From the NCBI GenBank assembly GCA_035267645.1, contig DATFLN010000034.1, positions 100,505-164,504 of the forward strand: DNA of 64,000 nucleotides, read 5' to 3'. The notes beneath the pieces were generated by a model that saw nothing but the letters and a program-made list of their open reading frames with translations, was not told the DNA's origin and made no database searches. Positions 1 to 64,000 of the stretch are shown here, piece by piece. Positions within the stretch are counted from its first letter, which is position 1; each line of letters opens with the position of its first letter. The translations under genes were made by a program, and so were the position numbers. This DNA is from Gemmatimonadota bacterium. Lineage in GTDB: Bacteria; Gemmatimonadota; Gemmatimonadetes; Palauibacterales; Palauibacteraceae.

Positions 1-1676
1 CGCCCGAGGCGGTGGGCGTCGTCCACGAGCCCGAGGCGCGAGCGGAGGCCGTCGGGCAGGAAGAGGTCGGCGCTCATCGAGCCCGGGACGTGGGCCTCGT
101 CGAGGCCCGTGAGGACGAGGACGGGGGCGTCGTCCAGGTGGAGCTCGAGCCACCCGAGCATCTCGATCGCCGAGGTGTCGGGAAGGGGCGGGACGGCCTC
201 CCGCCGGACCTCCTCGAGGAGGAGCCGGAGGGCCGCCGGCGCCCCGCACTCGCGGTCCAGCGGCGTGCCGGCCAGCCGGCTCCAGGCCGCCGCCCGGTCG
301 CGGATCGTCTCGCACGCCTCGACCAGCCGGCGGTCGCCCGCCCGGGACCGGTCGAGAGGCCGGCCGCCGTGGGCGCGGACCAGGAAGGCCAGGATCTCCG
401 CCATCCACTCCGAGAGGGGCCTGGCGCCGCGCAGGCGGCCCAGGGCCAGCTCCTCCTCGAGGTCGCCGACCAGCCGGCCGAAGTCGCCGCCGCCGGCCGC
501 CCCGCGCGCCGGTCCCTCCACGCGACTCGGGAGGTGGCGGCCGAAGTGCTCGTCGGCCGTCTCGAGCGCGCCCGGGACGCCGGGAGCGGCTTCCACCGCC
601 GGGTGGCGGAGGAGGGCGGCGAAATCCGGCCACCGCTCGCCCTCCAGGTAGTCGGCCACGGCCGACAGGAGCCGCCACGGGTCGGTGCGCTCGAGCGGGG
701 TCCCTTCGGCGTGCCGGTGCGGGACCCCGTGCTCGCCGAGCCTCCGCTCCAGGTAGGGGACGAGGTCGGTGTCCGGGACGCCCACCGTGACGTGGTCGGG
801 CGCCAGGCGGGGTCCGGCTCCGCCCAGGCGCCGGAGGACCGCATCCGCCTGCTCGGGCGGCCGGCCCGCGACCTCGAGGGCATCGTCCGGGATCCGGATC
901 GGACGCTCCGCCCACGCTCCCGGCCTCACGCAGCCCAGCCGGTCGAACCCGTCCCGCCCGTCCGGCGGCGCGTGGACGAGGGGCGTGACGTCGTCGCCGA
1001 GCGCCTCGAGCGTCCGCCGCACCACCCCGGGCATCTCGACGACGCCGAGCAGGTAGATCGGTCCGCCGCATCCCACCCGGTCATCACGGATGGCGTCCCA
1101 CCTCTCCCGGTCCCGGTCGACGTAGCCGAGCGCGTCCAGGCGGCGCCCGTAGCCCCGCCGCGCCTCGGCCAGGGCCCGCCACCTGCCGCTGTCGTCGTAG
1201 CCGGGGCCGGCGCGGCAGACCCGGGCCACGTCCTCGAAGCCGAGCTCCTCTCCCGTGAGCTCGCGGTGGAGGTCGCGGACGAGCCGGGCCAGCTCGTGCC
1301 AGCCGGGGAGGTCGTCGGCCGCGGGAGGCTCGGGGAAGACCGGGGAGCGGCGGTCCTCGTCCAGGTCCCGGAGGGCCTCGGCCCACGCCCTCAGGCACAG
1401 GACGTCGCCCGCCACGGGACGGTCGGGCCGCGCCCGGCGCAGCCGCTCCGGGAGGCCCCCGGTCGTGACGACGTCGGGCGGGACGAGGACGACCCCGCGC
1501 CCCGACGCCTCCTCGAGGAGGAGCTCGGTCAGGCGCCGCCCGGCCCGGCGGATCGGCACGACGACCAGGACCCCGTCCAGGTCGAGGACGCCGTCGCGGT
1601 CGTGGCGCCGGGCCAGGAGGCGGGCGGCGGCGGGAAGGACGGGCTCGGTCCAGGGGAGGAACTCGGGCGGGCGCAC
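1..1676 (-). CDS. AddB-like helicase-nuclease subunit (RecB/PD-(D/E)XK family), N-terminal ~558 codons; the C-terminus lies beyond the left window edge
   Basis: This gene is absent from the ORF track because it has no stop codon inside the window. My own minus-strand translation from GTG (1676-1674) stays open to position 1 and is protein-like: VRPPEFLPWTEPVLPAAARLLARRHDRDGVLDLDGVLVVVPIRRAGRRLTELLLEE ... DDAPVLVLTGLDEAHVPGSMSADLFLPDGLRSRLGL. The VVVPxRRAGRRL block and the GL(D/N)E..P....FLP..LR..LGL block resemble AddB of AddAB. Track ORFs 12..1862(+), 74..883(-) and 1084..2664(-) are Arg/Pro-rich shadow frames. Confidence 0.55.
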   Translation of the reverse strand, partial: MRPPEFLPWTEPVLPAAARLLARRHDRDGVLDLDGVLVVVPIRRAGRRLTELLLEEASGRGVVLVPPDVVTTGGLPERLRRARPDRPVAGDVLCLRAWAEALRDLDEDRRSPVFPEPPAADDLPGWHELARLVRDLHRELTGEELGFEDVARVCRAGPGYDDSGRWRALAEARRGYGRRLDALGYVDRDRERWDAIRDDRVGCGGPIYLLGVVEMPGVVRRTLEALGDDVTPLVHAPPDGRDGFDRLGCVRPGAWAERPIRIPDDALEVAGRPPEQADAVLRRLGGAGPRLAPDHVTVGVPDTDLVPYLERRLGEHGVPHRHAEGTPLERTDPWRLLSAVADYLEGERWPDFAALLRHPAVEAAPGVPGALETADEHFGRHLPSRVEGPARGAAGGGDFGRLVGDLEEELALGRLRGARPLSEWMAEILAFLVRAHGGRPLDRSRAGDRRLVEACETIRDRAAAWSRLAGTPLDRECGAPAALRLLLEEVRREAVPPLPDTSAIEMLGWLELHLDDAPVLVLTGLDEAHVPGSMSADLFLPDGLRSRLGLVDDAHRLG

Positions 1677-1872
1677 GGGTGGGGCTCGGACCTCCTGTCG
1701 GCGGTGGCTGTTCGGCACGGCGGCACCAACATAGGCTTCGTGTCTCGGCGCGCGCACGCCGGGCCCGCCGGCGGGGCAGGGCGGAGCGGGAGCGCGCGCG
1801 GCAGGGTCCCCGCCCCGCACCTCGTCCCACGGAGGCCGACGCACGTGAGCGAACCCGCATGACCCGGCCGGC

Positions 1873-2799
1873 ATGACGGCGCCAGCACCGGCGCGAGGCC
1901 GCTCTCGGGCGCGACCCCGCGCCATCCTGAACCCGGCGTCCCCGGGGGCCCGGAAGCGGCCCGATCTGGCCGACCGGCTCGCCGGGGAGCACGGGCTCGA
2001 CGTGCGGGTGACGTCCGGCCCCGGCGACGCGTCCCGGCTGGCGCGCGAGGCGCTGGAGGATGGCGTCGGGACGCTGGTGGTCGCGGGGGGCGACGGCACG
2101 CTGCACGAGGCGGCCGCCGGCCTCGGCGCCGACGCCGGCTCCGCCGGGCTCCGTGTGGCGCTCCTCCCGCTCGGGACCGGGAACGACCTGGCCGCCTCGC
2201 TCGGGATCCCGCTCGAGATCGGGGCGGCCCTGGCGCTCCTCGGGGAGGGGGAGCCCCGCCGCCTGGACCTCGTGCGGGTCGACGGCGGGACCGACGGCTG
2301 GGTCGTGAACTTCGCCATGGGCGGGTTCGCGGGACGGGTGGCCGAGCGCGTCACCCCCCGCCGGCGCAGGATCTGGGGGCGCCACGTCTACCTGAGGGCC
2401 GCCCTGGACGAGGTGCTCGAACGCAGGCCCCGCGAGGTCCGCGTCCGGGCCGACGGCCGCGAGCTCCAGACGGGCCCGCTCCTGGCCCTGGTCGTGGCCA
2501 GCGGCCCGCGCTTCGGGGGCGGGATCCCGATCGCTCCCGGCGCCCTCCCGGACGACGGCCTGCTGGACCTCCTCCTCCTGGACGACGTCTCGCTCCCGGC
2601 GCTCCTCCGGGTGGTGGGCCGGGCCCTCCGCGGCCGGCACCTGGCCGATCCGGTCGTCACCCACCTCCGCGTGCGGAGCGTCGAGGTGGAGGCCGAGCCG
2701 GACCTTCCGTGGAACGGGGACGGCGAGGATCTCGGCACCGGCTCCCGCACGTTCGAAGTGGTCCCCGGCGCTCTCCCGGTCCTCGTGCCGCGGGCCTGA
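1873..2799 (+). CDS. Diacylglycerol/lipid kinase family protein (YegS/BmrU-like)
   Basis: 308-aa ORF carrying the DAGK catalytic-domain motifs VVAGGDGTLHEAA and LLPLGTGNDLAASLGIP. It starts at ATG 1873. Confidence 0.9.
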   Translation: MTAPAPARGRSRARPRAILNPASPGARKRPDLADRLAGEHGLDVRVTSGPGDASRLAREALEDGVGTLVVAGGDGTLHEAAAGLGADAGSAGLRVALLPLGTGNDLAASLGIPLEIGAALALLGEGEPRRLDLVRVDGGTDGWVVNFAMGGFAGRVAERVTPRRRRIWGRHVYLRAALDEVLERRPREVRVRADGRELQTGPLLALVVASGPRFGGGIPIAPGALPDDGLLDLLLLDDVSLPALLRVVGRALRGRHLADPVVTHLRVRSVEVEAEPDLPWNGDGEDLGTGSRTFEVVPGALPVLVPRA

Positions 2800-2931
2800 C
2801 TTTCGGCGAGCGGAAGCCCGGGCAACCCTGCCGCCGGCCGGTCTGTCGAACGTTCGAAAGAAGCGAGGAATCCCTCGCCCCTGATCGTGCCCGGGCCCTC
2901 CTCCGGCGGGCCCTCAGTCGGGAGGATCTCC

Positions 2932-4077
2932 ATGAGTCTCGCCAGGTCGACCGGTCTTCTGCCCGCCTTTCTCGGCCTCGCCGCCCTGAGCGCCCCCGCC
3001 CACGCGGCGCCGGCCGCCCAGGACACCGGCACGGTGACCGTGTCCGGGGGCGAGCCCAGCCCGTACGTCGTCCGCCCGACGCGCACCCGCGTCATCGTGA
3101 ACGGGCCGCAGGACGCCGGCTACCTGGGCGTCCGCGTCACCGACGTCGACAGCGCCGCCGTCTCCCGCCTGGACCTACCGGAGCTGCGCGGGGCGAGGGT
3201 GACCTCGGTGGAGGACAGCTCGCCGGCCGCGAAGGCGGGCCTCCGGGCGGACGACGTGATCCTGGACTTCGATGGGGAGCCGGTCCGCAGCGTGGCCACC
3301 CTCACGCGCATGGTCCGCGAGACGCCCCCGGACCGCAGCGTCCAGCTCCGCGTGGTCCGTGACGGGAAGACTCGACAGGTCACGGTCGTCACGGGCGAGG
3401 CTTCTTCGAGGTTCGGACGGCTGGGCGCCATGGTCGCGCCCGACGTTCGGCTCCGCATGAGCCGCCTCGTGAACGACAGCACCAGGGAGCGCCTCCGGGT
3501 GGAGGTCGAGAAGGCCCGCGAGGAGGCCCGGAAGGCGGGCGAGGAGATGCGGCGCTCGTGGCGCTCGGGCGACCTCGGTCCGCACGGGTTCCTCTTCGAG
3601 CTCGGAGGCCCCGGGCGCCTGGGCGTGAGCCTGCGGCCCCTGGGCGACCAGCTCGGCGCCTACTTCGGCGTGAAGGACGGTGAAGGCGTGCTCGTCGGGA
3701 GCGTGGAGTCCGGCTCGGCCGCCGAGAAGGCGGGCCTGAAGGCCGGCGACGTGATCGTCGAGGTCGGCGGCGAGAAGGTCGAGGGCCCGGGCGACGTGAT
3801 CGAGGCCGTCCACGACGCCGACGCCGGTCCGATCACGGTGAAGGTGATGCGCGACCGGAAGGAGAGGACGGTCACGGTGGACCTCCCCGAGCGACGGCGC
3901 GCCGCGCCGGGTCAGGAGACGTCGTTCCGGCTTCGGGTGCGCCCCGACGCGCCCCTGCCTCCGTTCCACGTGGCGCCCCCCGAGGTCCACGTGGCGCCGC
4001 CGGAGGTTCCCGCGTTCGACGTGCTTCCGCCGCTCCCCGCGCCGCCCGCCCCTCCGGCGGTCGACCGCTACATTTGA
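2932..4077 (+). CDS. Secreted protein with two PDZ domains
   Basis: Signal peptide MSLARSTGLLPAFLGLAALSAPAHA. Two PDZ-like modules are present (GARVTSVEDSSPAAKAGLRADDVILDFDGEPV and GVLVGSVESGSAAEKAGLKAGDVIVEVGGEKV). The tail is a Pro-rich repeat, PPFHVAPPEVHVAPPEVP. The track ORF begins at 2887, but I prefer the in-frame ATG at 2932. Confidence 0.8.
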   Translation: MSLARSTGLLPAFLGLAALSAPAHAAPAAQDTGTVTVSGGEPSPYVVRPTRTRVIVNGPQDAGYLGVRVTDVDSAAVSRLDLPELRGARVTSVEDSSPAAKAGLRADDVILDFDGEPVRSVATLTRMVRETPPDRSVQLRVVRDGKTRQVTVVTGEASSRFGRLGAMVAPDVRLRMSRLVNDSTRERLRVEVEKAREEARKAGEEMRRSWRSGDLGPHGFLFELGGPGRLGVSLRPLGDQLGAYFGVKDGEGVLVGSVESGSAAEKAGLKAGDVIVEVGGEKVEGPGDVIEAVHDADAGPITVKVMRDRKERTVTVDLPERRRAAPGQETSFRLRVRPDAPLPPFHVAPPEVHVAPPEVPAFDVLPPLPAPPAPPAVDRYI

Positions 4078-4090
4078 GCCCCGTTCCGCC

Positions 4091-4121
4091 GCCCGCCGGG
4101 CCGCGCGTCGGCCCGGCGGGC
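4091..4121. terminator. GC-rich hairpin between convergent genes (possible bidirectional terminator, no U-tract)
   Basis: A perfect 13-bp stem pairs GCCCGCCGGGCCG (4091-4103) with CGGCCCGGCGGGC (4109-4121), with loop CGCGT. It sits between the PDZ-protein stop (4077) and the permease stop (4198). Confidence 0.35.
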
Positions 4122-4197
4122 TCCGCGGCGGGCGGGCGGCGTCCCGGGTGGGCCGCTCCGCCCCCCGGGACCCTCCACGCCCCCGGCGCCGCTTCCC

Positions 4198-5565
4198 TCA
4201 GCTCCCGCCGTCCCCGGGGGCCCCGCCGCTCGGCGACAGGCTCACCCGGATCGTCCGCCCCGTGGCGGCCCGGTAGGCCACCTCCACGGCCACCGACAGG
4301 CCCACCAGGAGGACCAGCACCCACAGCCGGCTCGGGTCGGTCCTGACGGTCTGCCACAGGAGCGCCGCCAGCGCGGCCAGGCACGCCGCGGCGCCCACGA
4401 CCCCGACCCAGGCGCGGGAGTCCGTCCGGTCGGCCAGCCGCACGTTGGCCGCGTTGACGCCGGCGAACAGCAGGAGGAAGCCCGCGCTCCCCATGGTCGA
4501 GATGGCCGAGAGGTCCAGGAGGTTGGAGACGAGGAGGGCGGCCGCGGCGGTGATGAGGAGCCCCTCGGCGGGCTCGTTCCAGATCTTCTTCTCGAGGAGG
4601 GCGGGGAGCTCGCCGTCCTTCGCCATGATGTAGCTCAGCCGGGCCGACCCGTACAGCGTGGCGTTGATGGCCGATGCGGTGGAGAGCATGGCCGCCACGG
4701 CGATCAGCGTGAAGCCGAACTGCCCCAGGAACGGGCGCGCCGCCGCGGCCAGCGCGTAGTCCTTCGCCTCCACGATCCTGTCCACGGGCAGGTTCCCGAC
4801 GGTCACGATCGCCACGGCCACGTACAGCGCGACCACGAAGCCCACCGACGTGAAGAAGGCGCGCGGCAGCGTCTTCTCGGGATCCTTCGTGTCGCCTGCG
4901 GTGTTGGCGATGAGCTCGAAGCCCTCGTAGGCGAGGAAGATGATCATCCCGCCCGCGGCGAGCTGGAAGGGGGGCTGCCAGGAGGACGGCGCCAGGCGCC
5001 CGCCCTGGACCCCCCAGATCCCCACGCCCACGAAGAACAGGAGGATCGCCAGCTTGATCCCGACGATCCAGTCCTCCACCTCGCCCACGACCTTCGAGCT
5101 CAGGAGGTTGAGGCCGGCGATCACGACGATCGCGGCGCTGATGAGGACGTGCTTCCACAGGCCCTGCGAGCCCTCCGGGAAGAAAGTCGCGCCGTAGCTC
5201 CCGAAGGCGAAGGCGTACAGGGAGAGCATGACGACGTAGCTGAGCCACAGGAGGACGTTCATGGAACCCGTGAGCGTCCCCTCCCCGAACGCCCGGTTCA
5301 GGAAGGAGACCGTGCCCCCCTGGCTGGGGAAGGTCACCGACAGGCGGCTGTAGGCGTAGGCGGTCACGAGCGCCACGGCGCCGGCGATAGCGAACGCCAC
5401 CGGCGTTCCGCCTCCCGCCAGCTGCACGGCCAGGCCGAGGACGGCGAAGATGCCGCCTCCGACCATGCCCCCCACGCCGATGGAGGCGGCCTCGAGGAAG
5501 CCGACGCCCCCCGAGCCCGAACCGTCCGATGCGTCCGAGCCGCCCTGCTTTCCGTCCCCGCTCAT
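4198..5565 (-). CDS. APC-family amino acid/polyamine permease
   Basis: 455-aa polytopic membrane protein. Its N-terminal block GVGGMVGGGIFAVLG and its overall hydrophobic pattern are typical of APC transporters. Confidence 0.85.
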   Translation of the reverse strand: MSGDGKQGGSDASDGSGSGGVGFLEAASIGVGGMVGGGIFAVLGLAVQLAGGGTPVAFAIAGAVALVTAYAYSRLSVTFPSQGGTVSFLNRAFGEGTLTGSMNVLLWLSYVVMLSLYAFAFGSYGATFFPEGSQGLWKHVLISAAIVVIAGLNLLSSKVVGEVEDWIVGIKLAILLFFVGVGIWGVQGGRLAPSSWQPPFQLAAGGMIIFLAYEGFELIANTAGDTKDPEKTLPRAFFTSVGFVVALYVAVAIVTVGNLPVDRIVEAKDYALAAAARPFLGQFGFTLIAVAAMLSTASAINATLYGSARLSYIMAKDGELPALLEKKIWNEPAEGLLITAAAALLVSNLLDLSAISTMGSAGFLLLFAGVNAANVRLADRTDSRAWVGVVGAAACLAALAALLWQTVRTDPSRLWVLVLLVGLSVAVEVAYRAATGRTIRVSLSPSGGAPGDGGS

Positions 5566-5640
5566 GCGCTCTCCTTCCGGCCGGCGTGACGTGAAAGGGT
5601 CGCGCCCTACGAGAGCAAGGCCCGTGCGGGGAGGGTCCGG

Positions 5641-5688
5641 GCAGGGCGCGGAAGAGGCAGGGCGCGGAAGAGGCAGGGCGCGGAAGGG
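5641..5688. repeat. Tandem direct repeat, 16 nt x 3 (GCAGGGCGCGGAAGAG)
   Basis: Two perfect copies and a third ending in GG, lying 76-123 nt upstream of the permease start (minus strand). Confidence 0.9.
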
Positions 5689-6027
5689 GCGTGGCGGAGG
5701 AAGGGATCACCGGCGCGCGGATTCGATCGCGACAGGAGGTCGCTCTCTATCCTTGCCACAGGAGGGTGCCGCACGCCGGCGAATCCCCGTTCCGTCATCT
5801 TCGTCCCGTTCGGGCTCCCGGGGGACCTCTCCTTTGCGAGAGCCACATCTTGGACGTCCGGAAGGGGACGAGGGTTGCATCGCCTGCCGCCGCACCGCCT
5901 CCCGCTGTCCTCCCTACGGGGCTCGGGCGGCCCCGGTTTCGACCGACCTCGCCGCCGGCGACGTGCGAGCGGATGGGATCGGGGCCGACGGTCCGGATGG
6001 GGTCGGGGGCGGGCGGACCGGGCGGCC

Positions 6028-6777
6028 TCAGCCGCCGGCCCGATCCCCGTCCGCGGGCTTTCGGCCGTCCCGGACGCGCTCCAGGTCCTCCCGGAGGATC
6101 GCCACGGCCTCCTCGACCTCGTCGACGCAGTGCGGGAGGTCCAGGTCACCGGGGTCGGCCAGGCGGCGGGGCCCGCCGTCCAGCATGAAGCGGCGGCCCC
6201 AGTCCACCAGCTCCTGCCACATGGGGCCGAGCATGATGAACGGACGGTCGGTGATGTGCCGGACCTGGAGGAGCTGCCACACCATGAGGGCCTCCAGGGT
6301 GGTGCCGATGCCGCCCGGCACGACCACGAACGCGCTGGAGAGCCGCACGAAGTGGTGGAGTCGGGTGAAGAACGTCCGGTGGGTGTAGGCCTTCTCCACG
6401 TACGGGTTGACCTGCTGCTCGTGCGGGACCTCGATGTTGAGGCCGAACGAGCGGGTCTTCCCGTCCACGTCCCCCTCCTCGGAGCCCTGGTTGGCCGCCT
6501 CCATGAGCCCGGGCCCGCCGCCGGTGACGATGTCGCAGCCCATCGAGGAGAGCTCCCGGGCCAGGTCGCGCACCTTCCCGTAGATGGGGTCCCCCTCCTG
6601 CATCCGGGAGGATCCGAAGATCGTCACGCGGTAGTAGGGCAGCCGCGGCGCGTGGATCCGCGCCAGGTCGTCCACGGCCTTCCACAGGTCGAGGAGGGTG
6701 TCCTCGACGACGTCGAAGATCTCCTCGTCGCTGGTCGAGACGGCCTCGGTCCGGATCCGCTGCTCGGTGTCGCTCAC
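6028..6777 (-). CDS. LOG family / TIGR00730 Rossmann-fold nucleotide-binding protein (cytokinin riboside 5'-monophosphate phosphoribohydrolase-like)
   Basis: Motifs VTIFGSSR, IVTGGGPGLMEAANQG and VVVPGGIGTTLEAL. The upstream half of track ORF 6028..7146 is not protein-like, so I prefer the in-frame GTG at 6777 (VSDTEQR...). Confidence 0.85.
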   Translation of the reverse strand: MSDTEQRIRTEAVSTSDEEIFDVVEDTLLDLWKAVDDLARIHAPRLPYYRVTIFGSSRMQEGDPIYGKVRDLARELSSMGCDIVTGGGPGLMEAANQGSEEGDVDGKTRSFGLNIEVPHEQQVNPYVEKAYTHRTFFTRLHHFVRLSSAFVVVPGGIGTTLEALMVWQLLQVRHITDRPFIMLGPMWQELVDWGRRFMLDGGPRRLADPGDLDLPHCVDEVEEAVAILREDLERVRDGRKPADGDRAGG

Positions 6778-6964
6778 GCCGTCGCCTCCGGTGCTTCGGG
6801 ATGGGGGGTCCGCCAGATCGCGTCTCGGCGGGATACCCGCCGCGGCTTCCCGCGTTTCGGGATTTGTGCCGGCGCCCGCGGCGCTCCATCCTGGAGGCGG
6901 TGGGGGGATCGCGCCGGTCGGCTCCGGGCTCGCGATCCGCGAGATTCGTCGAGGGGGGGCGGGA

Positions 6965-7945
6965 ATGGGCTCCAGCTGGATCCGGAATCTGCTGCGGTCG
7001 CTGCCCGACCGCCTCTCGGCCTCGGCCCTGTGGGACCTCCTGCTGTGGATCGTCGTCGCCCTGGTCGTGGCGGGGCTCGTCCGCCTGGCGCGGCGCTGGA
7101 TCGCCCACAACGTGGAGGACGTCAATCGGCGCCACCTCCTCTCCAAGCGGGTGGGCTACGCGGGGGCCCTCTTCCTCGTACTCCTCGGCCTCTCCTTCTT
7201 CGTCGGACACTTCGGGCAGCTGGCCACGGTGATCGGCCTGGTCGGCGCCGGGGCCGCCATCGCCCTCCAGGACGTGGGGAAGAGCGCGGCGGGCTGGCTC
7301 TACCTCACCGGGCACCGCGAGCTGGGGCCCGGGACCCGCATCGAGGTCGGCGGCCTGGTGGGCGAGATCATCGACATCGGCATCTTGAAGACCACGGTCC
7401 TCGAGGTCGGCAACCTGGTGTACGGGCGGCAGTCGAGCGGACGGCTGGCCTCGGTGCCCAACTCCCGGCTGCTCGACGAGAGCGTGTTCTTCACCCCCTC
7501 GGATGGCTCGTACGTGTGGCAGGAGCTCCGATTCCTCCTCACCTTCGAGAGCGACTGGCGGCTGGGCGTCGAGCGGCTGGAGGCGATCGGCCGCGGGGAA
7601 TGGGAGGAGTGGGCCCGCGACGCGGGCGAGAGCTTCCGCGGCATGGGACGGCGCTACGCCCTCAAGTACGGTGCGCTGACGCCGATCGTGTACGTGACGG
7701 TGGCCGACTCGGGCATCGAGCTCACCCTGCGCTACCTGGTGCCCCTGCGGCGAAGGCGCGGCTCGGCCGACCGGGTGGGCCGGGCGATGCTCGAGACCGT
7801 CGAGGCGGAGCCGGGGCTCGACTTCGCCTACCCCACCTGGCGCATGTACCGGCAGGGCGAGGGAGGTCCGTCGGTCGGGAGGGGCCCGGCCGGGTCCGGG
7901 GACGGTGCGGGAGACGACGAGGGAGAGGACGGATGGGACGCGTGA
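6965..7945 (+). CDS. Mechanosensitive ion channel (MscS family)
   Basis: N-terminal TM helices followed by the MscS beta-domain signature GTRIEVGGLVGEIIDIGILKTTVLEVGN. In-frame ATG at 6965 (MGSSWIRN). Confidence 0.85.
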   Translation: MGSSWIRNLLRSLPDRLSASALWDLLLWIVVALVVAGLVRLARRWIAHNVEDVNRRHLLSKRVGYAGALFLVLLGLSFFVGHFGQLATVIGLVGAGAAIALQDVGKSAAGWLYLTGHRELGPGTRIEVGGLVGEIIDIGILKTTVLEVGNLVYGRQSSGRLASVPNSRLLDESVFFTPSDGSYVWQELRFLLTFESDWRLGVERLEAIGRGEWEEWARDAGESFRGMGRRYALKYGALTPIVYVTVADSGIELTLRYLVPLRRRRGSADRVGRAMLETVEAEPGLDFAYPTWRMYRQGEGGPSVGRGPAGSGDGAGDDEGEDGWDA

Positions 7946-8691
7946 CGTCGACGTGGATCGGGGTGGCGGGCGGGCTGGCGCTCGCCGCGGCGGCGGCCTG
8001 GACGGGGTGCCGGGGCGGCGGCTCGGGCGAGCGGTCGTCGGCCCCGGCGGTGCCGGACACCTTCAGGGTCCGGTTCGAGACCTCGGCCGGGCCGTTCACC
8101 GTGCTCGTGCACCGCGCCTGGGCGCCGCGGGGCGCCACGCGCTTCTACCGGCTCGTGGAGGCCGGCTACTTCGACGGAAACCGCTTCTTCCGCGTGATCC
8201 CCGGGTTCGTGGCCCAGTTCGGCATCTCGGGGGACACGGCCCGGGCCCTGGCGTGGCGCCGCCGACCGATCCGGGACGACCCGGTCACCAAGAGCAACAC
8301 CCGCGGCACGCTGACCTTCGCCTCGGCCGGGAACGATACGCGGACCAGCCAGATCTTCATCAACCTGGCCGACAACGCCCGCCTGGACCGGATGGGCTTC
8401 GCGCCCTTCGGGGAGGTGGTGGAGGGGGTGGCCACGGTCGACTCCCTCTACTCCGGCTACGGGGACGGTCCGCCCAAGGGGGAGGGCCCCGATCAGGCGC
8501 GCATCCTCCACGAGGGGAACGCCTACCTGGAGGAGCAGTTCCCGAAGCTGGACTACATCGAGACCGCGCGAGTGGTGGGCGAGACCGGTGCCGGCGAGGC
8601 GGGCCGGGCGGGCCCCGGCTCCGCGGAGGGCGGGGCGGCGGGGGGCGACTCCGCGTCGGCCGGCTCCGGCGCGTCGCCCCCGGGCGCGTAG
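7933..8691 (+). CDS. Peptidyl-prolyl cis-trans isomerase (cyclophilin type), probable lipoprotein
   Basis: This is the C-terminal part of track ORF 5875..8691. Lipobox AAWTGC is followed by cyclophilin blocks FFRVIPGFVAQFG, GTLTFASAG.DTRTSQIFINL and FGEVVEGVATVDSL. The ATG at 7933 overlaps the end of the MscS gene by 13 nt. Confidence 0.9.
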   Translation: MGRVTSTWIGVAGGLALAAAAAWTGCRGGGSGERSSAPAVPDTFRVRFETSAGPFTVLVHRAWAPRGATRFYRLVEAGYFDGNRFFRVIPGFVAQFGISGDTARALAWRRRPIRDDPVTKSNTRGTLTFASAGNDTRTSQIFINLADNARLDRMGFAPFGEVVEGVATVDSLYSGYGDGPPKGEGPDQARILHEGNAYLEEQFPKLDYIETARVVGETGAGEAGRAGPGSAEGGAAGGDSASAGSGASPPGA

Positions 8692-8733
8692 CCCACGTCG
8701 TCGGGCGGAGGCGCCGCCCGGCGGCCCCCGGCC

Positions 8734-9609
8734 TCAGCCCGCGGCCGCGGCGTCCAGGATCCGCCCCAGCCGCTCGGGCGCCCGGCGGTGCCCGAGGTTG
8801 CTGATGTAGACGTGCCGGACGCCGGCGTCCCGCAGGGCCCGGATCGAGCGGGCGCACACGGTCTCGGGCGTCGCGCCGCGCTCGAACTCCCGGGTCAGCT
8901 CTTCGGCGGGCACCGGGAAGAAGTCCGAGAGCTTCTCCAGCGTCGAGGGCGTCGCGCTCCGGTAGTAGAACACCCCGAACACGCCCGGCATCTCGAGGTC
9001 CCGCCGGCGGGCCTCCTCCACGAAGGCCTCCACCCGGCCGGCCGTGTGGTGCGAGACCACCTGGGTGAGGTAGAACTCCCCGGTGAACGCCTCGTCGATC
9101 AGGTAGCTCACCTGCTCGGCCGGGTCCCGGTGCGGATTGGCCCAGCCGCCCAGCTCGAGCCCCGGCACCCGGTCCCGGATCCTGCGGCGGAGCTGGTAGG
9201 CGTGCGGCACGCAGCGGGGCGGGCCCGCCTCGGGGTCCCCGCCCAGGACCACCAGGGCCTCGAGGCCGCGCGAGGCGGCGCGATCGGCGTAGCGGAGGCA
9301 GTAGCCCATCGAGTGCTTGCAGGTCAGGAACGGGACGAGCCGATCGCGTGGGACCTCCCCGGCCAGGTTGGTCACCAGGTGGCGGAGATTCTCCTCCTCG
9401 CGCTCGCCCACCGCGTCGTCGGTGAGGAACACGGCCGTGTCCCTCCGGCCCAGCCTGCGGAGCGCGTGATGGAGGTCGAGCCACGTCTCCATGCCCTCGT
9501 CCGAGGGGAGGTCGGCGGGAGGCGGGCGGAGCTCGACGGCGACCAGCGGCTCGGTCCGCCGAAGCCGTTCGAGGAAGGCGCTCTGTCGGGGAGACGTGGA
9601 GGTGGCCAT
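8734..9609 (-). CDS. Methylenetetrahydrofolate reductase-like (MetF family) protein
   Basis: ~290-aa ORF whose layout resembles MTHFR-family TIM barrels (LEALVVLGGD..., YLTQVVSHH, GVFGVFYY). The start is either ATG 9609 or TTG 9621. Confidence 0.7.
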   Translation of the reverse strand: MATSTSPRQSAFLERLRRTEPLVAVELRPPPADLPSDEGMETWLDLHHALRRLGRRDTAVFLTDDAVGEREEENLRHLVTNLAGEVPRDRLVPFLTCKHSMGYCLRYADRAASRGLEALVVLGGDPEAGPPRCVPHAYQLRRRIRDRVPGLELGGWANPHRDPAEQVSYLIDEAFTGEFYLTQVVSHHTAGRVEAFVEEARRRDLEMPGVFGVFYYRSATPSTLEKLSDFFPVPAEELTREFERGATPETVCARSIRALRDAGVRHVYISNLGHRRAPERLGRILDAAAAG

Positions 9610-9668
9610 CTTGGGCCGCAACTTAGTCGTCGGGGCCGTCTTCCGTCGAGGGATGCCGGGGTGAGGAC

Positions 9669-10223
9669 GTGGGCGTGAAACGCTTCTTCTATCGCTTCCG
9701 CGGGTGGCTGGTGGCGCCCCCGCTCCTCTTCGCGCTGTTCACGACCGTCGGTCGGGCGGACCGGCCGGTCCTGTCGTGGGCCCTCGGGCTCGTCCTGTTC
9801 GCCCCGGGCGTCTTCCTGCGTCTGTGGGCGCAGCAGCACCTGCACTACCGGCTCGAGACCGAGACGGCGCTCACCCGCTCGGGCCCCTACCTGTGGGCCC
9901 GGAACCCGATCTACGTGGGCAACACTCTCATCGGCACCGGTCTCGTGGCGACCTCGGGGCTCCTGTGGCTGGTCGTGCCGACGGCGGTCTGGTTCCTGGC
10001 CGTGTACGCGGTGGTCGCGCGATACGAAGAGGGCGTGCTCGAGGAGAGCTACGGGGAGCCGTACCGCGTCTTCCGGGAGGAGACGCCGCGCTGGTGGCCG
10101 AGGGCTCCTTCGGAAGGGCGGCTCGAGCTCGTGAACGAGCACCTCGGGGCCTCGATCGTGGCCGAGCTCCACAACCTCCTGTTCCTCGTCCCCTTCGTCG
10201 TGCGGGCCCTGGTGCTCCGCTGA
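9669..10223 (+). CDS. Isoprenylcysteine carboxyl methyltransferase / phospholipid methyltransferase family membrane protein
   Basis: Four to five TM segments plus the family motif GPYLWARNPIYVGNTL...YEEGVLEESYGEPYRVF. The start is GTG 9669, or GTG 9675 just after a GAGGA. Confidence 0.85.
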   Translation: MGVKRFFYRFRGWLVAPPLLFALFTTVGRADRPVLSWALGLVLFAPGVFLRLWAQQHLHYRLETETALTRSGPYLWARNPIYVGNTLIGTGLVATSGLLWLVVPTAVWFLAVYAVVARYEEGVLEESYGEPYRVFREETPRWWPRAPSEGRLELVNEHLGASIVAELHNLLFLVPFVVRALVLR

Positions 10224-10296
10224 GCGCGCGGGGCGTGTCCGGCGGCAGGCGGCCCGGCGCGCGGGAAGAGACCGCGCGCGGGGAGGACGGGCGCTC

Positions 10297-10593
10297 CTAC
10301 GCCTCCGGGGCGCGGCGGACCACGGCCTGCGGGGTCTCGTCCACGTACTCCCGCTCTCCCGTGCGGTGGACCCGGAAGATCTCGACGCGGTCGGGATGGC
10401 GGACGAGACGGACCGTCTGGGAGGACGCCGCCTCGGGCTGGCCGGCCAGGCGCTCGAGCTGCTCCTCCAGGGTCTCGGTGTAGAGGCTCTTCTCGATCAC
10501 GCACCAGCCCTCGCCCCCCAGACGGCGCAGGGCCTCGGCGTAGCTCGTGACCGGCTCGCCTCCGGTCTCGTCCCGATCCTCCGCTTCGTGCAC
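10297..10593 (-). CDS. Small acidic hypothetical protein (~98 aa)
   Basis: Strong G/C third-position bias. A GGGAGGAG Shine-Dalgarno precedes the in-frame GTG at 10593 (VHEAEDRDETGG...). I recognised no family. Confidence 0.6.
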   Translation of the reverse strand: MHEAEDRDETGGEPVTSYAEALRRLGGEGWCVIEKSLYTETLEEQLERLAGQPEAASSQTVRLVRHPDRVEIFRVHRTGEREYVDETPQAVVRRAPEA

Positions 10594-10881
10594 GTTCTCC
10601 TCCCGGGTCCACCGCCCACCCACCGGCGCTCCGCCGCGCCGGCCGATCGGGCGGCTGTCTCGCCTCCGAATCGTAGGGTCCCGACCGCCTCCGCGTCACG
10701 TCCCGCCCGGGACGCCCGCCGGGACCGTATCTTGCAATCGGGTGAGGGCCGGGGCCGACCGGCCCGTCGGCAGCCGCAGCGGGCGTCCGCGCCCGGGGCG
10801 GGAAGGACCCGTCCGAAGGCTGCTCTTTCGATCCGACCCGACCGACGTGACGACCCCGCGAGAGACTCAGAGGAGGATATC

Positions 10882-11529
10882 ATGCTACAGAGTCGTTCGT
10901 TCTGGACAGCGCTCCTGGGCGCGGCCTTCGTGGCCCTGCTCCTTCCCGGCCCGGCCCGCGCGCAGGTGGGGACCGCCGTCTCGGTGGCCCGCAACCTGTC
11001 CGTCGAGGGGCGGGCGGGCATCGGCGTCCCCGCGGGCAACCTGTCCGACATGGAGGATGCCGGCTTCAGCGCCGGGCTCGGAGTCTCCTACCGGCTCGCC
11101 GACCGGATCCGCGTGAGGGCGGACGGCGACCTGGAGACCCTCCTGGGCAAGCCGAGGCCGACCGGCCTGGCCGCCTATCCCGACCTCAAGCTCTACCACT
11201 ACGGGGCGGGCGTGGACGTCGAGCTCCTCCGGCCGATCCTGATCCCCTGGCGCATCACGGCAGGCGTGGGAGCCGGGGCCACGACCTTCGCCTTCGACGA
11301 CCTCACGTCCGGGGGCGTGACCGTGAGCCCGGACAAGAAGACGTATCTGAGCACGACCGGCTTCGCGCGGGTGGGCTACAGCCCCATGCCCCTCGTGGAC
11401 GTGTTCGTGCAGGCGCGGGCCTACCTGATGTTCACCAGCCCCGAGGACTTCCAGGCCGTGGGCGGCGACATCGGGGACACGACGTGGTCGGTCCCCCTGC
11501 AGGGAGGCATCGCGCTTCATCTTCCCTGA
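10882..11529 (+). CDS. Outer-membrane beta-barrel protein (OmpW/OmpA-barrel-like porin family), paralog 1
   Basis: AGGAGGA Shine-Dalgarno at 10871-10877 and ATG at 10882. Signal peptide ...LLLPGPARAQ is followed by alternating beta-strand pattern and a terminal aromatic-type end (GGIALHLP). Confidence 0.8.
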   Translation: MLQSRSFWTALLGAAFVALLLPGPARAQVGTAVSVARNLSVEGRAGIGVPAGNLSDMEDAGFSAGLGVSYRLADRIRVRADGDLETLLGKPRPTGLAAYPDLKLYHYGAGVDVELLRPILIPWRITAGVGAGATTFAFDDLTSGGVTVSPDKKTYLSTTGFARVGYSPMPLVDVFVQARAYLMFTSPEDFQAVGGDIGDTTWSVPLQGGIALHLP

Positions 11530-11708
11530 CGAGCGCGACGCCCGGCGACGACGGACGCGGGCCGGGGCGTGACCTTTCGCTCGGCCCGTTCGTCCATCGA
11601 CCGGACAGCGGGCCGAGCCGGCGAGGCGAATCCTCGGCGACGGCACGACCGTAGATCGATGCAGTGGACGCGAAGCACCTTTCGTTGGCCGACGACAGAG
11701 GAGGACGC

Positions 11709-12347
11709 ATGAAGCAAGCAGGTAGATGGAGCGCCGCGCTGGTGGCCGCCCTGGGCGCCGTGGCGCTGCTGGGGAGCTGGAGCTCGCCGGCGCAGGCGCA
11801 GAGCGTGTTCGAGCCGCGCTTCACCGTGGATGGACGGCTCGGGATCGCGGTCCCGTTCGGCGGGCTGGGCGACCTCGAGGATCCCGGCCTGGGCGCGGGC
11901 CTGGGCGGGGCCTACTGGTTCAGCCCCCGCTTCGCCGTGCGCGCCGACTGGAGCCTGGAGTCCCTCAACGGGAACCAGATCCCGGGCGCGCAGACCTATC
12001 GTGACCTGAACCTGTGGCACTACACGGCCGGCGTGGAGGCCAACCTGGCACCGCCGGTGAGCGGGAACGTGAAGTTCACCGTGAACGGCGGGCTGGGCCT
12101 CACCACCGTGGACTTCAACGGTGGCGGACCGACCCACAGCTACTTCACGATGACCGGAGGCGCCAAGCTGGCGTTCCCGCTGAACCGTCAGGTCGACCTG
12201 TTCGCCGGCGGCCGGGTCAACCTGGTCTTCTCGAACAGCGATGACACGTTCCAGAGCGTGGCGGGCAGCAACCTCCCCATCGCCCTCGGGACCAGCAGCC
12301 TGTGGTCGGTGCCGCTGTACGGAGGCATCCAGGTGAGCTTCCCGTAG
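11709..12347 (+). CDS. Outer-membrane beta-barrel protein, paralog 2
   Basis: AGAGGAGGA Shine-Dalgarno then ATG at 11709. Signal peptide ...SWSSPAQAQ. It is colinear with paralog 1 (GRxGIxVPxGxLxDxEDxGxxAGLG..., LxHYxAGVxxxL, WSVPLxGGIxxxxP). Confidence 0.8.
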   Translation: MKQAGRWSAALVAALGAVALLGSWSSPAQAQSVFEPRFTVDGRLGIAVPFGGLGDLEDPGLGAGLGGAYWFSPRFAVRADWSLESLNGNQIPGAQTYRDLNLWHYTAGVEANLAPPVSGNVKFTVNGGLGLTTVDFNGGGPTHSYFTMTGGAKLAFPLNRQVDLFAGGRVNLVFSNSDDTFQSVAGSNLPIALGTSSLWSVPLYGGIQVSFP

Positions 12348-12418
12348 CGGTCGGAGGGCCGACCCCTCCCGGCCGGCTCGGTGCCGGTCTCCGGGAGCGG
12401 GTGCCCTGAGAAACGAGC

Positions 12419-12466
12419 GGCCGCCCCGGCGTCCTCGCGGGCGCCGGGGCGGCCGATCTTCGTTCG
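12419..12466. terminator. Bidirectional intrinsic terminator between the second OMP gene and the bactofilin gene
   Basis: A 13-bp perfect stem pairs GGCCGCCCCGGCG (12419-12431) with CGCCGGGGCGGCC (12442-12454). It is followed by GATCTTCGTTCG on the + strand and by GCTCGTTTCTCAG on the - strand. Confidence 0.55.
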
Positions 12467-12540
12467 GGAGGGCTCGCGCGTCGGGCAGGAGGCCCGGTGC
12501 TCCGTTCGGGAGACCCCGCGCGGCGGGGCGTCCCGGCCCG

Positions 12541-13107
12541 TCAGGACTTCGAGGAGCTCCCGGAGGAGGACCCGGACGAGCTCCCGCCCGAGCCCGAGGA
12601 GCCGGAGCCGGACGACGACCCGCCCGAGCCGCTGCCGCCGGAGGCCTTCGATCCCGAGGGTCCTCCCGACGAGCTCGACGACCCGGAGGAGCCCGAGCTC
12701 CCCGACCCACCCTTCTCCATCACCAGGCGGCCGTTGACGACGCCGCCCTCCTGGATCTGGATGACGGAGGCCCGGACCTCGGCGTCCACTTGACAGCCCT
12801 CCATGAAGCGCGCGGCCTCGGAGGCGATGACGTTGCCGGTCACCCGCCCGCCGACGTGGATCTCCCGGGCCTGGATGTCGCCGTCGACGATCCCGCGCGG
12901 CGCCACCACGACTTCGCCTTCGGTCCGGATCGAGCCCTTCACGCGGCCCTCGATGCGGAGGTCGCCGCGGGCCTTGAGCTCGCCGTCCAGCTCCATCCCG
13001 CTCCCGATGACCGACGGCGTCGCGGTGCCGCGACCCTGGGTCGACGACGAGCTGGCGGTGGGGGAGTCGCTCCCCTTCCGGGAGAGTCCTTCGAATACTG
13101 GTGTCAT
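12541..13107 (-). CDS. Bactofilin (polymer-forming cytoskeletal protein) with a long Ser/Gly-rich C-terminal tail
   Basis: The core has bactofilin beta-helix repeats (GELKARGDLRIEGRVKGSIRTEGEVVVAPRGIVDGDIQAREIHVGGRVTGNVIASE). An in-frame ATG at 13107 is preceded by GGAAGAGGAA. The last ~55 residues are almost only S and G. Confidence 0.85.
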   Translation of the reverse strand: MTPVFEGLSRKGSDSPTASSSSTQGRGTATPSVIGSGMELDGELKARGDLRIEGRVKGSIRTEGEVVVAPRGIVDGDIQAREIHVGGRVTGNVIASEAARFMEGCQVDAEVRASVIQIQEGGVVNGRLVMEKGGSGSSGSSGSSSSSGGPSGSKASGGSGSGGSSSGSGSSGSGGSSSGSSSGSSSKS

Positions 13108-13398
13108 GGGTTCCTCTTCCTGTTCTGCGTGCGGTGTGACCCCGGCGGCTCCAGCGGCGGGAGACGCGGGAACGTTACCCTCTGCCCGTGGAGCCGGGCA
13201 AGCGGCTCCGTGCGGGACTCCTGTCCGTGCCGGCCCGCGGGTGGTTCGGGCCCCGCCTGAGACGGGCCGCGGCCCGTGCGTGGGAAAGGGCCCGCCTCGT
13301 TGCGGCGGACGCGGACGGGATCCTATCGTGGCCCCGCCCGGCCTCCGCCGGGCTCGCGCGAGCACCGCCGTTCCTGTCCACGATCCACGGAGCCGATC

Positions 13399-15525
13399 AT
13401 GATCCCGATCAAGAGCCGCTGCATCCTACGGTTCGCCGGAGCCCTCGTCGTGGCCGCGGCCCTCCTGGCGGCCCCGGGTGCGGCCCCGCTCGCGGCCCGG
13501 CCCGGCGGTCCCTCCACGGGCTCCCCGGCGGCCGGCGACACGGCCCTCTTCACGATCGATGACGCGCTGGACCTCGTTCGCGTCACGGATCCCAGGATCT
13601 CGCCGGACGGCTCGCGGGTGGTCTATACCCGCGAGACCCTGGACTGGGAGCACAACGACCGGAAGAGCCGCCTGTGGCTGGTCCGGGCCGACGGGAGCGA
13701 TCCGAGGCCCTTCACGTCGGAGGAGGGTGACGCGCAGCCGCGCTGGTCCCCCGACGGCCGGTGGATCGCCTTCGTGCGCCGCGCGGAGGACGGGGACGAG
13801 GAGGAGGATGGCGGCGCCCGCCAGCTCTACGTGATCCGGACGGACGGTGGGGAGGCGAGGCCGCTCACCCATCACGCCACGTCGGTCGGCCGCTTCGAGT
13901 GGGGGCCGGACTCGCGGCGGATCTTCTTCGTGGCCGCCGACTCGCTCCCGGGCGCGGCGCAGGACTCCCTGGACGACGGCTGGGACGCGATGGCGGTGGA
14001 CGAGGGCCCGAACGGCCAGCGGCGGGGCCGCTGGTCCAACCTGTGGTGGGTGGAGGTCGACCCGGACTCGGCGGTCGAGCACGCGCTGACCACCGGGAAA
14101 CGGGTGGTGGGGGACTTCGCGGCTTCCCCGGACGGAGGACGCGTGGCCTTCACCTTCCGCACCGAGGACCACAGGAACGACGCCTTCCGCTCCGAGGTCG
14201 CCCTCGTCGACGTCTCCGACGGTGAGGTCCGCCGGCTCACGCACAACGAGGCCCCCGAGTCCGGGCTGGCGTGGTCGCCCGACGGGAAGACGCTCACGTA
14301 CGTGGCGCCGGACACCGCCACGTGGCGCCTGGACCAGGGAAACCTGTACGCCCTGGACGCGGCCGGCGGGCGGGTGCGCCAGCTGGCACCGGGGTTCGAG
14401 GGGGCGATCGGGGACTACGCCTGGTCGCCCGACGGCGAGATCGACTTCTCCGCCCAGGTGCGGACCACGGCCGAGCTCTACCGCCTCGACCCGTCCTCGG
14501 GCCGGGTCGAGCGCCTGAGCCGGCTGGACGGAGTCGTGGGCGGGCCGAGCTGGTCGGCCGACCACGGTCACGTGGCCTTCGAGCTCAGCACGCCCTCCGT
14601 TCCCGGGGACCTGTACGTGGCCGGGCTCGGGCCGTTCGAGGCGCACCGGATCACCCGGGCCAACGCGGACGTGGAGGGGAAGGACCTGGCCGCGCCCGAG
14701 GTCGTCCGCTGGAAGAGCTCCGACGGGAACGAGGTCGAGGGGCTCCTCTACCGGCCGCCGGAGGCCGCGGGCTGGTCGGGGCCGGGGGCCATGGTGCTGG
14801 AGGTCCACGGCGGGCCGGCCGGGAGCTTCACGCGCCGCTTCGACTCCGACGCGCAGGTCCTGGCGGCCCACGGCTACGCCGTCCTCCAGCCCAACGTGCG
14901 CGGCTCCTCGGGCTACGGGGACGCCTGGCTCCGCGGGAACATGCACGACATCGGGGGAGGGGACTACCGGGACCTCATGAGCGGGGTCGACGAGATGGTC
15001 CGCCGGGGCGTCGCGGATCCCGACTCCCTGGCCATCAAGGGGTGGAGCTACGGGGGCATCCTGGGCGGATGGACGCTGACCCGGACCGACCGCTTCAGGG
15101 CGGCGAGCCTGGGCGCCATGGTCACCGACTGGCCGGCCGAGTACGGGCCGGGCTTCCACTTCGACGTGGCCCGCTGGTACCTGGGCGGCGACCCGTGGTC
15201 CAACGGCGACTTCTGGCGCGAGCGCTCGAGCTTCTGGCACATGGAGCGGGTGAAGACGCCCACGATCCTCTTCCACGGGGCCCGGGACCGCACCGACACG
15301 CCCATGCAGTCCATGAACTTCCACGCCGCGCTCCGCCACTTCGGGGTCCCCGAGCGCTACCTCGAGTTCCCGCGCGAGCCGCACGGCTTCCGGGAGCCGC
15401 GCCACCAGCGCACCCGCATGGCGGAGGAGCTGGCCTGGTTCCAGCGCTGGGTGCGGGGCCTGGAAGGCTGGGAGGCTCCGCCCCGGCCGGGGACGACGCC
15501 GGAGGACTCCGCCGCGGGGGGCTGA
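13399..15525 (+). CDS. S9 family serine peptidase (acylaminoacyl-peptidase/prolyl oligopeptidase type) with N-terminal TolB-like propeller
   Basis: Signal peptide; repeated SPDG/WSPDG propeller motifs; catalytic-domain blocks LEVHGGP, GWSYGG (nucleophile elbow) and a conserved C-terminal His region. ATG at 13399. Confidence 0.9.
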   Translation: MIPIKSRCILRFAGALVVAAALLAAPGAAPLAARPGGPSTGSPAAGDTALFTIDDALDLVRVTDPRISPDGSRVVYTRETLDWEHNDRKSRLWLVRADGSDPRPFTSEEGDAQPRWSPDGRWIAFVRRAEDGDEEEDGGARQLYVIRTDGGEARPLTHHATSVGRFEWGPDSRRIFFVAADSLPGAAQDSLDDGWDAMAVDEGPNGQRRGRWSNLWWVEVDPDSAVEHALTTGKRVVGDFAASPDGGRVAFTFRTEDHRNDAFRSEVALVDVSDGEVRRLTHNEAPESGLAWSPDGKTLTYVAPDTATWRLDQGNLYALDAAGGRVRQLAPGFEGAIGDYAWSPDGEIDFSAQVRTTAELYRLDPSSGRVERLSRLDGVVGGPSWSADHGHVAFELSTPSVPGDLYVAGLGPFEAHRITRANADVEGKDLAAPEVVRWKSSDGNEVEGLLYRPPEAAGWSGPGAMVLEVHGGPAGSFTRRFDSDAQVLAAHGYAVLQPNVRGSSGYGDAWLRGNMHDIGGGDYRDLMSGVDEMVRRGVADPDSLAIKGWSYGGILGGWTLTRTDRFRAASLGAMVTDWPAEYGPGFHFDVARWYLGGDPWSNGDFWRERSSFWHMERVKTPTILFHGARDRTDTPMQSMNFHAALRHFGVPERYLEFPREPHGFREPRHQRTRMAEELAWFQRWVRGLEGWEAPPRPGTTPEDSAAGG

Positions 15526-15630
15526 CCCGGGGGCGGCCGCGCCCGCGTCGCCGGCCCGCGCGACGTCGGTACGACCCTTGCCCGCCACGGTGGACGGGAC
15601 CGAGCACGTTCACCGGAACGGGAGAGGCAC

Positions 15631-17604
15631 GTGGGCCTGAACGTCGCACAGAAGCTGATCCAGTCGCACCTGGTGGAGGGGGAGATGACCCCCGGCCGGG
15701 AAATCGGGCTCGAGATCGACCAGACACTCACCCAGGACGCCACGGGCACGCTGGTCATGCTGGAGCTCGAGGCCATGGGCCTGGACCGGGCCCGGACCGA
15801 GCTCTCGGCTCAGTACGTGGATCACAACCTCATCCAGGAGGACAACAAGAACCCGGACGACCACCGGTTCCTGCGCAGCGCCTGCCGGAAGTTCGGGATC
15901 TGGTTCAGCCGGCCCGGGAACGGGGTGAGCCACCCCGTCCACCAGGAGCGCTTCGGCGTGCCCGGCAAGACGATGGTGGGTTCGGACAGCCACACCCCCG
16001 CCGCCGGCGCCATCGGGATGCTGGCCATCGGCTCGGGAGGGATGGACGTGGCCATGGCCATCGCCGGCGAGCCCTACTACGTGAAGATGCCCGAGATCTG
16101 GGGCGTCCGGCTCACCGGGGAGCTCCCCGACTGGGTGAGCGCCAAGGACGTGATCCTGGAGATGCTCCGGCGTCACGACGTGGACGGGGGCGTGGGCCGG
16201 ATCATCGAGTACTACGGGCCGGGGCTCGAGAGCCTTTCGGCCATGGACCGGCACGTCATCGCCAACATGGGGACGGAGCTGGGCGCGACGACCACCGTCT
16301 TCCCCTCCGACGACGAGGTCCGGCGCTTCCTGGCCTCCCAGGGACGCGAGGACGACTGGATCGAGATCGTGGCCGACGAGGACGCCGGGTACGACGTCGA
16401 CGAGCACATCGACCTCTCGGAGCTGGTCCCGCTCATCGCGAAGCCCTCGAGCCCGGGGAACGTGGTGCCGGTCTCGGAGCTGGCGGGCGAGGAGATCTCC
16501 CAGGCCTACGTCGGCTCCTCGGCCAACCCCGGCTACCGCGACTTCGCCGTTGCGGCCGAGATCGTGAAGGGACGGCAGGTGCACCCGGACGTCTCCCTCG
16601 ACGTGAACCCGACCTCGCGGCAGATCCTCGAGAACCTGGACCGCGACGGGCATCTCCTCTCCCTCATCCACGCCGGCGCCCGCATCCACCAGGCCGGCTG
16701 CAACGGCTGCATCGGGATGGGCCAGGCCCCGGCCACCGACACGCGGAGCCTGCGGACGGTCCCGCGGAACTTCCCCGACCGTTCGGGGACGAAGGACGAC
16801 ATGGTCTTCCTGGTGAGTCCCGAGACGGCCGCCGCCTCGGCGCTCATGGGCGTCATCACCGACCCGCGGAGCCTGGAGGAGGAGCTCGGGCTCTCGTATC
16901 CGGACGTCTCGGATCCCGCCGAGCCGATCCTGAACACGAAGGCGCTCGAGGCGCCGCCCTCCGCCGAGGAGGCCCGCGAGCTGTCGCTCGTGAAGGGTCC
17001 CAACATCGTCTCCCTCCCCGAGCTGGAGGGGTTGCCGGACGCGCTCGAGGTGCCGGTGAGCTTCAAGGCGGCCGACGACATCTCCACCGACGAGATCCTG
17101 CGGGCGGGCGCCGAGGTCCTCCCGTACCGGAGCAACATCCCCGAGATCTCGAAGTTCGCGTTCGACGTGGTCGATCCCGACTACTACGACAAGGCCATGG
17201 ACACCCGGGACTCGGGCGGGCACGCGGTGGTCGGCGGCTCGAACTACGGCCAGGGCTCGAGCCGGGAGCACGCGGCGCTGGCGCCGCGCTACCTGGGCCT
17301 CCGGCTCGTGGTCGCGAAGGACTACGCGCGCATCCACTGGCAGAACCTGGTCAACTTCGGGGTGCTGCCGCTCACCTTCCAGGACCCGGACGACTACGAC
17401 CGGATCGAGCAGGGCGACGTCCTGCGGGTCGAGGGCCTGGACGAGACCCTGGGCCGCGGCCCGGAGGTGGAGGTGACGAACGTCACGAAGGGCGAGACCT
17501 GCGCGGCCCGGCACGACCTCTCGGAGCGTCAGATCGAGATCCTGCGCCAGGGCGGCCAGATCGAGTGGATGAAGCGGCGGCTGGCCGGCACCGCCGCGGC
17601 CTGA
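15631..17604 (+). CDS. Aconitase-family hydratase (~657 aa short type, putative aconitate hydratase)
   Basis: Blocks IDQTLTQDATG, MVGSDSHTPAAGA and CNGCIGMG (Fe-S ligand region), plus swivel-domain GSSREHAALAPRYLG. GTG start at 15631. Confidence 0.9.
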   Translation: MGLNVAQKLIQSHLVEGEMTPGREIGLEIDQTLTQDATGTLVMLELEAMGLDRARTELSAQYVDHNLIQEDNKNPDDHRFLRSACRKFGIWFSRPGNGVSHPVHQERFGVPGKTMVGSDSHTPAAGAIGMLAIGSGGMDVAMAIAGEPYYVKMPEIWGVRLTGELPDWVSAKDVILEMLRRHDVDGGVGRIIEYYGPGLESLSAMDRHVIANMGTELGATTTVFPSDDEVRRFLASQGREDDWIEIVADEDAGYDVDEHIDLSELVPLIAKPSSPGNVVPVSELAGEEISQAYVGSSANPGYRDFAVAAEIVKGRQVHPDVSLDVNPTSRQILENLDRDGHLLSLIHAGARIHQAGCNGCIGMGQAPATDTRSLRTVPRNFPDRSGTKDDMVFLVSPETAAASALMGVITDPRSLEEELGLSYPDVSDPAEPILNTKALEAPPSAEEARELSLVKGPNIVSLPELEGLPDALEVPVSFKAADDISTDEILRAGAEVLPYRSNIPEISKFAFDVVDPDYYDKAMDTRDSGGHAVVGGSNYGQGSSREHAALAPRYLGLRLVVAKDYARIHWQNLVNFGVLPLTFQDPDDYDRIEQGDVLRVEGLDETLGRGPEVEVTNVTKGETCAARHDLSERQIEILRQGGQIEWMKRRLAGTAAA

Positions 17605-17620
17605 GGGAAGGGAGACGACG

Positions 17621-18103
17621 GTGGAGCTGTACGTGGCCCGGCACGCCCGGGCGGCCGGCGAGAGCCGGGGCGGCGAGAGGCCGCTCACCGACGAGGGACG
17701 CGAGGACGCCCGCCGGGTCGGGCGCGCCCTGGAGGCGGCCGGTGTGAAGCTGTCCTCGGTGTGGCATTCCCCCAAGCTCCGGGCCCGGGAGACGGCCGAC
17801 CTCCTGGCGGGGGCGGTCGGTGCCGGGGCCGAGCTCGAGGAGCGCGTCGACCTGCAACCGCTCTCGGACCCCACCACGGTCCTGGACGCGGTGCGGGACG
17901 CGGTCGGCCCGGTCCTCGTGGTCGGCCACCTGCCCCACGTCGAGCGCCTCGGCTCGCTCCTCCTCACCGGGAGCGCCGACGCGGAGGTCGTGGACATCCC
18001 GCCCGGCGGGGTGCTGCGCTTCGTGAGCGGCGAGGGGCGGGACTGGCGGCTCACGTGGTTCGTGACGCCCGGGCTCCTCCCTCGCGAGGCGGGGAAAGCC
18101 TAG
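17621..18103 (+). CDS. sixA: Phosphohistidine phosphatase SixA
   Basis: 160 aa. It has the histidine-phosphatase RHA motif at the N-terminus (LYVARHARA), plus SPKLRARETA and VVGHLPH. It begins 16 nt after the aconitase-family gene. Confidence 0.85.
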   Translation: MELYVARHARAAGESRGGERPLTDEGREDARRVGRALEAAGVKLSSVWHSPKLRARETADLLAGAVGAGAELEERVDLQPLSDPTTVLDAVRDAVGPVLVVGHLPHVERLGSLLLTGSADAEVVDIPPGGVLRFVSGEGRDWRLTWFVTPGLLPREAGKA

Positions 18104-18160
18104 CGAGCCGGCCTCCGGGGTCCCCGGCCCCGGCGCCGCCCTCCTCCTCCGAAGCCGGGG

Positions 18161-18209
18161 ACCGCCGCGTTCCCGGGACCGCCGCGTTCCCGCACTGCCG
18201 CGTTCCCGT
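18161..18209. repeat. Tandem direct repeat, 16-17 nt x 3 (ACCGCCGCGTTCCCGnn)
   Basis: The copies are ACCGCCGCGTTCCCGGG, ACCGCCGCGTTCCCGC and ACTGCCGCGTTCCCGT, with a degenerate fourth (ACCGCCGGCGGG). They lie 146-194 nt upstream of ATG 18355. Confidence 0.9.
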
Positions 18210-18354
18210 ACCGCCGGCGGGCTTTCCCCGCCGTGCGGTCCGCCTTATCCTGCCCGGTCTCACGGCGCCGGCCCGTCCGGCGCTCCCGGTCCGCGGCGCC
18301 GGCCGCCCGGCCGGGCCACGAACCGACGAGAGCGACTCCGACCCGGAGCGGCCC

Positions 18355-21300
18355 ATGCGGATCCCCACCCTCCTCGCATCCTCGATCGTCCTGGCGGCGT
18401 CCGTGCCCCCGGCCCCCGCGGCCGCGCGCCCGGCTCCGGCGCCCGCCGTCCCGGCCGCTGCGGCGTCGGCCCCGGATGGCCCGGCGCCGGCCGCCCTCCA
18501 GGACACGACCGGGAAGGCCGGGAAGATGGCCGCGAAGGAGGAGGAGAAGGAGCCCCTGCCGCTCTCGACGCCCGACACGCTCCGGGTCGCCTCGTCGGAG
18601 GGCTCGTGGCTCTCGATCGACGTGAGCCCCGATGGCCGGCAGCTGGTCTTCGACTACCTGGGCGACCTCTATCTCCTCCCGTTCGACGGCGGTCGAGCGC
18701 GCCCCCTCACCACGGGGCAGGCGTTCGACGGGCAGCCGCGCTTCGGCCCCGACGGGAAGCGCGTGGCGTTCGTCTCGGACCGGAGCGGCTCGGAGAACGT
18801 GTGGATCGTCTCGGTGGACGGGAGGGACACCGTCCAGGTCACGAAGACGAAGCACGACCTCTTCCAGTCGCCCGAGTGGACACCGGACGGCCAGTACCTG
18901 GTCGCCTCGAAGCAGACGGGCTTCGGCCCGGCCAAGCCCTGGCTCTTCCACGTGGACGGAGGGACCGGGATCCAGCTCGTCGAGGACGAGAACGGCGGGA
19001 ACGGCGGGCGCTCCGAGGGGAAGCGGCTCACGGGCGCGGCCTTCGGGCCCGACCCGCGCTACATCTGGTTCGCGCAGCGGCAGGGGACCTGGGAGTACAA
19101 CGCCATCTTCCCGCAGTACGAGCTGGTGGAGTACGACCGGAAGACGGGGGAGACGTTCACGCGCTCGGCCCGCTACGGCTCGGGCATGCGCCCCACCCTC
19201 TCGCCCGACGGCCGCTGGCTGGTCTACGCCACGCGCCACGACGCGCAGACCGGCCTCCGCATCCGCGACCTCTCGAACGGCCGGGAGCGCTGGCTTGCCT
19301 ACCCGGTCCAGCGCGACGACCAGGAGTCGGTGGCCAGCCGGGACGTCTACCCCGGCATGTCGTTCACGCCCGACTCGAAGGAGCTGGTGGCCACCTACGG
19401 CGGGAAGATCTGGCGGATCCCGGTGGACGGGAGCGAGCCGAGCGAGATCCCGTTCACGGTGGACGCGGCGGTCCCGATGGGACCGCGGCTCGACTTCGAG
19501 TACCCGATCCCCGACTCGGCGGAGTTCACGGTCCGGCAGATCCGGGACGCCGTGCCCTCGCCCGATGGGAAGCGGCTGGCGTTCACGGCCCTCGACCGGC
19601 TGTACGTCATGGACTGGCCGGACGGGGAGCCGCGCCGGCTCACCTCCTCGGAGGACCTCATCGAGGCCGAGCCCACGTGGTCGCCCGACGGCCGCTGGAT
19701 CGCCTATGCCACCTGGTCGGACCAGGCGGGCGGCCACCTGTACCGGGCGCGCTCGGATGGGAGCGGCAGCCCCCGCCGGCTCACGACCGAGTCGGCCGTC
19801 TACCAGGAGCCCGCGTGGTCGCCGGACGGGGAGCGGATCGTCGCGGTGAGCGGTCCGGCCCGGACGTACTTCGAGCACCAGGGCCCGTTCGAGCCCGGGG
19901 CCCGCGAGGACCTGGTGTGGATCCCGGCGTCGGGCGGCGCCGCCCGGACGATCGTGCCGGCCGAGGGCCGCGGGAACCCGCACTTCAGCCGCTCGGAGCC
20001 GGACCGGATCTTCCTGTACTCCACCGGCGACGGGCTCGTCTCGATTCGCTGGGACGGGACCGACCAGAGGAGCTACCTGAAGGTCGCGGGAGGGAAGCCG
20101 CCCGGCTCGCGCCGCCCGCTGCAGGCCGGGCTCCTCCTCATGGGGCCGGACGGCACGAAGGCGCTGGCCCTGGTGAACCACCAGGTCTACGTGGTCACCG
20201 TCCCGTTCGTGGGCGGGAAGACCCCCGAGGTCTCGGTGGCGAGCCCGGAGACCGCCGCCGTGCCGGTCAGGAAGCTCACCGACGTGGGCGGCCAGTTCGT
20301 CGCGTGGGGCCCGGACGGCCGCACCGTCCACTGGTCGATCGGGAACGCCCACTTCGCCTACGACCTCGTGGCGGCGAAGGCCGCCGAGGACAGCGTGGAG
20401 GCGGCTAAGAAGGCCGAGGCGCGGGCGAAGGCCGCGGCCGGGCCCGACACCGCGGAGGCGGCCGACGAGGCCGTGGAGATGGCCGCCGACACGACCGGGG
20501 AGGCCGACGGGAGCGCCGGCGCGGAGGCCGGGAAGGAGGAGCCCGCCTACGAGCCCACGGAGCGGGCCGTGGTCGTCCGCGCCCGGCGCGACATCCCGCG
20601 GGGGGCGGTCGTCCTCCGGGGCGCCCGGGTGGTCACCATGGACGGCGACCGGGTCGTCGAGGACGCCGACCTGGTGGTCGAGGGCGCCCGCATCCGCGCC
20701 GTGGGAGCGAGGGGCGAGGTCCCGGTGCCGCGCGGGGCCGAGGTCATCGACGTGTCGGGGAAGACGATCATCCCCGGCTTCGTGGACACGCACGCCCACC
20801 CGTGGCCGGTGTGGGGGCTCCACAAGACGCAGATCCCCAAGTACATGGCCAACCTGGCGTACGGGGTCACGACGACCCGCGACCCGCAGACGTCGACCAC
20901 CGACGTCCTCACCTACGCCGACCGGGTCGAGGCGGGCCGCATGCTGGGACCGCGCATCTTCTCGACCGGGCCGGGGGTGTTCAGCTCGGAGATGATCTCG
21001 AGCCTGGACGAGGCCCGGGACGTCCTGGAGCGGTACAGCCGGTACTACCACACCCGCTACATCAAGATGTACATGACCGGGAACCGGCAGCAGCGGCAGT
21101 GGGTCATCATGGCGGCCCGCGAGCAGGAGCTGCTGCCGACCACCGAGGGCGGGCTCGACCTCAAGCTGGACATGACCCACGCGCTGGACGGGTATCCGGG
21201 CCACGAGCACGCGCTCCCGATCTTCCCGCTGTACGAGGACGTCATCCGGCTCATGGCGGACACGAAGAGCGCCTACACGCCCACGCTCATCGTCGCGTAC

Positions 21301-21885
21301 GGCGGGCCCTTCGGGGAGAACTACTGGTACACGCGCCACAACCCGCACGACGACGCCAGGCTCCGCCGGTTCACGCCCCACCAGGAGCTGGACTCGAAGA
21401 CGCGCCGGCGGGGCCCCGGCCCGGGCCCGGGGCCGGGCGGGTGGTTCCTGGAGGACGAGCACGTCTTCCCGGAGATCGCCACCTACGCGCGGAAGATCAT
21501 GGAGGCGGGCGGTCGGCTGGGCGTGGGGAGCCACGGGCAGCTCGAGGGCCTGGGCTACGACTGGGAGCTGTGGATGCTCGCCTCGGGCGGCATGACGCCC
21601 ATGCAGGCCCTCCGGGTGGCCACGATCATGGGGGCGGACGACCTGGGGCTGGACGGCGACCTGGGCTCGATCGAGCCGGGGAAGCTGGCGGACCTCCAGG
21701 TCCTGGACCGGAACCCGCTGGAGGACCTGCAGAACGTGAGCTCGCTCCGCTACGTCATGAAGAACGGCCGGCTGTACGAGGCGGCGACGCTGAACGAGGT
21801 GTGGCCCCGCCAGCGCGAGCCGACGGGCATGTACTGGCTGGGCCAGGACCCGGAGGGGGTGGCGGCGGGGGTGAACGAGAAGTAG
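18355..21885 (+). CDS. Secreted TolB-like beta-propeller protein fused to a C-terminal amidohydrolase domain
   Basis: In-frame ATG at 18355 (MRIPTLLASSIVLAASVPPAPA). There are many SPDG/WSPDG propeller repeats. The C-terminus carries metal-dependent amidohydrolase blocks IIPGFVDTHAHPW and GSIEPGKLADLQVLDRNPL. The upstream part of track ORF 17761..21885 is a shadow frame. Confidence 0.9.
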   Translation: MRIPTLLASSIVLAASVPPAPAAARPAPAPAVPAAAASAPDGPAPAALQDTTGKAGKMAAKEEEKEPLPLSTPDTLRVASSEGSWLSIDVSPDGRQLVFDYLGDLYLLPFDGGRARPLTTGQAFDGQPRFGPDGKRVAFVSDRSGSENVWIVSVDGRDTVQVTKTKHDLFQSPEWTPDGQYLVASKQTGFGPAKPWLFHVDGGTGIQLVEDENGGNGGRSEGKRLTGAAFGPDPRYIWFAQRQGTWEYNAIFPQYELVEYDRKTGETFTRSARYGSGMRPTLSPDGRWLVYATRHDAQTGLRIRDLSNGRERWLAYPVQRDDQESVASRDVYPGMSFTPDSKELVATYGGKIWRIPVDGSEPSEIPFTVDAAVPMGPRLDFEYPIPDSAEFTVRQIRDAVPSPDGKRLAFTALDRLYVMDWPDGEPRRLTSSEDLIEAEPTWSPDGRWIAYATWSDQAGGHLYRARSDGSGSPRRLTTESAVYQEPAWSPDGERIVAVSGPARTYFEHQGPFEPGAREDLVWIPASGGAARTIVPAEGRGNPHFSRSEPDRIFLYSTGDGLVSIRWDGTDQRSYLKVAGGKPPGSRRPLQAGLLLMGPDGTKALALVNHQVYVVTVPFVGGKTPEVSVASPETAAVPVRKLTDVGGQFVAWGPDGRTVHWSIGNAHFAYDLVAAKAAEDSVEAAKKAEARAKAAAGPDTAEAADEAVEMAADTTGEADGSAGAEAGKEEPAYEPTERAVVVRARRDIPRGAVVLRGARVVTMDGDRVVEDADLVVEGARIRAVGARGEVPVPRGAEVIDVSGKTIIPGFVDTHAHPWPVWGLHKTQIPKYMANLAYGVTTTRDPQTSTTDVLTYADRVEAGRMLGPRIFSTGPGVFSSEMISSLDEARDVLERYSRYYHTRYIKMYMTGNRQQRQWVIMAAREQELLPTTEGGLDLKLDMTHALDGYPGHEHALPIFPLYEDVIRLMADTKSAYTPTLIVAYGGPFGENYWYTRHNPHDDARLRRFTPHQELDSKTRRRGPGPGPGPGGWFLEDEHVFPEIATYARKIMEAGGRLGVGSHGQLEGLGYDWELWMLASGGMTPMQALRVATIMGADDLGLDGDLGSIEPGKLADLQVLDRNPLEDLQNVSSLRYVMKNGRLYEAATLNEVWPRQREPTGMYWLGQDPEGVAAGVNEK

Positions 21886-21891
21886 TAGGGA

Positions 21892-22185
21892 GAGCGGCCT
21901 CTCACCGAAGAGGGGCGCGAGGACGCCCGCCGGGTCGGACCGGCCCTCGCGGCGGCCGGCCTGGAGCTGGCCCACGTCTGCCACTCCGGGAAGCTCCGGG
22001 CCCGGGAGACGGCCTACCTGCTCGCGGGCCGTCGGGGCTGACGCCGAGCTCGAGGACCGGACCGAGCTCCAGCCGCTCTCCGACCCGGTCGGGATCCTGG
22101 ATGCGGGCCGTGACGCGGATGGCCACTTGCTTCACGTCGAGCGCCTCTCCTCCCTTCTCCTCACGGGCGAGGTCGACCGGAGGAT
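21892..22185 (+). pseudogene. Decayed second copy of sixA (5'-truncated, frameshifted, internally deleted)
   Basis: My alignment against 17672-17990 shows colinear similarity. ERPLTEEGREDARRVGPALAAAGLELAHVCHSGKLRARETAYLLAG matches ERPLTDEGREDARRVGRALEAAGVKLSSVWHSPKLRARETADLLAG. A premature TGA follows, and after a +1 shift ADAELEDRTELQPLSDP...GHLLHVERLSSLLLTG matches AGAELEERVDLQPLSDP...GHLPHVERLGSLLLTG. The first ~17 codons, including the catalytic RH motif, are missing. Similarity ends where GC content drops. Confidence 0.75.
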
Positions 22186-22476
22186 TTGGCCTTCTCCTCT
22201 CCGCTCACGCGCTGTCGGCTCCCTTCAGCTCTCAGCTCGTCTTGCTTGGAAGTTTCCTTTTTCAGCACAGCTCACCGGCCCTGTCGATAACGGGAAGATT
22301 GATGTAACAATGGCCGTGTTGTGAGACGCGAGATCGGAAATTGCGGGCCAAGGTCTACCTGGGCTCGACCGGGCGAAATTCACCTCGTTACGTTGATATT
22401 CCTCGGCTATCTCCATGTGTGCCACGGAGTGGAGCAACTGCCCGAGGGGTGCTGTATTCGGCTTCTGGGAAGTCCA

Positions 22477-22974
22477 ATGAATCTTTCCGTTAGGGCTCAT
22501 ATTCTTGTAGCCCTTCCAGTCAGTTTGACCTGCGTTCTGGCAGGATGCAGGTCATCCGACGTTCGGAGGTCCGGTGTCGACGCCGAACGGCTCGGTAACA
22601 TCATATTCTCACGTGCATCGTACCAACCGGGCGTCGAATTCGGTGGCGAAACTGCTGCGGTCGTACTCGATCCATCCGCGGCTTTGAGCTGCAATACGTC
22701 ATTGCCTGAGTGGTTCACGTGGCAATCACAGGCTGAGCGGCGGCTTGTTCTCGTCCTGACGCGTGAGCCCACCGCAAACGAGAGGCGCGAACTAAAGATG
22801 TTGCGTTTGCATGTCGCTGGGGTAGTGCCCGCAGGCGCGACCGTAGCGGCCCGGCCACGGGTTTATCTGTTCAGCGCTCGCTCATTGATCGATTCTGTCG
22901 ATCTCGCGGAGGGCCCGACCAGTACACTCAAGCTCGGCGGCTCCGTGATTGCGGACCGTGGTCCCCAGTCGTAA
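22477..22974 (+). CDS. Hypothetical lipoprotein (165 aa) in the low-GC islet
   Basis: An internal ATG of track ORF 22321..22974 gives MNLSVRAHILVALPVSLTCVLAGC, which is a signal peptide plus an LAGC lipobox. I recognised no family. Confidence 0.6.
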   Translation: MNLSVRAHILVALPVSLTCVLAGCRSSDVRRSGVDAERLGNIIFSRASYQPGVEFGGETAAVVLDPSAALSCNTSLPEWFTWQSQAERRLVLVLTREPTANERRELKMLRLHVAGVVPAGATVAARPRVYLFSARSLIDSVDLAEGPTSTLKLGGSVIADRGPQS

Positions 22975-23106
22975 ACCCTGCCGAGCGCCCTGGTCGGATG
23001 TGGCAGGGTCCGGAAGGCGCCCCAAGTTGAGCAGCACGGCCGGAAGGCGCGGGAGAATTCGTCACTGCTAGGTCCATTACCGATAACCCTTGGACTAGAG
23101 GAGCAG

Positions 23107-23319
23107 GTGTCAGGAAATCGCGGAAAGGCACTCGCAAGGGTTCTCCTGGCAGCCGTCGCTATGGCCGTCGTGTCTTGGTTCACGATATTGCGCCCCAAGC
23201 CGACCGAGGCAGTCCCTGTATGCTACGACTGCTATACTCTGATCCATCCCGTAGAAGGCTCCGACTCTTGTCCCCACGGCGATAGGTGCCCGTGCACATG
23301 CTGCCCCAATGGCGGATAG
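23107..23319 (+). CDS. Small Cys-rich membrane-anchored peptide (70 aa)
   Basis: A GAGGAG sits 3 nt before GTG 23107. There is one hydrophobic segment (ALARVLLAAVAMAVVSWFTIL), then 8 Cys and 2 His in the last 32 residues (CYDCYTLIHPVEGSDSCPHGDRCPCTCCPNGG). The stop lies 3 nt before the next gene. Confidence 0.5.
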   Translation: MSGNRGKALARVLLAAVAMAVVSWFTILRPKPTEAVPVCYDCYTLIHPVEGSDSCPHGDRCPCTCCPNGG

Positions 23320-23322
23320 CCC

Positions 23323-24527
23323 TTGGTGGAGGTCGGGGGGACGCCGCGATCTTACCTGCGAAGCGCTCTCATTCTTTCGGCGTCTGCGGCGGCCTTCGTG
23401 GGTGCATGCGAGTCGTCACAGGGCGTGCCTCGAGGCCCCTCCGACAGCCCGCTCCTGGTCGCCGCGGAGAGTCTACGTCTGCGGGAGTCCGACTCGCTCT
23501 ACATCGGTCGGATCGGTGGGCTGTACACGAGCCGCTCGGGCGATCTGTATGTATCCGATCTCTTCTTGGATCGCGTGCTCGAATTCGACGCGGCGGGCAG
23601 GATCGTGCGCGTCTTCGGCCAGAAAGGCCACGGGCCCGGTGAGTCCGCGGATGTAGGGTCTATCGTCGCCGCCAACGATTCCGCCGTGGCGGTGGCCGAC
23701 TGGGGTTCCGGGACTCTCAACATCTATGCGAGTCGGGGCGGTCGCTATCTGGGCTCGGCGTATGCCCGGGGCCGAGCGACATCGGCGTTCTTCGAGGGTG
23801 ACTCGCTGGTGGTCGGCAGCATCCGGTCCACCGAGGGGGCTCGCATCGACCTCTACAGACTCACCTACGCCCCGGTCACGGGTGAGGCCGAGTGGAAGCG
23901 TGGGTTCGAGTTGGGTCTACCTCCAGCGTATAGCAGCAACTCGACGGTAAGCGGTCTGTACGGCCTTGTCAGCGTGCTGCCATGGCGAGACGGGTACGTC
24001 GTCGCCTTTGCCGCCGACTCCTTGATCAGGGTGTGTCGAGACAGGGGAAGCTGCTCGAGTCGTTCGCCGTTCCGGCCCGTGTGCGACGCGGCGTCCCCGC
24101 CGATCTCGCTGATCGCGCTTCCCTGGAAACACGGTCGCTCGGCGAGCTGTTCGAGATGACTTCCGTGCTGGTCGCACTGGGCCGCGGGACGGACGGCAGC
24201 CTCGTGGCTGTGTACTTCGATGAGACGCTCACATCGAAGTCTGCCCGGACGGCGCGTGCGGATGTTTTCGTGTCCGTCGTGTCCGCCAACCTGAAGAAGG
24301 CTTGCGTAGATCTGCGGATCCCGGTCGATACCGTCTCGCTGCCCGAGGTTCATGTGGCTGGAGACACCGTGCTCGTCGTGCAGCAGACACTCCCGTCCCG
24401 AGCGTCCGGTCGAGCTGCCGGAGAGCCCGAGACCGATGTGTGGAAATATGCGATTGATACGAGTGGGTGCCGCTGGCTCCCGCTCCGGCGCTCTGCTCCG
24501 ACGCGCGCTGCCGTAAACTCACGCTAG
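23323..24527 (+). pseudogene. NHL-like / six-bladed beta-propeller lipoprotein gene interrupted by a frameshift at a (GT)3 tract
   Basis: Frame 1 (23323 to ~24033) has a signal peptide, a lipobox-like FVGAC and an NHL-type repeat SGDLYVSDLFLDRVLEFDAAGRIVRVFGQKGHGPGE. The protein-like sequence then continues in another frame from ~24036 to 24527 (SRQGKLLESFAVPARVRRG...SLVAVYFDE...DTVLVVQQ...DVWKYAID). The two frames join cleanly if 2 nt of gtgtgt (24031-24036) are skipped. Confidence 0.6.
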
Positions 24528-24534
24528 GTGTCGA

Positions 24535-25002
24535 GTGCTGGATCCAAGGAGGGCCTTCGCAGCCATCTGCTGCATTCTCCTGTCGTCGGGCTGCAGGGGT
24601 GATGCGCCCCGGCAACCGCCGTCCCGGACCGACGCCGCGGCCGACGCCGCGGGCCGCTCCGGACGTATGCGGACGATCCGATATGCGGTGGCCGCCAGAC
24701 CGGAGCTGCTCCGGGCCATGGGTGCGAGCGCCAGGCCCCTGCTCATCGTGGATGGCCGGCGAATGGGGCGGCTGAACTACAGGACGTGCGAGCCGGCGTC
24801 AGATACGACTGCGGCGAGCGCCCCTGCGCACGCGAGCCTGTCATTCATCAGGGCCTTCGCGGCCGTTTCAATCTTCGGGGATGAGGGTTCGGATGGTGCG
24901 CTCGTGGTCCACCTGGGGCCGGACCGAGAGCGATCCCGGCCGGCTCGGGGTCGGCCGGATCTCACCCCACCACCCGCAGCAGCACCACGCTGGCCACGGT
25001 GA
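24535..25002 (+). CDS. Hypothetical small secreted protein or lipoprotein
   Basis: GTG start gives MLDPRRAFAAICCILLSSGC, a signal peptide with a lipobox-like end. It contains PLLIVDGRRMG and a SIFGDEGSDGALVVHL-type block reminiscent of plug/TonB-C-like small domains. Its 3' end overlaps the convergent mgtE gene by 41 nt, so the exact end is uncertain. Confidence 0.45.
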   Translation: MLDPRRAFAAICCILLSSGCRGDAPRQPPSRTDAAADAAGRSGRMRTIRYAVAARPELLRAMGASARPLLIVDGRRMGRLNYRTCEPASDTTAASAPAHASLSFIRAFAAVSIFGDEGSDGALVVHLGPDRERSRPARGRPDLTPPPAAAPRWPR

Positions 25003-26299
25003 AGTAGATCACCAGCCCCGTCACGTCCACGAGCGTGGCCACGAACGGGGCCGACGCGCTGGCCGGGTCGAAGCCCAGCTTCCGGAGGAGGAAGGGGAGC
25101 ATCGACCCGATCAGCGTCCCCCAGGTCACCACGCCCACGAGCGTGCTCCCGACGGTCAGGGCCACGAGGGGGTAGTGCGGACCGTAGTCGTACAGCCCCG
25201 CATACTGCCACGACAGGATTCGCACGATCCCGATCGCGCCCAGGATGGAGCCGAGCGTGAGGCCGGATCGGAGCTCCCTCCACGCCACCCGCCACCAGTC
25301 CCGGAGCCGGATCTCGCCCAGGGCCAGCGCCCGGATGACCAGCGTGGTGGCCTGCGAGCCCGAGTTCCCGCCGCTCGAGATGATGAGCGGCACGAACAGC
25401 GCCAGGACCACGGCCTGCGCGATCTCGCCCTCGAAGTGGCCCATGGCGCTGGCGGTGAGCATCTCGCCCAGGAAGAGGACCGAGAGCCAGCCGGCGCGCT
25501 TCTTCACCAGCAGCCCGAAGGGCGTCTCCATGTAGGGGGTGTCGAACGTCCCGGAGCCGCCGATGCGCTGGATGTCCTCGGTCTGCTCCTCCCGGATCAC
25601 GTCGGCGATGTCGTCGAAGGTGACGATGCCCACGAGCCGACGGTCCCCGTCCACCACTGGAAGGGCCAGGAGATCGTGCTCGCGGTAGAGGCGCGCCACT
25701 TCCTCTTGGTCCATCGTCTCCGGGACGGCCACCACGTCCCGCTGCATGATGTCCTCCACCCGCCGGCCCGAGGGCGCCTCGAACAGGTCGCGGAAGGAGA
25801 GCACGCCCAGGAGCCGCTGCTCCCGGTCCAGGACGAAGACGTAGTAGATGGTCTCGAGCAGGGGGGCCTGGCGTCGGAGGTACGCGAACGCTTCTCCCAC
25901 CGTCATGTCGGGACGCACCCGGGCGAAGCGCGGGCTCATGAGCCCGCCCGCCACGTCCTCCGCGTAGGCCAGGAGCGCGGTCACCTCCCGCCGCGTGGTC
26001 TCGTCCAGGAGGTCCAGGAGCCACGCCGCGTCCTCCTCGTCCGCCTGCTGCACGAGGTCGGCGGCGTCGTCGGGCGGCAGGAGGCGCATCCACACCTTGC
26101 GCTCTTCCCGCGGCAGCCCGACCACCAGCTCGGCCTGCTCCCGGGGGTCGAGCGAGAGGAAGAAGTCGTCCGCCACTCCGGGCGCCAGGGCCCGGAACGC
26201 CGCCACGCGCCCCTCCGGGTCGAGGACGGGCCAGCGCTCCCAGAGCTCGACGGCCTCGCCCCTGTCCGTCTCGGGGGTGGGCATGTGGGTGGCGACCAT
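24962..26299 (-). CDS. mgtE: Magnesium transporter MgtE
   Basis: N-domain, tandem CBS region (VFVLDREQRLLGVLSFRDL; LPVVDGDRRLVGIVTFDDI) and TM domain with LFVPLIISSGGNSGSQ. In-frame ATG at 26299 (MVATHMP). The upstream part of the track ORF is not protein-like. Confidence 0.92.
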   Translation of the reverse strand: MVATHMPTPETDRGEAVELWERWPVLDPEGRVAAFRALAPGVADDFFLSLDPREQAELVVGLPREERKVWMRLLPPDDAADLVQQADEEDAAWLLDLLDETTRREVTALLAYAEDVAGGLMSPRFARVRPDMTVGEAFAYLRRQAPLLETIYYVFVLDREQRLLGVLSFRDLFEAPSGRRVEDIMQRDVVAVPETMDQEEVARLYREHDLLALPVVDGDRRLVGIVTFDDIADVIREEQTEDIQRIGGSGTFDTPYMETPFGLLVKKRAGWLSVLFLGEMLTASAMGHFEGEIAQAVVLALFVPLIISSGGNSGSQATTLVIRALALGEIRLRDWWRVAWRELRSGLTLGSILGAIGIVRILSWQYAGLYDYGPHYPLVALTVGSTLVGVVTWGTLIGSMLPFLLRKLGFDPASASAPFVATLVDVTGLVIYFTVASVVLLRVVG

Positions 26300-26618
26300 C
26301 GCTCGTCTCCTCGTTCGTCGCTCGGATGCGGGAGGCGCCGCCCCGACGCGCGGCGTCCGTCGGCGGCGCGCGGCCAGGCGCTCCCGGCGCACCTCGGGGG
26401 CCCGCGGCGCGGCGCGCCGGCCGCGGCTCCGCGGCCGCTCCCACGGAAGATCTGGGGCTCGGGCCGGCCGGGAAAGGTGACGACCCGCCGTCGGGGGACG
26501 TCTTCCGTACGCAGGGCAGGGGGGCCGGGACGCAGCGCCGATCCGGGCCCGGTGATGGAACGGAACGTGCCCCACATGTGGGCCGGAGAGACGCGCCTCA
26601 TAGACGAGCTCGAGGACG

Positions 26619-26879
26619 ATGTACACGCTGATTCAGCCAGAAGACGACGGTCCGGTGACCTTCCGGACGCACGTGCCGCTCTCGGGACTCTCGCCCACGG
26701 ACGCTCGGCGGATCCTGGCGTCCCTGGAACCGCTCCTGGCCAAGCTCCGGGAGCGGGCGTCGTCGGAGAGGCCGGAGGAGGCCTCCGTGGTGGACCTGCC
26801 GGCGCCGCCGGCCGGGCGCCCGCGGGAGGGCGGCTCCGGAGATGCGGGTGCGGCGGGGGCCCGGGTCCGGGCCGGATGA
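26619..26879 (+). CDS. Small hypothetical protein (86 aa)
   Basis: ATG preceded by GAGGA and mostly G/C third positions (MYTLIQPEDDGPVTFRTHVPLSGLSPTDARRILASLEPLLAKLRER...). I recognised no family. Confidence 0.4.
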   Translation: MYTLIQPEDDGPVTFRTHVPLSGLSPTDARRILASLEPLLAKLRERASSERPEEASVVDLPAPPAGRPREGGSGDAGAAGARVRAG

Positions 26880-26897
26880 CCGGCCCGGACCCGGGCG

Positions 26898-28592
26898 TCA
26901 GTCCTCCCGCCCTCCGGCCACCTGCAGCGACCTGAGCCGGCTGGCCGCGGCCGCCAGCTCCTGCGGCCGGGGCATGGCCAGCTCGGGGGCATCCTCCACC
27001 GTGTGGAGGCCCTCGCGCAGCGCCGTCTCCACCGCCTCCCGCGCCAGCTCGGCCAGCGTCCGCTCGCCGTCGGCGCGCTCCCGCATGCCGTGGAGCATCC
27101 CCGCGATGGCGCGCGCCTGGCCGTAGTCCTCCAGCTGCTCGACCCCCGACAGGTCGAGGTCGGTCGCGCCGAGCTGGATCGTGTCCGTCCCCCGCGTGCG
27201 GATCTTCACCTTCCCGCCCCGCCGGGCGTCGAAGCTCCCGGGAAGGGGCCGGCGGTCCGAGGCCCGCAGCGGGTGCTCGGGCTCGCCGGTCCGCCGGCCC
27301 GTCGGGTGGGCGTCCGCCACCCTCCGCGCCTCCTGGCCCGCGTCCCGCGGCCGGTAGTCCTCCATGAGGATCACCGTGTCGGCCACGTCCAGGTAGTCGC
27401 CGCCCCCGCCGGTCACCAGGACCGTGCTCACCCCCGCCTCCAGGAGCTCCCGCACCCGGTCGATGAGGGGCGTGATCGTCTCCTGGCGCACCAGCTCCTG
27501 CATGCGCGCGTCCCGGACCATGAGGTTCGTGGCGCAGGTGTCCTCGTCCATGAGGAGGAGCGAGGTGCCGATCTCGAGCGCCTCCAGGATGGCGGCCGCC
27601 AGGCTCGTGCTCCCCGAAGCGTCGGTCGTCGTGAACCGGGCGGTGTCCCGGCCCAGCGGGAGGTCGTGGATGAAGGGCCGGAGGTCGAGCCCCGTCACCG
27701 CGCGTCCGTCCTCGCTGCGCACCTTGACCGCGTCCGGGCGGGTGACCACCCATTCCCGGCCGTCCCCCGGGACGTGCGCGAAGACGCCGTGCTGGAGAGC
27801 CTCGAGCACCGTGGTCTTGCCGTGGTAGCCGCCGCCCGTGATCACGGTCACCCCCTCGGGGATCCCCATCCCCTCGACCTCCCCGTGGTGGAGGGTGGGC
27901 AGCGAGACGCGGAGCCCGCCGGGCGCCTCGAACGGCACGGCGCCGTCCAGGGGCTCCTCGCTCACCCCGCTCCGGCGGGGGAGGAGGCTCCCGTCCCGGA
28001 TGAAGCCGACCAGGCCGCGCCCGGCCAGGACCTCCTGGAGGTGGGCGTGGTCCTCGCTCGTCTCGATCCACTCCCGCGCCAGGTCCCGGTCCAGGTGCTC
28101 CCAGCGGACCGCGTGGGCCGCGAGCGGCAGGTCCCGCGTGAGGAGGTCGGCGGCCGAGTGCCCGAAGCAGGTGCGTCCGCCGGCGGGGAGGCCCACGCGG
28201 AAGCGGAGGGTGAGGCCCTCGGGGCCGATCGTGCACCCCGAGCGCTCGACCACGATCGGGCCGTCGACGCTCACCCGCACCCGGCCGGACTTCCCCGAGC
28301 CCGGGACCGGCGGGAGCTTCCTGCACGCCTCGCGGAAGGCCCGCAGCACGAAGTCGCGCAGGCCCCGCTCGCGGGCCGGGGCGCTCCAGGCGTCGTCCGG
28401 GATGCCGTGCGTCCCGGGCGGGAGGTGGAAGCGGACCCGGCTCGGCGTGGCGTACGGATCCCCCTGCACGTGGTCGATGTGGAGCGTGAGGCCGTCGCCC
28501 TCCCAGGCCCCCCTCGACCGCTTGTAGGCGCCGTAGCCCGCCCCGTCGATCCCGTGGAGGAGCTCCGCCAGGTCCTCGAGGGTGCCCTGCAC
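26898..28592 (-). CDS. ABC-class ATPase domain protein (predicted ATPase of the ABC class, PF09818-like)
   Basis: 564 aa. N-terminus YGAYKRSRGAW...HIDHVQGDPYATPSRVR, Walker A-like ITGGGYHGKTTVLEAL, and SLLLMDEDTCATN (Walker B-like). Confidence 0.8.
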   Translation of the reverse strand: MQGTLEDLAELLHGIDGAGYGAYKRSRGAWEGDGLTLHIDHVQGDPYATPSRVRFHLPPGTHGIPDDAWSAPARERGLRDFVLRAFREACRKLPPVPGSGKSGRVRVSVDGPIVVERSGCTIGPEGLTLRFRVGLPAGGRTCFGHSAADLLTRDLPLAAHAVRWEHLDRDLAREWIETSEDHAHLQEVLAGRGLVGFIRDGSLLPRRSGVSEEPLDGAVPFEAPGGLRVSLPTLHHGEVEGMGIPEGVTVITGGGYHGKTTVLEALQHGVFAHVPGDGREWVVTRPDAVKVRSEDGRAVTGLDLRPFIHDLPLGRDTARFTTTDASGSTSLAAAILEALEIGTSLLLMDEDTCATNLMVRDARMQELVRQETITPLIDRVRELLEAGVSTVLVTGGGGDYLDVADTVILMEDYRPRDAGQEARRVADAHPTGRRTGEPEHPLRASDRRPLPGSFDARRGGKVKIRTRGTDTIQLGATDLDLSGVEQLEDYGQARAIAGMLHGMRERADGERTLAELAREAVETALREGLHTVEDAPELAMPRPQELAAAASRLRSLQVAGGRED

Positions 28593-28605
28593 GACGGCTC
28601 CCGGG

Positions 28606-29610
28606 CTACGCCAGCCGGACGCCGGTCTCCCGGAGCGCCTCCACGATGCGCTTCCCGTGGTGGCGTCCGTTCTCGATGAAGATCCGGTTGGCGTCGTTCC
28701 CGGCGGTGAGGACGCCGGCCACGTACACGCCGGGGACGGGGGTCTCCAGCGTGTCGGGGTCGTGCTCGGGCACCCCGGTCTCGGGGTCGATCGGGACGCC
28801 CAGGTCCCGCAGGAGGCCCGGGCGGGCGTGCCAGCCCGTCATCGCGAACACCCAGTCGTTGTCGATCTCCTCCGCCTCGCCCGAGTCCACGTCCCGGAGG
28901 ACCACCGTGCCGGGCGTGATGCGCTCCACCCGCGTCGCCCAGCGCACCGGGATCTGCCCCTTCGCGAACCGGTTGCGGATGTCCGGGAGCACCCAGGGCT
29001 TCACCCCGGGGTCGAGCTCCCGGGCGAAGTGGACGAAGGTGACCCGCGCGCCGGCGCGCCACAGCTCGAGCGCGGCCTCGACCGCCGAGTTCCCGCCCCC
29101 CACCGTGATCACGTCCTGGCGCCAGTAGGGGTGGGGCTCGTCGTACCGGTGCGTCACCTTGGGGAGGTCCTCGCCCGGGGCCCCGATCGGGTTCGGGGCG
29201 TCGAAGCTCCCCGTGGCGACGACCACCGCCCGGGCGCGCGTCTCCCGCTCGCGGCCGGCGCGGTCCCGGCTCGCGAGCCGGAAGTCCCCCTCCTCGCCCT
29301 CCACCGAGACGACCTCCTCGAACTGGCGCACGTCCAGCTCGAAGTACTCCGCCGCGCGCCGATAGTAGGCCAGCGCCTCCTCCCGGGTGGGCTTGCCGCG
29401 CTCGATCGGGAAGGGGAGCCCCCCGATCTCGAGGCGGTCGGCGGTGCTGAAGAAGGTCATGTAGGGTCCGTACTCCCGGACGATCGTGGCCGTGAGCGGC
29501 CCGCGCTCGAACAGGGTGCAGCGGAGGCCCGCCCCGCGCGCGGCCGCACCCACGGCCAGCCCGCACGGGCCCGCTCCCACCACCGCCAGGTCCAGCATAT
29601 CGTCGCTCAT
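28606..29610 (-). CDS. ypdA: YpdA-family FAD/NAD(P)-binding disulfide reductase (putative bacillithiol disulfide reductase)
   Basis: Colinear with Bacillus YpdA as I recall it: VVGAGPCGLA, MTFFS, LPKVTHRYDEPHPY, VGGGNSAVEAALEL, KPWVLPD, NDWVFAMTGW, AGVLTAGNDANRIFIENGRHHG. The ATG at 29610 overlaps the upstream gene's stop (ATGA). Confidence 0.88.
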   Translation of the reverse strand: MSDDMLDLAVVGAGPCGLAVGAAARGAGLRCTLFERGPLTATIVREYGPYMTFFSTADRLEIGGLPFPIERGKPTREEALAYYRRAAEYFELDVRQFEEVVSVEGEEGDFRLASRDRAGRERETRARAVVVATGSFDAPNPIGAPGEDLPKVTHRYDEPHPYWRQDVITVGGGNSAVEAALELWRAGARVTFVHFARELDPGVKPWVLPDIRNRFAKGQIPVRWATRVERITPGTVVLRDVDSGEAEEIDNDWVFAMTGWHARPGLLRDLGVPIDPETGVPEHDPDTLETPVPGVYVAGVLTAGNDANRIFIENGRHHGKRIVEALRETGVRLA

Positions 29611-31796
29611 GGCTGCTCGGCACGCTCCGCACGGAAGGTGCCGCGGGGCTGCTCGAGGAGGACCGCCGCGACCTTCCCGTCCTTCTCGACGAACCGCGCG
29701 CTGTAGCCGGAGAGGCCGCGCAGGTCGAAGACGTCCTCCCGGCGCGGGACGAGCTCGTACAGGGGCTGGCCCGGGGTCTCGAGCACCAGGTGGTCCCCCC
29801 GCAGGGCCACGACGACCTGGAAGCTCTGGAGGTCGTAGATCCCCACGTAGCGCTGCAGCCAGGCGGGATCCCTCATGCGCTCGGGTGCCCGCCGCCCGAA
29901 GCTCACCGCCGGGACGGCCGGGTCCATCGGGGCCGACACCGTGGAGATCCGCCCCCGGAGGTCGGTCCCGAACTGGAAGGTGATCCCCTTCAGCGGATCG
30001 TCGGTGGCCCGCCACACGTCCAGGGTGACGTGCTCGAGCCGCGAGGAGAGCGAGTGGTAGGAGACCCGGAGTCCGACGGAGTCCGCGGAGATCCGGAGCG
30101 GGCCGTAGGCCGAGTCGGCGTAGGTCCCGGCGTAGTCGGAGCGCGGGTGGGTGGCCGGGAGCCCCGCGGCGCCCGTCCCGGCCGCGGCCCCCTCGCGGCT
30201 TCGCTCCCGTGCCGCCTCGGCGCGCTCCTGGAGGGCCTGGAAGCGGCCGTTCCAGTCGGCGGGCACCGTCCCCAGGAGCCGGTCCAGGGCCGTGAGCTCC
30301 ACGGCCACGGGGAGCTCCGTGCCGTTCAGGTTCGAGAGCACCACGACGCCGATCCCGAGGTCGGGAAGGAACCCGACCTCGGCCGAGAAGCCGTCGATGT
30401 TGCCCCCGTGGTGCAGGAACCGGTGGCCGCGGAAGGTCTGGACGAACCACCCCGAGCCGTAGTCCAGATCGGGCATCTCCGGCTGGCCGAGGAGGAGCCG
30501 GAAGACCTTCGAGTCGACGACCACCTGCGGCCGGTGGGTCTCCTCCAGCGTGGCCCGGGTGACGATGCTCCGGCCCTCCCAGCTCCCGTTCCCGAGCTGG
30601 AAGCGGAGCCAGCGGGCCATGTCGTGGGCGGTGGAGTTGATCGAGCCCGCCGGGCCGATCGCGTCGATGTCCCGGTAGGGCATGCGCACCGGGGCCTTCA
30701 CCGAGCTGTCGTCCGGGCTCGGCTTCAGCTCGTAGCCGAGCGCGTGGTCGTCGGTGGCCCGCAGGCTGTCGACCGACAGGCTCGTCTCCTCCATGGCCAG
30801 GGGCCCGAGGATGCGGGCGCGGAGCTGCGCCTCCCACGTCGACCCCGTCACCTGCCCGGCCAGCCAGCCGGCGGTCACGTACATGAGGTTCTGGTACTGG
30901 AAGTGGGTCCGGAAGTCCTCGCTCGGCTCCAGCCAGCGCAGGCGCCGGATCAGCTCGGGTCGCGACAGGTCGGATCCGTACCACAGGAGGTCGTGCCGCG
31001 GGAGGCCCGAGCGGTGGGTGAGGAGGTCGCGGGGCGTCATGCGCTCCGTGGCGAACTCGTCCTCCATCCGGAACGAGGGGAGCCAGGTGCGGACCGGCGT
31101 GTCCCAGTCCAGGAGCCCGTCGTCGACGAGCGTTCCCACCAGGAGCGCGGTGAACGCCTTGGTGGTCGAGCCGATCGGGAAGCCGGTGTGGGCGGTGACC
31201 GGGTCGCCTCCCTCCACGTCCCTCAGGCCGTAGCCCTGCTCGAGCACGACCTTTCCGTCGGCCACGATGGCCACCGCCGCGCCCGGCACCTTCCAGCTCC
31301 GGAGGCTGCTCCGTACGAAGTCGCCGAAGCCCTCCAGCGCGGCCTCGGGCGAGGGGAGGGCGCGCGCCGCCGCGGGCGGGCCCGTCCGCGCCAGGTGGAA
31401 CGGGACGTCCAGCCGGCCCTGGGTGAAGGTGCCCGACAGGCTGTCGCCCCCGGCCGTGACCCGGCCCCGGAACACCGGGGATCCCGCCACTCCCTCCAGG
31501 CCGAAGCGCACCGAGTCGCCCTCGACGGCCAGGTCCGAGACGGGGCGTCCCGTGACGCCCTGCGCCGGGATGTCGATCGTCCCGCTCCAGGCCCCGCCCC
31601 GACGCCAGAGGTCGACGGCGATCTCGAGCGGCGAGCCCGGCGTCAGAATGCTCCCCTCCCAGTGCGCCGCGGCCGGGGCCGTGTCCGCGGCCGCCGACTG
31701 CGCGGCGGCGGGCACGGCCGCGACGGCGACCAGGACGGCCGCGAGAGCCGCGGCGGCGGCGTGGCGGCGGGCGCGGTGCGGGAGGCCTGGTGTCAT
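29607..31796 (-). CDS. Secreted serine hydrolase of the beta-lactamase / penicillin-binding-protein (class C-like) family with extra N- and C-terminal domains
   Basis: In-frame ATG at 31796 (MTPGLPHRARRHAAAAALAAVLVAVAAVPAAAQ signal peptide). SxxK motif in FPIGSTTKAFTALLVG. LTHRSGLP and HHGGNIDGF blocks. Confidence 0.85.
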   Translation of the reverse strand: MTPGLPHRARRHAAAAALAAVLVAVAAVPAAAQSAAADTAPAAAHWEGSILTPGSPLEIAVDLWRRGGAWSGTIDIPAQGVTGRPVSDLAVEGDSVRFGLEGVAGSPVFRGRVTAGGDSLSGTFTQGRLDVPFHLARTGPPAAARALPSPEAALEGFGDFVRSSLRSWKVPGAAVAIVADGKVVLEQGYGLRDVEGGDPVTAHTGFPIGSTTKAFTALLVGTLVDDGLLDWDTPVRTWLPSFRMEDEFATERMTPRDLLTHRSGLPRHDLLWYGSDLSRPELIRRLRWLEPSEDFRTHFQYQNLMYVTAGWLAGQVTGSTWEAQLRARILGPLAMEETSLSVDSLRATDDHALGYELKPSPDDSSVKAPVRMPYRDIDAIGPAGSINSTAHDMARWLRFQLGNGSWEGRSIVTRATLEETHRPQVVVDSKVFRLLLGQPEMPDLDYGSGWFVQTFRGHRFLHHGGNIDGFSAEVGFLPDLGIGVVVLSNLNGTELPVAVELTALDRLLGTVPADWNGRFQALQERAEAARERSREGAAAGTGAAGLPATHPRSDYAGTYADSAYGPLRISADSVGLRVSYHSLSSRLEHVTLDVWRATDDPLKGITFQFGTDLRGRISTVSAPMDPAVPAVSFGRRAPERMRDPAWLQRYVGIYDLQSFQVVVALRGDHLVLETPGQPLYELVPRREDVFDLRGLSGYSARFVEKDGKVAAVLLEQPRGTFRAERAEQP

Positions 31797-31902
31797 ACGC
31801 GGGTCTCCGGGCTCGGGGACGGGCTGGGCCGGGGCCGAGCGCGCTCCGGCAGCGGCAAGGAAAGGTATCCCGGGCGGCGCGGCAAGCGGCGGGGAAGACC
31901 CC

Positions 31903-32556
31903 TCAGGAGCCCGCGCGCCGCAGCTCTCCGTAGGCGTAGCGCCACCCGAAGCGCTCCAGGACCTCCAGGAGGCGCACGACCGGGAGGCCCATGACGGCAA
32001 AGAAGTCCCCCTCGATCCCCTCGACGAGCGCGGCGCCCCGGGCCTGGATCCCGTAGCCTCCCGCCTTGTCGAGCGGCTCGCCGGTTGCCGCGTACTCCCG
32101 GAGCTCGGCGTCGGACAGCCGCCGGAAGCGGACCCGCGTGACCTCCACGGCCGCCTCGGTCCGCTCGGGCGTGGCGACCGCCACGCCCGTGCACACCAGG
32201 TGCTCCCGGCCCGAGAGCCGCCGCAGCATGGAGACGGCCTCCCGGGGGGATCCGGGCTTCTCCAGGATCTCGTCCCCGAGCGCGACGATCGTGTCGGCGG
32301 CCAGGACCAGCGCGCCCTCGCGCGCCGCCGACTCGGCCTTCTCCCGGGCCAGCCGCTCGGCGGCCTCCCGGGCGCCCTCCCCGGGCCGAAGGGTCTCGTC
32401 GATCCCCGCCGGGTCCACCTCGAAGGCCAGGCCGAGCCTGCGGAGGATCTCGGCCCGCCGCGGCGAGCGGGAGGCGAGGACGAGCCGGGGGGCGCCGCTC
32501 GTCCCGCCGCGCCCGGAGCCCGTGCCGGGGGCGCTGCCGGAGCCCGTGCCGCTCAC
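31903..32556 (-). CDS. maf: Maf-like nucleoside triphosphate pyrophosphatase (septum formation protein Maf)
   Basis: Blocks LVLASRSPRRAEILRRLG, LAADTIV, KAGGYGIQ and GDFFAVMGLP. The GTG at 32556 overlaps the trmFO stop (GTGA). The N-terminal part of track ORF 31903..33747 is a shadow of trmFO. Confidence 0.88.
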   Translation of the reverse strand: MSGTGSGSAPGTGSGRGGTSGAPRLVLASRSPRRAEILRRLGLAFEVDPAGIDETLRPGEGAREAAERLAREKAESAAREGALVLAADTIVALGDEILEKPGSPREAVSMLRRLSGREHLVCTGVAVATPERTEAAVEVTRVRFRRLSDAELREYAATGEPLDKAGGYGIQARGAALVEGIEGDFFAVMGLPVVRLLEVLERFGWRYAYGELRRAGS

Positions 32557-33899
32557 GCGGGCGCGGCGGCCCCGCCGGGGGCGTCGACCCGCGCGATCCC
32601 GCGCCGGGCCATCCACGCCCGCAGGTCCTCGATGGCCCGCGCGGCCAGCCGCGCCCGCCGCTCGTCCCGCTTCCGGACCCGCTCGGGAAGAGGGTCCACC
32701 AGGCCCCAGTTCGAGTTCATCGGCTGGAAGGCCTCGGGGTCGGCCTCGCGCAGGTGTCGGAGCAGCCCGCCCAGCATGGTCGTGGGCGGAGGGAGGGCGG
32801 GCTCGAGGCCGGCCAGGAGCCGGTCCAGCGTGATCCCCGCCACGAGCCCGCTCGCCGCGGACTCGACGTAGCCCTCCACGCCGGTGAGCTGTCCCGCGAA
32901 GACCAGGTCCTCCCGGCCCGGGGGCGAGCCCCAGGGCGTGAGGCAGCGCGGGAAGTTCAGGTAGCTGTTCCGGTGGATTCCGCCCCAGCGCAAGAACTCC
33001 GCGCGGCCCAGCCCCGGGACGAGCCGGAAGACGCTCGCCTGCTCCCCGTGGCGGAGCCGCGTCTGGAAGCCGACCAGGTTCCACATGCGCCCGGCCCTGT
33101 CCTCCCGCCGGAGCTGCACGACCGCGTGCGGCCGCTCCCCGGTCCGGGGGTCCTGGAGGCCGATGGGCTTCATGGGGCCGTAGCGCAGCGTCTCGCGCCC
33201 GCGCGCCGCCATGACCTCGATCGGGAGGCACCCCTCGAAGTAGGGGATCGCCTCCCAGGCGTGGCCGGGGTACGCGTCCGCCCCGAGGAGCGCGTCCAGG
33301 AACCGCTCGTACGCCTCGCGGTCCATGGGGCAGTTCAGGTAGTCGTCGGACTCCTCGAAGCGCCCGGCCGCGAACACGACCTCCTCGTCGAGCGAGTCCC
33401 GCGAGACGATGGGGGAGAGCGCGTCGAAGAAGGCGAGGCCTCCGTCCCCGAGGAGCGCGGCGATCGCCTTCGACAGGGCATCGGAGGTGAGGGGGCCGGT
33501 GGCCACGACGGCGGGACCCTCCGGGAGCGAGGTCCGCTCCTCCCGGACGAGCTCGATGCGGGGGTGGGCCTCGACGACCTCCGTCACCGCCCGCGCGAAC
33601 CCCTCCCGGTCCACGGCCAGGGCGGAGCCGGCCGGCACCCGGGCGCGGTCGGCGCAGGCCAGGAAGAGGGAGCCCAGCGCCCGCATCTCCCGCTTGAGCT
33701 CGCCGTGCGCGTTGGACGGGTCCTCGGACTTGAAGGAGTTCGAGCACACCAGCTCCCCCAGGAGGTCCGTCCGGTGGGCCGGCGTGGCCGCCGCGGGCCG
33801 CATCTCGACGAGAAGGACGCGCCGCCCCCGCTCCGCCAGGCCCCAGGCGGCCTCGCTCCCGGCCAGGCCGCCGCCGACCACCGTGACGTCCGGGCTCAC
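32553..33899 (-). CDS. trmFO: Methylenetetrahydrofolate--tRNA-(uracil-5-)-methyltransferase TrmFO
   Basis: 448 aa. Blocks VVGGGLAGSEAAW, ELVCSNSFK, FFDALSPIV, YLNCPM and FAGQLTGVEGYVESAASG. Confidence 0.93.
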   Translation of the reverse strand: MSPDVTVVGGGLAGSEAAWGLAERGRRVLLVEMRPAAATPAHRTDLLGELVCSNSFKSEDPSNAHGELKREMRALGSLFLACADRARVPAGSALAVDREGFARAVTEVVEAHPRIELVREERTSLPEGPAVVATGPLTSDALSKAIAALLGDGGLAFFDALSPIVSRDSLDEEVVFAAGRFEESDDYLNCPMDREAYERFLDALLGADAYPGHAWEAIPYFEGCLPIEVMAARGRETLRYGPMKPIGLQDPRTGERPHAVVQLRREDRAGRMWNLVGFQTRLRHGEQASVFRLVPGLGRAEFLRWGGIHRNSYLNFPRCLTPWGSPPGREDLVFAGQLTGVEGYVESAASGLVAGITLDRLLAGLEPALPPPTTMLGGLLRHLREADPEAFQPMNSNWGLVDPLPERVRKRDERRARLAARAIEDLRAWMARRGIARVDAPGGAAAPA

Positions 33900-33972
33900 G
33901 CGCCGCCCGGCGGGGGAGCCGCCGCGTCCCCGGCCCTCGTTCGCTCCCGGGCCCTCGTTCGCTCCCGGGCCG

Positions 33973-36114
33973 TCATTCGCTCCCGGACCGGTAGCGCTCG
34001 AACCACCCCAGGATGTAGGCGGTCTTGGCCACCAGGTTGCTGGGCTTCCCGGCGATCTCGTGCGAGGCGTCCGGGATGCGGACGAGGGCCGAGGGGACCT
34101 TCCGAAGCTTGAGGGCCTGGTAGAACTGGTAGGCCTCGCCGCTCGGCGTCCGGTAGTCCACGCCGCCGGTCATGACCATGGTGGGCGTCGTGACGTTCCC
34201 CGCGTACGTGATCGGGGAGTGCTCCATGTAGTTCCGCAGGTTGTCCCACGGGTAGCCCGAGAACCAGTACTCGAGCCCGAACAGGGACATGTCGGCCGTG
34301 AGCACCCAGCTGTACCAGTTGATGACGGGCTTGGCGACCACCGCAGCCCGGAAGCGGTCGGTGTGGCCCACCGTCCAGGCCGTGAGGACGCCGCCGCCCG
34401 AGCCGCCCGTGACGTAGAGGCTGTCCCGGCTCACGTACCCCTCCTCGAGGACCGCGTCCACGCCGGACATCAGGTCCTGGTAGTCGTGGTCCGGGTAGTC
34501 CAGGTGGATCGAGTTCCCGAACGCCTCCCCGTAGCTCGTCGAGCCGCGCGGGTTCACGTACAGGACCACGTACCCGCGCGCCGCGTACAGCTGGTCCTCG
34601 GCCGCGAACCGGTCCCCGTAGTTGGCGTACGGGCCGCCGTGGATCTCCAGGACCAGCGGGTACGTCCGCGACGGGTCGAACCCGGGCGGCTGCAGGACCC
34701 AGCCCTGGATCTCCTTCCCGTCGTAGGAGGACGTGAACGTGATCGCGTGGCCCTCGGCCAGCTCCCGGTGCCCGAGGACGTCGTCGTTGAGCCGGGTGAG
34801 CCGCCTCACGCCCGAGGGCCCGGCCTTCCGGCTCCCCACGGCCACGTCGGCCGGGTGGTCGTAGAGGGTGTGTGTGAACGCCAAGCGGCCGGTGGAGGGG
34901 GAGACGCTGTAGGACCCGCCGCCGTACGGCCGGCCGATCGACAGGCCGCCCACGTGCTCGGCCAGGGCGGTGACCTTCCCGTCCAGAGTCACGAAGCCGA
35001 CCTTCGTGTCGCCCCGGTCGTCGTACTGGACGTACAGCCCGCTCCCGTCGGCCGCCCACACAGGATTCCCCACGCTCCGGTCGAAGTCGCCGGTGACGAC
35101 CCGCGCGCCCGAGCCGTCGGCGCCCATGACGTAGAGCCGCCGGACCTGGTAGCCCTGGTAGCGCTCGTCGTAGCCCAGGTAGGCGATCTTCGCGCCGTCC
35201 GGCGAGACCGCCGGGCTCGCGTCGGGGCCGTGCCGGTCGGTGAGGGCGCGCACCTGGCCGCCCGCCGCCGGGACCGCGTACACCTCGGAGTTCGCCGGGT
35301 CGTAGTCGGCGTCCTCGTGCCGGTTCCCCGAGAACACCAGGGTCTTCCCGTCCGGCGTCCAGGTCGGGGCGCCGTCGTCGTACGGCCCGCCGGTGACCCG
35401 CCGGGGCGTGCCGCCCTCGGCGGGGAGGACGAACACGTGCGTGTGGCCGTGCGGGAGGAGCCCCTGCCCGTTCTGCCGCCAGTGCACCCGGTCGATGACC
35501 TCGATCGGCGGCCCCCAGTCCGCGCCCTTCGGCGGCGCGGGCATGTCCGCGATCGGCTTCGGACCCGGCCCCTCCACGAACTTCGCGAAGGCGAGGCGCG
35601 TGCCGTCCGGGGACCAGGCGAGCCCCCGCGGCCCGTGCCGGAGCGTGGCGAGAACGGCCTCCTGGCCGGTGTCCATCCACCGCACCCGGATCTCAGCGCC
35701 CTCCTCGCCGCGGGCCACGTAGGCCAGCCGGGAGCCGTCGGGGGACCAGGCGGGCGAGGAGGCCCCGCGCTCCCCGTCGCTCAGGGGGCGCAGGTGCGAG
35801 CCGTCGGCGTCCACGACCCACAGGCTCGTGCGCTCGCGGTCCTTCAGGACGTCGAAGCCGTTCCGCACGAAGGCGATCCTGGAGCCGTCCGGCGAGATCT
35901 GCGGGTCCGAGGCCCACTCCAGGTCGAAGACGTCCATGTAGGACAAGCGAGCGGTGTCGGCCAAGGCGGCGCCCGCGTCGGGGGCGGGGCGCCCCGCGGC
36001 CGCGGGCCCGGCGGGCCGGGGCCCCGCGGCCGAGGCCACGGCCGGCGCGGCCCGCACCGCGCCGGCCAGGGTCACGACGAGGGCGAGCGGCAGGCAGCGC
36101 ATCAGGCGTCGCAT
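33973..36114 (-). CDS. S9 family serine peptidase (acylaminoacyl-peptidase type) with N-terminal propeller
   Basis: Signal peptide, SPDG propeller repeats, LEIHGGP, nucleophile elbow TGGSGGG, and a C-terminal DYRTP...SHE catalytic region. Confidence 0.9.
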   Translation of the reverse strand: MRRLMRCLPLALVVTLAGAVRAAPAVASAAGPRPAGPAAAGRPAPDAGAALADTARLSYMDVFDLEWASDPQISPDGSRIAFVRNGFDVLKDRERTSLWVVDADGSHLRPLSDGERGASSPAWSPDGSRLAYVARGEEGAEIRVRWMDTGQEAVLATLRHGPRGLAWSPDGTRLAFAKFVEGPGPKPIADMPAPPKGADWGPPIEVIDRVHWRQNGQGLLPHGHTHVFVLPAEGGTPRRVTGGPYDDGAPTWTPDGKTLVFSGNRHEDADYDPANSEVYAVPAAGGQVRALTDRHGPDASPAVSPDGAKIAYLGYDERYQGYQVRRLYVMGADGSGARVVTGDFDRSVGNPVWAADGSGLYVQYDDRGDTKVGFVTLDGKVTALAEHVGGLSIGRPYGGGSYSVSPSTGRLAFTHTLYDHPADVAVGSRKAGPSGVRRLTRLNDDVLGHRELAEGHAITFTSSYDGKEIQGWVLQPPGFDPSRTYPLVLEIHGGPYANYGDRFAAEDQLYAARGYVVLYVNPRGSTSYGEAFGNSIHLDYPDHDYQDLMSGVDAVLEEGYVSRDSLYVTGGSGGGVLTAWTVGHTDRFRAAVVAKPVINWYSWVLTADMSLFGLEYWFSGYPWDNLRNYMEHSPITYAGNVTTPTMVMTGGVDYRTPSGEAYQFYQALKLRKVPSALVRIPDASHEIAGKPSNLVAKTAYILGWFERYRSGSE

Positions 36115-36284
36115 GAAGCCTCTCCTCGGTTCTCGGGAGTCGGTCGCGGATCATGGTCATAGGCGTGCCCGGTGGGACGGGCAAGGGAAGGGCTCCGCCG
36201 CGCGGGGCGGGGCGGCCCGGTCCATGCACGGCTCTCCCCCGGGCCGCGCGACAGCCAGGCTCCGGCACGCCATGGGGAGGCCAC

Positions 36285-37160
36285 GTGAGCGCAGACGACG
36301 GCCCGGCCCTCCGCACCTGCCTCATCACCGGAGGGAACTCGGGCATCGGGAAGGAGGCGGCGCGCCGCCTCGTGCGGGACGGGGCGCGGGTGATCCTCCT
36401 GTGCCGCTCCCGCGAGCGCGGGGAGGACGCCCGGCGGGAGCTGGCGACCGAGGCCGCGGGACCCGCGCCCGAGCTCGTCGTCGGCGACCTCGAGCGCTTC
36501 GACTCGGTGAGGAGCGCGGCCGCGGAGGTGGCGCGGCGGGCACCGAGCCTGGACGCGCTCGTGGCCAACGCGGGGGTGTACCGCGCGCAGCGGGAGATCA
36601 CGCCCGAGGGGCTCGAGCGGACGATGGCGGTGAACCACGTGGGGCACCACCTGCTCGTCGGCCTCCTCCTGGACCGGGTGGTCGACGCCGGGGGCCGGGT
36701 CGCGGTCGTGAGCTCCGAGGCCCACCGGGCCGGTCGGCTGCGCCGGAGGCCCCTCGAGGAGATCCTCCGCGGAGAGGGCGACTACTCGGGCTGGCAGGCC
36801 TACGCCGACTCCAAGCTGGCCAACCTCCTGTTCGCCTTCGAGCTGGGGCGGCGCCTCGAGGGGACGGGCGTGGGCGTCTCGGCCCTCCACCCGGGCACGC
36901 TGGCCACGAGCATCTGGAACCGGAACCGGGACGTGGCCAGCCTGGTCGCCCGCCTGGCCAAGCCGTTCATGGGCTCCCCGGAGCGGGGCGGAGAGCGGGT
37001 CGCACGGCTGGTGACCGATCCGGCCCTGGCGGAGGAGCGCGGCGTCTACGTCAGCGGGGAGGAGCGCTCGCGCGCCTCGGAGGACGCCTACGACCGGGAG
37101 CTGGCGGAGGAGCTCTGGGGGGCGACGGACCGCGCGACCGGGACGGCGCCGGAGGCCTGA
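36285..37160 (+). CDS. Short-chain dehydrogenase/reductase (SDR, retinol-dehydrogenase-like)
   Basis: ITGGNSGIGKEAA (TGxxxGIG), NAGV and YADSKLAN (YxxxK). In-frame GTG at 36285 preceded by GGGGAGG. Confidence 0.88.
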   Translation: MSADDGPALRTCLITGGNSGIGKEAARRLVRDGARVILLCRSRERGEDARRELATEAAGPAPELVVGDLERFDSVRSAAAEVARRAPSLDALVANAGVYRAQREITPEGLERTMAVNHVGHHLLVGLLLDRVVDAGGRVAVVSSEAHRAGRLRRRPLEEILRGEGDYSGWQAYADSKLANLLFAFELGRRLEGTGVGVSALHPGTLATSIWNRNRDVASLVARLAKPFMGSPERGGERVARLVTDPALAEERGVYVSGEERSRASEDAYDRELAEELWGATDRATGTAPEA

Positions 37161-37207
37161 CCGCTCGGGGCGCTCGCGGACGGCGGCTCGTCCGGCGCGC
37201 CCGTCCC

Positions 37208-37897
37208 TCAGTCGGAGCCTTCCGGCGCGCCCTCCGCCCCGATCGCCTCGTCCAGCCAGTCGTCCAGCGAGCGGACGGCGTACTTCCAGTGGTCGAGGAG
37301 GCGGCCGGCCGCCTCCTCGGTGTCCCCCGCCTCCAGGGCCTCCAGGATCGAGGCGTGCTGCTTCAGGCCCTTGACCCCGATCTGCTCGAACTTCCTGGCG
37401 TGGCCGTACTCGTACCGGTACACCCGCTGCCGGAGGAGGTCGAGGAGCTCGAGGAGCTGCTGGTTGGGGCACGCCTCGACCAGGGCGCGATGCCACTGGA
37501 TGTCGAGGGCGACGGCCTCGGTCGCGTCGTGGTCCTCGGGCCGGCGGGCCCGCTGACGGTCCAGCTCGCGCAGGCGCTCCACCGTCTCCTCGTCGAGCGG
37601 GCCGGTGCGCTTCAGGGCCAGCACCTCGAGCTCGGCCACCAGGCTGTAGAGCTCCCTGCCCGTGCGGACGTCCATCTCGGTCACCCGGAAGCCCCTGCCG
37701 GGCTCGCTCTCGATCAGGCCCTCGGAGGCGAGCTGGAGGAGCGCCTCCCGGAGCGGGGTGCGGCTGATCCCGAACTCCGCCGCCAGCTCCGACTCGTTGA
37801 TGTGCTGGCCGGGCTCGAGCTGGCGGTCCAGGAGGCGGTCCACGAGGATCTCGCGGACCTTCTCCCGAATGGGCTCCCTGGAGATCGGACTTGTCAC
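37208..37897 (-). CDS. GntR-family transcriptional regulator (FadR/FCD subfamily)
   Basis: Winged-HTH region INESELAAEFGISRTPLREALLQLASEGLI followed by an FCD-type helical domain. GTG at 37897 preceded by GGGAGGTGG. Confidence 0.88.
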   Translation of the reverse strand: MTSPISREPIREKVREILVDRLLDRQLEPGQHINESELAAEFGISRTPLREALLQLASEGLIESEPGRGFRVTEMDVRTGRELYSLVAELEVLALKRTGPLDEETVERLRELDRQRARRPEDHDATEAVALDIQWHRALVEACPNQQLLELLDLLRQRVYRYEYGHARKFEQIGVKGLKQHASILEALEAGDTEEAAGRLLDHWKYAVRSLDDWLDEAIGAEGAPEGSD

Positions 37898-38082
37898 GCC
37901 ACCTCCCGAGCCGGGTCGCGGCCGACCTTCCTCGCCTCGCCGCCGGGTGCGGGCGGTCGACACCGGCCCGCCCAGTAGAATATCCGCGTACCCGGCGCGG
38001 CCACAACTCCGGGCGAGCACCAGAGTAAGGTGACCGCGGGCGCACGCCGCTCGGATCCGGCCGAGTGGCCGGCGGCGTGCCC

Positions 38083-38115
38083 GGAAAGAAAGAGGGCCGG
38101 ATCTCTCCGGCCCTC
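38083..38115 (-). terminator. Rho-independent terminator downstream of hsp20
   Basis: A perfect 10-bp stem pairs GAGGGCCGGA (38092-38101) with TCCGGCCCTC (38106-38115), with loop TCTC. On the minus strand the hairpin is followed by TTTCTTTCC. Confidence 0.6.
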
Positions 38116-38164
38116 CCGGTTCGATGAGGCCGGGACGCTGGGCGTCCCCGGCCGGGCGAAGGCG

Positions 38165-38626
38165 CTACTTCTTGGCCTTCACCTCGATCCTGCGCGGCTT
38201 GGCCTCGGGCGCCTTGGGCAGGGTCACCTTCAGCACGCCTTCGGCGAAGTTGGCGTCGATGTCGTCCGGGCTCACCGAACGTGGCAGCGCGTAGCTCCGG
38301 CTGAAGCGGTCCACCGAGCGCTCGCGCAGGTGATACGTGCGCCCCTCGGTCTCCTCGGTCTCCTCGATGCTGCGGGAGCCGGTCACGGTCAGGACGCCGC
38401 GCTCCATCGTGAGCTCGATGTCATCCAGGTCGAAGCCCGGGAGCTCCATCTCGAGCACGAACGCGTCCTCGGTCTCGTACAGGTCCGCCGCGGGACTCCA
38501 CGCGCTCCAGCTGCTGAGCGGACGGCCGAAGAAGTCATCCAGCATGTCGCTCAGCTCCGGGACCATCCTGCCGGTCCACGGACGCCGGGCGGCCACCCGC
38601 CTTCCACTGCTCGTCGTGGGAAGCAT
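38165..38626 (-). CDS. Hsp20/alpha-crystallin small heat-shock protein
   Basis: AGGAGGTGG Shine-Dalgarno then ATG at 38626. Alpha-crystallin domain PAADLYETEDAFVLEMELPGF...GVLTVTG...ERSVDRFSRSYALP...A.FAEGVLKVTLPK. Confidence 0.92.
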   Translation of the reverse strand: MLPTTSSGRRVAARRPWTGRMVPELSDMLDDFFGRPLSSWSAWSPAADLYETEDAFVLEMELPGFDLDDIELTMERGVLTVTGSRSIEETEETEGRTYHLRERSVDRFSRSYALPRSVSPDDIDANFAEGVLKVTLPKAPEAKPRRIEVKAKK

Positions 38627-38734
38627 ACTCCACCTCCTGTTGACGACTCGTCTCGTTTTCTCTGTCGCGATCCAGGTCGGCCGACGCCGGGACGTATCGG
38701 GCCGGTGCCGGCCTGATCTGCACCTCCGTTCGGG

Positions 38735-38750
38735 TGCAAGGGCCGTGCCT
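38735..38750 (-). promoter_or_regulatory. Sigma-54 (-24/-12) promoter upstream of hsp20
   Basis: The minus strand reads aGGCACGgcccTTGCAcc, which has the same exact GGCACG-N4-TTGCA core as the site at 49401. It lies about 110 nt upstream of the hsp20 ATG (38626). Confidence 0.55.
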
Positions 38751-38863
38751 GTTTCTGGACACGAAAAGTACGTCATTCTTGCACCTTCGGGCCGCGACGG
38801 ACGGCCGTCACGGCAGACGCCTGCAAACTCGACAGGGGTCGACCGGAGCGGGACCCTCACCGG

Positions 38864-41050
38864 CTATTCGGAGGTCGCCTGGAGGTCCGCGTAGCGGGCG
38901 ATGAGCCGCCGGGTTCGTCCGTCCTCGAAGGCGACGACGATGCGCGGATCGCGCGGGCTGCCGGCCACCTCGAGCACCGTCCCCTCGCCGAAGCGCGGAT
39001 GGCGGACCGCGTCCCCCGCGCTCCACGAGGGGCCGGACTGGTCCTCTCCCGATCGGGCGCCGGCCCGCACCTCCTCGACGTGCTGCTCGGGGAGCTCCCG
39101 GAGGAAGCAGGAGGGCGCCGACCAGCTCCTCCGGCCCCAGCGCCTGCGGGAGGAGGCGTGGGTGAGCGCCACCCAACGCCGCGCACGCGTGAGCCCGACG
39201 TAGAAGAGGCGCCGCTCCTCCTCCAGGTCCGCCTCGGAGCCCGACGAGCGGGCGTGGGGGCACAGCCCCTCCTCCATCCCGGCCAGGAAGACCCACGGGA
39301 ACTCCAGCCCCTTGCTGTTGTGGAGCGTCATGAGGAGGACCGCGTCGGCCTCGGGGTCGTGCCGGTCGACCTCGGCCACGAGGGCGACCTCCTGGAGGAA
39401 GCGGTCGAGCGAGGTGAGCTCGGCCCCGGGCTCCTCCGGCTCGGCCTCGGGGACCGCCGCGTCCGCCCCGCGCTCGTCGATCTCCGCGGCGGCGGCCACC
39501 AGCTCCTCGACGTTCTCGGCCCGCTCCTCGCCGTCGGGCCCCTCCTCGCGCAGCGCCTGCAGGAGGTCGAGCTCCTCGATGAGCCGCCGCAGCAGCTCGG
39601 CCGCCGACAGCCGCGAGGCCGCCTCGCGGTAACGCTCGACGAGCCGGCCGAACGCCTCCAGCGCGCGGGCCCCGGCCGTGGGGATCTCGTCCGCATCCGT
39701 GGCCACGAGCGACGCCTCGACGGGCGAGATCCCGTCCTCCCGCGCGCGGGCCAGGAGGCGGCTCCGGGTCACCTCGCCCACGCCCCGGCGTGGCCAGCGG
39801 ACGGCGCGCTCGAAGGCCGCCCGGTCCCGGGGGTTGGCCACGAGACGCAGGTAGGCGAGCACGTCGCGGATCTCGCGACGCTCGTAGAAGCGCACACCGC
39901 CCACGATCTGATAGGGGATCCCGCGGCGGCGGATGGCGTCCTCGAGCGCCCGCGACTGCGCGTTGGTCCTGTACAGGATGGCGAAGTCCCGGTAGCGGGC
40001 ATCCGGCTCCTCCTCCATGCGATCCTCGATCGTGTCCGCGATCCACCGCGCCTCGGCCGCGTCGTCGTCGGTGCGCACGAGGAGGAGGGGCTCCCCCTCG
40101 GGGCCGTCCGTGAACAGCGTCTTCTCCTTCCGGCGCCGGTTGTGGCGGATGACGTGGTTGGCCGCCGCCAGGATCCGCCCGGTGGACCGGTAGTTCTTCT
40201 CGAGGCGGACTGTGTGGCAGCCCTCGAAGTCCTCCTCGAACTCCAGGATGTTGCGGACGTCGGCGCCCCTCCACCCGTAGATGGACTGGTCGTCGTCGCC
40301 GACCACCATGAGGTTCCGGTGGCGCTCGGCCAGGAGCTGGACCAGCCGGTACTGGGCGTGGTTCGTGTCCTGGTACTCGTCCACCAGGATGAAGGAGAAG
40401 CGGGCCCGGTAGCGCTCGAGCACCTCCTTCTCGTCCCGGAGGAGCTCGACCGCCTTCATGAGGAGGTCGTCGAAGTCGAAGGCGTCCTGCCGGGCCAGGG
40501 CGGCCCGGTACGCCTCGTAGACCTCCTGGACCACCCGCTCGAACGGCTCGGGGTCCGGACCGAGCATGGCGGCGCGGGCCTCCGGCGTGAGGAGCCAGCT
40601 CTTGGCGTCCGAGATGTGGCTCCGCACGGCCCGCGGGCGCCAGCGCTCCCGGTCCAGCTCCAGCGCCTCCATGACCCGCTCCACCTGGGAGAGCGTCTCG
40701 TCGGCGTCGTGGATCGTGAAGCGGTGCGACCAGCCGATCCGGGGGGCGTGGCGCCGCAGGAGCCAGGCGCCGAAGGCGTGGAACGTCCCGGCCCACAGGC
40801 CGGCCGGTGGCTCCCCGAGCAGCCGCTCGATGCGCTCGCGCATCTCCGACGCCGCCTTGTTGGTGAAGGTGACGGCGAGGATCCGCTCCGGCGGGACGCC
40901 GTGCTCGTCGATGAGGAGCGCGACGCGGGTGGTGAGGACGCGCGTCTTGCCGCTCCCGGCTCCCGCCAGGACGAGGAGCGGTCCCTCGACGTGCTCGGCG
41001 GCCTCCCTCTGGGCCGGGTTCAGCGTCTCGAGCTGGTCCTGGACGGTCAT
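38864..41050 (-). CDS. UvrD/PcrA-type ATP-dependent DNA helicase (superfamily 1A)
   Basis: Blocks LNPAQREAA, AGAGSGKTRVL, VTFTNKAA.EM, ILVDEYQDTN, VVGDDDQSIYGWRGA, EKNYRST, TLHNSKGLEF and LFYVGLTRA. ATG at 41050 (MTVQDQ). Confidence 0.93.
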   Translation of the reverse strand: MTVQDQLETLNPAQREAAEHVEGPLLVLAGAGSGKTRVLTTRVALLIDEHGVPPERILAVTFTNKAASEMRERIERLLGEPPAGLWAGTFHAFGAWLLRRHAPRIGWSHRFTIHDADETLSQVERVMEALELDRERWRPRAVRSHISDAKSWLLTPEARAAMLGPDPEPFERVVQEVYEAYRAALARQDAFDFDDLLMKAVELLRDEKEVLERYRARFSFILVDEYQDTNHAQYRLVQLLAERHRNLMVVGDDDQSIYGWRGADVRNILEFEEDFEGCHTVRLEKNYRSTGRILAAANHVIRHNRRRKEKTLFTDGPEGEPLLLVRTDDDAAEARWIADTIEDRMEEEPDARYRDFAILYRTNAQSRALEDAIRRRGIPYQIVGGVRFYERREIRDVLAYLRLVANPRDRAAFERAVRWPRRGVGEVTRSRLLARAREDGISPVEASLVATDADEIPTAGARALEAFGRLVERYREAASRLSAAELLRRLIEELDLLQALREEGPDGEERAENVEELVAAAAEIDERGADAAVPEAEPEEPGAELTSLDRFLQEVALVAEVDRHDPEADAVLLMTLHNSKGLEFPWVFLAGMEEGLCPHARSSGSEADLEEERRLFYVGLTRARRWVALTHASSRRRWGRRSWSAPSCFLRELPEQHVEEVRAGARSGEDQSGPSWSAGDAVRHPRFGEGTVLEVAGSPRDPRIVVAFEDGRTRRLIARYADLQATSE

Positions 41051-41244
41051 GTCCCTCCGGTCGGAACGGCGGACGGGGCCCACGCGCACCGAATGTACCC
41101 CGAAGCCGGCGGAGGTGCCGCAGCGGGTGGCTCGCGGTCGAGTCCGACGGGGCGTGGGAGCCCGATCGGCGCGGCGGATGGCGCGCCGCGGGGGAGGGTC
41201 CGCGCCGCACCGGTGCGTGTCGTGCGGCGGCGTTTTCTCGTATC

Positions 41245-43746
41245 TTGAGGGGCTTCGTCGCCCCGATCGCCCATACCGACCGGTCCGCCTGGAGGTGGAT
41301 CCTGGCCAGCACCACCTCTCAGAGCCGGGGAGAGGGGGACCGACACCCGCTTCCGATCGTCGGGGCCCTCCTGCTGTGCGCCGCCACCTTCGCCTACGAC
41401 GTGGGCACGCCTCCCTACCACGCGCTGGGGGTGGTGCCCTACGTCCTGGCGGTCCTCGTGAGCTACCGGCATCGGTGGCCGGGCGTGCCGTTCGTGGTCG
41501 CGGGTCTCTCCACGGTCCTGGCCCTCGCCGGGCCGCCGCTGGGCGGCCATCCCTACACGCGCCTGCTCCTGGTCAACCGGTCCGCGATCGTCCTCGTCCT
41601 CTGGGTGGCCGCCTGGCTCGTGTGGCGGGGCCGCCGGGCAACGGTGGCGGCGGCCGACCACGGTCGGGCGCTGGAGGCGCTCCGGGACGAGAGGCGGCGG
41701 CTGGGGCTCTTCCTGGAGAGGGTCCCGGCGATCCTGTGGGCGGTGGACCGGGACCTGCAGTTCACCCAGAGCACCGGATCGGGACTCTCGGAGCTCGGCC
41801 TCGAGTCCGGCCAGGTCCTGGGCCGAACCCTCCAGGAGTTCTTCGGGACGGACGATCCCGCCTTCGAGCCGATCTCGGAGCACCGGCGCGTGCTGGAGAC
41901 GGGCGCGACCGCGAGCTTCGGAACCGAATGGAACGGCCGACACTACCGGGTCCACCTGGAGCCCCTGCCCGGACCGGACGGCCGCCCGGCGGGCGTCGCG
42001 GGCCTGGCCCTCGACGTCACCGAGCGGCTCAGGGCCGAGGAGAGCGCGCGCCGGAGCGAGGCCCGCTACCGGCGCCTGTTCGAGGACGTCCAGGAGGCCG
42101 TGTACTTCGCGAGCCTGGATGGCAGGATTCGCGAGGCCAACCGGGCGTTCCGGGAGCTGTTCGGCCTGCCAGAGGACTCTCCGGAGGGCCTGGACACTTC
42201 CGAGCTCTACGCGGATCCGGACGAGCGCGACCGCCTCCGCGAGGTCCTCCTGGAGCGGGGCTCTGTCCGGGACTACGAGCTCCGCCTGCGGGGACGGGAC
42301 GGGCGGTCGATTCGCGCCCTCCTCTCCGCCACGCTGGTCCGCGACGGCGTCGACCGGCCCACCGGCTTCCAGGGCATCCTCCGCGACGTCACCCGCCAGC
42401 GTGAGCTGGAGTCCGAGCTCCGCCGCCGCGCGCTCCACGACACCCTCACCGACCTCCCCAACAGGGCGCTGCTGCACGATCGTCTGGGGGTGGCCCTGGA
42501 GCGGCAGGAGCGCGACCGGACCGGCCTGGCGCTCCTGTTCGTGGACCTGGACGGGTTCAAGCGCGTGAACGACAGCCTGGGCCACCAGGCCGGGGATGTG
42601 GTGCTCCAGCGCGCCGCGGCGCGCCTGGACGAGGGCCTGCGCGGCGCGGACACGGTGGCCCGGGTGGGCGGGGACGAGTTCATGGTCCTCCTGACCGACG
42701 TCGGCGACGTCCGCGAGTCGGAGGCCGCCGCGGAGCGCCTCACGTCCCAGTTCGAGCGTCCGTTCCTGGCCGGGACCCAGGAGGTGCACCTGGCCGCCAG
42801 CGTCGGGGTGGTCTACGTGGGCCCCGGGTCCGGGTGGTCCGGGGTCGAGCCCGTGGATGCCGACCGGCTGGTCCGCGCGGCCGACCTGGCCCTGTACCGG
42901 GCCAAGCGGAGCGCCGGGTCGACCTTCCGGGTCTTCGACCCGGCGGCGGACTGGACGGGCGGGGAGCGGGACCGCCTGGCCCTCGAGAACGAGATCCGGG
43001 AGGGGCTGGCGGCCGGCGCGTTCGAGTGCCGCTACCAGCCCGTCGTCGACCTCGAGCGGGGTCGCGTCTGCGGTGCGGAGGTCCTGGCACGGTGGCGCCA
43101 CGAGGAGCGCGGCCTCCTCGCGCCCGAGGAGTTCATCGACGTGTGCGAGCAGACGGGGCTCATCGTGCCGCTGGGCCAGGCCATCCTCCGGCGGGCGTGC
43201 CGCGATTCGGCCTCGTGGCGGGGCCCGGACGGAGAGCCCCTCCCGATCTTCGTGAACCTGAGCCCGCGGGAGTTCGACGACCCGGAGCTGGTCTCCCGGG
43301 TGTGCGGAGCGCTCGAGGACACCGGCACCGACCCCGGCCGGCTCGTGTTCGAGGTCACCGAGAGCGGGGCGATGCTTCGGCCCGAGCACACGGCCCGCCT
43401 CCGGGAGCTGGGGTGTCGCGTGGCGCTGGACGACTTCGGGACGGGCTATGCCAGCCTGCACTACCTGAAGACGCTGGCGCTCGACATCCTGAAGCTCGAC
43501 ATGGTGTTCACGCACGGGCTCCCGGACGACCCGGCCGACGTGGCCATCTGCCGGGCCGTGGCGACCCTCGGCCGGCACCTGGGCCTGGACGTCGTGGCCG
43601 AGGGGATCGAGACGGGCGAGCAGCTCGAGGTCGCCCGCGCGGTCGGCTGTGGCCGCGGGCAGGGCTTCTACCTGGGCCGCCCCGGGCCCCCCGAGGAGCT
43701 GGCGCGGCGGCTGGCGGGGACGGCCGCGGAGCCGGGGAGGCCCTGA
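41245..43746 (+). CDS. Membrane-anchored PAS-PAS-GGDEF-EAL signalling protein (c-di-GMP turnover)
   Basis: N-terminal TM helices and two PAS-like segments. The GGDEF domain reads VGGDEF with DLDGFKRVND. The EAL domain has YQPVV, EVLARW, VNLSP, FEVTES and LDDFGTGYAS. The TTG start at 41245 is uncertain because it overlaps a promoter-like motif. Confidence 0.9.
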   Translation: MRGFVAPIAHTDRSAWRWILASTTSQSRGEGDRHPLPIVGALLLCAATFAYDVGTPPYHALGVVPYVLAVLVSYRHRWPGVPFVVAGLSTVLALAGPPLGGHPYTRLLLVNRSAIVLVLWVAAWLVWRGRRATVAAADHGRALEALRDERRRLGLFLERVPAILWAVDRDLQFTQSTGSGLSELGLESGQVLGRTLQEFFGTDDPAFEPISEHRRVLETGATASFGTEWNGRHYRVHLEPLPGPDGRPAGVAGLALDVTERLRAEESARRSEARYRRLFEDVQEAVYFASLDGRIREANRAFRELFGLPEDSPEGLDTSELYADPDERDRLREVLLERGSVRDYELRLRGRDGRSIRALLSATLVRDGVDRPTGFQGILRDVTRQRELESELRRRALHDTLTDLPNRALLHDRLGVALERQERDRTGLALLFVDLDGFKRVNDSLGHQAGDVVLQRAAARLDEGLRGADTVARVGGDEFMVLLTDVGDVRESEAAAERLTSQFERPFLAGTQEVHLAASVGVVYVGPGSGWSGVEPVDADRLVRAADLALYRAKRSAGSTFRVFDPAADWTGGERDRLALENEIREGLAAGAFECRYQPVVDLERGRVCGAEVLARWRHEERGLLAPEEFIDVCEQTGLIVPLGQAILRRACRDSASWRGPDGEPLPIFVNLSPREFDDPELVSRVCGALEDTGTDPGRLVFEVTESGAMLRPEHTARLRELGCRVALDDFGTGYASLHYLKTLALDILKLDMVFTHGLPDDPADVAICRAVATLGRHLGLDVVAEGIETGEQLEVARAVGCGRGQGFYLGRPGPPEELARRLAGTAAEPGRP

Positions 43747-43750
43747 GAGC

Positions 43751-45193
43751 GTGGACGTTCTCGTCACGGGGGCGACGGGCTACATCGGCGGCCGCCTGGT
43801 CCCCCTCCTCCTGGAGAGGGGCCACCGGGTCCGGGTCCTGGCCAGGGATCCGTCGCGCGCCGCCGACCGGCCGTGGGCGGGGCAGGTGGAGCTGGCCGCG
43901 GGGGACGTGCTGGATGCGGCCGGCCTCGTGCCGGCTCTCGACGGCATCGAGCTGGCCTACTACCTGGTCCACGCCATGACCGGGGGCGGCGATTTTGCCG
44001 AGCGGGACCGAACCGCGGCCGAGACCTTCGCGTCGGCGGTGCCGGAGGGCGCACGGGTGGTCTACCTGGGCGGGCTGGTGCCCTCCGGCCGGGTCCGCTC
44101 GGAGCACCTCCGCAGCCGCGCCGAGGTGGGCCGGATCCTGCGCGAGCGCCGACCGACGACGGAGCTCAGGGCGGGGCCCGTGATCGGATCGGGCTCCGCC
44201 TCCTTCGAGATGGTCCGCTACCTCACCGAGCGGCTGCCCGTCATGACGGCCCCCCGCTGGGTCGAGAACCCCGTGCAGCCCATCGGCGTGGAGGACGTCC
44301 TGGCGTACCTCGTCGCCGCCGGGGAAGGCCCGCCGGCGGGCGCGGTGGACGTCGGGGCGGACGTGGTGACCTTCCGGCGCATGATGGAGATCTACGCCGA
44401 CGTGCGGGGGCTCCGCCGCACGATCCTCCCCGTCCCCGTGCTGGCCCCGAAGCTGGCGGCCCGATGGGTGGGGCTGGTGACCCCGATCCCGAACCGCCTG
44501 GCCGTTCCGCTCGTGGAGGGCGTCCTGCAGCCGGTCACCGCCGACACCGCCAGAGCGCGGGAGCTGTATCCCTCCGTGCGTCCGATCCCCTACCGGGAGG
44601 CCGTGCGCCGCGCCGTCGAGGAGACGCTCTCGGGCGAGGTCATCACGCGCTGGTCCGGGGCACTGGGCGACGGGCCGGCGCGCGTGCTCGAGGAGCGTGA
44701 GGGATTGATCCGGGAGGTGCGCACCCTCGGGATCGACGCTCCGGAGGACGTCATCTACCGGGCGTTCTCGGGCCTGGGCGGAGACAGGGGCTGGCCGGCG
44801 TGGTCGTGGGCGTGGCGGCTGCGCGGGCTCGTCGACCGGCTGGCCGGCGGCCCGGGCCTGCGCCGGGGACGCCGTCACCCCGACGAGATCCGGGTGGGCG
44901 AGGCGGTGGACTTCTGGCGCGCCGAGGTCGTCGAGCCGCCCCGGCGGCTGAGGCTCCGGGCCGAGATGCGGCTTCCCGGGAGGGCGTGGCTCGACTGGGA
45001 GGTTCGGCCCGCCCGCGAGGAGGACGGCGCGGGGCACGAGCTCGTGCAGACGGCCTACTTCGCGCCCCGCGGCCTTCCCGGGCTGGCCTACTGGTACGGC
45101 CTCTATCCCTTCCACTCGTTGATCTTCGGACGCCTCATCCGGGCCGTGGCGCGCCGGGCCGAGCGTCTTGCCGGCGGAGGTGAGATCCTCTAG
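43751..45193 (+). CDS. NAD(P)-binding (NmrA/atypical SDR-like) protein fused to a DUF2867-like C-terminal domain
   Basis: VLVTGATGYIGGRLV Rossmann motif, and a C-terminal half with WRAE...RLRAEM.LPG.AWL.W pattern. The GTG at 43751 lies 4 nt after the previous stop. Confidence 0.8.
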   Translation: MDVLVTGATGYIGGRLVPLLLERGHRVRVLARDPSRAADRPWAGQVELAAGDVLDAAGLVPALDGIELAYYLVHAMTGGGDFAERDRTAAETFASAVPEGARVVYLGGLVPSGRVRSEHLRSRAEVGRILRERRPTTELRAGPVIGSGSASFEMVRYLTERLPVMTAPRWVENPVQPIGVEDVLAYLVAAGEGPPAGAVDVGADVVTFRRMMEIYADVRGLRRTILPVPVLAPKLAARWVGLVTPIPNRLAVPLVEGVLQPVTADTARARELYPSVRPIPYREAVRRAVEETLSGEVITRWSGALGDGPARVLEEREGLIREVRTLGIDAPEDVIYRAFSGLGGDRGWPAWSWAWRLRGLVDRLAGGPGLRRGRRHPDEIRVGEAVDFWRAEVVEPPRRLRLRAEMRLPGRAWLDWEVRPAREEDGAGHELVQTAYFAPRGLPGLAYWYGLYPFHSLIFGRLIRAVARRAERLAGGGEIL

Positions 45194-45265
45194 CGTGCGG
45201 CCGGTCCCGCCGGGCCGGGTCCGGGCGGGGTCGAAGGGACCGCCACCCGTGACCGAGGAGCCCAG

Positions 45266-48200
45266 ATGATGCGCCGTCGTTCGCTCGCCGCTCTCGCCCT
45301 CCCGCTGCTCGCCCTGGCCGCCGCTCTCGCGCCGACCGCGGTCCCGCACCCGGCGCTCGCGCAGGCCGCCGTGCCCGACAGCGACGCCACGCCCGACACC
45401 GCGGGCGGGCCCGGCTACTACCGCTACCCGGCCCTCCACGACACCACCGTCGCGTTCACCTCCGAGGGCGACCTGTGGACGGTTGGGATCCACGGCGGGG
45501 AGGCGCGGCGGCTCACGACGGGGCTCCGGGAGGAGACGCACGCGGCGTTCTCGCCGGACGGCCGCACGATCGCGTTCACGGCCTCCTACGAGGGTCCCGA
45601 GGAGGTGTACACGATGCCGGTGTCGGGCGGCGTCCCCGAGCGGCGGAGCTGGGACGGGGGCGCGGCCACCGTGGTCGGCTGGACGCCCGACGGGCGCGTC
45701 CTGTACACGACCCGCCACCACTCGACCCTCCCCAACGCCCAGCTCATCGCCCTCGACACGGCCACGCACGAGCGCACCGTGCTCCCGCTGGCCCAGGCCT
45801 CGGACGGGGCCTACGGCCCGGACGGGAAGGTCCTCTTCTTCACGCGCCTCCCGTTCCAGGGGAGCCACACGGACCGCTACCGGGGCGGGAGCGTCCAGCA
45901 GCTCTGGAAGTACCGGGACGGGGCCGACGAGGCCGTCCCGCTCACGACCGGCTACCCCGGGACGAGCAAGGACCCGATGCCGTGGAACGGCAGGGTCGTG
46001 TTCGCCTCCGACCGCGACGGCGTCATGAACCTGTGGTCCATGGACGAGAGCGGCGGCGACCTCCGGCAGCTCACCCGCCACCGGGCCTACAACCTCCAGT
46101 CCCCCTCGCTCTCCGACGGCCGGGTGGTCTACCAGTACGGGGCCGACCTCAGGGTCCTGGACCTCGGCTCGGGCGAGGACCGGGCGCTCCCGATCCGGCT
46201 CTCCTCGGACTTCGGGCAGCTCCGCCCGCACTGGGTCCACGACCCGATGGACTTCCTGACCGACGTCCATCTCTCGCCCGCCGGCGACCGGGTGGTGCTC
46301 ACGGCCCGGGGCCAGCTCTTCGTGGCTCCGGCCGGACAGGGCCGGTTCGTGGAGGGCACGCGCACGAACAGCGTGCGCTGGAGGCGGGCGCGCTTCGCCC
46401 CGGGCGGGGACTCGCTCCTGGCCCTCTCCGACTCCACCGGGGAGGTCGAGATCTGGAAGCTCCCGGCGAACGGCGTGGGCCGACCCCGGCAGCTCACCCG
46501 GGACGGGACGGTCATGCGCTGGGACGCGGTCCCCTCCCCGGACGGGCGCTGGATCGCCCACTACGACAAGGACCACCGCCTCTGGGTCCTGGACACGTCC
46601 ACGGGCCGCTCGAAAGAGATCGACGGCTCCGACTACGGGGACGTCTCGGACCTGGCCTGGTCGCTCGACTCGCGCTGGCTGGCCTACGTCGAGCCGATCG
46701 AGAACGGCTTCCGGAGGATCGTGGTGTGGAGCGCCGACCGCGGCTCGGCCACCCCGGTGACCACCGACCGCTACGTGAGCCGGTCGCCGGCCTGGAGCCG
46801 GGACGGGAAGTGGCTGTATCTCCTGTCGGACCGGCACTTCGTCTCCTCGGTCGGCTCCCCGTGGGGGCCGCGCCAGCCCGAGCCCTACTTCACCCGCACC
46901 ACGAAGATCTACGCGCTCGCGCTCCAGCCGGGCACGCGCTCCCCCTTCCGTCCGGACGACGAGCTGGCCCCGGCGGCCGCCGGCGGCTCCGGTGCCGACG
47001 AGGCCGGCGGGAAGAGCGGGAAGGCCGGGTCGGACACCGCCTCGGCCCCGCCCCGCGTCGAGATCACGCTGGACGGCATCCGGGACCGGCTCGAGGAGGT
47101 CCCGGTCCCGCCCGGGAACTACCGGGACCTCTCGGCGGGCGAGGGGACGCTCTACTGGCTCTCGTCGGAGGACGGTCCGGGCCGGGGACGGACCCTCGAG
47201 GCGCTCGAGGTCACCAACCACGAGCCGAAGCCGGACACCCTGGTCGACGGTGTCCGCGGCTACGAGCTGTCGGCGAGCGGGAAGAAGCTCCTGGTCTGGA
47301 AGGACGACGACCTCTTCGTGCTCGACGCGGGCACGAAGTCACCCGCGAAGCTGGCGGACCACCGGGTGGACCTCTCCGACTGGATGCTGCGGGTCGACCC
47401 GCGGCGGGAGTACATGGAGATGTTCCGCGAGGCGTGGAGGCTCCACCGGGACTACTTCTACGACCCGGGCATGCACGGCGTCGACTGGCCCGCGATGAAG
47501 GAGAAGTACCTCCCGCTGGCCCGGCGCGTGACCGACCGCCAGGAGCTCTCCGACGCGATCGGCCAGATGGTGGCCGAGCTTTCCGCGCTCCATACCTTCG
47601 TGACCAACGGCGACGTGCGTCCGGGCCGGGACACGATCGAGGTGGCCTCGCTCGGGGCGCGCCTCGTGCGCGACCCGGACGCCGGCGGGTACCGGGTGGC
47701 GCACGTGTACCGGTCCGACCCGGACCTCCCCGACGGGCTCTCGCCGCTGGCGCGCCCCGGGGTCGGCGTGCACGAGGGCGACGTGGTCACGTCCATCGAC
47801 GGGGTCCCGACCCTGTCGGTCGCCGACTACCGCTCCCTGCTGCGCCGCAAGGCGGGCGAGCAGACGCTCCTGGGCGTGCGTCCCTCCGGGGGCGGGGCGG
47901 AGCGGCGGGCCATCGCCGAGCCGATCACCCAGCGCGAGGCGGCGGACCTCCGCTACGACGAGTGGGAGTACACCCGGCGCCTCCTGGTCGACAGCCTGAG
48001 CCACGACTCGATCGGCTACGTGCACCTCCGGGCCATGGGCTCGTCGGACATCGCGGATTGGGAGCGCCAGTTCTATCCGGTCTTCGCCCGGAAGGCCCTC
48101 ATCGTCGACGTGCGCAACAACCGCGGCGGGAACATCGACAGCTGGATCCTCGAGAAGCTCATGCGCCGGGCCTGGATGTACTTCAAGCCGAGGGGCGAGA

Positions 48201-48637
48201 AGCCGTCCTGGAACATGCAGGAGGCCTTCCGCGGGCCGATGATCGCGCTCATCAACGAGCACACCGCCTCGGACGGCGAGGCGTTCAGCGCGGGCTTCCG
48301 CCGGCTCGGCCTCGGCAAGCTCCTCGGGACCCGCACCTGGGGCGGGGAGATCTGGCTCAGCTTCGACAACGTGCTCGTGGACGGGGGGATCGCGTCGGCC
48401 GCCGAGATGGGGGTGTACGGACCCGAGGGACAGTGGCTGATCGAGGGCCACGGCGTCGACCCGGACATCGAGGTCGACAACGCGCCGCACGCGACGTTCG
48501 AGGGGAAGGACGCCCAGCTCCGCGCGGCGATCGAGGAGCTGCGGGCGGAGATGAAGGCCCACCCGAACCCCGTGCCGCAGGCGCCCGCCTATCCGGACAA
48601 GAGCGCGGCGGGGAACGGGAAGGGGGAGGGCGGCTGA
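45266..48637 (+). CDS. Tricorn-like protease (S41 family core with N-terminal beta-propellers and PDZ)
   Basis: 1123 aa with a signal peptide. It opens with YYRYPALHDTTVAFTSEGDLW and has SPDG repeats. The C-terminal S41 region reads LIVDVRNNRGGN and NEHTASDGEAFS. Confidence 0.88.
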   Translation: MMRRRSLAALALPLLALAAALAPTAVPHPALAQAAVPDSDATPDTAGGPGYYRYPALHDTTVAFTSEGDLWTVGIHGGEARRLTTGLREETHAAFSPDGRTIAFTASYEGPEEVYTMPVSGGVPERRSWDGGAATVVGWTPDGRVLYTTRHHSTLPNAQLIALDTATHERTVLPLAQASDGAYGPDGKVLFFTRLPFQGSHTDRYRGGSVQQLWKYRDGADEAVPLTTGYPGTSKDPMPWNGRVVFASDRDGVMNLWSMDESGGDLRQLTRHRAYNLQSPSLSDGRVVYQYGADLRVLDLGSGEDRALPIRLSSDFGQLRPHWVHDPMDFLTDVHLSPAGDRVVLTARGQLFVAPAGQGRFVEGTRTNSVRWRRARFAPGGDSLLALSDSTGEVEIWKLPANGVGRPRQLTRDGTVMRWDAVPSPDGRWIAHYDKDHRLWVLDTSTGRSKEIDGSDYGDVSDLAWSLDSRWLAYVEPIENGFRRIVVWSADRGSATPVTTDRYVSRSPAWSRDGKWLYLLSDRHFVSSVGSPWGPRQPEPYFTRTTKIYALALQPGTRSPFRPDDELAPAAAGGSGADEAGGKSGKAGSDTASAPPRVEITLDGIRDRLEEVPVPPGNYRDLSAGEGTLYWLSSEDGPGRGRTLEALEVTNHEPKPDTLVDGVRGYELSASGKKLLVWKDDDLFVLDAGTKSPAKLADHRVDLSDWMLRVDPRREYMEMFREAWRLHRDYFYDPGMHGVDWPAMKEKYLPLARRVTDRQELSDAIGQMVAELSALHTFVTNGDVRPGRDTIEVASLGARLVRDPDAGGYRVAHVYRSDPDLPDGLSPLARPGVGVHEGDVVTSIDGVPTLSVADYRSLLRRKAGEQTLLGVRPSGGGAERRAIAEPITQREAADLRYDEWEYTRRLLVDSLSHDSIGYVHLRAMGSSDIADWERQFYPVFARKALIVDVRNNRGGNIDSWILEKLMRRAWMYFKPRGEKPSWNMQEAFRGPMIALINEHTASDGEAFSAGFRRLGLGKLLGTRTWGGEIWLSFDNVLVDGGIASAAEMGVYGPEGQWLIEGHGVDPDIEVDNAPHATFEGKDAQLRAAIEELRAEMKAHPNPVPQAPAYPDKSAAGNGKGEGG

Positions 48638-48667
48638 GCTCCGGGGCGGCCCCGCCGCCCCCCGCCT

Positions 48668-49060
48668 TCAGCTCGAGCTGCTGGAGGCGGGGAGGCCGCC
48701 GATCTGCCAGAACAGGGAGAGGGTGTCCCCCTGGGTCCAGGCCCGGGAGATCCGCTCCCCGTCCACCTCGTAGATCCCGAGCACCGGCAGCTCGACCGTG
48801 CGGCCGGAGGGAGGCACGCCCATGAACTCCCCCCGGTGGACGCCGCGGATCGTGAGCCGGGCCACGGCCCGGTTCCCGGCTCCGAACACGTCGTGCACCC
48901 GGACGGTGAAGGACGGGAAGGCGGCCTCGAAGTCGGCCAGCTCGTCCGCCAGCTCGGCGTCGGCCACGTAGGTCCGGATCGCGTCCCTGGACTTGGCGCG
49001 GCCCGAAAGGGCCGTGAAGACGTTCCTGACGACCGAGCTCGGATCGGCCGGTGCGCCCAT
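48668..49060 (-). CDS. SnoaL-like / predicted ester cyclase family protein (130 aa)
   Basis: In-frame ATG at 49060 preceded by GGGGAGGA. The pattern VHDVFGAGNRVAARLTIRGVHRGEFMGVPPSGRTVELPVLGIYEVDGERI is typical of the ester-cyclase family. The upstream part of track ORF 48668..49456 is not protein-like. Confidence 0.75.
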   Translation of the reverse strand: MGAPADPSSVVRNVFTALSGRAKSRDAIRTYVADAELADELADFEAAFPSFTVRVHDVFGAGNRAVARLTIRGVHRGEFMGVPPSGRTVELPVLGIYEVDGERISRAWTQGDTLSLFWQIGGLPASSSSS

Positions 49061-49252
49061 GCGGGTCCTCCCCGGACGGCGGTGGACGGGCGTCGCGACG
49101 ACGACGGTAGCGATCGTAGTATACAGTATGCGACCGATCGGAGGAAGGGTCGCCGGGATGCGGCGCGGGAGCTTCCGGACCCGGCCGCAGCCGGTCGCGG
49201 AAGGGGCGCTCGAGCCGGCGGCGTGCCGGGGCGCGGGCCCCCTTCGAGTCGT

Positions 49253-49327
49253 GACAGAATGTCGGGGGGGCGCCGGCCCGGTTCGGGACAGTCTGTCGCC
49301 CGGGGCGGCCCGGGCGGACGGTCCGTC
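49253..49327. promoter_or_regulatory. Array of three 11-bp palindromes (candidate enhancer/UAS for a sigma-54 activator)
   Basis: The three sites are GACAGAATGTC (49253-49263), GACAGTCTGTC (49287-49297) and GACGGTCCGTC (49317-49327). All fit GAC(A/G)G-N-C(T/C)GTC-like dyads, with GACA/TGTC or GACGG/CCGTC arms. Their centres are 34 and 30 bp apart. The last centre lies 79 bp upstream of the -24 element at 49401. Confidence 0.45.
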
Positions 49328-49399
49328 CGGGGCCTCGGAAGGCCCGGATCCCTCACGCCGGGCGGGGTTCCCGGGAGCCGCACCGCGCCGGCCTCCCGG

Positions 49400-49415
49400 G
49401 GGCACGCCGGTTGCA
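49400..49415 (+). promoter_or_regulatory. Sigma-54 (-24/-12) promoter
   Basis: The sequence gGGCACGccggTTGCAct matches the published consensus TGGCACG-N4-TTGCW at every core position except the first T. It sits inside an 864-bp region with no credible ORF. Confidence 0.6.
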
Positions 49416-49424
49416 CTATGAGGA

Positions 49425-49727
49425 AGGCCCTGCGACGAGGAAGCTTCGGCGACCACGACGTGGGTTTCGGCGCCCGATGGTTCGGGCCGGAGGGCGCCAC
49501 GCCTGACGGGAGTTTGGCCCGATCAGGCCGACTGGGAGGTCGTCGGACCCAGTCCGTAGTCCCGGGAACGGGGACGCTTGAGTCGCGAGCTTAGACTCAC
49601 GACGAGGGAAAGAGCCGGCAGCCAGGTCACCACACGGGGTGGCGCCAAACCGACTGGCCAAGGTTCGCCGACGCAACGAGGCCCCCGATCGGATCCGTGA
49701 ATCCGGTCGGGGGTTTCGTCTTGTCTG
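49425..49727 (+). ncRNA. Candidate ~300-nt sigma-54-dependent small RNA (family unknown)
   Basis: The 5' end is predicted about 12 nt downstream of the -12 GC, and the 3' end is set by the intrinsic terminator at 49682-49727. No ORF here has a Shine-Dalgarno or the local codon bias. There are many local helices, for example GGCGCCC 49469-49475 pairing with GGGCGCC 49492-49498. The ends are predictions only. Confidence 0.4.
49682..49727 (+). terminator. Rho-independent terminator
   Basis: A 13-bp stem pairs CCCCCGATCGGAT (49682-49694) with ATCCGGTCGGGGG (49701-49713), including one G-U pair. The loop is CCGTGA and it is followed by TTTCGTCTTGTCTG. No + strand coding gene ends upstream of it. 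Confidence 0.6.
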
Positions 49728-49924
49728 CGGGGCATCCGGTCTCCGCCGCGTGGGGAGTTCCCCACCTTCGGCCTTTCTTCCCGTTTCGCTCTCCGCGCCA
49801 CCTCGTATCTTGAGGATCCCCTCTCGGGGATCTCGACACCTCGACGACAGACGGGCGACGCCTCACCGGCCCCCGCGGGCCCCGGCCGACCCCCCTCGAC
49901 CAGGACGGAGCGAGCGAGACCGGC

Positions 49925-51319
49925 GTGCCACAGCGGGACAGCGATGGGGGGAGTGTCTCCAGGATCCTCGTCCTCGATCGGGACGAGCCGAGGCGGGCGC
50001 GCGTGGCCGCCGTCCTCGAGGGACGGGGCTACCGGGCGCAGACGGCCGGCCGCGGGGACGAGGGGCTCCGCCGGCTCCGTGAGGAGCGCTACGACGCGGC
50101 GATCGCGGCGGCCGACCTCCCCGGCGTCTCCGGGCTCGACCTCCTGGACCGGATCGACCCCCTCGAGACCGACGCCCGGGTCGTGGCCGTCGTGGACGAG
50201 GGGGACGTGGGCTCGGCCGTGGAGGCGATGCGCCGGGGCGCCGCCGACTGCCTCTCCATGCCCCTCGACACCGACCGCCTCCTGGAGGTCGTCGGCCGCG
50301 CGGTCGAGGCGTCGGTGCGCCGCCGGGCCGCACGACGCCGGGACGAGGGAGAGGACGACCTCCGGGTCCCGATCCTGGGCCGCTCGGCCGCCATCCGCCG
50401 CACCATGAGCCTGGTCCGCCGGGTGGCGCCGACCCGCTCCTCCGTGCTCGTGACCGGGGAGACGGGGACGGGGAAGGAGCTGGTGGCCCGGGCCATCCAC
50501 GAGCTGTCGCCGCGGGAGGAAGAGCCGTTCATCGCGGTGGTGTGCTCGGCCCTGCCGGACACGCTGCTCGAGGCCGAGCTGTTCGGCCACCGCAAGGGGA
50601 GCTTCACGGGAGCCCACGCGGACCGGCGCGGGCTCATCGAGGAGGCGCACGGCGGCACCCTCTTCCTGGACGAGATCGCCACCGTGCCCACCGACGTGCA
50701 GGTGAAGCTCCTCCGGGTGCTGGAGGAGCGCAGGGTGCGGCGCGTGGGCGGCGGGGAGATCGTGCCGGTCGATTTCCGCCTGGTGGCCGCCACCAACGAG
50801 GACCTCGAGGACGCCGTGGCGGAGGGGAGCTTCCGGGAGGACCTCTTCTTCCGGCTCAACGTCTTCCCGATCCGGGTGCCGCCGCTCCGCGAGCGGCGCG
50901 AGGACATCCCGGTCCTGGCCGAGCACTTTCGCCGCCGCTTCGCCGAAGAGAGCGGCATCGGGGCGCCGGCCATCCTGCCCGAGACGATGGTCCGCATGCA
51001 GGAGTACCGCTGGCCGGGGAACGTGCGGGAGCTCGAGCACTTCATCGAGCGCGCGATGCTCCTGTACGCGGACCGGGACGCGATCCGCTTCGAGCCGCCG
51101 ACCCGGCGCGGGCGCGGCGAGGCCGGCGACCTCCTGTCCAGGGCGGAGGACGAGCGCTGGGACCTCGAGCGGCTCGAGCGCGAGTACATCCTCCGGATCC
51201 TGGAGGAGGCCGGGGGGAACCGGACCCGGGCCGCCGAGATCCTGGGGGTCCACCGGCGGACCCTGGCCCGCCGGATGGAGCGCTACCGGGAGCGGCCGCG
51301 CTCGGGCCGCCGGTCCTAG
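49925..51319 (+). CDS. Sigma-54-dependent transcriptional activator, NtrC-family response regulator (REC-AAA+-HTH)
   Basis: Receiver domain (ILVLDRDE ... AADLPGVSGLDLL). AAA+ domain with Walker A GETGTGKE, the sigma-54 contact loop GSFTGA (a GAFTGA variant), LFLDEI, RVGG and FREDLFFRLNV. C-terminal Fis-type HTH NRTRAAEILGVHRRTLARRM. GTG start at 49925. Confidence 0.92.
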   Translation: MPQRDSDGGSVSRILVLDRDEPRRARVAAVLEGRGYRAQTAGRGDEGLRRLREERYDAAIAAADLPGVSGLDLLDRIDPLETDARVVAVVDEGDVGSAVEAMRRGAADCLSMPLDTDRLLEVVGRAVEASVRRRAARRRDEGEDDLRVPILGRSAAIRRTMSLVRRVAPTRSSVLVTGETGTGKELVARAIHELSPREEEPFIAVVCSALPDTLLEAELFGHRKGSFTGAHADRRGLIEEAHGGTLFLDEIATVPTDVQVKLLRVLEERRVRRVGGGEIVPVDFRLVAATNEDLEDAVAEGSFREDLFFRLNVFPIRVPPLRERREDIPVLAEHFRRRFAEESGIGAPAILPETMVRMQEYRWPGNVRELEHFIERAMLLYADRDAIRFEPPTRRGRGEAGDLLSRAEDERWDLERLEREYILRILEEAGGNRTRAAEILGVHRRTLARRMERYRERPRSGRRS

Positions 51320-51323
51320 TCGG

Positions 51324-51932
51324 CTAGCCCTTCCTGGCCGGTCGGGGTCCGGCCGGGATCGGGACCATGATGTGGACGTAGGACGTCCCGTCCCACATGA
51401 CCCAGGGTCCCTTCTCGTGCGGCGTGCGCGGAAGGCCCTCGAGCGTCGCGGCGTCCGGAACGAGGATCATGACGTGGGGTCCGGAGTCCTCGATCCACTG
51501 GTTGTCGGGGGTCGGGCTCTCACCGTACGGGTCGACGTTCGAGGTGGGCATGTCGCCCTGGAGCATGTAGCCGAACCCGATCCGGTCGGCGCCATAGGGC
51601 TTCCTGTTCATCCAGGCGTCCGCCCATCGCATCCAGACGTCGTCCAGGCACATGGGCGAGTTGCCGGGGCGGTCCGGCATGTCCGGCAGGCAGGTCCAGC
51701 CGTTCGAGCCTTCCCTCAGGACGTGCCCCTCCCAGTCCCGGACGGCGGCCTCCGCGGAGATCTCGGCCGGCGCCGCGCTCGTGGCGCTGCGGATCATCGC
51801 GTCCCGCTCGGGGGACGCGGGGGCGGCCTGGCCCGCGGCGGGTGCCGCCGCGAGCGCCAGGGTAGCGACGAGTCCGACGGCTGTGACGGTGAGGGCCGTG
51901 AAACGACTCGAAGATCTGGTGACTCCCGACAT
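51324..51932 (-). CDS. Secreted hypothetical protein (202 aa)
   Basis: AAAGGAGG Shine-Dalgarno then ATG at 51932. Signal peptide ...TLALAAAPAAGQA. Good codon bias. The Trp/Pro/Asp-rich mature part (GWTCLPDMPDRPGNSPMCLDDVWMRW...) contains two Cys pairs. I recognised no family. Confidence 0.7.
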   Translation of the reverse strand: MSGVTRSSSRFTALTVTAVGLVATLALAAAPAAGQAAPASPERDAMIRSATSAAPAEISAEAAVRDWEGHVLREGSNGWTCLPDMPDRPGNSPMCLDDVWMRWADAWMNRKPYGADRIGFGYMLQGDMPTSNVDPYGESPTPDNQWIEDSGPHVMILVPDAATLEGLPRTPHEKGPWVMWDGTSYVHIMVPIPAGPRPARKG

Positions 51933-51973
51933 GGGAGGCCTCCTTTCGTGGGGTGGGTGGCGGAGCCGCGTCC

Positions 51974-52008
51974 GGTGCCCGCGCCTCCGGGATGGAGGCG
52001 CGGGCACC
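51974..52008. promoter_or_regulatory. Perfect 15-bp-stem hairpin in the leader or intergenic region upstream of gene 51324..51932
   Basis: GGTGCCCGCGCCTCC (51974-51988) pairs with GGAGGCGCGGGCACC (51994-52008), with loop GGGAT. It lies 42 nt upstream of ATG 51932 and 127 nt downstream of the tauE-family stop. Its function (terminator or leader structure) is not resolved. Confidence 0.35.
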
Positions 52009-52134
52009 GCGCCCGATCCGAGCGCCCTCCAATCTAGATTAGTCGGCCCTAATGGGAAAGACCCCGGCCCCGGCGCCGCGCCCGTCCGCCCGGGGCCTGC
52101 GGACGCCCTGAGCGCCCGGCGGGCGCTCCGCCCC

Positions 52135-52905
52135 TCACGGCACCAGCCACAGCAGGATCGCGAAGGCGATCACCGCGACCGTGACCACCCGCCGCACCCA
52201 GGCGTGCCCCTTGAGGACGGTGAGCCGCACGCCCAGGAGCGCGCCCGAGAGGTTCCCGGCCGCGAGCGCCAGCCCCGGGGCCCACGCCACCTGCCCGTGC
52301 GCGGCGAACACCCACAGGGAGAGGGGCGTCCACAGGAGGATGACCAGGACCTTGAGGGCGTTCCCGCGCACCAGGTCGAATCCCGCCCACGTGAGGACCG
52401 CCAGGAAGAGGAAGCCGGTCCCGGCCTGCACGAACCCCCCGTACACGCCCACCAGGAAGAAGCCCGCGGCGAGGGCCGCGCGCCGCCACGTCTCCCCGGG
52501 AGCCTCGGGCGCGCCCTCGCGCTCCCCGGCCGCCGCGGAGGCCGGCCGCCACAGGGACGCGAGCGACACGACGACCATGAGGATCGAGAGGATGCGCTCG
52601 AAGGAGCGGTCGCCGATCCGCGTGGCGAGCCACGCCCCGAGAAGCGCCCCGACCAGGGCGGGGAGCCCAGCCCGCAGGAGCCAGCGCCAGGAGACGAGCT
52701 TCCGGCGCTGGAAGCCCCACACGGCCCCGGCGTTCTGCACGAGGATCGCGATGCGGTTGGTGCCGTTGGCCACCGTGGCCGGGAGCCCCAGGAAGATCAT
52801 GGCCGGCAGGGTGAGGAAGGAGCCGCCGCCCGCGATGACGTTCAGGGCGCCGGCCGCCACGCCGACCCCGGCCAGCGCCAGGTAGGAGAGCCAGCCCCAG
52901 GTCAA
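52135..52905 (-). CDS. TauE/SafE family sulfite/anion exporter
   Basis: 256-aa polytopic membrane protein with GALNVIAGGGSFLTLP and VANGTN blocks. TTG start at 52905. Confidence 0.85.
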   Translation of the reverse strand: MTWGWLSYLALAGVGVAAGALNVIAGGGSFLTLPAMIFLGLPATVANGTNRIAILVQNAGAVWGFQRRKLVSWRWLLRAGLPALVGALLGAWLATRIGDRSFERILSILMVVVSLASLWRPASAAAGEREGAPEAPGETWRRAALAAGFFLVGVYGGFVQAGTGFLFLAVLTWAGFDLVRGNALKVLVILLWTPLSLWVFAAHGQVAWAPGLALAAGNLSGALLGVRLTVLKGHAWVRRVVTVAVIAFAILLWLVP

Positions 52906-52999
52906 GGCAGGCCCCGCCGCTCTTGCGTCATCGGCAGGTCGCTCCTAGCGTCGGCCATCGCTTCGCCCGTCGTCTCCTGTCCCCGGCCCAGAGGTCAGC

Positions 53000-54991
53000 A
53001 TGGCGAGCTCCTCGTCCGCTCAGGCGCCAGGTCCCCGGGTCCGCTCCGGCTCCGATCCGTTCATCCCGGCCTCGGAGTCGCTCCCCGAGATCACCGTGAA
53101 GGCGGTCATCCTGGGGATCATCTTAGCCCTCGTGCTGGCGGGGGCCAACGCCTACCTGGGCCTGTTCGCCGGGATGACGGTCTCGGCCTCGATCCCGGCG
53201 GCCGTGATCTCCATGGGGATCCTGCGGATGTTCAGGACCTCGAACATCCTGGAGAACAACATCGTCCAGACCTGCGCCAGCGCCGGCGAGTCGCTGGCGG
53301 CCGGCGTCATCTTCACGATCCCGGCGCTCGTGCTCCTGGGCACGTGGACGCGCTTCGACTTCGTGCAGGTGACCCTGATCGCGGGCTTCGGCGGCATCCT
53401 GGGCGTCCTGTTCACCGTGCCGCTGCGGCGGGCCCTCATCATCGAGCAGGACCTCCAGTTCCCGGAGGGGATCGCCTGCGCCGAGGTGCTCGAGACGGGC
53501 GAGCGCGGCGGCTCGGGGGTCAAGTTCGTGGCCGGCGCGGCCATCATTTCGGCCCTGTTCAAGCTGTCTCAGACGGGCTTCCGACTGTGGAGCGAGACCG
53601 CCGAGTGGGCATCGGGCATCTTCGGCCGGAAGAGCCTGTTCTACGTGGGGACGAACCTCTCGCCCGCGCTCGTGGCCGTGGGCTACATCGTCGGCCTCAA
53701 CATCGCGGTCCTCGTGTTCGCGGGCGGCATCCTGAACTGGTGGGTGGCCATCCCGATCGTCACGTGGATCCACGGGGGCCTCCCCGCCGGGCAGACGGCC
53801 GCCGAGCACGCGGGGGCGATCTGGTCGGCCCAGACCCGCTACCTGGGCGTCGGCGCCATGGTGATCGGCGGGCTGTGGGCCCTGGTCCGCATGGGCGGGA
53901 GCGTCACGACCGGCATCACGTCCGGGCTCGAGGCCTACCGGAACCTGAAGGAGGGCGGGGAGGCGGCCAGCCGCACGGACCGGGACATGCCGATGCAGTG
54001 GGTCCTGGGCGTCATCATCGTCTCGATCATCCCCCTCTTCTTCCTGTACCACTACCTGGTCGGCCACCTGGGGATGAGCTTCGCCATGGCCGTGATCATG
54101 GTGCTGGGCGGCTTCCTGTTCTCGGCCGTCTCGGGCTACATGACCGGGCTGGTGGGCTCCTCGAACAACCCGGTCTCGGGCGTCACGATCGCCACGATCC
54201 TGTTCGCCTCGCTCCTCCTCCTGCTCGTGTTCGGCGAGGCGGGAGGGACGGGCGCGGCGGCCGCCATCCTGATCGGCGCCGTGGTGGCGTGCGCGGCGGC
54301 GATCGCGGGCGACAACCTGCACGACCTCAAGACCGGCTACCTGGTCGGCGCGACCCCGTGGAAGCAGCAGGTCATGCTCATCGTGGGGACGGGCGTCTCG
54401 GCTTTCGTGATGGCGCCGGTCCTGAACCTCCTCCTCGAGGCGTACGGGATCGGGCCGCAGACGGCGGCGCACCCGCAGTCGCTCACGGCCCCGCAGGCCA
54501 CGCTCATGGCCTCGGTGGCGCAGGGCGTGTTCGAGGGCGGGCTGCCGTGGGCGATGGTGTTCATCGGGATGGGCCTGGCGGTGGCGATCATCCTCTTCGA
54601 CCGGTGGCTCGAGAAGCGGGGCTCGACCTTCCGGGCGCCGGTCCTGGCGGTGGCGGTCGGGATCTACCTCCCGCTCGAGCTGTCGGTGCCGATCATGATC
54701 GGCGGCCTGGTGTCGCTCTTCGTCAAGCGCGCCCTGAAGGGCCGGCACGGATCGGCCTCCCCCCAGGAGCGCCAGGAGATCCAGCAGCGGGGCCTCCTCC
54801 TCTCCTCGGGGCTCATCACGGGCGAGGCGCTGGTGGGGATCTTCATGGCGATCCCGATCGTCGTCGCCGGGCGCTCGGACGTCCTGGCCTTCTGGGGCGT
54901 GCACGGCTCGGCGCTCCCGGGCCTCGTCCTCCTGGCGCTGGTGGTGTGGGGGATGTACCGGGTGGCCGCTCCGAAGGAGGGTCGCGCCTGA
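53000..54991 (+). CDS. OPT-family oligopeptide transporter
   Basis: 663 aa, about 16 TM helices. Blocks LPEITVKAVILG, GMTVSASIPAAVISM, NNIVQT.ASAGESLA.GVIFT.PAL and DLKTGYLVGATP. Confidence 0.9.
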   Translation: MASSSSAQAPGPRVRSGSDPFIPASESLPEITVKAVILGIILALVLAGANAYLGLFAGMTVSASIPAAVISMGILRMFRTSNILENNIVQTCASAGESLAAGVIFTIPALVLLGTWTRFDFVQVTLIAGFGGILGVLFTVPLRRALIIEQDLQFPEGIACAEVLETGERGGSGVKFVAGAAIISALFKLSQTGFRLWSETAEWASGIFGRKSLFYVGTNLSPALVAVGYIVGLNIAVLVFAGGILNWWVAIPIVTWIHGGLPAGQTAAEHAGAIWSAQTRYLGVGAMVIGGLWALVRMGGSVTTGITSGLEAYRNLKEGGEAASRTDRDMPMQWVLGVIIVSIIPLFFLYHYLVGHLGMSFAMAVIMVLGGFLFSAVSGYMTGLVGSSNNPVSGVTIATILFASLLLLLVFGEAGGTGAAAAILIGAVVACAAAIAGDNLHDLKTGYLVGATPWKQQVMLIVGTGVSAFVMAPVLNLLLEAYGIGPQTAAHPQSLTAPQATLMASVAQGVFEGGLPWAMVFIGMGLAVAIILFDRWLEKRGSTFRAPVLAVAVGIYLPLELSVPIMIGGLVSLFVKRALKGRHGSASPQERQEIQQRGLLLSSGLITGEALVGIFMAIPIVVAGRSDVLAFWGVHGSALPGLVLLALVVWGMYRVAAPKEGRA

Positions 54992-55011
54992 GGGCGTGAG
55001 TCCGTGAGCCC

Positions 55012-56628
55012 GTGAGTGAGGCCCCCCGCGGGGCCCCGGCGTCGCCGTGGGCCCCGCTCCGGCACCCGACGTTCCGGGCCATCTGGGCGGCCAACGTGGT
55101 CTCGTACATCGGGACCTGGGTGCAGCAGGTGGCGGCCCAGTGGCTCATGACCGACCTGGCCCCCGATCCTGTCATGGTGGCCCTGGTCCAGGCCGCGACC
55201 GGCCTGGCCATGTTCACGCTGGTCGTCCCGGCCGGCGCGCTGGCGGACCTGGTGGACCGGCGGAAGGTCCTCATCGGCTGCCAGGTGTGGCAGCTCCTGG
55301 CCGCGGCCGGCCTCGGGGTGCTCACCGTGGGCGGGTGGGTGACCCCCTGGACCCTCCTCCTGTTCACCCTCCTTCTGGGGTTCGGCGCGGCGGTGAACCA
55401 GCCCGCCTGGAACGCGGTCCTCCCCGAGCTCGTCCCGCGCGAGGAGCTCCCCTCCGCCATCGTCTCGACCAGCGTGGGCGTCAACGTGGCGCGGGCCGTG
55501 GGCCCCGCGCTCGGCGGCGCGCTGGTGGCGTCGGTGGGAGCCGGCGCGGCCTTCCTGGCCAACGCGGCATCGTACCTGGGGCTGGTCGGGGTGCTGGCGC
55601 GATGGCGACGCCCGGCCGAGGACACGGGGCTCCCCGCGGAGCCCTTCCCGGGCGCCGTGCGCGCCGGCCTCCGCTACGTGCGCCACACGCCGCAGATGGT
55701 CTCCGTGCTGGTGCGCGTGGGCCTGTTCGTGTTCGCGGGAAGCGCGCTGTGGGCTCTCCTCCCGCTCGTCGCCCGGGCCAGGCTCGGTCTCTCGGCCGGG
55801 GGCTTCGGCCTGGTGGTGACGGCGTTCGGGCTGGGCGCGGTGGCCGGCGCGGCGGCGCTCGGGCCGCTCCGCCGCAGGCTCAGCATGGACCTGGTGGTCA
55901 CGGTCTCGACGATCGTCTTCGGCCTGTCCCTGGCGGCCGTGGGCGAAGTCCGGCTCTTCCTCCCCTTCCTGGGCGTGGCCTTCGTGGCCGGCGGGGCGTG
56001 GCTCAACCTGCTCTCCGGCTACAACACGGCGGCCCAGACCGTCCTCCCCTCCTGGGTCCGGGCCCGCGGCATGTCGCTCTACGTCCTGGTGTTCTTCGGG
56101 GGGACGACGGCCGGCAGCGTGGCGTGGGGCGCGGTGGCCAGCCGCTGGGGCCTCCCGGCGGCGCTGGCGGTCGCCGGCGCGCTCGTCCTCCTGGGCGTCC
56201 TGGCGCGCGGCCGCTGGCGCATCGAGGAGACCGAGGGCCTCGACCTCTCGCCCACGCGCCACTGGCCGGCGCCCATCCTGTGCGAGGACGTCGAGAACGA
56301 GCACGGCCCCGTCCTGGTCACCGTGGAGTACGCGGTGGCGCCAGGCCGGCACCGGGCGTTCGAGGAGGCCATGGCGGACGTGGGCCGGCGACGCCGGCGG
56401 AGCGGGGCGTACTACTGGGAGCTGTTCGAGGACTCCTCGGAGCCCGGCCGCTACACCGAGATCTTCCTGGTCGAGTCGTGGGCGGAGCACCTCCGCCAGC
56501 ACGGGCGGGTCACGGGGCTGGACCGCCAGGCGGAGGCGAGGGCGCAGGAGAACCTGGAGCCGGGGAGCCGGCCTGTCATCCGCCACCACCTGGCCGCGAC
56601 GGGGCGGCGTCCCGGGGGGTCTCGTTGA
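55012..56628 (+). CDS. MFS transporter (EntS/MFS_3-like) with a C-terminal soluble extension
   Basis: Opens with FRAIWAANVVSYIGTWVQQVAAQWLM and has 12 TM-like segments. The C-terminal ~130 aa (PVLVTVEYAVAPGRHRAFEEAM...YTEIFLVESWAEHLRQH) looks like an antibiotic-biosynthesis-monooxygenase/Dabb-like fold. Confidence 0.85.
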   Translation: MSEAPRGAPASPWAPLRHPTFRAIWAANVVSYIGTWVQQVAAQWLMTDLAPDPVMVALVQAATGLAMFTLVVPAGALADLVDRRKVLIGCQVWQLLAAAGLGVLTVGGWVTPWTLLLFTLLLGFGAAVNQPAWNAVLPELVPREELPSAIVSTSVGVNVARAVGPALGGALVASVGAGAAFLANAASYLGLVGVLARWRRPAEDTGLPAEPFPGAVRAGLRYVRHTPQMVSVLVRVGLFVFAGSALWALLPLVARARLGLSAGGFGLVVTAFGLGAVAGAAALGPLRRRLSMDLVVTVSTIVFGLSLAAVGEVRLFLPFLGVAFVAGGAWLNLLSGYNTAAQTVLPSWVRARGMSLYVLVFFGGTTAGSVAWGAVASRWGLPAALAVAGALVLLGVLARGRWRIEETEGLDLSPTRHWPAPILCEDVENEHGPVLVTVEYAVAPGRHRAFEEAMADVGRRRRRSGAYYWELFEDSSEPGRYTEIFLVESWAEHLRQHGRVTGLDRQAEARAQENLEPGSRPVIRHHLAATGRRPGGSR

Positions 56629-56711
56629 CACGGCGGGCGTGAGCGCTCGACATTCTCCCCGCGAGCGATCCTGATTTCCCCCATGGCGATGCAGCGGCCG
56701 GACCTTTCACC

Positions 56712-59225
56712 GTGAACTTCTCCAGAGCCCTCTTCGGACTCCTCCTCGGCCGGCGCCTGCCCCGGACCTCGGGGGAGCTGCGGGTGGAGGGGCTCGGCGG
56801 GCCGGTCTCGATCCGGCGCGACCGGTGGGGGATCCCGCACGTCGTGGCGGGCTCGGACGAGGACGCGGCCTTCGCCCTGGGCTTCCTGCAGGGCCAGGAC
56901 CGGCCGTTCCAGCTCGAGATGCTGCTCCGCACCGTGCGGGGGACGGCGGCCGAGGCCATCGGGAAGGCGGGCCTCCCCATCGACCGGCTCTCGCGGAGGA
57001 TCGGCTTCCGCCGGGGGACCGCGGAGCAGCTCGAGACGCTGGAGCCCGGGCCCCGGAGCTTCATCGAGGGCTTCTGCCGGGGGGTCGGCGCGGCCTACGA
57101 GCGCGGCCTGCCGCGGCGCTCGCACGGGCACGCGATCGCCCGCATCGCCCCGACGCCGTGGGAGCCCTCCGATGCCATGGCCATCCACCGGCTGGCCAGC
57201 TTCGTCCTGCCCTCCAACTGGGACAGCGAGCTCGTGCGGCTCCGCATGCTCGTGGACGACGGGCCCGAGGCCGTGCGGAGCCTCTCGGGCGCCTACGCGG
57301 ACTGGCTCCCGCTGGAGACCACCGGCCGGGCGGCGGTCCGCGAGGTGCTGGACGCCGTGGAGGGCGACCTGGAGCGGCTCGCCGCGGCCGTGGGGGCGGG
57401 TGGAGCCTCCAACGCCTGGGCGCTGTCCGGGGCGCGCACCGCCTCCGGACGGCCGCTGGTCGCCAACGACCCCCACCTGGCCCCGCAGCTCCCGCCGCAC
57501 TGGTACCTGACCCACGTCCGGACGCCGGAGTGGGAGGTGGCCGGCGCGAGCTTCGTGGGGATGCCCTTCTTCCTGTCGGGACACAACGGACGGGTGGCGT
57601 GGGGCGTGACCGCGGGGCTGGTCGACAACACGGACTTCTTCCTCGAGCGGCTGGACGGCGACCGGGTGCGCCGCGGGGACGGGTGGGAGGCCTGCCGCCG
57701 CTGGACGGAGACCATCCGGGTGAGGGGAGGGGGCCAGGTCGAGGAGGAGATCGTCGAGACGCCGCGCGGCCCGGTGGTCGGCCCGGCCCTGCGGGGCGCG
57801 GACGTGGAGGACACCGGGCTTCCCGGCGGCGGAGGGTCCGAGCCCGGCCGCCTGGCCCTCGCCCTCCGCGCCACGTGGCTCGAGCCGCGGCCCCTGGGCG
57901 GGTTCCTCCTGGCGCACCGCGCCCGGAGCTTCGAGGAGCTGCGCGGGCTCTTCCGCGAGTGGCCTACCGTCTCCTTCAGCGTGGTGGGCGCCGACCTGGA
58001 GGGGATGATCGGCTGGCAGCTCGTGGGAGAGGCGCCCGTGCGGAAGGGCGGGTGGGGGACCCTGCCGGCTCCCGGCTGGGACCCGCGTAGCGGCTGGGAG
58101 GAGGACCGCGTGCCGTTCGAGGCCATGCCCCGGCGCGTGGACCCGGAGGAGGGCTTCGTGGTCTCGGCCAACAACAAGCCCGCCGAGGACGGCCCGGAGC
58201 GGCCGTGGCTCGGCATCGACTGGATCGACGGCTATCGCGCGGCCCGGATCGAGGAGGCGCTGGCCGAGCGCTCGGACTGGGACGTCGCGTCGTGCCTGGC
58301 GCTGCAGCGGGACGTCGTCTCGCTCCCGTGGCGGGAGATCCGGGAGGACGTGCTGGCGCTGGCCGCGGAAGCGCTGGCCGGGGAAGCGCCGGCCGGGGAG
58401 GCGCCGGCCGGGGAGGCGCCGGCCGGGGAGGCGCTGCCCGGGGAGGCGCCGGCGGCGAGCGCGGCGGCCGCGGCCGGAGCGGAAGGCTCCGGCGACCGCG
58501 ACCTCCGCCTGGGGCTCGAGCTCCTGCGGGCCTGGGACGGCCGCATGACGCCGGACTCGCCCGGGGCCAGCGTGTACGAGCTGGTGAACGCCGGGCTCGT
58601 CACCCGCCTGGTCCACGCCCGGGCGCCGCGCGCCTCGGCCTGGATCCTCGGCCGCGGCTTCCATCTCCTCACGCCGCGGAGCTTCTTCGCCCGGAAGGGC
58701 CAGGCGCTCCTCGCCCGGCTCCTCCGCGAGCGGGCCGAGGGATGGCTGGAGGCGCCGTGGCGGGAGGCGGTGGCCGCCTCCGTGCGCGAGGCGGTGGCGC
58801 GCCTCCGGACCGACGCGGGCGGCGACCCGTCCGGCTGGGCCTGGGGCGAGGTCCGGGAGCTCGTCCTCGAGCACCCGCTGGGCGAGGTGGGGCCGCTGGG
58901 CCGGGTCTTCGACCTGCGGCCGGCATCGATCGGCGGGGACACGCAAACGGTGACCCAGGCCGCGGCGCTCCCGCTGGATCCGCTGGGGCCGGCCTCGGCC
59001 ATCCCGTCCCTGCGCGCGGCCATCCCGCTCGGCGACCCCGAGGGGGCCCGATTCGCTCTCCCCGGCGGCCAGTCGGGGAACCCGTGCTCGCCCCACTACG
59101 ACGACATGCTCGAGCCGTGGCGGACGGGCACGGGCGTCCCGATCCCGTGGTCGGAGGAGAGCGTGCGGCGGGCGGCGGTCGAGGCGCTGGACCTGGTGCC
59201 CGGGGACGGGGCCGCCGGGGCGTGA
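56712..59225 (+). CDS. Penicillin acylase family (S45 Ntn-hydrolase) protein, e.g. acyl-homoserine-lactone acylase-like
   Basis: Blocks RDRWGIPHV, GFLQGQDRPFQLE, the self-cleavage/nucleophile site GGASNAWA, ANDPHL, and C-terminal GQSGNPCSPHYDD. Confidence 0.9.
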   Translation: MNFSRALFGLLLGRRLPRTSGELRVEGLGGPVSIRRDRWGIPHVVAGSDEDAAFALGFLQGQDRPFQLEMLLRTVRGTAAEAIGKAGLPIDRLSRRIGFRRGTAEQLETLEPGPRSFIEGFCRGVGAAYERGLPRRSHGHAIARIAPTPWEPSDAMAIHRLASFVLPSNWDSELVRLRMLVDDGPEAVRSLSGAYADWLPLETTGRAAVREVLDAVEGDLERLAAAVGAGGASNAWALSGARTASGRPLVANDPHLAPQLPPHWYLTHVRTPEWEVAGASFVGMPFFLSGHNGRVAWGVTAGLVDNTDFFLERLDGDRVRRGDGWEACRRWTETIRVRGGGQVEEEIVETPRGPVVGPALRGADVEDTGLPGGGGSEPGRLALALRATWLEPRPLGGFLLAHRARSFEELRGLFREWPTVSFSVVGADLEGMIGWQLVGEAPVRKGGWGTLPAPGWDPRSGWEEDRVPFEAMPRRVDPEEGFVVSANNKPAEDGPERPWLGIDWIDGYRAARIEEALAERSDWDVASCLALQRDVVSLPWREIREDVLALAAEALAGEAPAGEAPAGEAPAGEALPGEAPAASAAAAAGAEGSGDRDLRLGLELLRAWDGRMTPDSPGASVYELVNAGLVTRLVHARAPRASAWILGRGFHLLTPRSFFARKGQALLARLLRERAEGWLEAPWREAVAASVREAVARLRTDAGGDPSGWAWGEVRELVLEHPLGEVGPLGRVFDLRPASIGGDTQTVTQAAALPLDPLGPASAIPSLRAAIPLGDPEGARFALPGGQSGNPCSPHYDDMLEPWRTGTGVPIPWSEESVRRAAVEALDLVPGDGAAGA
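58371..58450 (+). repeat. In-frame 15-nt tandem repeat (about 5 copies) encoding (A-L/P-A-G-E)n inside the penicillin-acylase-family gene
   Basis: The nucleotide repeat is gcgc(c/t)g(g/c)ccggggag. The protein reads EALAGEAPAGEAPAGEAPAGEALPGEAPAA. Confidence 0.9.
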
Positions 59226-59259
59226 GCGCGGCGACGACGGTGAGCGGGCGGGGACGACG

Positions 59260-60369
59260 GTGACCGACCGGCCCTTTCCCTCGTTCGACGCTCTCGAAGG
59301 GCGGTTCGAGGAGATCTGGACCTGCGATCCGGTGGACGAGGAGACGGGCGAGGTGATCGGACGCTCCCGCGAGGGGCGGCCCCTCCGGGCGTTCCGGTTC
59401 GGGACCGGACCGCTCCGCGTGAGCCTCCTGGCCGGCTGTCACGCCGACGAGCCGGTGGGCCCGCGGCTCCTGCGCCGGCTGGCCGCCCACCTGGCGGACC
59501 TCCCCGCCGGCGACCCCCTCCTGGCCACGGCCGAGTGGTGGGTCCTCCCGCACGTGAACCCGGACGGGGCGGTGCGGAACGGCGCCTGGCAGCGCCCGGA
59601 CGGGTCCGGGCCCGAGGCGCACGGCCGGGCAGAGCCGGAGGCGTACGACCCCGGCCTCTACCTCCGGCACGTCGAGCGCGAGGCCCCGGGCGACGACGTC
59701 GAGTTCGGGTTTCCCCGCGGCCCCCGGGACGAGGAGGCGCGCCCGGAGAACCGGGCGGCCCGGAGCTGGTGGCGCGGCGCCCCGGGGCCGTTCGCCCTCC
59801 ACGTCTCCCTCCACGGCATGGCCACCGGGACCGGCCCCTGGTACCTGGTCGAGCCCGGGTGGCTCGGCCGGCCGGAGCTGGAGCGGCTCCTCGAGCGTTG
59901 CCGCGTCTCGGCCTCCCACGCCGGCTACGGCCTCCACGACGTCGAGCGCGCCGGCGAGAAGGGCTTCCACCGGATCGACCGGGGCTTCGCGACCCGGCCC
60001 AACCACGTCTCCATGCGCGAGCACTTCCTGGCGGCCGGCGATCCGGGGACCGCAGCGCGCTTCCGCCCCAGCTCCATGGAGACGGTGCGGGCGCTGGGCG
60101 GGGATCCGCTCACCCTGGTCTCCGAGGTCCCGCTGTTCACGGTCCAGCAGGCGGACGAGGCTCCGGAGGCGTGGCGCGAGCGGCTCCGGGGCTGGGCCGC
60201 CGCTCTGCGCACGGGAGAGGGGGAGGCCGACGGGGACGTCCTCGCCGCGGTCCGGGACGCGGGGCTCCGTCCCGTCCCGGTCGTGGACCAGATGCGGCTC
60301 CAGTGGGCGTTCGTGTGCGCGGGCCTGGAGGCCGCGGCGCGGCGGCGGGAGGCGGCCGGGGCGGCGTAG
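59260..60369 (+). CDS. M14-family zinc carboxypeptidase-like protein
   Basis: SLLAGCHADEPVG (HxxE zinc motif), LPHVNPDG and LHVSLHGM (third ligand). GTG start at 59260. Confidence 0.75.
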   Translation: MTDRPFPSFDALEGRFEEIWTCDPVDEETGEVIGRSREGRPLRAFRFGTGPLRVSLLAGCHADEPVGPRLLRRLAAHLADLPAGDPLLATAEWWVLPHVNPDGAVRNGAWQRPDGSGPEAHGRAEPEAYDPGLYLRHVEREAPGDDVEFGFPRGPRDEEARPENRAARSWWRGAPGPFALHVSLHGMATGTGPWYLVEPGWLGRPELERLLERCRVSASHAGYGLHDVERAGEKGFHRIDRGFATRPNHVSMREHFLAAGDPGTAARFRPSSMETVRALGGDPLTLVSEVPLFTVQQADEAPEAWRERLRGWAAALRTGEGEADGDVLAAVRDAGLRPVPVVDQMRLQWAFVCAGLEAAARRREAAGAA

Positions 60370-60492
60370 GACGGCCCGCAGCGCCGAGGTGCGCCCCGGG
60401 GGGATCGGAAGGATTTGCACAACTCCGCACCTGATGCCGGGCTTTCCCTTCGGCACACCACCTGAGTCCCCTCTCCACAACCACTTCGTGCA

Positions 60493-60507
60493 TGGCACGT
60501 GTCTGGC
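60493..60507 (+). promoter_or_regulatory. Sigma-54-type promoter upstream of the S1 protease gene
   Basis: The sequence TGGCACGtgtcTGGCc has a perfect -24 element with correct spacing, and a -12 element TGGC instead of TTGC (the GC is kept). It lies about 135 nt upstream of ATG 60643. Confidence 0.45.
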
Positions 60508-60642
60508 CCGAATTAGGGCCGGACGCGCCCGGACCGCGTGGTCCGGAGCGCTTCCCGGGCGGCCTCCCCGGGAGGGGTGGTCCGCCGATGTTGAGCCGGG
60601 TCTAGACCGGGCGACCGTTCCTCGGACACGCGAGAGGTGCAC

Positions 60643-62211
60643 ATGAGCCCCCGCAACCGTCTCCTCGGAGTCCTCCTGGCCGGGACCACCGTCCTGGCCG
60701 CAGCCTGCGAGCGGCCGCCCACGGCGCCCGCCGGCTCCTCGGCCGCCCCCTCGGTGGCGGGACGCCAGCAGGCCGCGCCCGCCCGGGGCATCGACCAGCA
60801 CGCCCTGGGACAGGCGATTCCCGCCTTCGGCGGATTCTTCCTGGACGACGGCGTGCCGACCGCCTTCCTGACGGACCGCTCGAAGCGGAGCGACGTGGCG
60901 CGGGCGGTCTCGGGCTACCTGGCCGCGCGCGGCTTCTCGGCCTCCGAGCTCCGGGCGGAGCAGGCCCGCTTCTCCTACCGGCAGCTCGAGAGGTTCTTCG
61001 ACCGGGCGGGTCCCGCGGTGTTCGCGGGCCCGGGCGGCGTGTTCGCCGACGTGGACGAGGCCCACGACCGGGTCACGCTGGGGGTGGAGGACGCGTCGTC
61101 GGCGGGCCGCGTTCGGGCCGCGGTGGCGCGGCTCGGCCTCCCCGACGGCGCGGTCGAGGTCGTGGTCACGCCGCCGATCCACCCGGTCAAGAGCCTCCGG
61201 GACCGCTTCGACCCGGTGCCGGGCGGCGTGCAGATCCACTTCGGCAACTACCTGTGCTCGATCGGGGTCATCGCGGAGTCGGGCGGGCAGCGGGGCTTCG
61301 TCACGGCGTCGCACTGCACGGACCGCCAGGGCGGCGTCGAGGGCACGCAGTACTACCAGCCGCTGAGCAGCGTGGACGGGACCGTGATCGCCGTCGAGGC
61401 GCAGGACCCCGACTACGTCCGCGGCGGGAGCTGCTACCAGGGCTCCAAGTGCCGCTACAGTGACGCCTCGTTCGCGGCCTCGACCGACGCGCGCTCCTTC
61501 GCGCTCGGCGAGATCGCGCAGACCGACGGCCTCGGGTCGCTGACCTGGAACGGCTCGTACTGGAACATCACGGCCAAGGCCGACGGCAACGGCGTGGTGG
61601 GCGACAGCCGCAGCAAGGTGGGCCGGACGACCGGCTACACGGCCGGGACGCTGACCCGGAGCTGCGTGGACACCGGCGTGTCGGGCTCCAACGTCGTCCT
61701 CCTCTGCCAGGACTGGGTCCAGGCGAGCGACGCGATCGTGCAGGGCGGCGACAGCGGCTCGGACGTGTTCCGGGTGTCGAGCGGCTCGGACGTCACCTGG
61801 TGGGGCGGCCTGTGGGGCGGGAGCTCCGACGGGACGACCTTCATCTACAGCCCCGCGTCCAACATCGAGCGCGAGCTGGGCACGCTGGCCGTGACGAGCG
61901 GCAGCGGCGGCGGCGGCGGTGGCGGCGGAGGCGGGGGCGGCGGGTCCGCCACCGTGAGCGCCTCGTTCACCTACAGCTGCCACTTCGGCGACTGCTCCTT
62001 CGACGCGTCGGGCTCGACGGGCGCCGGCTCGTACGGCTGGGACTTCGGGGACGGGTCGATGGGGACCGGCGTCACCACGAGCCACACCTACGTGGCCGAC
62101 GGGAGCTACACGGTGACCCTCACGGCCACCGCGTCGGACGGGACGACGAGCGACACGTCCAGCCAGACCATCGTGTGCCAGACCAGGGGGCCCCACCTGC
62201 AGTGCAAGTAG
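60643..62211 (+). CDS. Secreted S1-family (alpha-lytic/streptogrisin-like) serine protease lipoprotein with poly-Gly linker and C-terminal PKD domain
   Basis: Lipobox LAAAC, catalytic His in FVTASHCT and catalytic Ser in QGGDSGSDVF. Thirteen consecutive Gly are followed by a PKD-like module (FDASGSTG.GSYGWDFGDGS..G....HTYVADGSYTVTLTAT). I prefer ATG 60643 (GAGAGG upstream) over GTG 60637. Confidence 0.85.
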   Translation: MSPRNRLLGVLLAGTTVLAAACERPPTAPAGSSAAPSVAGRQQAAPARGIDQHALGQAIPAFGGFFLDDGVPTAFLTDRSKRSDVARAVSGYLAARGFSASELRAEQARFSYRQLERFFDRAGPAVFAGPGGVFADVDEAHDRVTLGVEDASSAGRVRAAVARLGLPDGAVEVVVTPPIHPVKSLRDRFDPVPGGVQIHFGNYLCSIGVIAESGGQRGFVTASHCTDRQGGVEGTQYYQPLSSVDGTVIAVEAQDPDYVRGGSCYQGSKCRYSDASFAASTDARSFALGEIAQTDGLGSLTWNGSYWNITAKADGNGVVGDSRSKVGRTTGYTAGTLTRSCVDTGVSGSNVVLLCQDWVQASDAIVQGGDSGSDVFRVSSGSDVTWWGGLWGGSSDGTTFIYSPASNIERELGTLAVTSGSGGGGGGGGGGGGGSATVSASFTYSCHFGDCSFDASGSTGAGSYGWDFGDGSMGTGVTTSHTYVADGSYTVTLTATASDGTTSDTSSQTIVCQTRGPHLQCK

Positions 62212-62319
62212 GGCGGGGCCCGTGGCGCTCCGGATCGAGGCGGGCTGACCCCGCGCCCGCGGGAAGCGGCCGGAGGCGACGCTTCGGGCCGATCCGGCTG
62301 AACGGCCGCTGCCGTCCTC

Positions 62320-64000
62320 TCAGCCCCCCTCCGGGAACGGCAGCTCGATCTCCTCCCCGTACAGCCACTTCCCGATCCAGGCCCAGTTGTGCCAGGTGGC
62401 CGCCAGGCGCTGCTTCGGGGTCGGCACGCCGTGGGAGTCGGCGTCGTACAGGACGAACTTCACCGGGACGCCCACGTCCTCGAGCCCCTGGTAGAGCTCG
62501 AACCCGTTGGGAGGCGGCACCCTCGGGTCGCCGTCGTCGTGCTGGATGAGGGTCGGGGTCGACGCCTGCCTTATGTACGTGATCGGCGAGGTCTTCGCGT
62601 ACACGTCCGGGAGGTCCCAGGGCGTCCCGCCCAGGTACGAGATCGTGAACGGGTGGATGTCCGTGTTCACGTAGTAGGTCATCCAGTCCGAGATCCCCGC
62701 GCCGACCGAGATGGCCCTGAAGCGGTGCGTGGTCGTGGTGAGGAACGCCGAGATGTAGCCGCCCTCGCTCCAGCCCATGGCCACCATGCTGTCGGGATCG
62801 GCGATGCCGCGGTCGACGAGGGCCTGCACGCCCGACATCACGTCCCACGCGTCGCCCACGCCCAGGTTCCCGACGTTGAGCTTCTCGAACGCCTGGCCGT
62901 AGCCGATCGACCCGCGGTAGTTGGGCATGAGGACCACGGCGCCGCGGGCCAGCCACTGGACCAGCGGGTACACGTAGCCGCCCGTCGCCTCGTCCAGGAC
63001 GGGCACGTCGATCCCGGTCGGTCCGCCGTGGATCCTGACCACCAGCGGCCGGGGGCGCGCCGAGTCCCAGCCCGGCGGCGTGATGAGGACGCCGTGGACG
63101 GTCGCGCCGTCCCGGCTCTTCCACGATACGTCACGGGGCGTCCCGAGCGGCCAGCCCTCCACCTGGGCGGTCATGTCGGTGAGCCTGCGCGCCTTCCAGG
63201 TGCGGCCGTCCGCCCGGTAGATCTCTCCGAGGTGGTCGGCCGAGTGGGCCACGAACGCCGCCACCTTCCCGTCCCTGGTGAAGTCCAGCGATTCGAGGAA
63301 GGCCGGAGGCCCCTCGACCTCGGTCATCTTCTTCGAGTCGGGGTCCATCCCGAAGAGCACCGGGCGGCCCTCCCGCCACCCCTGGACCACCAGCCCGTCC
63401 GGGAGCCACGCCACCGCGTCCGCGTTGTGGTCGTACGCCCCGGTGAGGAGCTCGGGCGCCCCGCCCGAGGCCCGGACCCGAGCGATCTCGTCGGTCGTGT
63501 AGTAGGCGGTGTCCCCGGCCCCGGTCGAGAAGGCGATCCAGCGGCCGTCGGGCGACCAGATCGGGCTCCCGTCCATGCCGGGCTGGTCCACCAGGGTGCG
63601 GACCGAGCCGCCGGCCACATCCACGACCGACAGGTCCCGGTGGGTGAAGGAGGGGACCCGGCCGTCGGGCTGGTGGCCGAAGGCGATCCGCGTCCCGTCG
63701 GGCGACCAGCGGAAGCCCTCGACCGTGTAGGTCGCGTCCGGCGTGAGGTCGCGGAAGGCGGAGGACTCGGCGGCCGCCGAGTCCGTGCCTCCTCCCGCCG
63801 GGTCCGCCGCGGCCGCCTCCGGGGCCTTCGCCCCGTTCCCGGTGTCCAGCGCCCGCGCCACGTCCAGCGTCCACAGGTGGACGGGCGGCGCGGTCTCGCT
63901 CTCCACGCGCCACGCGCCGTAGTCCTTCTTCCGGGCCTTCATGGCGGCGCTCTCGGCCTCCTGGATCGAGACCGCCAGGCTCGAGCCGTCGGGGCTCCAG
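62320..64000 (-). CDS. S9 family serine peptidase, N-terminus beyond the right window edge
   Basis: Blocks WSPDG repeats, VRIHGGP, the nucleophile elbow GWSEGGY, and C-terminal DDGDPRVP. The reading frame stays open upstream of the track's Met at 63942 through position 64000 (WSPDGSSLAVSIQEAESAA-MKARKK). Confidence 0.88.
   Translation of the reverse strand, partial: WSPDGSSLAVSIQEAESAAMKARKKDYGAWRVESETAPPVHLWTLDVARALDTGNGAKAPEAAAADPAGGGTDSAAAESSAFRDLTPDATYTVEGFRWSPDGTRIAFGHQPDGRVPSFTHRDLSVVDVAGGSVRTLVDQPGMDGSPIWSPDGRWIAFSTGAGDTAYYTTDEIARVRASGGAPELLTGAYDHNADAVAWLPDGLVVQGWREGRPVLFGMDPDSKKMTEVEGPPAFLESLDFTRDGKVAAFVAHSADHLGEIYRADGRTWKARRLTDMTAQVEGWPLGTPRDVSWKSRDGATVHGVLITPPGWDSARPRPLVVRIHGGPTGIDVPVLDEATGGYVYPLVQWLARGAVVLMPNYRGSIGYGQAFEKLNVGNLGVGDAWDVMSGVQALVDRGIADPDSMVAMGWSEGGYISAFLTTTTHRFRAISVGAGISDWMTYYVNTDIHPFTISYLGGTPWDLPDVYAKTSPITYIRQASTPTLIQHDDGDPRVPPPNGFELYQGLEDVGVPVKFVLYDADSHGVPTPKQRLAATWHNWAWIGKWLYGEEIELPFPEGG

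Follow-up and report, generated by a model that had tools for sequence, protein, structure and literature searches.

A four-gene thioredoxin-fold and propeller operon at the sixA-mgtE site of a Gemmatimonadota bacterium: a probably horizontally exchanged and decaying envelope cassette

Fusion of a thioredoxin-like domain to a six-bladed NHL propeller is known from NHLRC2 in animals and from SOQ1 in the plant thylakoid lumen (PMC6107167). In this module, a cleft is present at the thioredoxin active site and a CC(I/V)NC motif faces the propeller, and no conserved operon partners were found in bacteria in the study of NHLRC2 (PMC6107167). The fused pairing is thereby found in a human disease gene (NHLRC2) and in a protein of plant photoprotection (SOQ1). 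A conserved operon that joins a thioredoxin-fold lipoprotein, an NHL-type propeller and a Cys-rich mini-protein, and that is not described in Pfam, NCBIfam or the literature searched, is present in a Gemmatimonadota genome, within a stretch of 64,000 nucleotides (the window) to which all coordinates refer. There it forms a low-GC islet, which is probably one copy of a four-gene envelope operon with patchy distribution and horizontal exchange, sitting in a recombination hot spot between the convergent genes sixA and mgtE and decaying. All four products, being a thioredoxin-fold lipoprotein, a Cys-rich mini-protein, a propeller lipoprotein and a small plug-like protein, are predicted to be exported to the cell envelope.

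An earlier note on this DNA had placed the islet at 22190-24530. Its left edge stands, but the right edge has to be moved to the stop codon of mgtE, since the 155-aa gene beyond the former edge belongs to the cassette as its conserved fourth member; the unit thus spans approximately 22184-24961 (2.8 kb) with four co-oriented genes. The unit starts with a non-coding leader of low G+C content (0.53-0.59; 22184-22476, + strand), which forms the left boundary in the composition profile and presumably holds the promoter; no sigma-70-like site was found in a promoter scan of this leader. The conserved right flank is mgtE (24962-26350, - strand; Pfam MgtE_N, CBS and MgtE), which is convergent with the cassette and shares 84-85% amino-acid identity with its orthologues in the three congeneric genomes G001-G003.

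The reported drop in base composition is real, with G+C, GC3 and tetranucleotide checks all deviating from the genome. The G+C content of 22190-24530 is 0.623 (62.3%) compared to 0.735 (73.5%) in the genome, and likewise in the window (z = -4.55; 0.14th percentile among 12,036 genome-wide windows of the same size), a significant difference from the host that supports the foreign composition proposed for this DNA. The previous estimate of 'roughly 50-60%' holds for 22100-22850, the only part with values of 0.53-0.60 in 300-nt windows, but not for most of the islet (0.60-0.68). The GC3 amounts to 0.61 for the 165-aa gene, 0.65 for the 70-aa gene, 0.77 and 0.73 for the two halves of the propeller gene and 0.75-0.78 for the 155-aa gene, relative to a genome mean of 0.926 and a first percentile of 0.78 (873 long ORFs). 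Furthermore, the tetranucleotide distance of 22184-24961 is raised (z = +5.9), with equal or greater deviance in 0.26% of windows, and the windows that are as deviant are mostly other propeller cassettes. Low GC3 is a trait of the whole propeller family in this genome rather than of the sixA-mgtE locus: all propeller genes (9/9) have a GC3 of 0.67-0.83, and of the eight segments with the lowest G+C content genome-wide, five are propeller cassettes. Homologues at the loci L042 and L071 are also AT-shifted compared to their own flanks. The low G+C content would reflect membership in a lower-GC flexible gene pool, common to all propeller-family genes of the genome.

The first gene (22477-22974, + strand) encodes a 165-aa lipoprotein (lipobox LAGC) with a predicted TlpA/ResA-like thioredoxin fold. 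When its AF2 model (pLDDT 83.4) was compared with the PDB by Foldseek, all top 50 matches were thioredoxin-fold thiol-disulfide oxidoreductases, with probabilities of 0.57-1.00 (at least 0.82 in 49 of the 50) and a best E of 8e-4, which assigns the model to the thioredoxin fold. Sequence comparison found 132 homologues at E<=1e-3, and none of the 47 aligned family members matches Pfam; for gene 1 itself, no NCBIfam match was obtained and a sequence-profile search of the PDB was not significant (E at least 0.15). Most family members have a CxxC motif, with the cis-Pro position occupied by a conserved Pro. In the 47-member alignment C72 is invariant, with CxxC in 33 members and XxxC in the other 14. 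The present copy reads A69-L-S-C72 at this position and thus lacks the first Cys of the family motif and the CxxC at the N-terminus of helix 1 of the TlpA/ResA class; its two closest relatives are likewise of the AxxC type. An alternative reading of the active site as CxxS was rejected, since the register of the alignment gives AxxC. As judged from its sequence, such a variant cannot serve as a classical oxidoreductase, with the nucleophilic Cys being absent.

The second gene (23107-23319, + strand), which is preceded by a GAGGAG Shine-Dalgarno sequence, encodes the 70-aa precursor of a putatively secreted Cys-rich mini-protein with a Sec-type N-terminal signal or anchor segment and a mature part of about 35 aa. 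The gene had been recognized before as encoding a Cys-rich peptide. The Cys residues number 7 and not 8, and together with 2 His they lie in the mature part (CYDCY...C.HG.RCPCTCCP). In the metagenome locus L050 the corresponding position is occupied by a 69-aa gene with 50% identity, and the relative in L055 has 63 aa and a classical AxA signal-peptidase site. No homologue was retrieved in a word-indexed protein search and neither Pfam nor NCBIfam gives a match; homologues of this gene and of the fourth gene were recovered solely from the neighbourhoods of gene 1 relatives.

The fourth gene (24535-25002, + strand) encodes an exported protein of 155 aa that may be a lipoprotein (LSSGC) and has the motif RPLLIVDG...IFGDEGSDGALVV; over its final ~40 nt, the gene runs into the 3' end of mgtE, which is convergent with it. 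The product is 33% identical to that of the fourth gene of the L050 cassette, and the fourth gene of L055 was recovered with an HMM at E 5e-12. An HMM built from three sequences matches, with weak similarity, the start of the plug region in two SusC-like TonB-dependent receptors of the present genome (E 5e-4 and 1e-3). For gene 4 itself, no Pfam or NCBIfam match was obtained, with no Pfam Plug even at E <= 10, and the word-indexed search was empty.

The third gene (23323-24527, + strand; ORFs 23323-24159 and 23982-24527) is a pseudogene of a DUF5128/NHL-type six-bladed beta-propeller lipoprotein with lipobox FVGAC. The frame is broken by 2 nt in a (GT)3 tract, gtgtgt, at 24031-24036, and when translated across the break, the protein can be aligned over its full length with the intact proteins of L050 (38%) and P0002 (33%). 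In Pfam, gene 3 scores 19.3 bits against DUF5128 (PF17170) versus a cut-off of 22.9, and its paralogues on contig C62 of the same genome reach 36.0 and 37.4 bits, above the threshold. The six-bladed propeller fold was recovered with the intact L050 orthologue instead of the broken copy: its AF2 model (pLDDT 84.4, pTM 0.86) gives as top PDB matches the NHL domains of Thin, TRIM71 and Brat, with E from 2e-10, and, as the second-best structural match, the Bacteroides exported protein 4raa. No orthologue of the propeller was found in 30 relatives, and the literature searched yielded no mention of DUF5128 or NVEALA. The identical (GT)3 site is present in an ENA assembly and in a Logan assembly, both of which differ from the window by 4-5 SNPs. 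As the same break occurs in three assemblies with SNP differences between them, the frameshift previously proposed for this NHL-like lipoprotein is real.

The four products had been considered to be without assignable function; this no longer holds, since the first can be assigned to the thioredoxin fold and the third to the NHL/DUF5128 propellers, and all four genes form a conserved operon. The complete set is found in the same order in two unrelated metagenome contigs (L050/L049 and L055), and the thioredoxin-like gene adjoins the propeller gene also in L051 (a MAG of the Longimicrobiaceae), L054 and L056/L057, of which L051, L054, L056 and L057 contain the small Cys-rich ORF in three of four cases. 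The thioredoxin-fold and propeller genes are thereby directly adjacent in six out of six informative loci (L050, L051, L054, L055, L056 and L057) and in the window, which agrees with the obligate pairing of the two units in NHLRC2 and SOQ1. Around 62 more distant metagenome propeller loci, no member of the gene 1 family was found (0/62), and a crude filter returned an adjacent Cys-rich small ORF in two, which indicates that the pairing is specific to this subfamily and is not general to NHL-like propellers. The cassettes of L051 and L055 are close to their hosts in composition (GC3 0.83-0.91).

The left flank of the islet records how the locus was assembled. An intact sixA (17621-18133, + strand; His_Phos_1 by translation, with the G003 orthologue called as PF00300) forms the upstream partner of a direct repeat, of which the second member is a sixA pseudogene (21889-22183, + strand). 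In between lies a PD40-propeller/amidohydrolase gene (18352-21885, + strand; Pfam) of native composition (GC3 0.98), which, among the present genome and the three congeners searched, is found only in the present genome and in G001. By blastn, the remnant is 73.8% identical to intact sixA at 17672-17987, and the similarity stops at 22183, which bears out the earlier placement of the left boundary at the end of the sixA similarity. In the remnant, ~17 codons are missing from the start, and with them the RH motif; it also carries one frameshift, a 3' truncation and an in-frame deletion that covers the VGH region; its G+C content of ~0.75 (75-79%) is host-like. It is closest to the sixA of its own genome (75.9% identity, compared to 63% for G001 and 56% for G002), which would be compatible with an old internal duplication, and it is colinear with the sixA of G003, where gene 1 of the cassette comes next downstream. 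The earlier suggestion that the islet was inserted into, or replaced, the 3' end of sixA needs revision, as the remnant is probably better explained as a by-product of the joining of an amidohydrolase module to a sixA-cassette module. A tandem duplication of sixA and the amidohydrolase gene was rejected as the simplest route, since the second amidohydrolase copy that it predicts is absent.

The site between sixA and mgtE is found in four states in the four congeneric genomes. In G002 it is empty, with sixA overlapping mgtE and no cassette, and in G001 it contains the amidohydrolase gene only, whose stop codon lies ~57 nt from that of mgtE, again without a cassette. G003 (locus L043, 100% identical to L038) has a cassette stump, with the order sixA, a 343-nt spacer, a gene 1 homologue, IS elements including several rve genes, and mgtE; the homologue lies directly downstream of intact sixA, has a G+C content of 0.62 and is 47% identical to gene 1. 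The fourth state is that of the present genome, with amidohydrolase gene, sixA remnant and cassette. In the comparison with relatives that had been proposed for this locus, the cassette is thus missing from G001 and G002, but G003 keeps a divergent gene 1 together with IS elements, so that the syntenic site lacks the cassette in two of the three congeners and carries a variable allele in the third. Because the gene 1 homologue of G003 is at the same position, the site is an older hot spot and not the place of a unique recent insertion. The leader of the present genome and the spacer of G003 show no significant similarity in a global alignment; together with the 47% identity, this would be compatible both with shared ancestry at the site and with independent capture of the two copies. 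With four genomes in the genus, the polarity of gain versus repeated loss of the cassette is not rigorous. Chimerism of the MAG was rejected, as the same junctions are found in an 82.9-kb ENA contig and in the Logan contig.

Vertical inheritance of an ancestral cassette, followed by loss from G001 and G002 and by erosion through IS elements in G003, with low G+C content kept by selection or by low expression, would account for the low-GC gene 1 homologue directly downstream of sixA in G003, and agrees with the low GC3 of the whole propeller family in the genome and with the near-host composition of the L051 and L055 cassettes. It is nonetheless an unlikely explanation, as gene 1 is only 47% identical between the present genome and G003 compared to 84% for MgtE, the two spacers cannot be aligned, and the gene 1 family is restricted to 10 of 114 genomes of the host family and to only 2 of 20 genera. 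In addition, the adjacent sixA pseudogene, which is expected to evolve neutrally, has kept its G+C content of ~75-79%; this indicates a GC-rich local neutral equilibrium, towards which a long-resident cassette should have ameliorated.

Two further readings are less probable still. The islet might be what is left of a classical integrative element from which integrase and transposase genes were later deleted, as could be suspected from G003, in which this very site contains several IS (rve) genes, and from contig C62, where direct repeats of a gene 3' end lie on either side of cassettes, as after site-specific integration. The earlier report of no integrase, transposase, tRNA or terminal repeats was, however, confirmed: the window contains no tRNA, the ORF list no recombinase, and no terminal or boundary repeats, inverted or direct, were found at the locus, which has no mobility apparatus of its own; neither does the sequence examined of the L050, L055, L051 and L054 copies contain a recombinase. 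This makes such an element improbable. Other searches gave no Rfam match in 17000-30000 and no match to PADLOC defence models at E <= 0.01. The least credible reading takes the (GT)3 frameshift for a phase-variation switch, by which the cassette, as a functional surface-protein locus, would be silenced reversibly. The break does lie in a dinucleotide tract and envelope products are typical targets of such switching, but the identical out-of-frame allele is present in all three assemblies, and three GT units are too short for the frequent slippage of contingency loci.

Horizontal exchange of a cassette that is now decaying is therefore preferred, and the present locus would then be a composite of an amidohydrolase module, as in G001, and a sixA-cassette module, as in G003. 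The two modules were probably joined at an illegitimate junction 3-7 nt past the amidohydrolase stop codon, leaving a 5'-truncated second copy of sixA that later decayed. This could have occurred through a circle carrying sixA from codon ~17 and the amidohydrolase gene, which integrated via one crossover in sixA into an ancestor with the order sixA-cassette-mgtE, or through import of a [sixA'-cassette] fragment by homology-facilitated illegitimate recombination anchored in mgtE; both routes would yield the same product. Without mobility genes of its own, the cassette would have been moved by host recombination. A precedent for repeat-flanked cargo exists in the same genome on contig C62, where two cassettes alternate with three copies of a 342-nt methyltransferase 3' end (H-cassette-H-cassette-H; 95% identity between the H copies). 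In the present lineage the module is apparently being lost, as seen from the frameshift in the propeller gene, the missing nucleophilic Cys of the thioredoxin-like protein and the odd Cys count of the peptide. Taken as an islet, this small operon of foreign composition at a recombination hot spot is nothing out of the ordinary, but the four-state site, the sixA junction and the tandem cassettes of C62 provide a concrete picture of recombinase-free cassette shuffling by host recombination in Gemmatimonadota.

As to function, the propeller and the thioredoxin-like lipoprotein may cooperate in the periplasm or on the outer face of the inner membrane. Their partner could be the mini-protein encoded by the gene in between, which would be disulfide-rich or metal-binding and which they would bind or handle. 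A bolder and rather doubtful proposal is that the cassette is a natural split version of the NHLRC2/SOQ1-like thioredoxin and NHL device, encoded together with its client, in which the propeller would dock the mini-protein, the thioredoxin-like protein would form or resolve a mixed disulfide with it (in the AxxC form via the single invariant Cys) and the plug-like protein would either hand the product on to a TonB-dependent transporter of the outer membrane or gate this transporter. If true, the cassettes would be exchangeable, diversifying peptide-handling modules of Gemmatimonadota and could provide a tractable bacterial model of the thioredoxin-NHL pairing.

Among known systems, the replacement and additive flexible genomic islets resemble the locus in having unrelated or highly divergent content at one site in sister species, atypical composition, no mobility genes and conserved flanks that serve as recombination anchors; the present unit differs in being very small (2.8 kb, one operon) and in being accompanied by a partial copy of the gene on its left flank, in which the joining event is recorded. 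Bacteriocin loci can contain a dedicated thiol-disulfide oxidoreductase, as for sublancin, where sunA is accompanied by bdbA/bdbB, and such loci likewise combine a small exported Cys-rich peptide with a private thioredoxin-fold protein; the cassette, however, has no ABC exporter/peptidase, immunity gene or modification enzyme, and its peptide signal is of the Sec type. Gene 1 shares the predicted fold and a membrane tether on the outer face with the oxidoreductases TlpA, ResA, CcmG and DsbE, but matches no Pfam thioredoxin family, has AxxC in the present copy and is not linked to maturation genes for cytochrome c or Cu centres. The DUF5128 (PF17170) lipoproteins of Bacteroidota, such as BF0058 (PDB 4raa), are exported or lipid-anchored six-bladed propellers like the gene 3 product, which is below the Pfam cut-off, a pseudogene and from a different phylum. 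The closest analogue of the cassette appears to be the fused module of NHLRC2 and SOQ1. Unlike this module, the cassette encodes its parts as separate lipoproteins instead of a single chain, has no CC(I/V)NC motif (the gene 1 family has DCxxC, the present copy AxxC), shows no detectable homology to the Pfam thioredoxin or NHL families at curated thresholds, and adds a secreted Cys-rich peptide and a fourth small protein to the operon. Both systems nevertheless tie a thioredoxin-fold unit to a six-bladed NHL-type propeller, in the cassette through gene adjacency in all six loci, and both are placed in an extracytoplasmic or lumenal compartment.

Composition confirms that the low-GC islet is real, in a source genome that is a MAG of 2.6 Mb in 88 contigs and is about 70% complete; the window covers C34:100505-164504. 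The flanks have a G+C of 0.70-0.80, which drops to 0.53-0.68 across about 22100-24500, and the interval 22190-24530, to which the earlier note had assigned the islet, has a G+C of 0.623 compared to 0.735 genome-wide (z = -4.55; 0.14th percentile among 12,036 equally sized windows). Third-position G+C (GC3) separates the islet from the genome more sharply than total G+C, with values of 0.61 and 0.65 for the first two genes, 0.77 and 0.73 for the two halves of the third and 0.75-0.78 for the fourth, against 0.98 and 0.95 for the flanking amidohydrolase and mgtE genes and a mean of 0.926 (1st percentile 0.78) for 873 long ORFs. Furthermore, the tetranucleotide distance of 22184-24961 to the genome is high (z = +5.9), and the few windows that exceed it are for the most part further cassettes of this type. 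The low-GC stretch is thus confirmed, and its right boundary moves out to 24961. An assembly chimera was ruled out, because two other assemblies, an ENA contig of 82.9 kb and a Logan contig, contain the islet and its junctions with 4-5 SNPs relative to the window.

The islet consists of four co-oriented, tightly spaced genes, for which the earlier note could assign no function; structure models and their PDB matches now provide a predicted fold for the first and third. Gene 1 (22477-22974) encodes a lipoprotein of 165 aa (lipobox LAGC), which is part of a lipoprotein family of about 150-180 aa with the consensus VLVxDPxDCxxC..W..W...LVLTRxP..E.R.L, of which 132 members were found at E <= 1e-3 among 1.84 billion representatives searched; none of them matches any Pfam family. 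An AlphaFold model of gene 1 on the family alignment (pLDDT 83.4) has thioredoxin-fold thiol-disulfide oxidoreductases as all of its best 50 PDB matches, among them TlpA, ResA, CcmG, DsbE, StoA, SdbA and Etrx1. Only the second cysteine of the CxxC motif is invariant in the family. Gene 1 and its homologues in the congeneric genome G003 and the metagenome locus L050 carry AxxC, and the usual nucleophile is therefore absent from these copies. Two giant proteins, P0007 (2505 aa) and P0095 (2689 aa), match gene 1 residues ~60-96 (DCxxC...W) in 10 and 13 separate stretches, a likeness that is probably at the motif level only, and BIR domains in the PDB give a similar short C..C..W match.

Gene 2 (23107-23319) encodes 70 aa, in which a basic N-terminus and a single hydrophobic segment precede a tail that contains seven Cys and two His. 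Direct searches with gene 2 found no homologue. The gene at the same position in the L050 cassette shares 50% identity with it and keeps the pattern CYDCY...C.HG.RCPCTCCP, and the relative in L055, another metagenome contig, has a classical signal peptide ending in VQA|Q. For these reasons, the product is more likely a Sec-secreted mini-protein of about 35 residues than a permanent membrane peptide. It has seven instead of eight cysteines, with Gly52 where the L050 homologue has Cys, which leaves an odd number of thiols.

Gene 3 (23323-24527) encodes a lipoprotein with lipobox FVGAC, and its reading as a frameshifted NHL-like propeller holds. When read through the break at gtgtgt (24031-24036), it aligns over its full length to intact proteins of 380-390 aa, namely the L050 orthologue (38% identity) and P0002 (33% in alignment A2; 31% by BLASTP). 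The Pfam DUF5128 model scores 19.3 bits on gene 3, under its cut-off of 22.9, and two paralogues in the genome score above threshold. For the model of the intact L050 orthologue (pTM 0.86), the structural matches are six-bladed NHL propellers and 4raa, an exported protein of Bacteroides. All three assemblies share the out-of-frame (GT)3 allele, so the frame break is a true mutation at the level of the population. Direct searches with gene 4 (24535-25002; 155 aa) gave no match anywhere, but the gene has homologues in fourth position in the L050 and L055 cassettes. An HMM of these three sequences weakly matches the first conserved plug strands of two SusC-like TonB-dependent receptors of the studied genome, a lead that hints at a possible kinship to the receptor plug.

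The four genes form a conserved operon of which neither Pfam and NCBIfam nor the literature searched gives a description. Two unrelated metagenome loci (L049/L050 and L055) carry the thioredoxin-like gene, the peptide, the propeller and the fourth gene in identical order. The order is peptide, thioredoxin-like gene, propeller in a Longimicrobiaceae MAG (L051) and also in L056/L057, on contigs of about 0.60 G+C, and L054 has the thioredoxin-like gene and the propeller. In each of the six informative loci, the propeller HMM identifies the gene adjacent to the thioredoxin-like one (E 4e-40 to 1e-192). This pairing does not extend to distant NHL-like propellers, near which the gene-1 family was found in none of 62 metagenome loci. 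Close propeller homologues without these partners occur in L042, L071 and L072, where they are AT-shifted relative to their own flanks.

Within the studied genome, HMM searches identified nine propeller genes, all with GC3 of 0.67-0.83, and of the eight segments lowest in G+C, five are propeller cassettes. In these the propeller is accompanied by a DsbA-like protein, a redoxin-like protein, a second gene-1 family member or secreted Cys-rich proteins. Contig C62 carries two such cassettes in tandem (7464-12946; L040 2465-7947). In the first, a propeller of 412 aa is encoded with a Cys-rich secreted protein of 161 aa; in the second, a propeller of 371 aa accompanies a redoxin-like protein of 224 aa and a further product of 243 aa. 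In front of each cassette lies a repeat that covers the final ~210 nt of a methyltransferase gene and ~130 nt downstream (342 nt at 95% identity; a third copy spans 126 nt), and repeated single-crossover integrations would produce such an H-X1-H-X2-H array. Further low-GC modules encode a DsbA-like protein and a propeller (C17:31467-33471), a gene-1-family lipoprotein and a propeller (C17:39778-41294), and a lipoprotein of 441 aa with a Cys-rich secreted protein of 133 aa and a propeller (C34:191722-194713). A low-GC segment of ~3 kb at C27:24989-28534 is flanked by a perfect 51-nt direct repeat (25343-25393, 28484-28534) with a related 77-nt copy, adjoins a gene whose product looks terminase-like by eye only, and is possibly a small integrated element close to the end of the contig. 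As a phenomenon the islet is ordinary, and the copy studied here is decaying.

The mgtE orthologues of three same-genus genomes are 84-85% identical in amino-acid sequence, and the sixA-mgtE site has four states across the four genomes. In G002 it is empty, with sixA and mgtE convergent and overlapping; G001 has sixA, an amidohydrolase gene, ~57 nt and mgtE. G003 (L043, 100% identical to L038) has sixA, a 343-nt spacer, a 175-aa gene-1 homologue (47% identity, G+C 0.62), three or four IS genes (rve, rve_3, HTH_Tnp_1, HTH_21; L043 6477-9189) and mgtE. The IS genes extend over the 3' end of this homologue and break the GTDB assembly of G003 at this site. The studied genome has sixA, amidohydrolase, a sixA remnant, the four-gene cassette and mgtE. 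Among the congeners searched, only G001 has an amidohydrolase orthologue, which is absent from G003; these two are sisters ~90% identical, yet their sites differ wholly. The cassette is missing from G001 and G002, and G003 has only the gene-1 homologue with the IS genes. The propeller has no orthologue in 30 relatives, and the gene-1 family occurs in 10 of 114 genomes and two of 20 genera of the bacterial family. The G001 sixA orthologue (L037; G001:C1 about 9290-9795) is split over two frames, has a 1-nt insertion close to codon 66 and may be a pseudogene or contain a sequencing error. A second variable spot (26760-28609) lies at a distance of just 2 kb from the islet; its 564-aa PF09818 ABC_ATPase-family gene (26898-28592, minus strand) has a fully native composition (GC3 0.98), and none of the three congeners has it at the syntenic site.

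The sixA remnant (21889-22183) corresponds to sixA codons ~17 to ~121 and begins 3-7 nt past the stop codon of the amidohydrolase gene. It contains one frameshift and a deletion that keeps the frame, and its end coincides exactly with the drop in G+C, where the earlier note had placed the left boundary. From the remnant to gene 1 the locus is colinear with sixA and the gene-1 homologue of G003, and thus appears to join a G001-like amidohydrolase module to a G003-like sixA-cassette module at a single illegitimate junction. A circle of sixA codon 17 to its end plus the amidohydrolase gene could have entered the sixA of a sixA-cassette-mgtE chromosome by single crossover; alternatively, a sixA'-cassette fragment could have been imported with its homology anchor in mgtE and an illegitimate left join. 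Both routes are one-step and yield the identical product, and are indistinguishable here; the former has an in-genome precedent, since the C62 array fits repeated single-crossover integrations. By either route the remnant would be a by-product of the join and not simply an older gene into which the islet was inserted, so that the interpretation of the earlier note is supported in part. Simple vertical persistence of the cassette at the site is improbable: the adjacent sixA pseudogene, expected to be neutral, still has ~75-79% G+C, and a long-resident cassette should therefore have ameliorated. In addition, gene 1 has only the 47% identity noted between the studied genome and G003, and alignment of their spacers found no match. 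Rather, the site would repeatedly capture or exchange alleles from a lower-GC flexible pool, and L056/L057 represent hosts or elements of ~0.60 G+C that carry the cassette.

All four products are predicted to be exported; the islet has no match to defence systems or RNA families. In the studied genome the module is probably inactive, because the propeller is broken, the nucleophilic Cys is absent and the peptide lacks one of the eight Cys seen in L050. In the most economical reading, the thioredoxin-like protein and the propeller of intact cassettes would bind or process the Cys-rich mini-protein encoded between them, and the pair could serve in disulfide handling or keep metal-binding thiols reduced. 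The latter role is modelled on TlpA, which keeps the metal-binding thiols of ScoI and CoxB reduced. The closest architectural likeness is to NHLRC2/SOQ1, whose Trx active site looks onto the propeller over a conserved cleft and whose substrate is unknown (PMC6107167). There, the thioredoxin-fold unit and the NHL-type propeller are fused, whereas the cassette encodes them as separate, adjoining genes in six of six informative loci.

What the first reader, a model, noticed from the sequence alone, without database searches (positions are those of the whole stretch)
49253..49415. Enhancer-like array of three 11-bp palindromes upstream of an exact-consensus sigma-54 promoter
Three 11-bp dyads are present: GACAGAATGTC (49253-49263), GACAGTCTGTC (49287-49297) and GACGGTCCGTC (49317-49327).

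- The first two also share flanks (TCGnGACAGnnTGTCG).
- Their centres are spaced 34 and 30 bp apart, roughly three helical turns.
- Their centres lie about 80-145 bp upstream of the -24 element.

This is the classic geometry of bacterial enhancer-binding-protein sites feeding a sigma-54 promoter. The adjacent NtrC-type regulator (49925-51319) is the obvious candidate binder, which would give an autonomous activator/target pair. My rough composition-based estimate is that the 11 fixed bases GGCACG-N4-TTGCA should occur about 0.04 times in 64 kb on both strands. The core occurs twice, and both copies are intergenic and correctly oriented.
Basis: partly seen in the sequence, partly recalled or inferred. 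Interest (0 to 1): 0.62.

Follow-up and report, generated by a model that had tools for sequence, protein, structure and literature searches.

The report
Sigma-54 enhancer driving a small RNA
Two conserved short DNA palindromes sit about 110-145 bases in front of a conserved sigma-54 promoter. They form an ordinary bacterial enhancer, which switches on a roughly 300-base non-coding RNA gene and is most likely bound by the activator protein encoded next door.

Summary
All features are at the stated coordinates. Sites 1 (49253) and 2 (49287) are real regulatory elements. GACA-N3-TGTC occurs only 20 times in the 2.6 Mb assembly, and these two form the only close pair.

In the four genomes of the genus, all 16 specified bases are invariant, against 26% of surrounding positions (p = 3e-9). 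The 34-bp spacing and the GGCACG-N4-TTGC promoter are also conserved. Site 3 (GACGGTCCGTC) is not conserved and is probably chance.

The promoter does not drive the NtrC-type gene directly. It drives a ~297-nt structured, terminator-ended RNA (about 49426-49722) with no Rfam match.

The same dyad type lies 89-113 bp upstream of sigma-54 promoters in sister genera:
- before a 2-oxoacid:ferredoxin oxidoreductase operon;
- before a cytochrome operon;
- at about 130-145 bp, before the orthologues of this activator.

A dyad lies upstream of 10 of 12 orthologues but only 2 of 17 paralogues. That links the motif to this activator lineage, although binding itself is untested.

Homologues of the RNA in other genera use sigma-70-type promoters, so this wiring is specific to the genus. 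The activator here has also lost its phospho-acceptor aspartate. The architecture is known (as in LuxO/Qrr and GlrR/GlmY), so this is a new member of a known kind.

The parts
49253..49263 (.). Enhancer site 1: GACAgaaTGTC, extended form cGTGACA-N3-TGTCGGGG. Its centre is about -168 from the predicted start and 143 bp from the -24 GG.
   Evidence: All 8 specified bases are invariant in the 4 genus genomes. The motif occurs 20 times in 2.6 Mb. No listed change falls within site 1 in the metagenome variants, although that list is truncated.
49287..49297 (.). Enhancer site 2: GACAGtCTGTC, extended form TTcGGGACA-N3-TGTCgC. It lies 34 bp from site 1. Its centre is 109 bp from the -24 GG.
   Evidence: It is invariant in the 4 genomes and the 34-bp spacing has no indels. 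In the metagenome variants the only listed change in site 2 is at unspecified base 49291; that list is truncated.
49317..49327 (.). Third dyad, GACGGtCCGTC. It is not conserved and is probably a chance G+C-rich palindrome, or at most a weak site specific to this genome.
   Evidence: Its arms are invariant at 2 of 8 positions in the genus. It is broken by substitutions and indels in the metagenome variants. The type occurs 20 times genome-wide.
49401..49415 (+). Sigma-54 promoter: GGCACG (-24 element), 4 bases, TTGCA (-12 element).
   Evidence: Two matches in the window against 0.08 expected. Only 9 looser matches (GGCAC-N5-TTGC) in the whole genome. All 10 specified bases are invariant in the genus. 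rpoN is present.
49426..49722 (+). Structured non-coding RNA of about 297 nt, transcribed from the sigma-54 promoter. The start is predicted, not mapped.
   Evidence: 238 of 296 positions are invariant in the genus, against 26% upstream. There are 1-nt indels between relatives. Folding z-score is -3.6. 7 of 33 consensus pairs show compensatory changes. Covariance-model hits fall in 5 genera. There is no Rfam match.
49682..49722 (+). Intrinsic-terminator-like hairpin (13-bp G+C-rich stem) followed by UUUCGUCUU, ending the RNA.
   Evidence: Read from the sequence. It is conserved in the genus and in the RNA homologues of other genera. The consensus scanner did not call it because the T-run is interrupted.
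49784..49811 (+). Conserved block TTTCGC-N16-TATCTT, possibly the activator gene's own sigma-70-type promoter. This is inference only.
   Evidence: It is conserved in the 4 genus genomes while its flanks vary. No promoter was called by the consensus scan.
49925..51319 (+). NtrC-family enhancer-binding protein with receiver, AAA+ (GSFTGA loop) and Fis-type HTH domains. It is the candidate binder of sites 1 and 2. Its receiver lacks the phospho-acceptor Asp.
   Evidence: Pfam domains. There is one clear orthologue per genome in all 12 family genomes tested. The alignment shows loss of the Asp, Thr and Lys of the receiver in this genus. The dyad lies upstream of 10 of 12 orthologues against 2 of 17 paralogues.
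38736..38749 (-). Second exact GGCACG-N4-TTGC promoter in the window, 110 nt upstream of an Hsp20 gene (38165-38626, minus strand). It has no GACA-N3-TGTC dyad.

Best explanation
Sites 1 and 2 (G[T/G]GACA-N3-TGTC, 34 bp apart) are the upstream activating sequence of a sigma-54 promoter at 49401-49415.

Proposed mechanism:
1. RNA polymerase carrying sigma-54 sits on the promoter as a closed complex.
2. Dimers of an NtrC-family activator bind the two dyads and assemble into an ATPase ring.
3. The ring contacts sigma-54 by looping out about 110-145 bp of DNA and opens the promoter.
4. The product is a ~297-nt structured RNA that ends at an intrinsic terminator 200 nt before the activator gene.

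The activator is most likely the protein encoded at 49925-51319. That lineage appears to recognise this dyad throughout the bacterial family. In sister genera, the same motif with a sigma-54 promoter precedes the activator's own gene, a 2-oxoacid:ferredoxin oxidoreductase operon and a cytochrome operon. In this genus the RNA gene is the only detectable target.

The activator here has lost its phospho-acceptor aspartate, so its activity is probably not set by a histidine kinase.

What is shown: the sequence features, their conservation, their rarity, and their co-occurrence with sigma-54 promoters and with the orthologue. What is inferred: binding, looping, RpoN dependence, the start site, and the identity of the binder.
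For: Rarity:
- The motif occurs 20 times in 2.6 Mb, and this is the only close pair.
- The promoter core is found 2 times against 0.08 expected.

Phylogenetic footprint:
- 16 of 16 dyad bases and 10 of 10 promoter bases are invariant, against 48 of 185 background positions (Fisher p = 2.7e-9). The 34-bp spacing is fixed.
- The dyads stay with the promoter even where the upstream gene differs.

Machinery: rpoN and about 10 activators are present. The adjacent protein has all three activator domains.

Same module elsewhere:
- The double dyad is found in 11 of 114 family genomes, with 0 control hits.
- It lies 89-103 bp upstream of GGCATGGATGATGCA before korA/korB-like genes in 12 genomes of one genus, and also in a second genus.
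- It lies 92 bp upstream of GGCATTCTGGTTGCG before a multihaem cytochrome, Rieske and cytochrome b operon.

Link to this activator:
- One clear orthologue per genome, at 450-517 bits against 351 or fewer for paralogues.
- A dyad with at most one mismatch lies within 700 bp upstream of 10 of 12 orthologues and 2 of 17 paralogues.
- Conserved sigma-54-like promoters stand before the orthologue in two other genera.

Single target here: this is the only dyad plus sigma-54 locus in the assembly.

Precedent: LuxO/Qrr1 uses two TTGCAWWWTGCAA sites (PMC10162802). GlrR/GlmY uses three TGTC-N10-GACA sites more than 100 bp upstream (PMC3045617).
Against: - There is no expression or binding data, and no RNA runs hold the locus.
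- The assembly is only 70% complete, so other targets or activators may be missing.
- About nine other activators in the genome could bind instead.
- The HTH recognition helix (RRTLxRK) is generic across paralogues, so specificity cannot be read from the sequence.
- Orthologues within one genus are not independent data points. In effect the dyad-orthologue link rests on three genera out of five.
- In two genera (g10, g11) the orthologue has no dyad upstream.
- Site spacing varies between loci (28-39 bp), so helical phasing is not strictly kept.
- The loose test of dyad plus promoter across the family gives only 73 real against 41 control matches (hand tally).
Confidence: 0.6

Rival explanations
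1. The module is a real sigma-54 enhancer and promoter, but the dyads are bound by a different activator encoded elsewhere. Adjacency to 49925-51319 would then be coincidental.
For: About ten activator genes are present in a 70%-complete assembly. In sister genera the dyad-bearing korAB and cytochrome promoters have no activator gene within 8 kb, so the binder can act in trans. The HTH sequences are too generic to assign specificity.
Against: The dyad is found upstream of 10 of 12 orthologues of this protein and 2 of 17 paralogues. The RNA-activator adjacency is conserved in all four genus genomes.
Confidence: 0.2
2. The promoter mainly serves positive autoregulation of the activator gene, as in sister genera. 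The ~297-nt RNA would act as a cis leader whose terminator is read through conditionally, rather than as an independent RNA gene.
For: In two other genera the orthologue is directly preceded by a dyad, a sigma-54-like promoter and a ~170-200-nt leader. Here the RNA and the activator gene are co-oriented and 200 nt apart. The terminator's T-run is interrupted.
Against: Homologues of the RNA are stand-alone, often multi-copy genes with their own sigma-70-type promoters and terminators. They have no activator gene within 1.5 kb. A separately conserved block lies between the terminator and the activator gene. This rival is compatible with the main explanation as a secondary effect.
Confidence: 0.15
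3. The dyads are operators of a regulator that is not an enhancer-binding protein, for example a repressor or a regulator of the divergent SnoaL-like gene. They would be unrelated to the sigma-54 promoter.
For: GACA-N3-TGTC-like palindromes also occur in A+T-rich promoter regions next to a divergently transcribed gene, provisionally read as a TetR-like regulator and not domain-checked, in two family genomes.
Against: The SnoaL-like gene is absent upstream of the dyads in the other genus genomes, yet the dyads persist. The dyads keep a fixed distance to the sigma-54 promoter. The pairing of dyads with sigma-54 promoters recurs at unrelated operons.
Confidence: 0.04
4. All three dyads are chance palindromes in a 73% G+C genome.
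For: The loose class GACRNNNYGTC occurs at the chance rate. Site 3 behaves like background.
Against: For sites 1 and 2: rarity, a footprint with p = 2.7e-9, and 0 control hits for the double dyad in 114 genomes.
Confidence: 0.02

Closest known systems
LuxO and the qrr small-RNA promoters of Vibrionaceae
   Same: An NtrC-family activator (receiver, AAA+, HTH) activates a sigma-54 promoter of a small-RNA gene. It acts through two short palindromes with a 3-bp centre (TTGCA-WWW-TGCAA) upstream of the promoter (PMC10162802). From my own knowledge, qrr1 lies next to luxO.
   Different: The half-site sequence differs (GACA/TGTC). The sites lie further upstream (109 and 143 bp from -24). The RNA is ~297 nt, highly structured and unrelated to Qrr, with no Rfam hit. 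The activator here lacks the phospho-acceptor Asp. The host phylum is different.
GlrR (QseF) with glmY/glmZ in Enterobacteriaceae
   Same: These are sigma-54-dependent small-RNA genes with multiple TGTC/GACA-type activator sites more than 100 bp upstream. The activator is encoded just downstream of the RNA gene and transcribed independently. [quoted passage not shown] The same promoter-class switch is seen here between genera.
   Different: GlrR sites are everted TGTC-N10-GACA, and there are three of them plus IHF sites. Here there are two inverted GACA-N3-TGTC sites and no A+T-rich IHF-like site. The RNA is not homologous to GlmY or GlmZ. No kinase is adjacent, and the receiver is degenerate.
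NtrC at glnAp2 (the classical bacterial enhancer)
   Same: From my own knowledge, two dyad sites about three helical turns apart, centred more than 100 bp upstream of a -24/-12 promoter, nucleate an activator oligomer that acts by DNA looping.
   Different: The site sequence and target differ. NtrC depends on phosphorylation, whereas this protein cannot be phosphorylated at the canonical Asp.

Membership tests
Sigma-54 promoter with upstream enhancer (UAS) for an NtrC-family activator | A -24 GG / -12 GC promoter with TGGCAC-N5-TTGC spacing | tested here: met
   GGCACGCCGGTTGCA at 49401-49415. It is found 2 times against 0.08 expected and is invariant in the genus. Position -26 is G, not T.
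Sigma-54 promoter with upstream enhancer (UAS) for an NtrC-family activator | The genome encodes sigma-54 (RpoN) | tested here: met
   A Sigma54_DBD match at E = 5e-65 in contig C15.
Sigma-54 promoter with upstream enhancer (UAS) for an NtrC-family activator | An activator with an AAA+ sigma-54 interaction domain, a GAFTGA-type loop and a DNA-binding HTH | tested here: met
   Sigma54_activat at E = 6e-69 and HTH_8 at E = 7e-15. The loop is GSFTGA in all orthologues.
Sigma-54 promoter with upstream enhancer (UAS) for an NtrC-family activator | Conserved dyad-symmetric sites roughly 80-200 bp upstream of the promoter | tested here: met
   Two sites are conserved. The third is not conserved.
Sigma-54 promoter with upstream enhancer (UAS) for an NtrC-family activator | The activator binds the sites, and transcription depends on RpoN and on ATP hydrolysis | not testable with these tools
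   No RNA data are available. This needs EMSA, footprinting or reporter assays.
GlrR/GlmY system | The RNA is homologous to GlmY or GlmZ | tested here: not met
   No Rfam family matches at E <= 1, apart from a spurious miRNA hit on the terminator.
GlrR/GlmY system | Activator sites of the form TGTC-N10-GACA | tested here: not met
   The sites are GACA-N3-TGTC.
LuxO/Qrr system | A Qrr-family RNA and a TTGCAWWWTGCAA UAS | tested here: not met
   No Qrr match. The geometry is the same 3-bp-centred palindrome, but the half-site differs (PMC10162802).
Two-component response regulator (phosphorylatable receiver) | The phospho-acceptor Asp at the end of beta-3, plus the conserved Thr/Ser and Lys | tested here: not met
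   Orthologues in four other genera read LLD(L/I)(N/E)LP...T(A/G)..., and KP. This genus reads AA(A/R)(D/R)LP, with V/A and M/R at the other two positions. The identification of these positions rests on general knowledge of receiver domains.

The most novel reading that the evidence does not exclude
One activator lineage is shared across this bacterial family. Elsewhere its G(G/T)GACA-N3-TGTC(C/A)C sites sit before energy-metabolism operons (2-oxoacid:ferredoxin oxidoreductase, cytochromes) and before its own gene. In one genus it has been rewired so that its only target is a structured ~297-nt RNA.

In this reading:
- The RNA has swapped a sigma-70 promoter for the activator's sigma-54 enhancer module.
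- The activator has lost phosphorylation control.
- The RNA may have taken over, post-transcriptionally, the control that the activator exerts directly in sister genera.
Probability: 0.3. Interest if true: 0.6.

Novelty: new member of a known kind. Interest (0 to 1): 0.45.

Why it matters
- It gives a concrete, testable DNA motif, G(G/T)GACA-N3-TGTC, for a so far uncharacterised sigma-54 activator lineage of an uncultured, high-G+C soil and sediment clade. I did not verify that here.
- It identifies the control region of a new structured RNA.
- It shows regulon rewiring and promoter-class switching between closely related genera, which parallels what is known for GlmY/GlmZ.
- The enhancer architecture itself is textbook. 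The interest lies in the target and its evolution, not in the mechanism.

Tried and rejected
- Rfam at E <= 1 on 48000-52000 gave only a spurious miRNA hit on the terminator.
- No public RNA run holds the RNA, so the start site and RpoN dependence could not be checked. The DNA runs only added sequence variants.
- The search for related loci with the activator protein returned paralogue-level hits from other phyla and no clade members, so it was uninformative. The phylum was therefore not verified.
- I looked for other targets in the own genome. No other exact dyad lies 50-220 bp from a GG-N10-GC promoter. I read the contexts of five of the other 18: four lie in long open frames and one lies in an unrelated A+T-rich sigma-70-type promoter region. 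One-mismatch dyads near promoter-like strings turned up at four other places; I read only one (C79), which lies in what reads as coding sequence.
- korA of the own genome has neither dyad nor sigma-54 promoter.
- The double-dyad hits in G052 and G062 lie in A+T-rich promoter regions next to a divergently transcribed gene, provisionally read as a TetR-like regulator and not domain-checked. They are unrelated. I did not examine the hits in G008 and G126.
- I considered an overlapping sigma-70 promoter, as at E. coli glmY. A TAT(C/G)A motif follows the -12 element, but no -35 element is present. I rejected this from reading the sequence only.
- I considered a small ORF starting at ATG 49419. I rejected it because it starts inside the promoter and because 1-nt indels occur among relatives.

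Full report
**Observation**

Their centres are 34 and 30 bp apart, and they lie 143, 109 and 79 bp from the -24 GG.

Two corrections are needed.
- Site 1 (GACAgaaTGTC) is a 4-3-4 dyad, not a perfect 11-mer.
- The loose class GACRNNNYGTC is not unusual: 12 in the window against 12.2 expected.

The informative unit is GACA-N3-TGTC. It occurs only 20 times in the 2.6 Mb assembly, and sites 1 and 2 are the only pair closer than 100 bp. By my own rough estimate, about 0.015 such pairs would be expected by chance.

The promoter core GGCACG-N4-TTGC occurs twice in the window against 0.08 expected. It occurs 5 times in the whole assembly, or 9 times for the looser GGCAC-N5-TTGC. The second copy in the window lies 110 nt upstream of an Hsp20 gene.

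**Conservation**

Three other genomes of the same genus carry the locus. I aligned them with the window.

| Region | Invariant positions |
|---|---|
| Specified bases of sites 1 and 2 | 16 of 16 |
| Specified promoter bases | 10 of 10 |
| Other positions, 49200-49400 | 48 of 185 (Fisher p = 2.7e-9 against the dyads) |
| Arms of site 3 | 2 of 8 |

- The 34-bp spacing between sites 1 and 2 has no indels.
- Site 3 behaves like background. In metagenome contig variants it is hit by substitutions and indels. In those variants no listed change falls on a specified base of site 1 or 2, and homology with the window begins just before site 1, at 49246-49250. The variant list was truncated (74 changes not shown), so this is weak support only.
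- The SnoaL-like gene upstream in this genome is absent in the relatives, where the tricorn protease gene abuts the dyads. The dyads therefore belong to the promoter side, not to the divergent gene.

**What the promoter drives**

The conserved stretch starts just after the promoter and runs to a strong hairpin plus U-rich tail at 49682-49722. Within it, 238 of 296 positions are invariant.

Several results show that it is a structured RNA and not a coding sequence:
- It carries 1-nt indels among relatives.
- It folds better than shuffles, with z = -3.6.
- 7 of 33 consensus pairs show compensatory changes.
- It has no Rfam match.

A covariance model finds it in five genera of the family, often in several copies.

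An earlier agent of this scan had already called this RNA a new sigma-54-controlled family. My tests agree with that call.

I add that outside this genus most copies sit behind TTGAC(A/G)-N16/17-TAnnAT sigma-70-type promoters at the equivalent distance. They have no dyads and no activator gene within 1.5 kb. Two single genomes show sigma-54-like promoters without exact dyads. The sigma-54 and dyad wiring is therefore specific to this genus. A comparable promoter-class switch is documented for GlmY/GlmZ (PMC3045617).

**The dyad elsewhere**

The double dyad occurs in 11 of 114 family genomes, with no hits for the control pattern.

- In a sister genus, 12 genomes share the module cGTCACAAnGTCCC..GGGACcTTGTGACAGGATGTCCCAC, then about 88 nt, then GGCATGGATGATGCACCAC. 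It stands in front of a 2-oxoacid:ferredoxin oxidoreductase alpha/beta pair. A further genus has the same arrangement.
- In another genus, two dyads lie 92 bp upstream of GGCATTCTGGTTGCG, before a multihaem cytochrome c, Rieske and cytochrome b operon.
- No activator gene lies within 8 kb of these loci.
- A loose family-wide search for a dyad 80-110 bp before GGCAY-N7-GC gave 73 real against 41 control matches by my hand tally. By eye, many of the real matches carry the extension TGTCCC.
- In the own genome the oxidoreductase gene has neither dyad nor sigma-54 promoter. No other exact dyad lies near a sigma-54-like promoter.

**Who binds**

The adjacent protein has receiver, AAA+ and HTH_8 domains. 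Its closest solved relatives are NtrC-family proteins. It has one unambiguous orthologue in each of 12 family genomes tested, at 450-785 bits against 351 or fewer for paralogues.

A dyad with at most one mismatch lies within 700 bp upstream of 10 of 12 orthologues, covering three genera. It is found upstream of only 2 of 17 paralogues.

In two of those genera a conserved sigma-54-like promoter lies between the dyad and the orthologue: CTGGCACACTTCCGGCAAGG in one and CCGGCATGACACCCGCATCA in the other. That arrangement suggests positive autoregulation.

This is the main argument that the motif belongs to this activator lineage. It is circumstantial. Orthologues within a genus are not independent, and the HTH sequence is too generic to read specificity from it.

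**An unexpected detail**

In this genus the receiver has lost the phospho-acceptor Asp as well as the conserved Thr and Lys. Orthologues in four other genera keep all three. In one of those genera the orthologue follows a histidine-kinase gene.

The activator here is therefore probably not kinase-controlled. This contradicts an earlier first-reader note on that gene.

**Mechanism and classification**

The best reading is a standard bacterial enhancer. Two activator dimers on sites 1 and 2 nucleate the AAA+ ring, which loops to the sigma-54 closed complex and opens it. The product is the RNA, and read-through into the activator gene is possible but secondary.

The closest described systems are:
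- LuxO/Qrr, with two TTGCAWWWTGCAA palindromes that share the 3-bp-centred geometry (PMC10162802);
- GlrR/GlmY (PMC3045617).

The locus is not a member of either system, because neither the RNA nor the site sequence matches. It is a new member of a known kind. The architecture is ordinary. The target RNA and the inter-genus rewiring give it moderate interest.

No expression data exist. Binding, RpoN dependence and the transcription start all remain to be shown.

Noticed in passing
window 49925-51319 (residues about 14-123): The receiver domain of the activator has lost the phospho-acceptor Asp, the Thr and the Lys in all four genomes of this genus. Orthologues in four other genera keep them, so this is a pseudo-receiver. 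No kinase gene is adjacent.
   Followed up: partly
L024 (G042:C109) about 7770-8050; L014, L059-L071; L087 (G015): In two sister genera a strongly conserved sigma-54 promoter, GGCATGGA(T/A)GATGCACCA, stands in front of a 2-oxoacid:ferredoxin oxidoreductase alpha/beta operon. Upstream of it is a composite palindromic enhancer that contains the same GACA-N3-TGTC unit. Sigma-54 control of this enzyme may be of interest in its own right.
   Followed up: partly
L006, L008, L007/L009, L093-L110: Homologues of the structured RNA are multi-copy in two genera. One genome has two tandem copies, and one of those carries a ~100-nt insertion. They are driven by near-consensus TTGACA-N16/17-TAnnAT promoters.
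   Followed up: partly
window 49757-49816: A block conserved in the genus lies between the RNA terminator and the activator gene: TTCGGCCTTTCTTCCCGTTTCGC...GTATCTTGAG. It may be the activator's own promoter.
   Followed up: no
window 38736-38860 (minus strand): The Hsp20 gene has an exact sigma-54 core promoter with a different upstream palindrome, GACGGCCGTC/GACGG-N4-CCGTC, about 45-60 bp upstream. It presumably serves another activator.
   Followed up: no
window 48668-49060 (minus strand): The SnoaL-like gene is present here but absent at this position in the three other genus genomes. This is a small indel of one gene between the tricorn protease gene and the enhancer.
   Followed up: partly
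L026 (G093:C9) 600-5000: A multihaem cytochrome c, a small cytochrome c, a Rieske-like protein and a cytochrome b form an operon behind a sigma-54-like promoter with two dyads. I saw this in one genome only and did not check conservation within its genus.
   Followed up: no

Follow-up and report, generated by a model that had tools for sequence, protein, structure and literature searches.

Introduction

The described systems closest to the locus reported here are GlmY/GlmZ of Enterobacteriaceae, CrcZ of Pseudomonas, and Qrr of Vibrio. The glmY and glmZ genes have sigma-54 promoters, which the NtrC-family response regulator GlrR activates from conserved upstream sites, and in some species sigma-70 is used at the same start site (PMC3045617). 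GlmY acts by sequestering a protein, RapZ (PMC7073468). In Pseudomonas, crcZ adjoins cbrB and has an RpoN promoter (PMC5113210), and CrcZ acts by protein titration, involving Hfq/Crc (PMC4063720). According to a preprint (bioRxiv 10.1101/2021.07.01.450815), Qrr in Vibrio is sigma-54-dependent and encoded beside LuxO, its activating response regulator.

We analyzed a candidate RNA gene next to an NtrC-family activator gene in a 64-kb stretch of Gemmatimonadota DNA (the whole stretch is called the window). To our knowledge, this phylum has no described regulatory RNA, and a literature search found no described Gemmatimonadota noncoding RNA or sigma-54 small RNA (sRNA).

The locus shares with the GlmY/GlmZ-GlrR (QseF) system of the Enterobacteriaceae a predicted sigma-54 promoter, an NtrC-family regulator, and conserved upstream sites; glmY lies beside glrK-glrR just as the Gemmatimonadota RNA lies beside its activator gene, and the sigma-54/sigma-70 promoter difference between species is paralleled by one between the clades that carry the RNA. 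The RNA is nevertheless from another phylum and has no sequence or Rfam similarity to GlmY, which is ∼150–180 nt with three simple stem-loops, compared with the eight helices of the present RNA and its three tertiary pairings. The GlmY system has three enhancer sites rather than two, and the Gemmatimonadota activator, unlike GlrR, is an orphan without an adjacent kinase. CrcZ-CbrB of Pseudomonas likewise places the gene for a large sRNA (∼400 nt) directly beside that of an NtrC-family activator, but crcZ is downstream of cbrB, whereas the Gemmatimonadota RNA is upstream of the activator. CrcZ function resides in repeated A-rich motifs that are absent from the G+C-rich Gemmatimonadota RNA; CrcZ has no described tertiary pseudoknots, and the two RNAs are not homologous. 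Qrr-LuxO also pairs a sigma-54-dependent sRNA with an adjacent activating response regulator, but Qrr RNAs are ∼100 nt, Hfq-dependent, seed-pairing, and often multicopy, whereas the Gemmatimonadota RNA has one copy in the window, is three times as long, and has a tertiary structure.

A second set of comparisons is with the raiA motif RNA, OLE, ROOL, and GOLLD, which, as is generally known, are comparable in size or larger, have many covarying helices, pseudoknots or kissing loops, and invariant loop nucleotides, and form independent transcription units whose function is not deducible from context, as is the case here. Their Rfam models fail to match the Gemmatimonadota RNA, which, unlike them, is confined to Gemmatimonadota lineages, and we know of none of the four that is under the control of sigma-54 and an enhancer-binding protein.

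Results

The features named in the original prediction were all confirmed at the positions given there. The RNA gene and the genes that flank it are arranged as follows.

48668-49060, minus strand: SnoaL-like gene, left flank of the RNA locus
49251-49264, plus strand: putative upstream activator site 1, GTGACAGAATGTCG (TGACA-N3-TGTCG), an exact match; distance to the −24 GG 149 nt
49285-49298, plus strand: putative upstream activator site 2, GGGACAGTCTGTCG; distance to the −24 GG 115 nt, and to site 1 34 bp
49400-49415, plus strand: predicted sigma-54 promoter, GGGCACGCCGGTTGCA, with the −24 GG at 49401-49402 and the −12 GC at 49413-49414
49426-49727, plus strand: noncoding RNA, ∼300 nt, with a predicted 5′ end and the U-rich tail as its 3′ end
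49765-49811, plus strand: sigma-70-type promoter-like block, CCTTCGGCCTTTCTTCCCGTTTCGC-N16-TATCTT, −35-like at 49784-49789 and −10-like at 49806-49811
49925-51319, plus strand: activator gene, encoding an orphan NtrC-family response regulator with receiver, AAA+, and HTH_8 domains

Homologs of the RNA were found in 25 loci by nhmmer with E-values of 1e-25 to 1e-98, which separate true members from pattern-only matches; all of the sequences compared are from metagenome assemblies. Nucleotide identity of the RNA to its relatives is 86–97%, and the RNA is 86–90% identical where the activator coding sequence is 78–80%, and conservation in relatives, a check named with the original prediction, is strong. 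Conservation detected by BLASTN begins at 49399/49400, which is at the promoter, and continues for ∼300 nt until the 19-bp hairpin and its U-rich tail, while the spacer upstream of the RNA gene is alignable in the closest relative only. No second copy of the RNA is present in the 64-kb window.

The original prediction saw no credible open reading frame (ORF) between the SnoaL-like gene, which it called ester-cyclase-like, and the activator gene. NCBI protein accessions are consecutive across this gap (HKK27368 is the SnoaL protein by ORF count, and HKK27369 the activator), which implies that NCBI called no coding sequence there. A small protein gene could be proposed from the 59-codon ORF at 49418-49594, which starts with an ATG, and from the long antisense open frames found in some members. 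That ORF had been dismissed as a real gene, rightly, as its ATG is lost in relatives; stops occur in every reading frame in some members, leaving no conserved frame, the indels in the RNA alignment have lengths that are not multiples of 3, and the variable columns are split 41/45/42 by codon position (modulo 3), without 3-nt periodicity.

The interval had been noted as dense in local helices; its fold z-score is −3.7, and an alignment of 15 sequences supports eight hairpins (H1 to H8) and three long-range pairings (T1, T2, and T3), all on the plus strand.

49428-49464: H1, irregular 5′ hairpin with a UUCG loop, from RNAalifold with 11 sequences
49469-49498: H2 hairpin, three pairs of which change on both sides
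49501-49528: H3 hairpin, 7 of 10 pairs covarying
49512-49517: 5′ strand of T1, GUUUGG, in the loop of H3
49530-49554: H4 hairpin, its loop containing a near-invariant GAGGU
49541-49546: 5′ strand of the T2 pseudoknot, CGUCGG, in the H4 loop; three covarying pairs, 97.8% paired
49559-49575: H5, GNRA (GGAA) hairpin GUCCCGGGAACGGGGAC, the pattern for the metagenome search
49577-49608: H6 hairpin, two helices in the consensus
49604-49614: purine-rich junction GAGGGAAAGAG after H6, nearly invariant
49612-49666: H7, hairpin in three parts with 10 covarying pairs
49633-49637: 5′ strand of T3, CACGG, in the apical loop of H7
49645-49650: 3′ strand of T1, CCAAAC, in the internal loop of H7
49668-49673: 3′ strand of the T2 pseudoknot, CCGACG, just before the terminator
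49676-49719: H8, 19-bp terminator hairpin with 12 covarying pairs, containing a 13-bp core
49695-49699: 3′ strand of T3, CCGUG, in the loop of H8
49714-49727: U-rich tail UUUCGUCUUGUCUG, 3′ of H8

Across the 15 sequences, 93.0% of cells in the helices are paired, compared with 35–43% in slid controls, and 42 of the 87 pairs change on both sides, a number reached by 0 of 500 shuffles; covariation in relatives had been named beforehand as a check. The tertiary pairings T1 to T3 are 94.8% paired, compared with 32–44% in controls, and the G-U pairs are compatible with the plus strand only. Individual replacements include the H1 stem CCCACG/CGUGGG, which becomes CCUG/CAGG in loci L093 and L212, and T2, where CGUCGG:CCGACG becomes CGCUGG:CCAGCG in seven sequences. 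For T3, the loops of H8 and H7 covary, with CG in 11 sequences and UA in 4, amounting to essentially one or two independent changes. H5 is invariant in all 15 sequences except for one bulged base (A in L091). A closing helix of GCUUCGGC (5′) with GCCGACGC (3′), proposed by the first alifold of six sequences, was dropped because its 3′ strand covaries with the H4 loop and its 5′ segment forms its own UUCG-capped hairpin. Good folding is expected by chance in GC-rich DNA, but covariation here is far above the controls, and we regard either chance structure or a small protein gene as an extremely improbable explanation of the conserved segment. Compensatory changes above controls and an absent coding signal, the generic marks of a structured noncoding RNA, are both found.

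We did not detect a known RNA family at the locus, in agreement with the original prediction. Rfam 15, in which a match is a covariance-model score at or above the gathering threshold of the family, gave no matches in the whole window at the gathering score. At E ≤ 10, positions 49000-50000 gave just chance miRNA-type matches on the hairpin and the actinobacterial Ms_IGR-5 (12.8 bits, E = 2.6, vs. a threshold of 45), and the RNA in six homologous loci had no match at E ≤ 5. Families unmatched in the Rfam 15 search were GlmY_tke1, GlmZ_SraJ, Qrr, CrcZ, NrsZ, 6S, SRP, RNase P, and tmRNA, as well as CsrB/Rsm, riboswitches, raiA, OLE, ROOL, and GOLLD. A divergent 6S, SRP, RNase P, or tmRNA, or a CsrB/Rsm-type sponge, missed by the Rfam models would be in keeping with a size within the SRP, 6S, or Ms1-type range, with the several GGA/GAGG motifs, and with the weak Ms_IGR-5 match, but it is very improbable given the absence of any significant Rfam match in the window or the six homologous loci and a layout that is neither a 6S rod with a central bubble nor that of SRP, RNase P, or tmRNA. 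6S RNA is a long irregular rod with a central open-promoter-like bubble, whereas the consensus here strings eight hairpins in series, with three tertiary contacts, and lacks a closing rod. Sigma-54 enhancer control would also be out of keeping with a constitutive housekeeping RNA. The CsrA sponge, a candidate prompted by repeated GAGG(G)AA motifs, was rejected, as conservation across the family extends to just two GGA triplets, one in the H5 loop and one in the J6/7 junction, and the other loops have no conserved GGA. The repeated A-rich ARN/CA motifs of a CrcZ-type Hfq sponge are likewise missing from an RNA of ∼68% G+C.

A sigma-54 promoter is defined by GG at −24, GC at −12, and an exact 10-nt spacing (TGGCAC-N5-TTGCW), and all of these are found at 49400-49415, where an exact rightward core had been predicted; the expected transcription start is at ∼49425-49427. 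The exact core GGCACG-N4-TTGC has just two copies in the 64 kb. The second, at 38749-38736 on the minus strand, is ∼110 nt upstream of an Hsp20 gene, and suggests that sigma-54 is plausibly in use in the source organism; no rpoN was seen within the 64-kb window. In each of the 10 related loci whose upstream sequence is intact, the GG/GC elements and their spacing are kept, while the spacer sequence between GGCACG and TTGC varies (CCGG, GGGG, CGGG, GGCG, and GCGG), and L093 and L212 have GGTACG in place of GGCACG.

Enhancer sites are expected ∼100–150 bp upstream of such a promoter, and two putative sites with conserved positions are found, at −149 and −115. Site 1 is present at −147 to −159 in 10 of 10 sigma-54-type loci, although the sequence around it has diverged; site 2 is at −115/−116 in six loci, L101 has it at −125, and in L091, L093, and L212 it is degenerate. 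No further convincing TGACA-N3-TGTCG sites were found in the window, which contains 8 loose matches compared with 14 expected.

The neighboring gene had been assigned to an NtrC-family sigma-54 activator, and Pfam bears this out: the product has the receiver, sigma-54-interaction AAA+, and C-terminal Fis-type HTH domains of the family (Response_reg 3.5e-15, Sigma54_activat 6.1e-69, and HTH_8 7e-15). Its ORF has the same length as NCBI HKK27369.1, its AAA+ loop is GSFTGA, a variant of the canonical GAFTGA, and no kinase gene is adjacent. This protein is presumably the cognate activator of the RNA promoter, and the RNA appears, from the conserved promoter and upstream sites, to be under sigma-54 control driven by the neighboring activator.

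Whether the RNA ends before the activator gene depends on the hairpin H8, described originally as a textbook terminator with a 13-bp stem. The hairpin is present and, at 19 bp including the 13-bp core, is longer than was described, but “textbook” overstated the case, as its U tract is interrupted. For that reason, a consensus terminator scan did not call the hairpin at 49676-49719 in the window; the homologous hairpin in the relative L087, with the tail GCTTTTTTGC, was called. The interrupted U tract and the missing call mean that some read-through into the activator gene may occur. Between the hairpin and the activator gene is the TTTCGC-N16-TATCTT block, which every sigma-54-type locus retains, even the distant L091, L092, L093, and L212, while its flanks are not conserved. 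We infer that the block at 49765-49811 is the activator gene’s own sigma-70-type promoter, and its conservation in this position argues for separate transcripts and against a plain 5′ UTR, a possibility raised with the original prediction and only partly set aside here because of the interrupted U tract.

The same features bear on a cis-acting leader of the activator gene, a riboswitch or attenuator in which sensing of a ligand or protein would set read-through past the hairpin and so produce signal-dependent autoregulation of the activator. Every locus of the sigma-54 group has the RNA upstream of the activator and on the same strand, which is what a leader would require, and the weak U tract in the window and the riboswitch-grade complexity of the fold are in its favor. 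It is opposed by the conserved promoter-like block, by the distance of 100–200 nt from the hairpin to the activator gene, over which conservation is otherwise absent, and by the lack of a riboswitch family match. The 19-bp stem is very stable and has no evident competing antiterminator, and its loop is held in a conserved kissing contact, implying that the hairpin is always formed.

The distribution of the RNA provides further evidence on this point. The RNA is upstream of activator orthologs with 59–95% identity but was absent upstream of four activator relatives with 57–58% identity and from 80 more distant NtrC loci. A scan of a genome collection with the activator protein returned generic NtrC paralogs with 37–47% identity from other phyla, none of which had the RNA. 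The RNA is restricted to Gemmatimonadota lineages. Homologs in Candidatus Palauibacterales have sigma-70 promoters (TTGACG-N17-TAxxAT) that put the 5′ end at the homologous position. The four Palauibacterales contigs recovered have no neighboring activator, and their neighbors vary: the genes after the RNA encode an AddB-like nuclease, a TPR protein, and unknowns. The family is thus wider than the activator module. Because these homologs have sigma-70 promoters and no activator neighbor, the RNA is most likely trans-acting; that they precede unrelated genes is difficult to reconcile with a leader of the activator gene, which we consider unlikely. Two of the Palauibacterales contigs have an ORF, preceded by a Shine–Dalgarno sequence, that starts 30–45 nt after the hairpin, which speaks for a leader and leaves room for a cis role in these two.

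An archaeal origin of the sigma-70 group was suggested by L145, in which a neighboring dehydrogenase matches a Haloarculaceae MAG protein at 99% identity. It was rejected because L109 matches a MAG protein of Candidatus Palauibacterales at 100% identity, the TTGACG-N17-TAxxAT promoters are bacterial, and there is no match to Archaea_SRP or any other model. A mobile or viral element was also rejected, as a scan of viral contigs gave just the bare 18-nt pattern.

Discussion

As far as sequence can tell, this is a new RNA family in a known regulatory layout, that of GlmY/GlrR, CrcZ/CbrB, and Qrr/LuxO. The original reading, an activator-plus-sRNA module of an undescribed family, is supported by the conserved promoter, the enhancer sites, the covariation, and the absence of an Rfam match. 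Two qualifications attach to it: the fold is far more elaborate than that of Qrr-like base-pairing sRNAs, and the family extends beyond the module.

We consider it probable that the locus encodes a folded, trans-acting RNA of ∼300 nt, belonging to an undescribed family, that is driven by the activator through sigma-54 and serves as the output of its pathway. The orphan NtrC-type response regulator would be made from its own sigma-70-type promoter and phosphorylated by a kinase. Phosphorylated activator would then bind the TGACA-N3-TGTCG sites at −149 and −115 and, once bound, would drive sigma-54 RNA polymerase from the conserved GGCACG-N4-TTGC element, with transcription of the RNA expected to stop at the 19-bp hairpin with its U-rich tail. 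As covariation shows, the eight hairpins are locked together by T1 (H3 loop with H7 internal loop), T2 (H4 loop with the strand before the terminator), and T3 (H7 loop with terminator loop), and the folded RNA would act in trans as the output of the signaling pathway. In the weakest step of this scheme, the RNA most likely uses its invariant loops and purine-rich junction to bind a protein or other partner and does not act through a simple antisense seed.

The alternative for this last step is a classical base-pairing sRNA that is transcribed in the same way but pairs antisense with mRNA through an exposed segment (GAGGGAAAGAG or the GAGGU loop). Studied sigma-54-dependent sRNAs beside activators are generally known to include such types, for example Qrr, and conserved unpaired purine-rich stretches are present in the Gemmatimonadota RNA. 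These purine-rich segments, however, resemble Shine–Dalgarno sequences rather than anti-Shine–Dalgarno seeds, most of the invariant loop bases are taken up by intramolecular contacts, and no conserved complementary target was identified. An RNA of ∼300 nt in which eight helices are combined with three tertiary pairings is also atypical of seed-type sRNAs, and we find antisense pairing rather unlikely.

A bolder reading than the folded, trans-acting output favored here is that the RNA represents a new class: a large tertiary-structured RNA that serves a sigma-54 two-component pathway of halophilic or marine Gemmatimonadota as its dedicated and perhaps only output and works by a mechanism unlike that of known sigma-54-dependent sRNAs. 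We offer this tentatively, as a possibility short of an even chance. Such a mechanism might be, for example, metabolite binding or assembly of a specific ribonucleoprotein; the complexity of the fold is like that of riboswitches, ribozymes, and RNA–protein machines.

The RNA is a candidate regulatory RNA in a phylum new to such RNAs, one that is widespread and has few cultured members, and it would extend a layout known from Proteobacteria, in which an sRNA gene adjoins that of a sigma-54 activator, to a distant phylum. Its fold is much more elaborate than that of Qrr, GlmY, or CrcZ, and the secondary and tertiary model is well supported and ready for probing or cryo-EM. The locus offers a complete testable circuit consisting of an orphan response regulator, two putative enhancer sites, a predicted sigma-54 promoter, the RNA, and a putative terminator, and the sigma-54/sigma-70 promoter difference between clades is a natural experiment in the rewired regulation of one RNA. 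If the RNA is the main target of the activator, the partner of the RNA would reveal what the pathway controls.

Genomic Context and Coding Potential

The candidate RNA (49426-49727, plus strand) lies within an 864-bp gap separating a SnoaL-like gene from a sigma-54 activator gene:

48668-49060, minus strand: SnoaL-like gene
49251-49264: enhancer site 1, TGACA-N3-TGTCG
49285-49298: enhancer site 2, TGACA-N3-TGTCG, 34 bp from site 1
49400-49415, plus strand: sigma-54 promoter GGGCACGCCGGTTGCA, whose GG and GC are spaced as sigma-54 requires
49676-49719: 3′ hairpin of 19 pairs, ~300 nt downstream of the promoter, followed by UUUCGUCUUGUCUG
49925-51319, plus strand: activator gene, encoding a receiver, sigma-54-interaction and HTH_8 protein

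The activator is identical to the 464-aa HKK27369.1 (NCBI), and counting the window ORFs against accession numbers would make the SnoaL gene HKK27368, so no protein was annotated between the two. The original prediction that the gap holds no credible ORF was borne out by comparison with relatives: the ATG of the 59-codon ORF is missing from them, each reading frame is interrupted by stops in some family member, indel lengths among homologues are not multiples of three, and variable columns are split 41/45/42 among codon positions. Across five genome pairs, the RNA is 96.7, 89.5, 86.9, 86.6, and 85.7% identical and the activator coding sequence 93.0, 77.7, 79.3, 78.2, and 79.7%. These comparisons indicate that the intergenic element is an RNA and not a protein gene.

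The activator start differs by gene caller (464 aa at NCBI, 489 aa at JGI, and 438 aa for other members of the cluster); the disagreement, which concerns window position 49925 versus 4001 in L081, shifts the inferred 5′ UTR length by at most ~75 nt and leaves the conclusions unaffected. Clades differ in the gene that precedes the RNA or diverges from it, which is SnoaL in the window, a MerR plus B12-binding (CarH-like) regulator together with DUF378 in L082, L087, and L090, and methionine sulfoxide reductase (PMSR) in L093 and L212. Closer relatives keep Tricorn protease, TauE, and OPT transporter genes nearby.

Sigma-54 Promoter and Enhancer Sites

BLASTN similarity to relatives starts at 49399/49400, which is the promoter. 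GGCACG and TTGC are kept in relatives around four-base spacers (CCGG, GGGG, CGGG, GGCG, and GCGG), with GGTACG replacing GGCACG at two distant loci. The 64-kb window contains just two exact copies of GGCACG-N4-TTGC, the second of which precedes a heat-shock gene:

38749-38736, minus strand: second GGCACG-N4-TTGC copy, ~110 nt upstream of the Hsp20 gene
38626-38165, minus strand: Hsp20/alpha-crystallin ORF (Pfam 6.1e-23) with a Shine-Dalgarno sequence
~38117-38085, minus strand: terminator-like hairpin after the Hsp20 ORF

This is likely a sigma-54-dependent small heat-shock gene, and sigma-54 promoters therefore appear to be genuinely used in this genome. The TGACA-N3-TGTCG motif is absent from the region upstream of Hsp20, implying a different activator.

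At seven loci the enhancer sites begin at -149/-150 and -115/-116 from the -24 GG (-159/-125 in L101), and at the three most distant loci site 1 is retained at -147 to -150 and site 2 is degenerate; the DNA flanking the sites is alignable only in the closest relative. Paired sites of this kind are the standard tandem layout for an NtrC-type activator, and linkage suggests that the neighboring activator would bind them. Elsewhere, a near-perfect palindrome, GCGACAGCCTGTCG, with one mismatch to the enhancer motif, is found at 31433-31447 inside a beta-lactamase-family gene (29607-32000, minus strand), with no sigma-54 promoter at a suitable distance. Loose matches to the motif are no more frequent in the window than expected by chance.

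RNA Fold and Covariation

The predicted RNA out-folded 100 of 100 shuffles (z = -3.7). Eight hairpins (H1-H8), modeled by hand, were tested on A4, an alignment of fifteen distinct sequences, in which 93.0% of cells were paired versus 35-43% in a control with 3′ partners slid by 1-3 columns. Changes on both sides were found at 42 of 87 pairs, and the observed values were reached by 0 of 500 shuffles; a second such test gave similar figures. Read from the opposite strand, the frequent G-U pairs would turn into C-A mismatches, which makes the plus strand the functional one. Three long-range pairings were found as well:

T1: H3 loop GUUUGG (49512-49517) with CCAAAC of the H7 internal loop (49645-49650)
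T2: H4 loop CGUCGG (49541-49546) with CCGACG (49668-49673)
T3: H7 apical loop CACGG (49633-49637) with terminator loop CCGUG (49695-49699)

The middle pair of T1 is U-A in eight sequences, G-C in five, and C-G in two; T2 switches to CGCUGG:CCAGCG in seven sequences and T3 to UACGG:CCGUA in the Palauibacterales group. Jointly they are 94.8% paired versus 32-44% in slid controls, T3 being the least secure since it rests on few independent changes. An early alifold pairing of 5′ GCUUCGGC with 3′ GCCGACGC was dropped in favor of T2 plus a self-contained, UUCG-capped H1. The GNRA hairpin H5, GUCCCG-GGAA-CGGGGAC, is invariant in all 15 sequences bar one bulged base, and the junction GAGGGAAAGAG and the H4-loop GAGGU are near-invariant too.

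Predicted Terminator Hairpin and Transcription Units

An intrinsic terminator with a 13-bp stem had been proposed at the 3′ end; the hairpin is present and includes that core, and its U tract is interrupted in the window, for which reason a simple terminator scan did not call it there. The same scan calls the homologous hairpin in one relative, with the tail GCTTTTTTGC, and we infer that the window hairpin terminates transcription. The sole conserved block 3′ of it, CCTTCGGCCTTTCTTCCCGTTTCGC-N16-TATCTT (49765-49811), is also found in the distant loci L091, L092, L093, and L212 and would be the activator gene's own sigma-70-type promoter, a reading put conditionally because a generic consensus promoter scan did not call the block. 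Some read-through from the RNA into the activator gene is possible.

Distribution among Activator Orthologues

A protein search with the activator returned orthologues at 95, 76-79, and 59-62% identity and, below these, many Gemmatimonadota homologues at 53-58%. When the surrounding DNA of twelve homologues was compared, an RNA homologue was found immediately upstream on the same strand in all eight with activator identity of at least 59%, and the element was absent at the four with 57-58% (among them L094, L095, and L213). The L094 and L095 activator genes lie directly behind a histidine-kinase gene. All 80 loci of NtrC paralogues that are more distant and come from other phyla likewise lacked the element.

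Palauibacterales Copies with Sigma-70 Promoters

When metagenomes were scanned for the invariant H5 sequence, 116 stretches were retrieved, among which a profile search sorted members from chance pattern matches. Members comprised further loci of the sigma-54 type and a diverged copy on four contigs, L109, L144, L145, and L194 (E 1e-25 to 1e-28). A protein of L109 is 100% identical to a MAG protein from Candidatus Palauibacterales, an order of Gemmatimonadota (PMC10469786). The diverged copies keep the RNA structure through many of the counted compensatory changes. The two contigs with upstream region carry TTGACG-17-TAAGAT and TTGACG-17-TAGTAT (promoter scan; 0.0 expected), placing the 5′ end within ~2 nt of the homologue of the predicted sigma-54 start. 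Neighbors on the four contigs include AddB-like nuclease, TPR, GIY-YIG, and DUF389 proteins and no activator. That one RNA has two promoter types and differing neighbors argues for a trans-acting product.

In two of these contigs (L144, ~318-333; L145, minus strand) the ORF after the RNA begins with GGAGGTCGTCATG, and the same GAGGUCGUC also occurs inside the RNA, in the H2 region in L144 and L145 and, in the window, as GGGAGGUCGUCGG of the H4 loop; the sharing may be coincidence or a common recognition element. Adjoining the L145 RNA (276-49, minus strand) is a very acidic D-3-phosphoglycerate-dehydrogenase-like protein (936-1907, plus strand) with 99-100% identity to Haloarculaceae (archaeal) MAG proteins and 63-67% to cultured haloarchaea, which could reflect horizontal transfer into a halophilic bacterium, MAG mis-binning, or a chimeric contig. 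One 40-kb viral contig, IMGVR_UViG_3300014656_000053 (L214, L215, and L217), contains at least four copies of the 18-nt H5 pattern AGTCCCGGGAACNGGGAC and shows no further similarity to the RNA; these copies are presumably a separate repeated element.

Comparison with Known RNA Families

Consistent with the earlier failure to match the RNA to a known family, Rfam 15 gave no family at gathering score in the window, only chance hairpin matches and a 12.8-bit Ms_IGR-5 in the interval at E ≤ 10, and no family in six homologous loci at E ≤ 5. The architecture differs from those of 6S, SRP, RNase P, and tmRNA, and a Csr/Rsm sponge was rejected, there being only two conserved GGA triplets. Functionally the locus resembles GlmY/GlrR, CrcZ/CbrB, and Qrr/LuxO, whereas the RNA fits none of them in sequence or structure and lacks the A-rich motifs of CrcZ. 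The crcZ gene invariably adjoins cbrB, and its promoter is of the RpoN type (PMC5113210). In some species sigma-70 promoters replace sigma-54/GlrR control of glmY/glmZ (PMC3045617), an exchange paralleled by the two promoter types here. A literature search found no such RNA described in Gemmatimonadota.

Proposed Function

Comparative sequence analysis establishes a conserved promoter, enhancer sites, an RNA, its fold, and its family. We consider it probable that this noncoding RNA belongs to a new family, acts in trans, and depends on sigma-54 and the cognate activator: the neighboring activator would bind the enhancer sites, transcription of the RNA would need sigma-54, and the RNA would act in trans. 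Should that hold, the idea that it works by binding a protein or ligand can be put forward only tentatively; the size, three tertiary contacts, and invariant loops suggest structure-specific binding over seed pairing, and this is the most speculative part of the proposal. If the block at 49765-49811 is indeed a promoter, production of the activator would not depend on the RNA, which would be a separate product.
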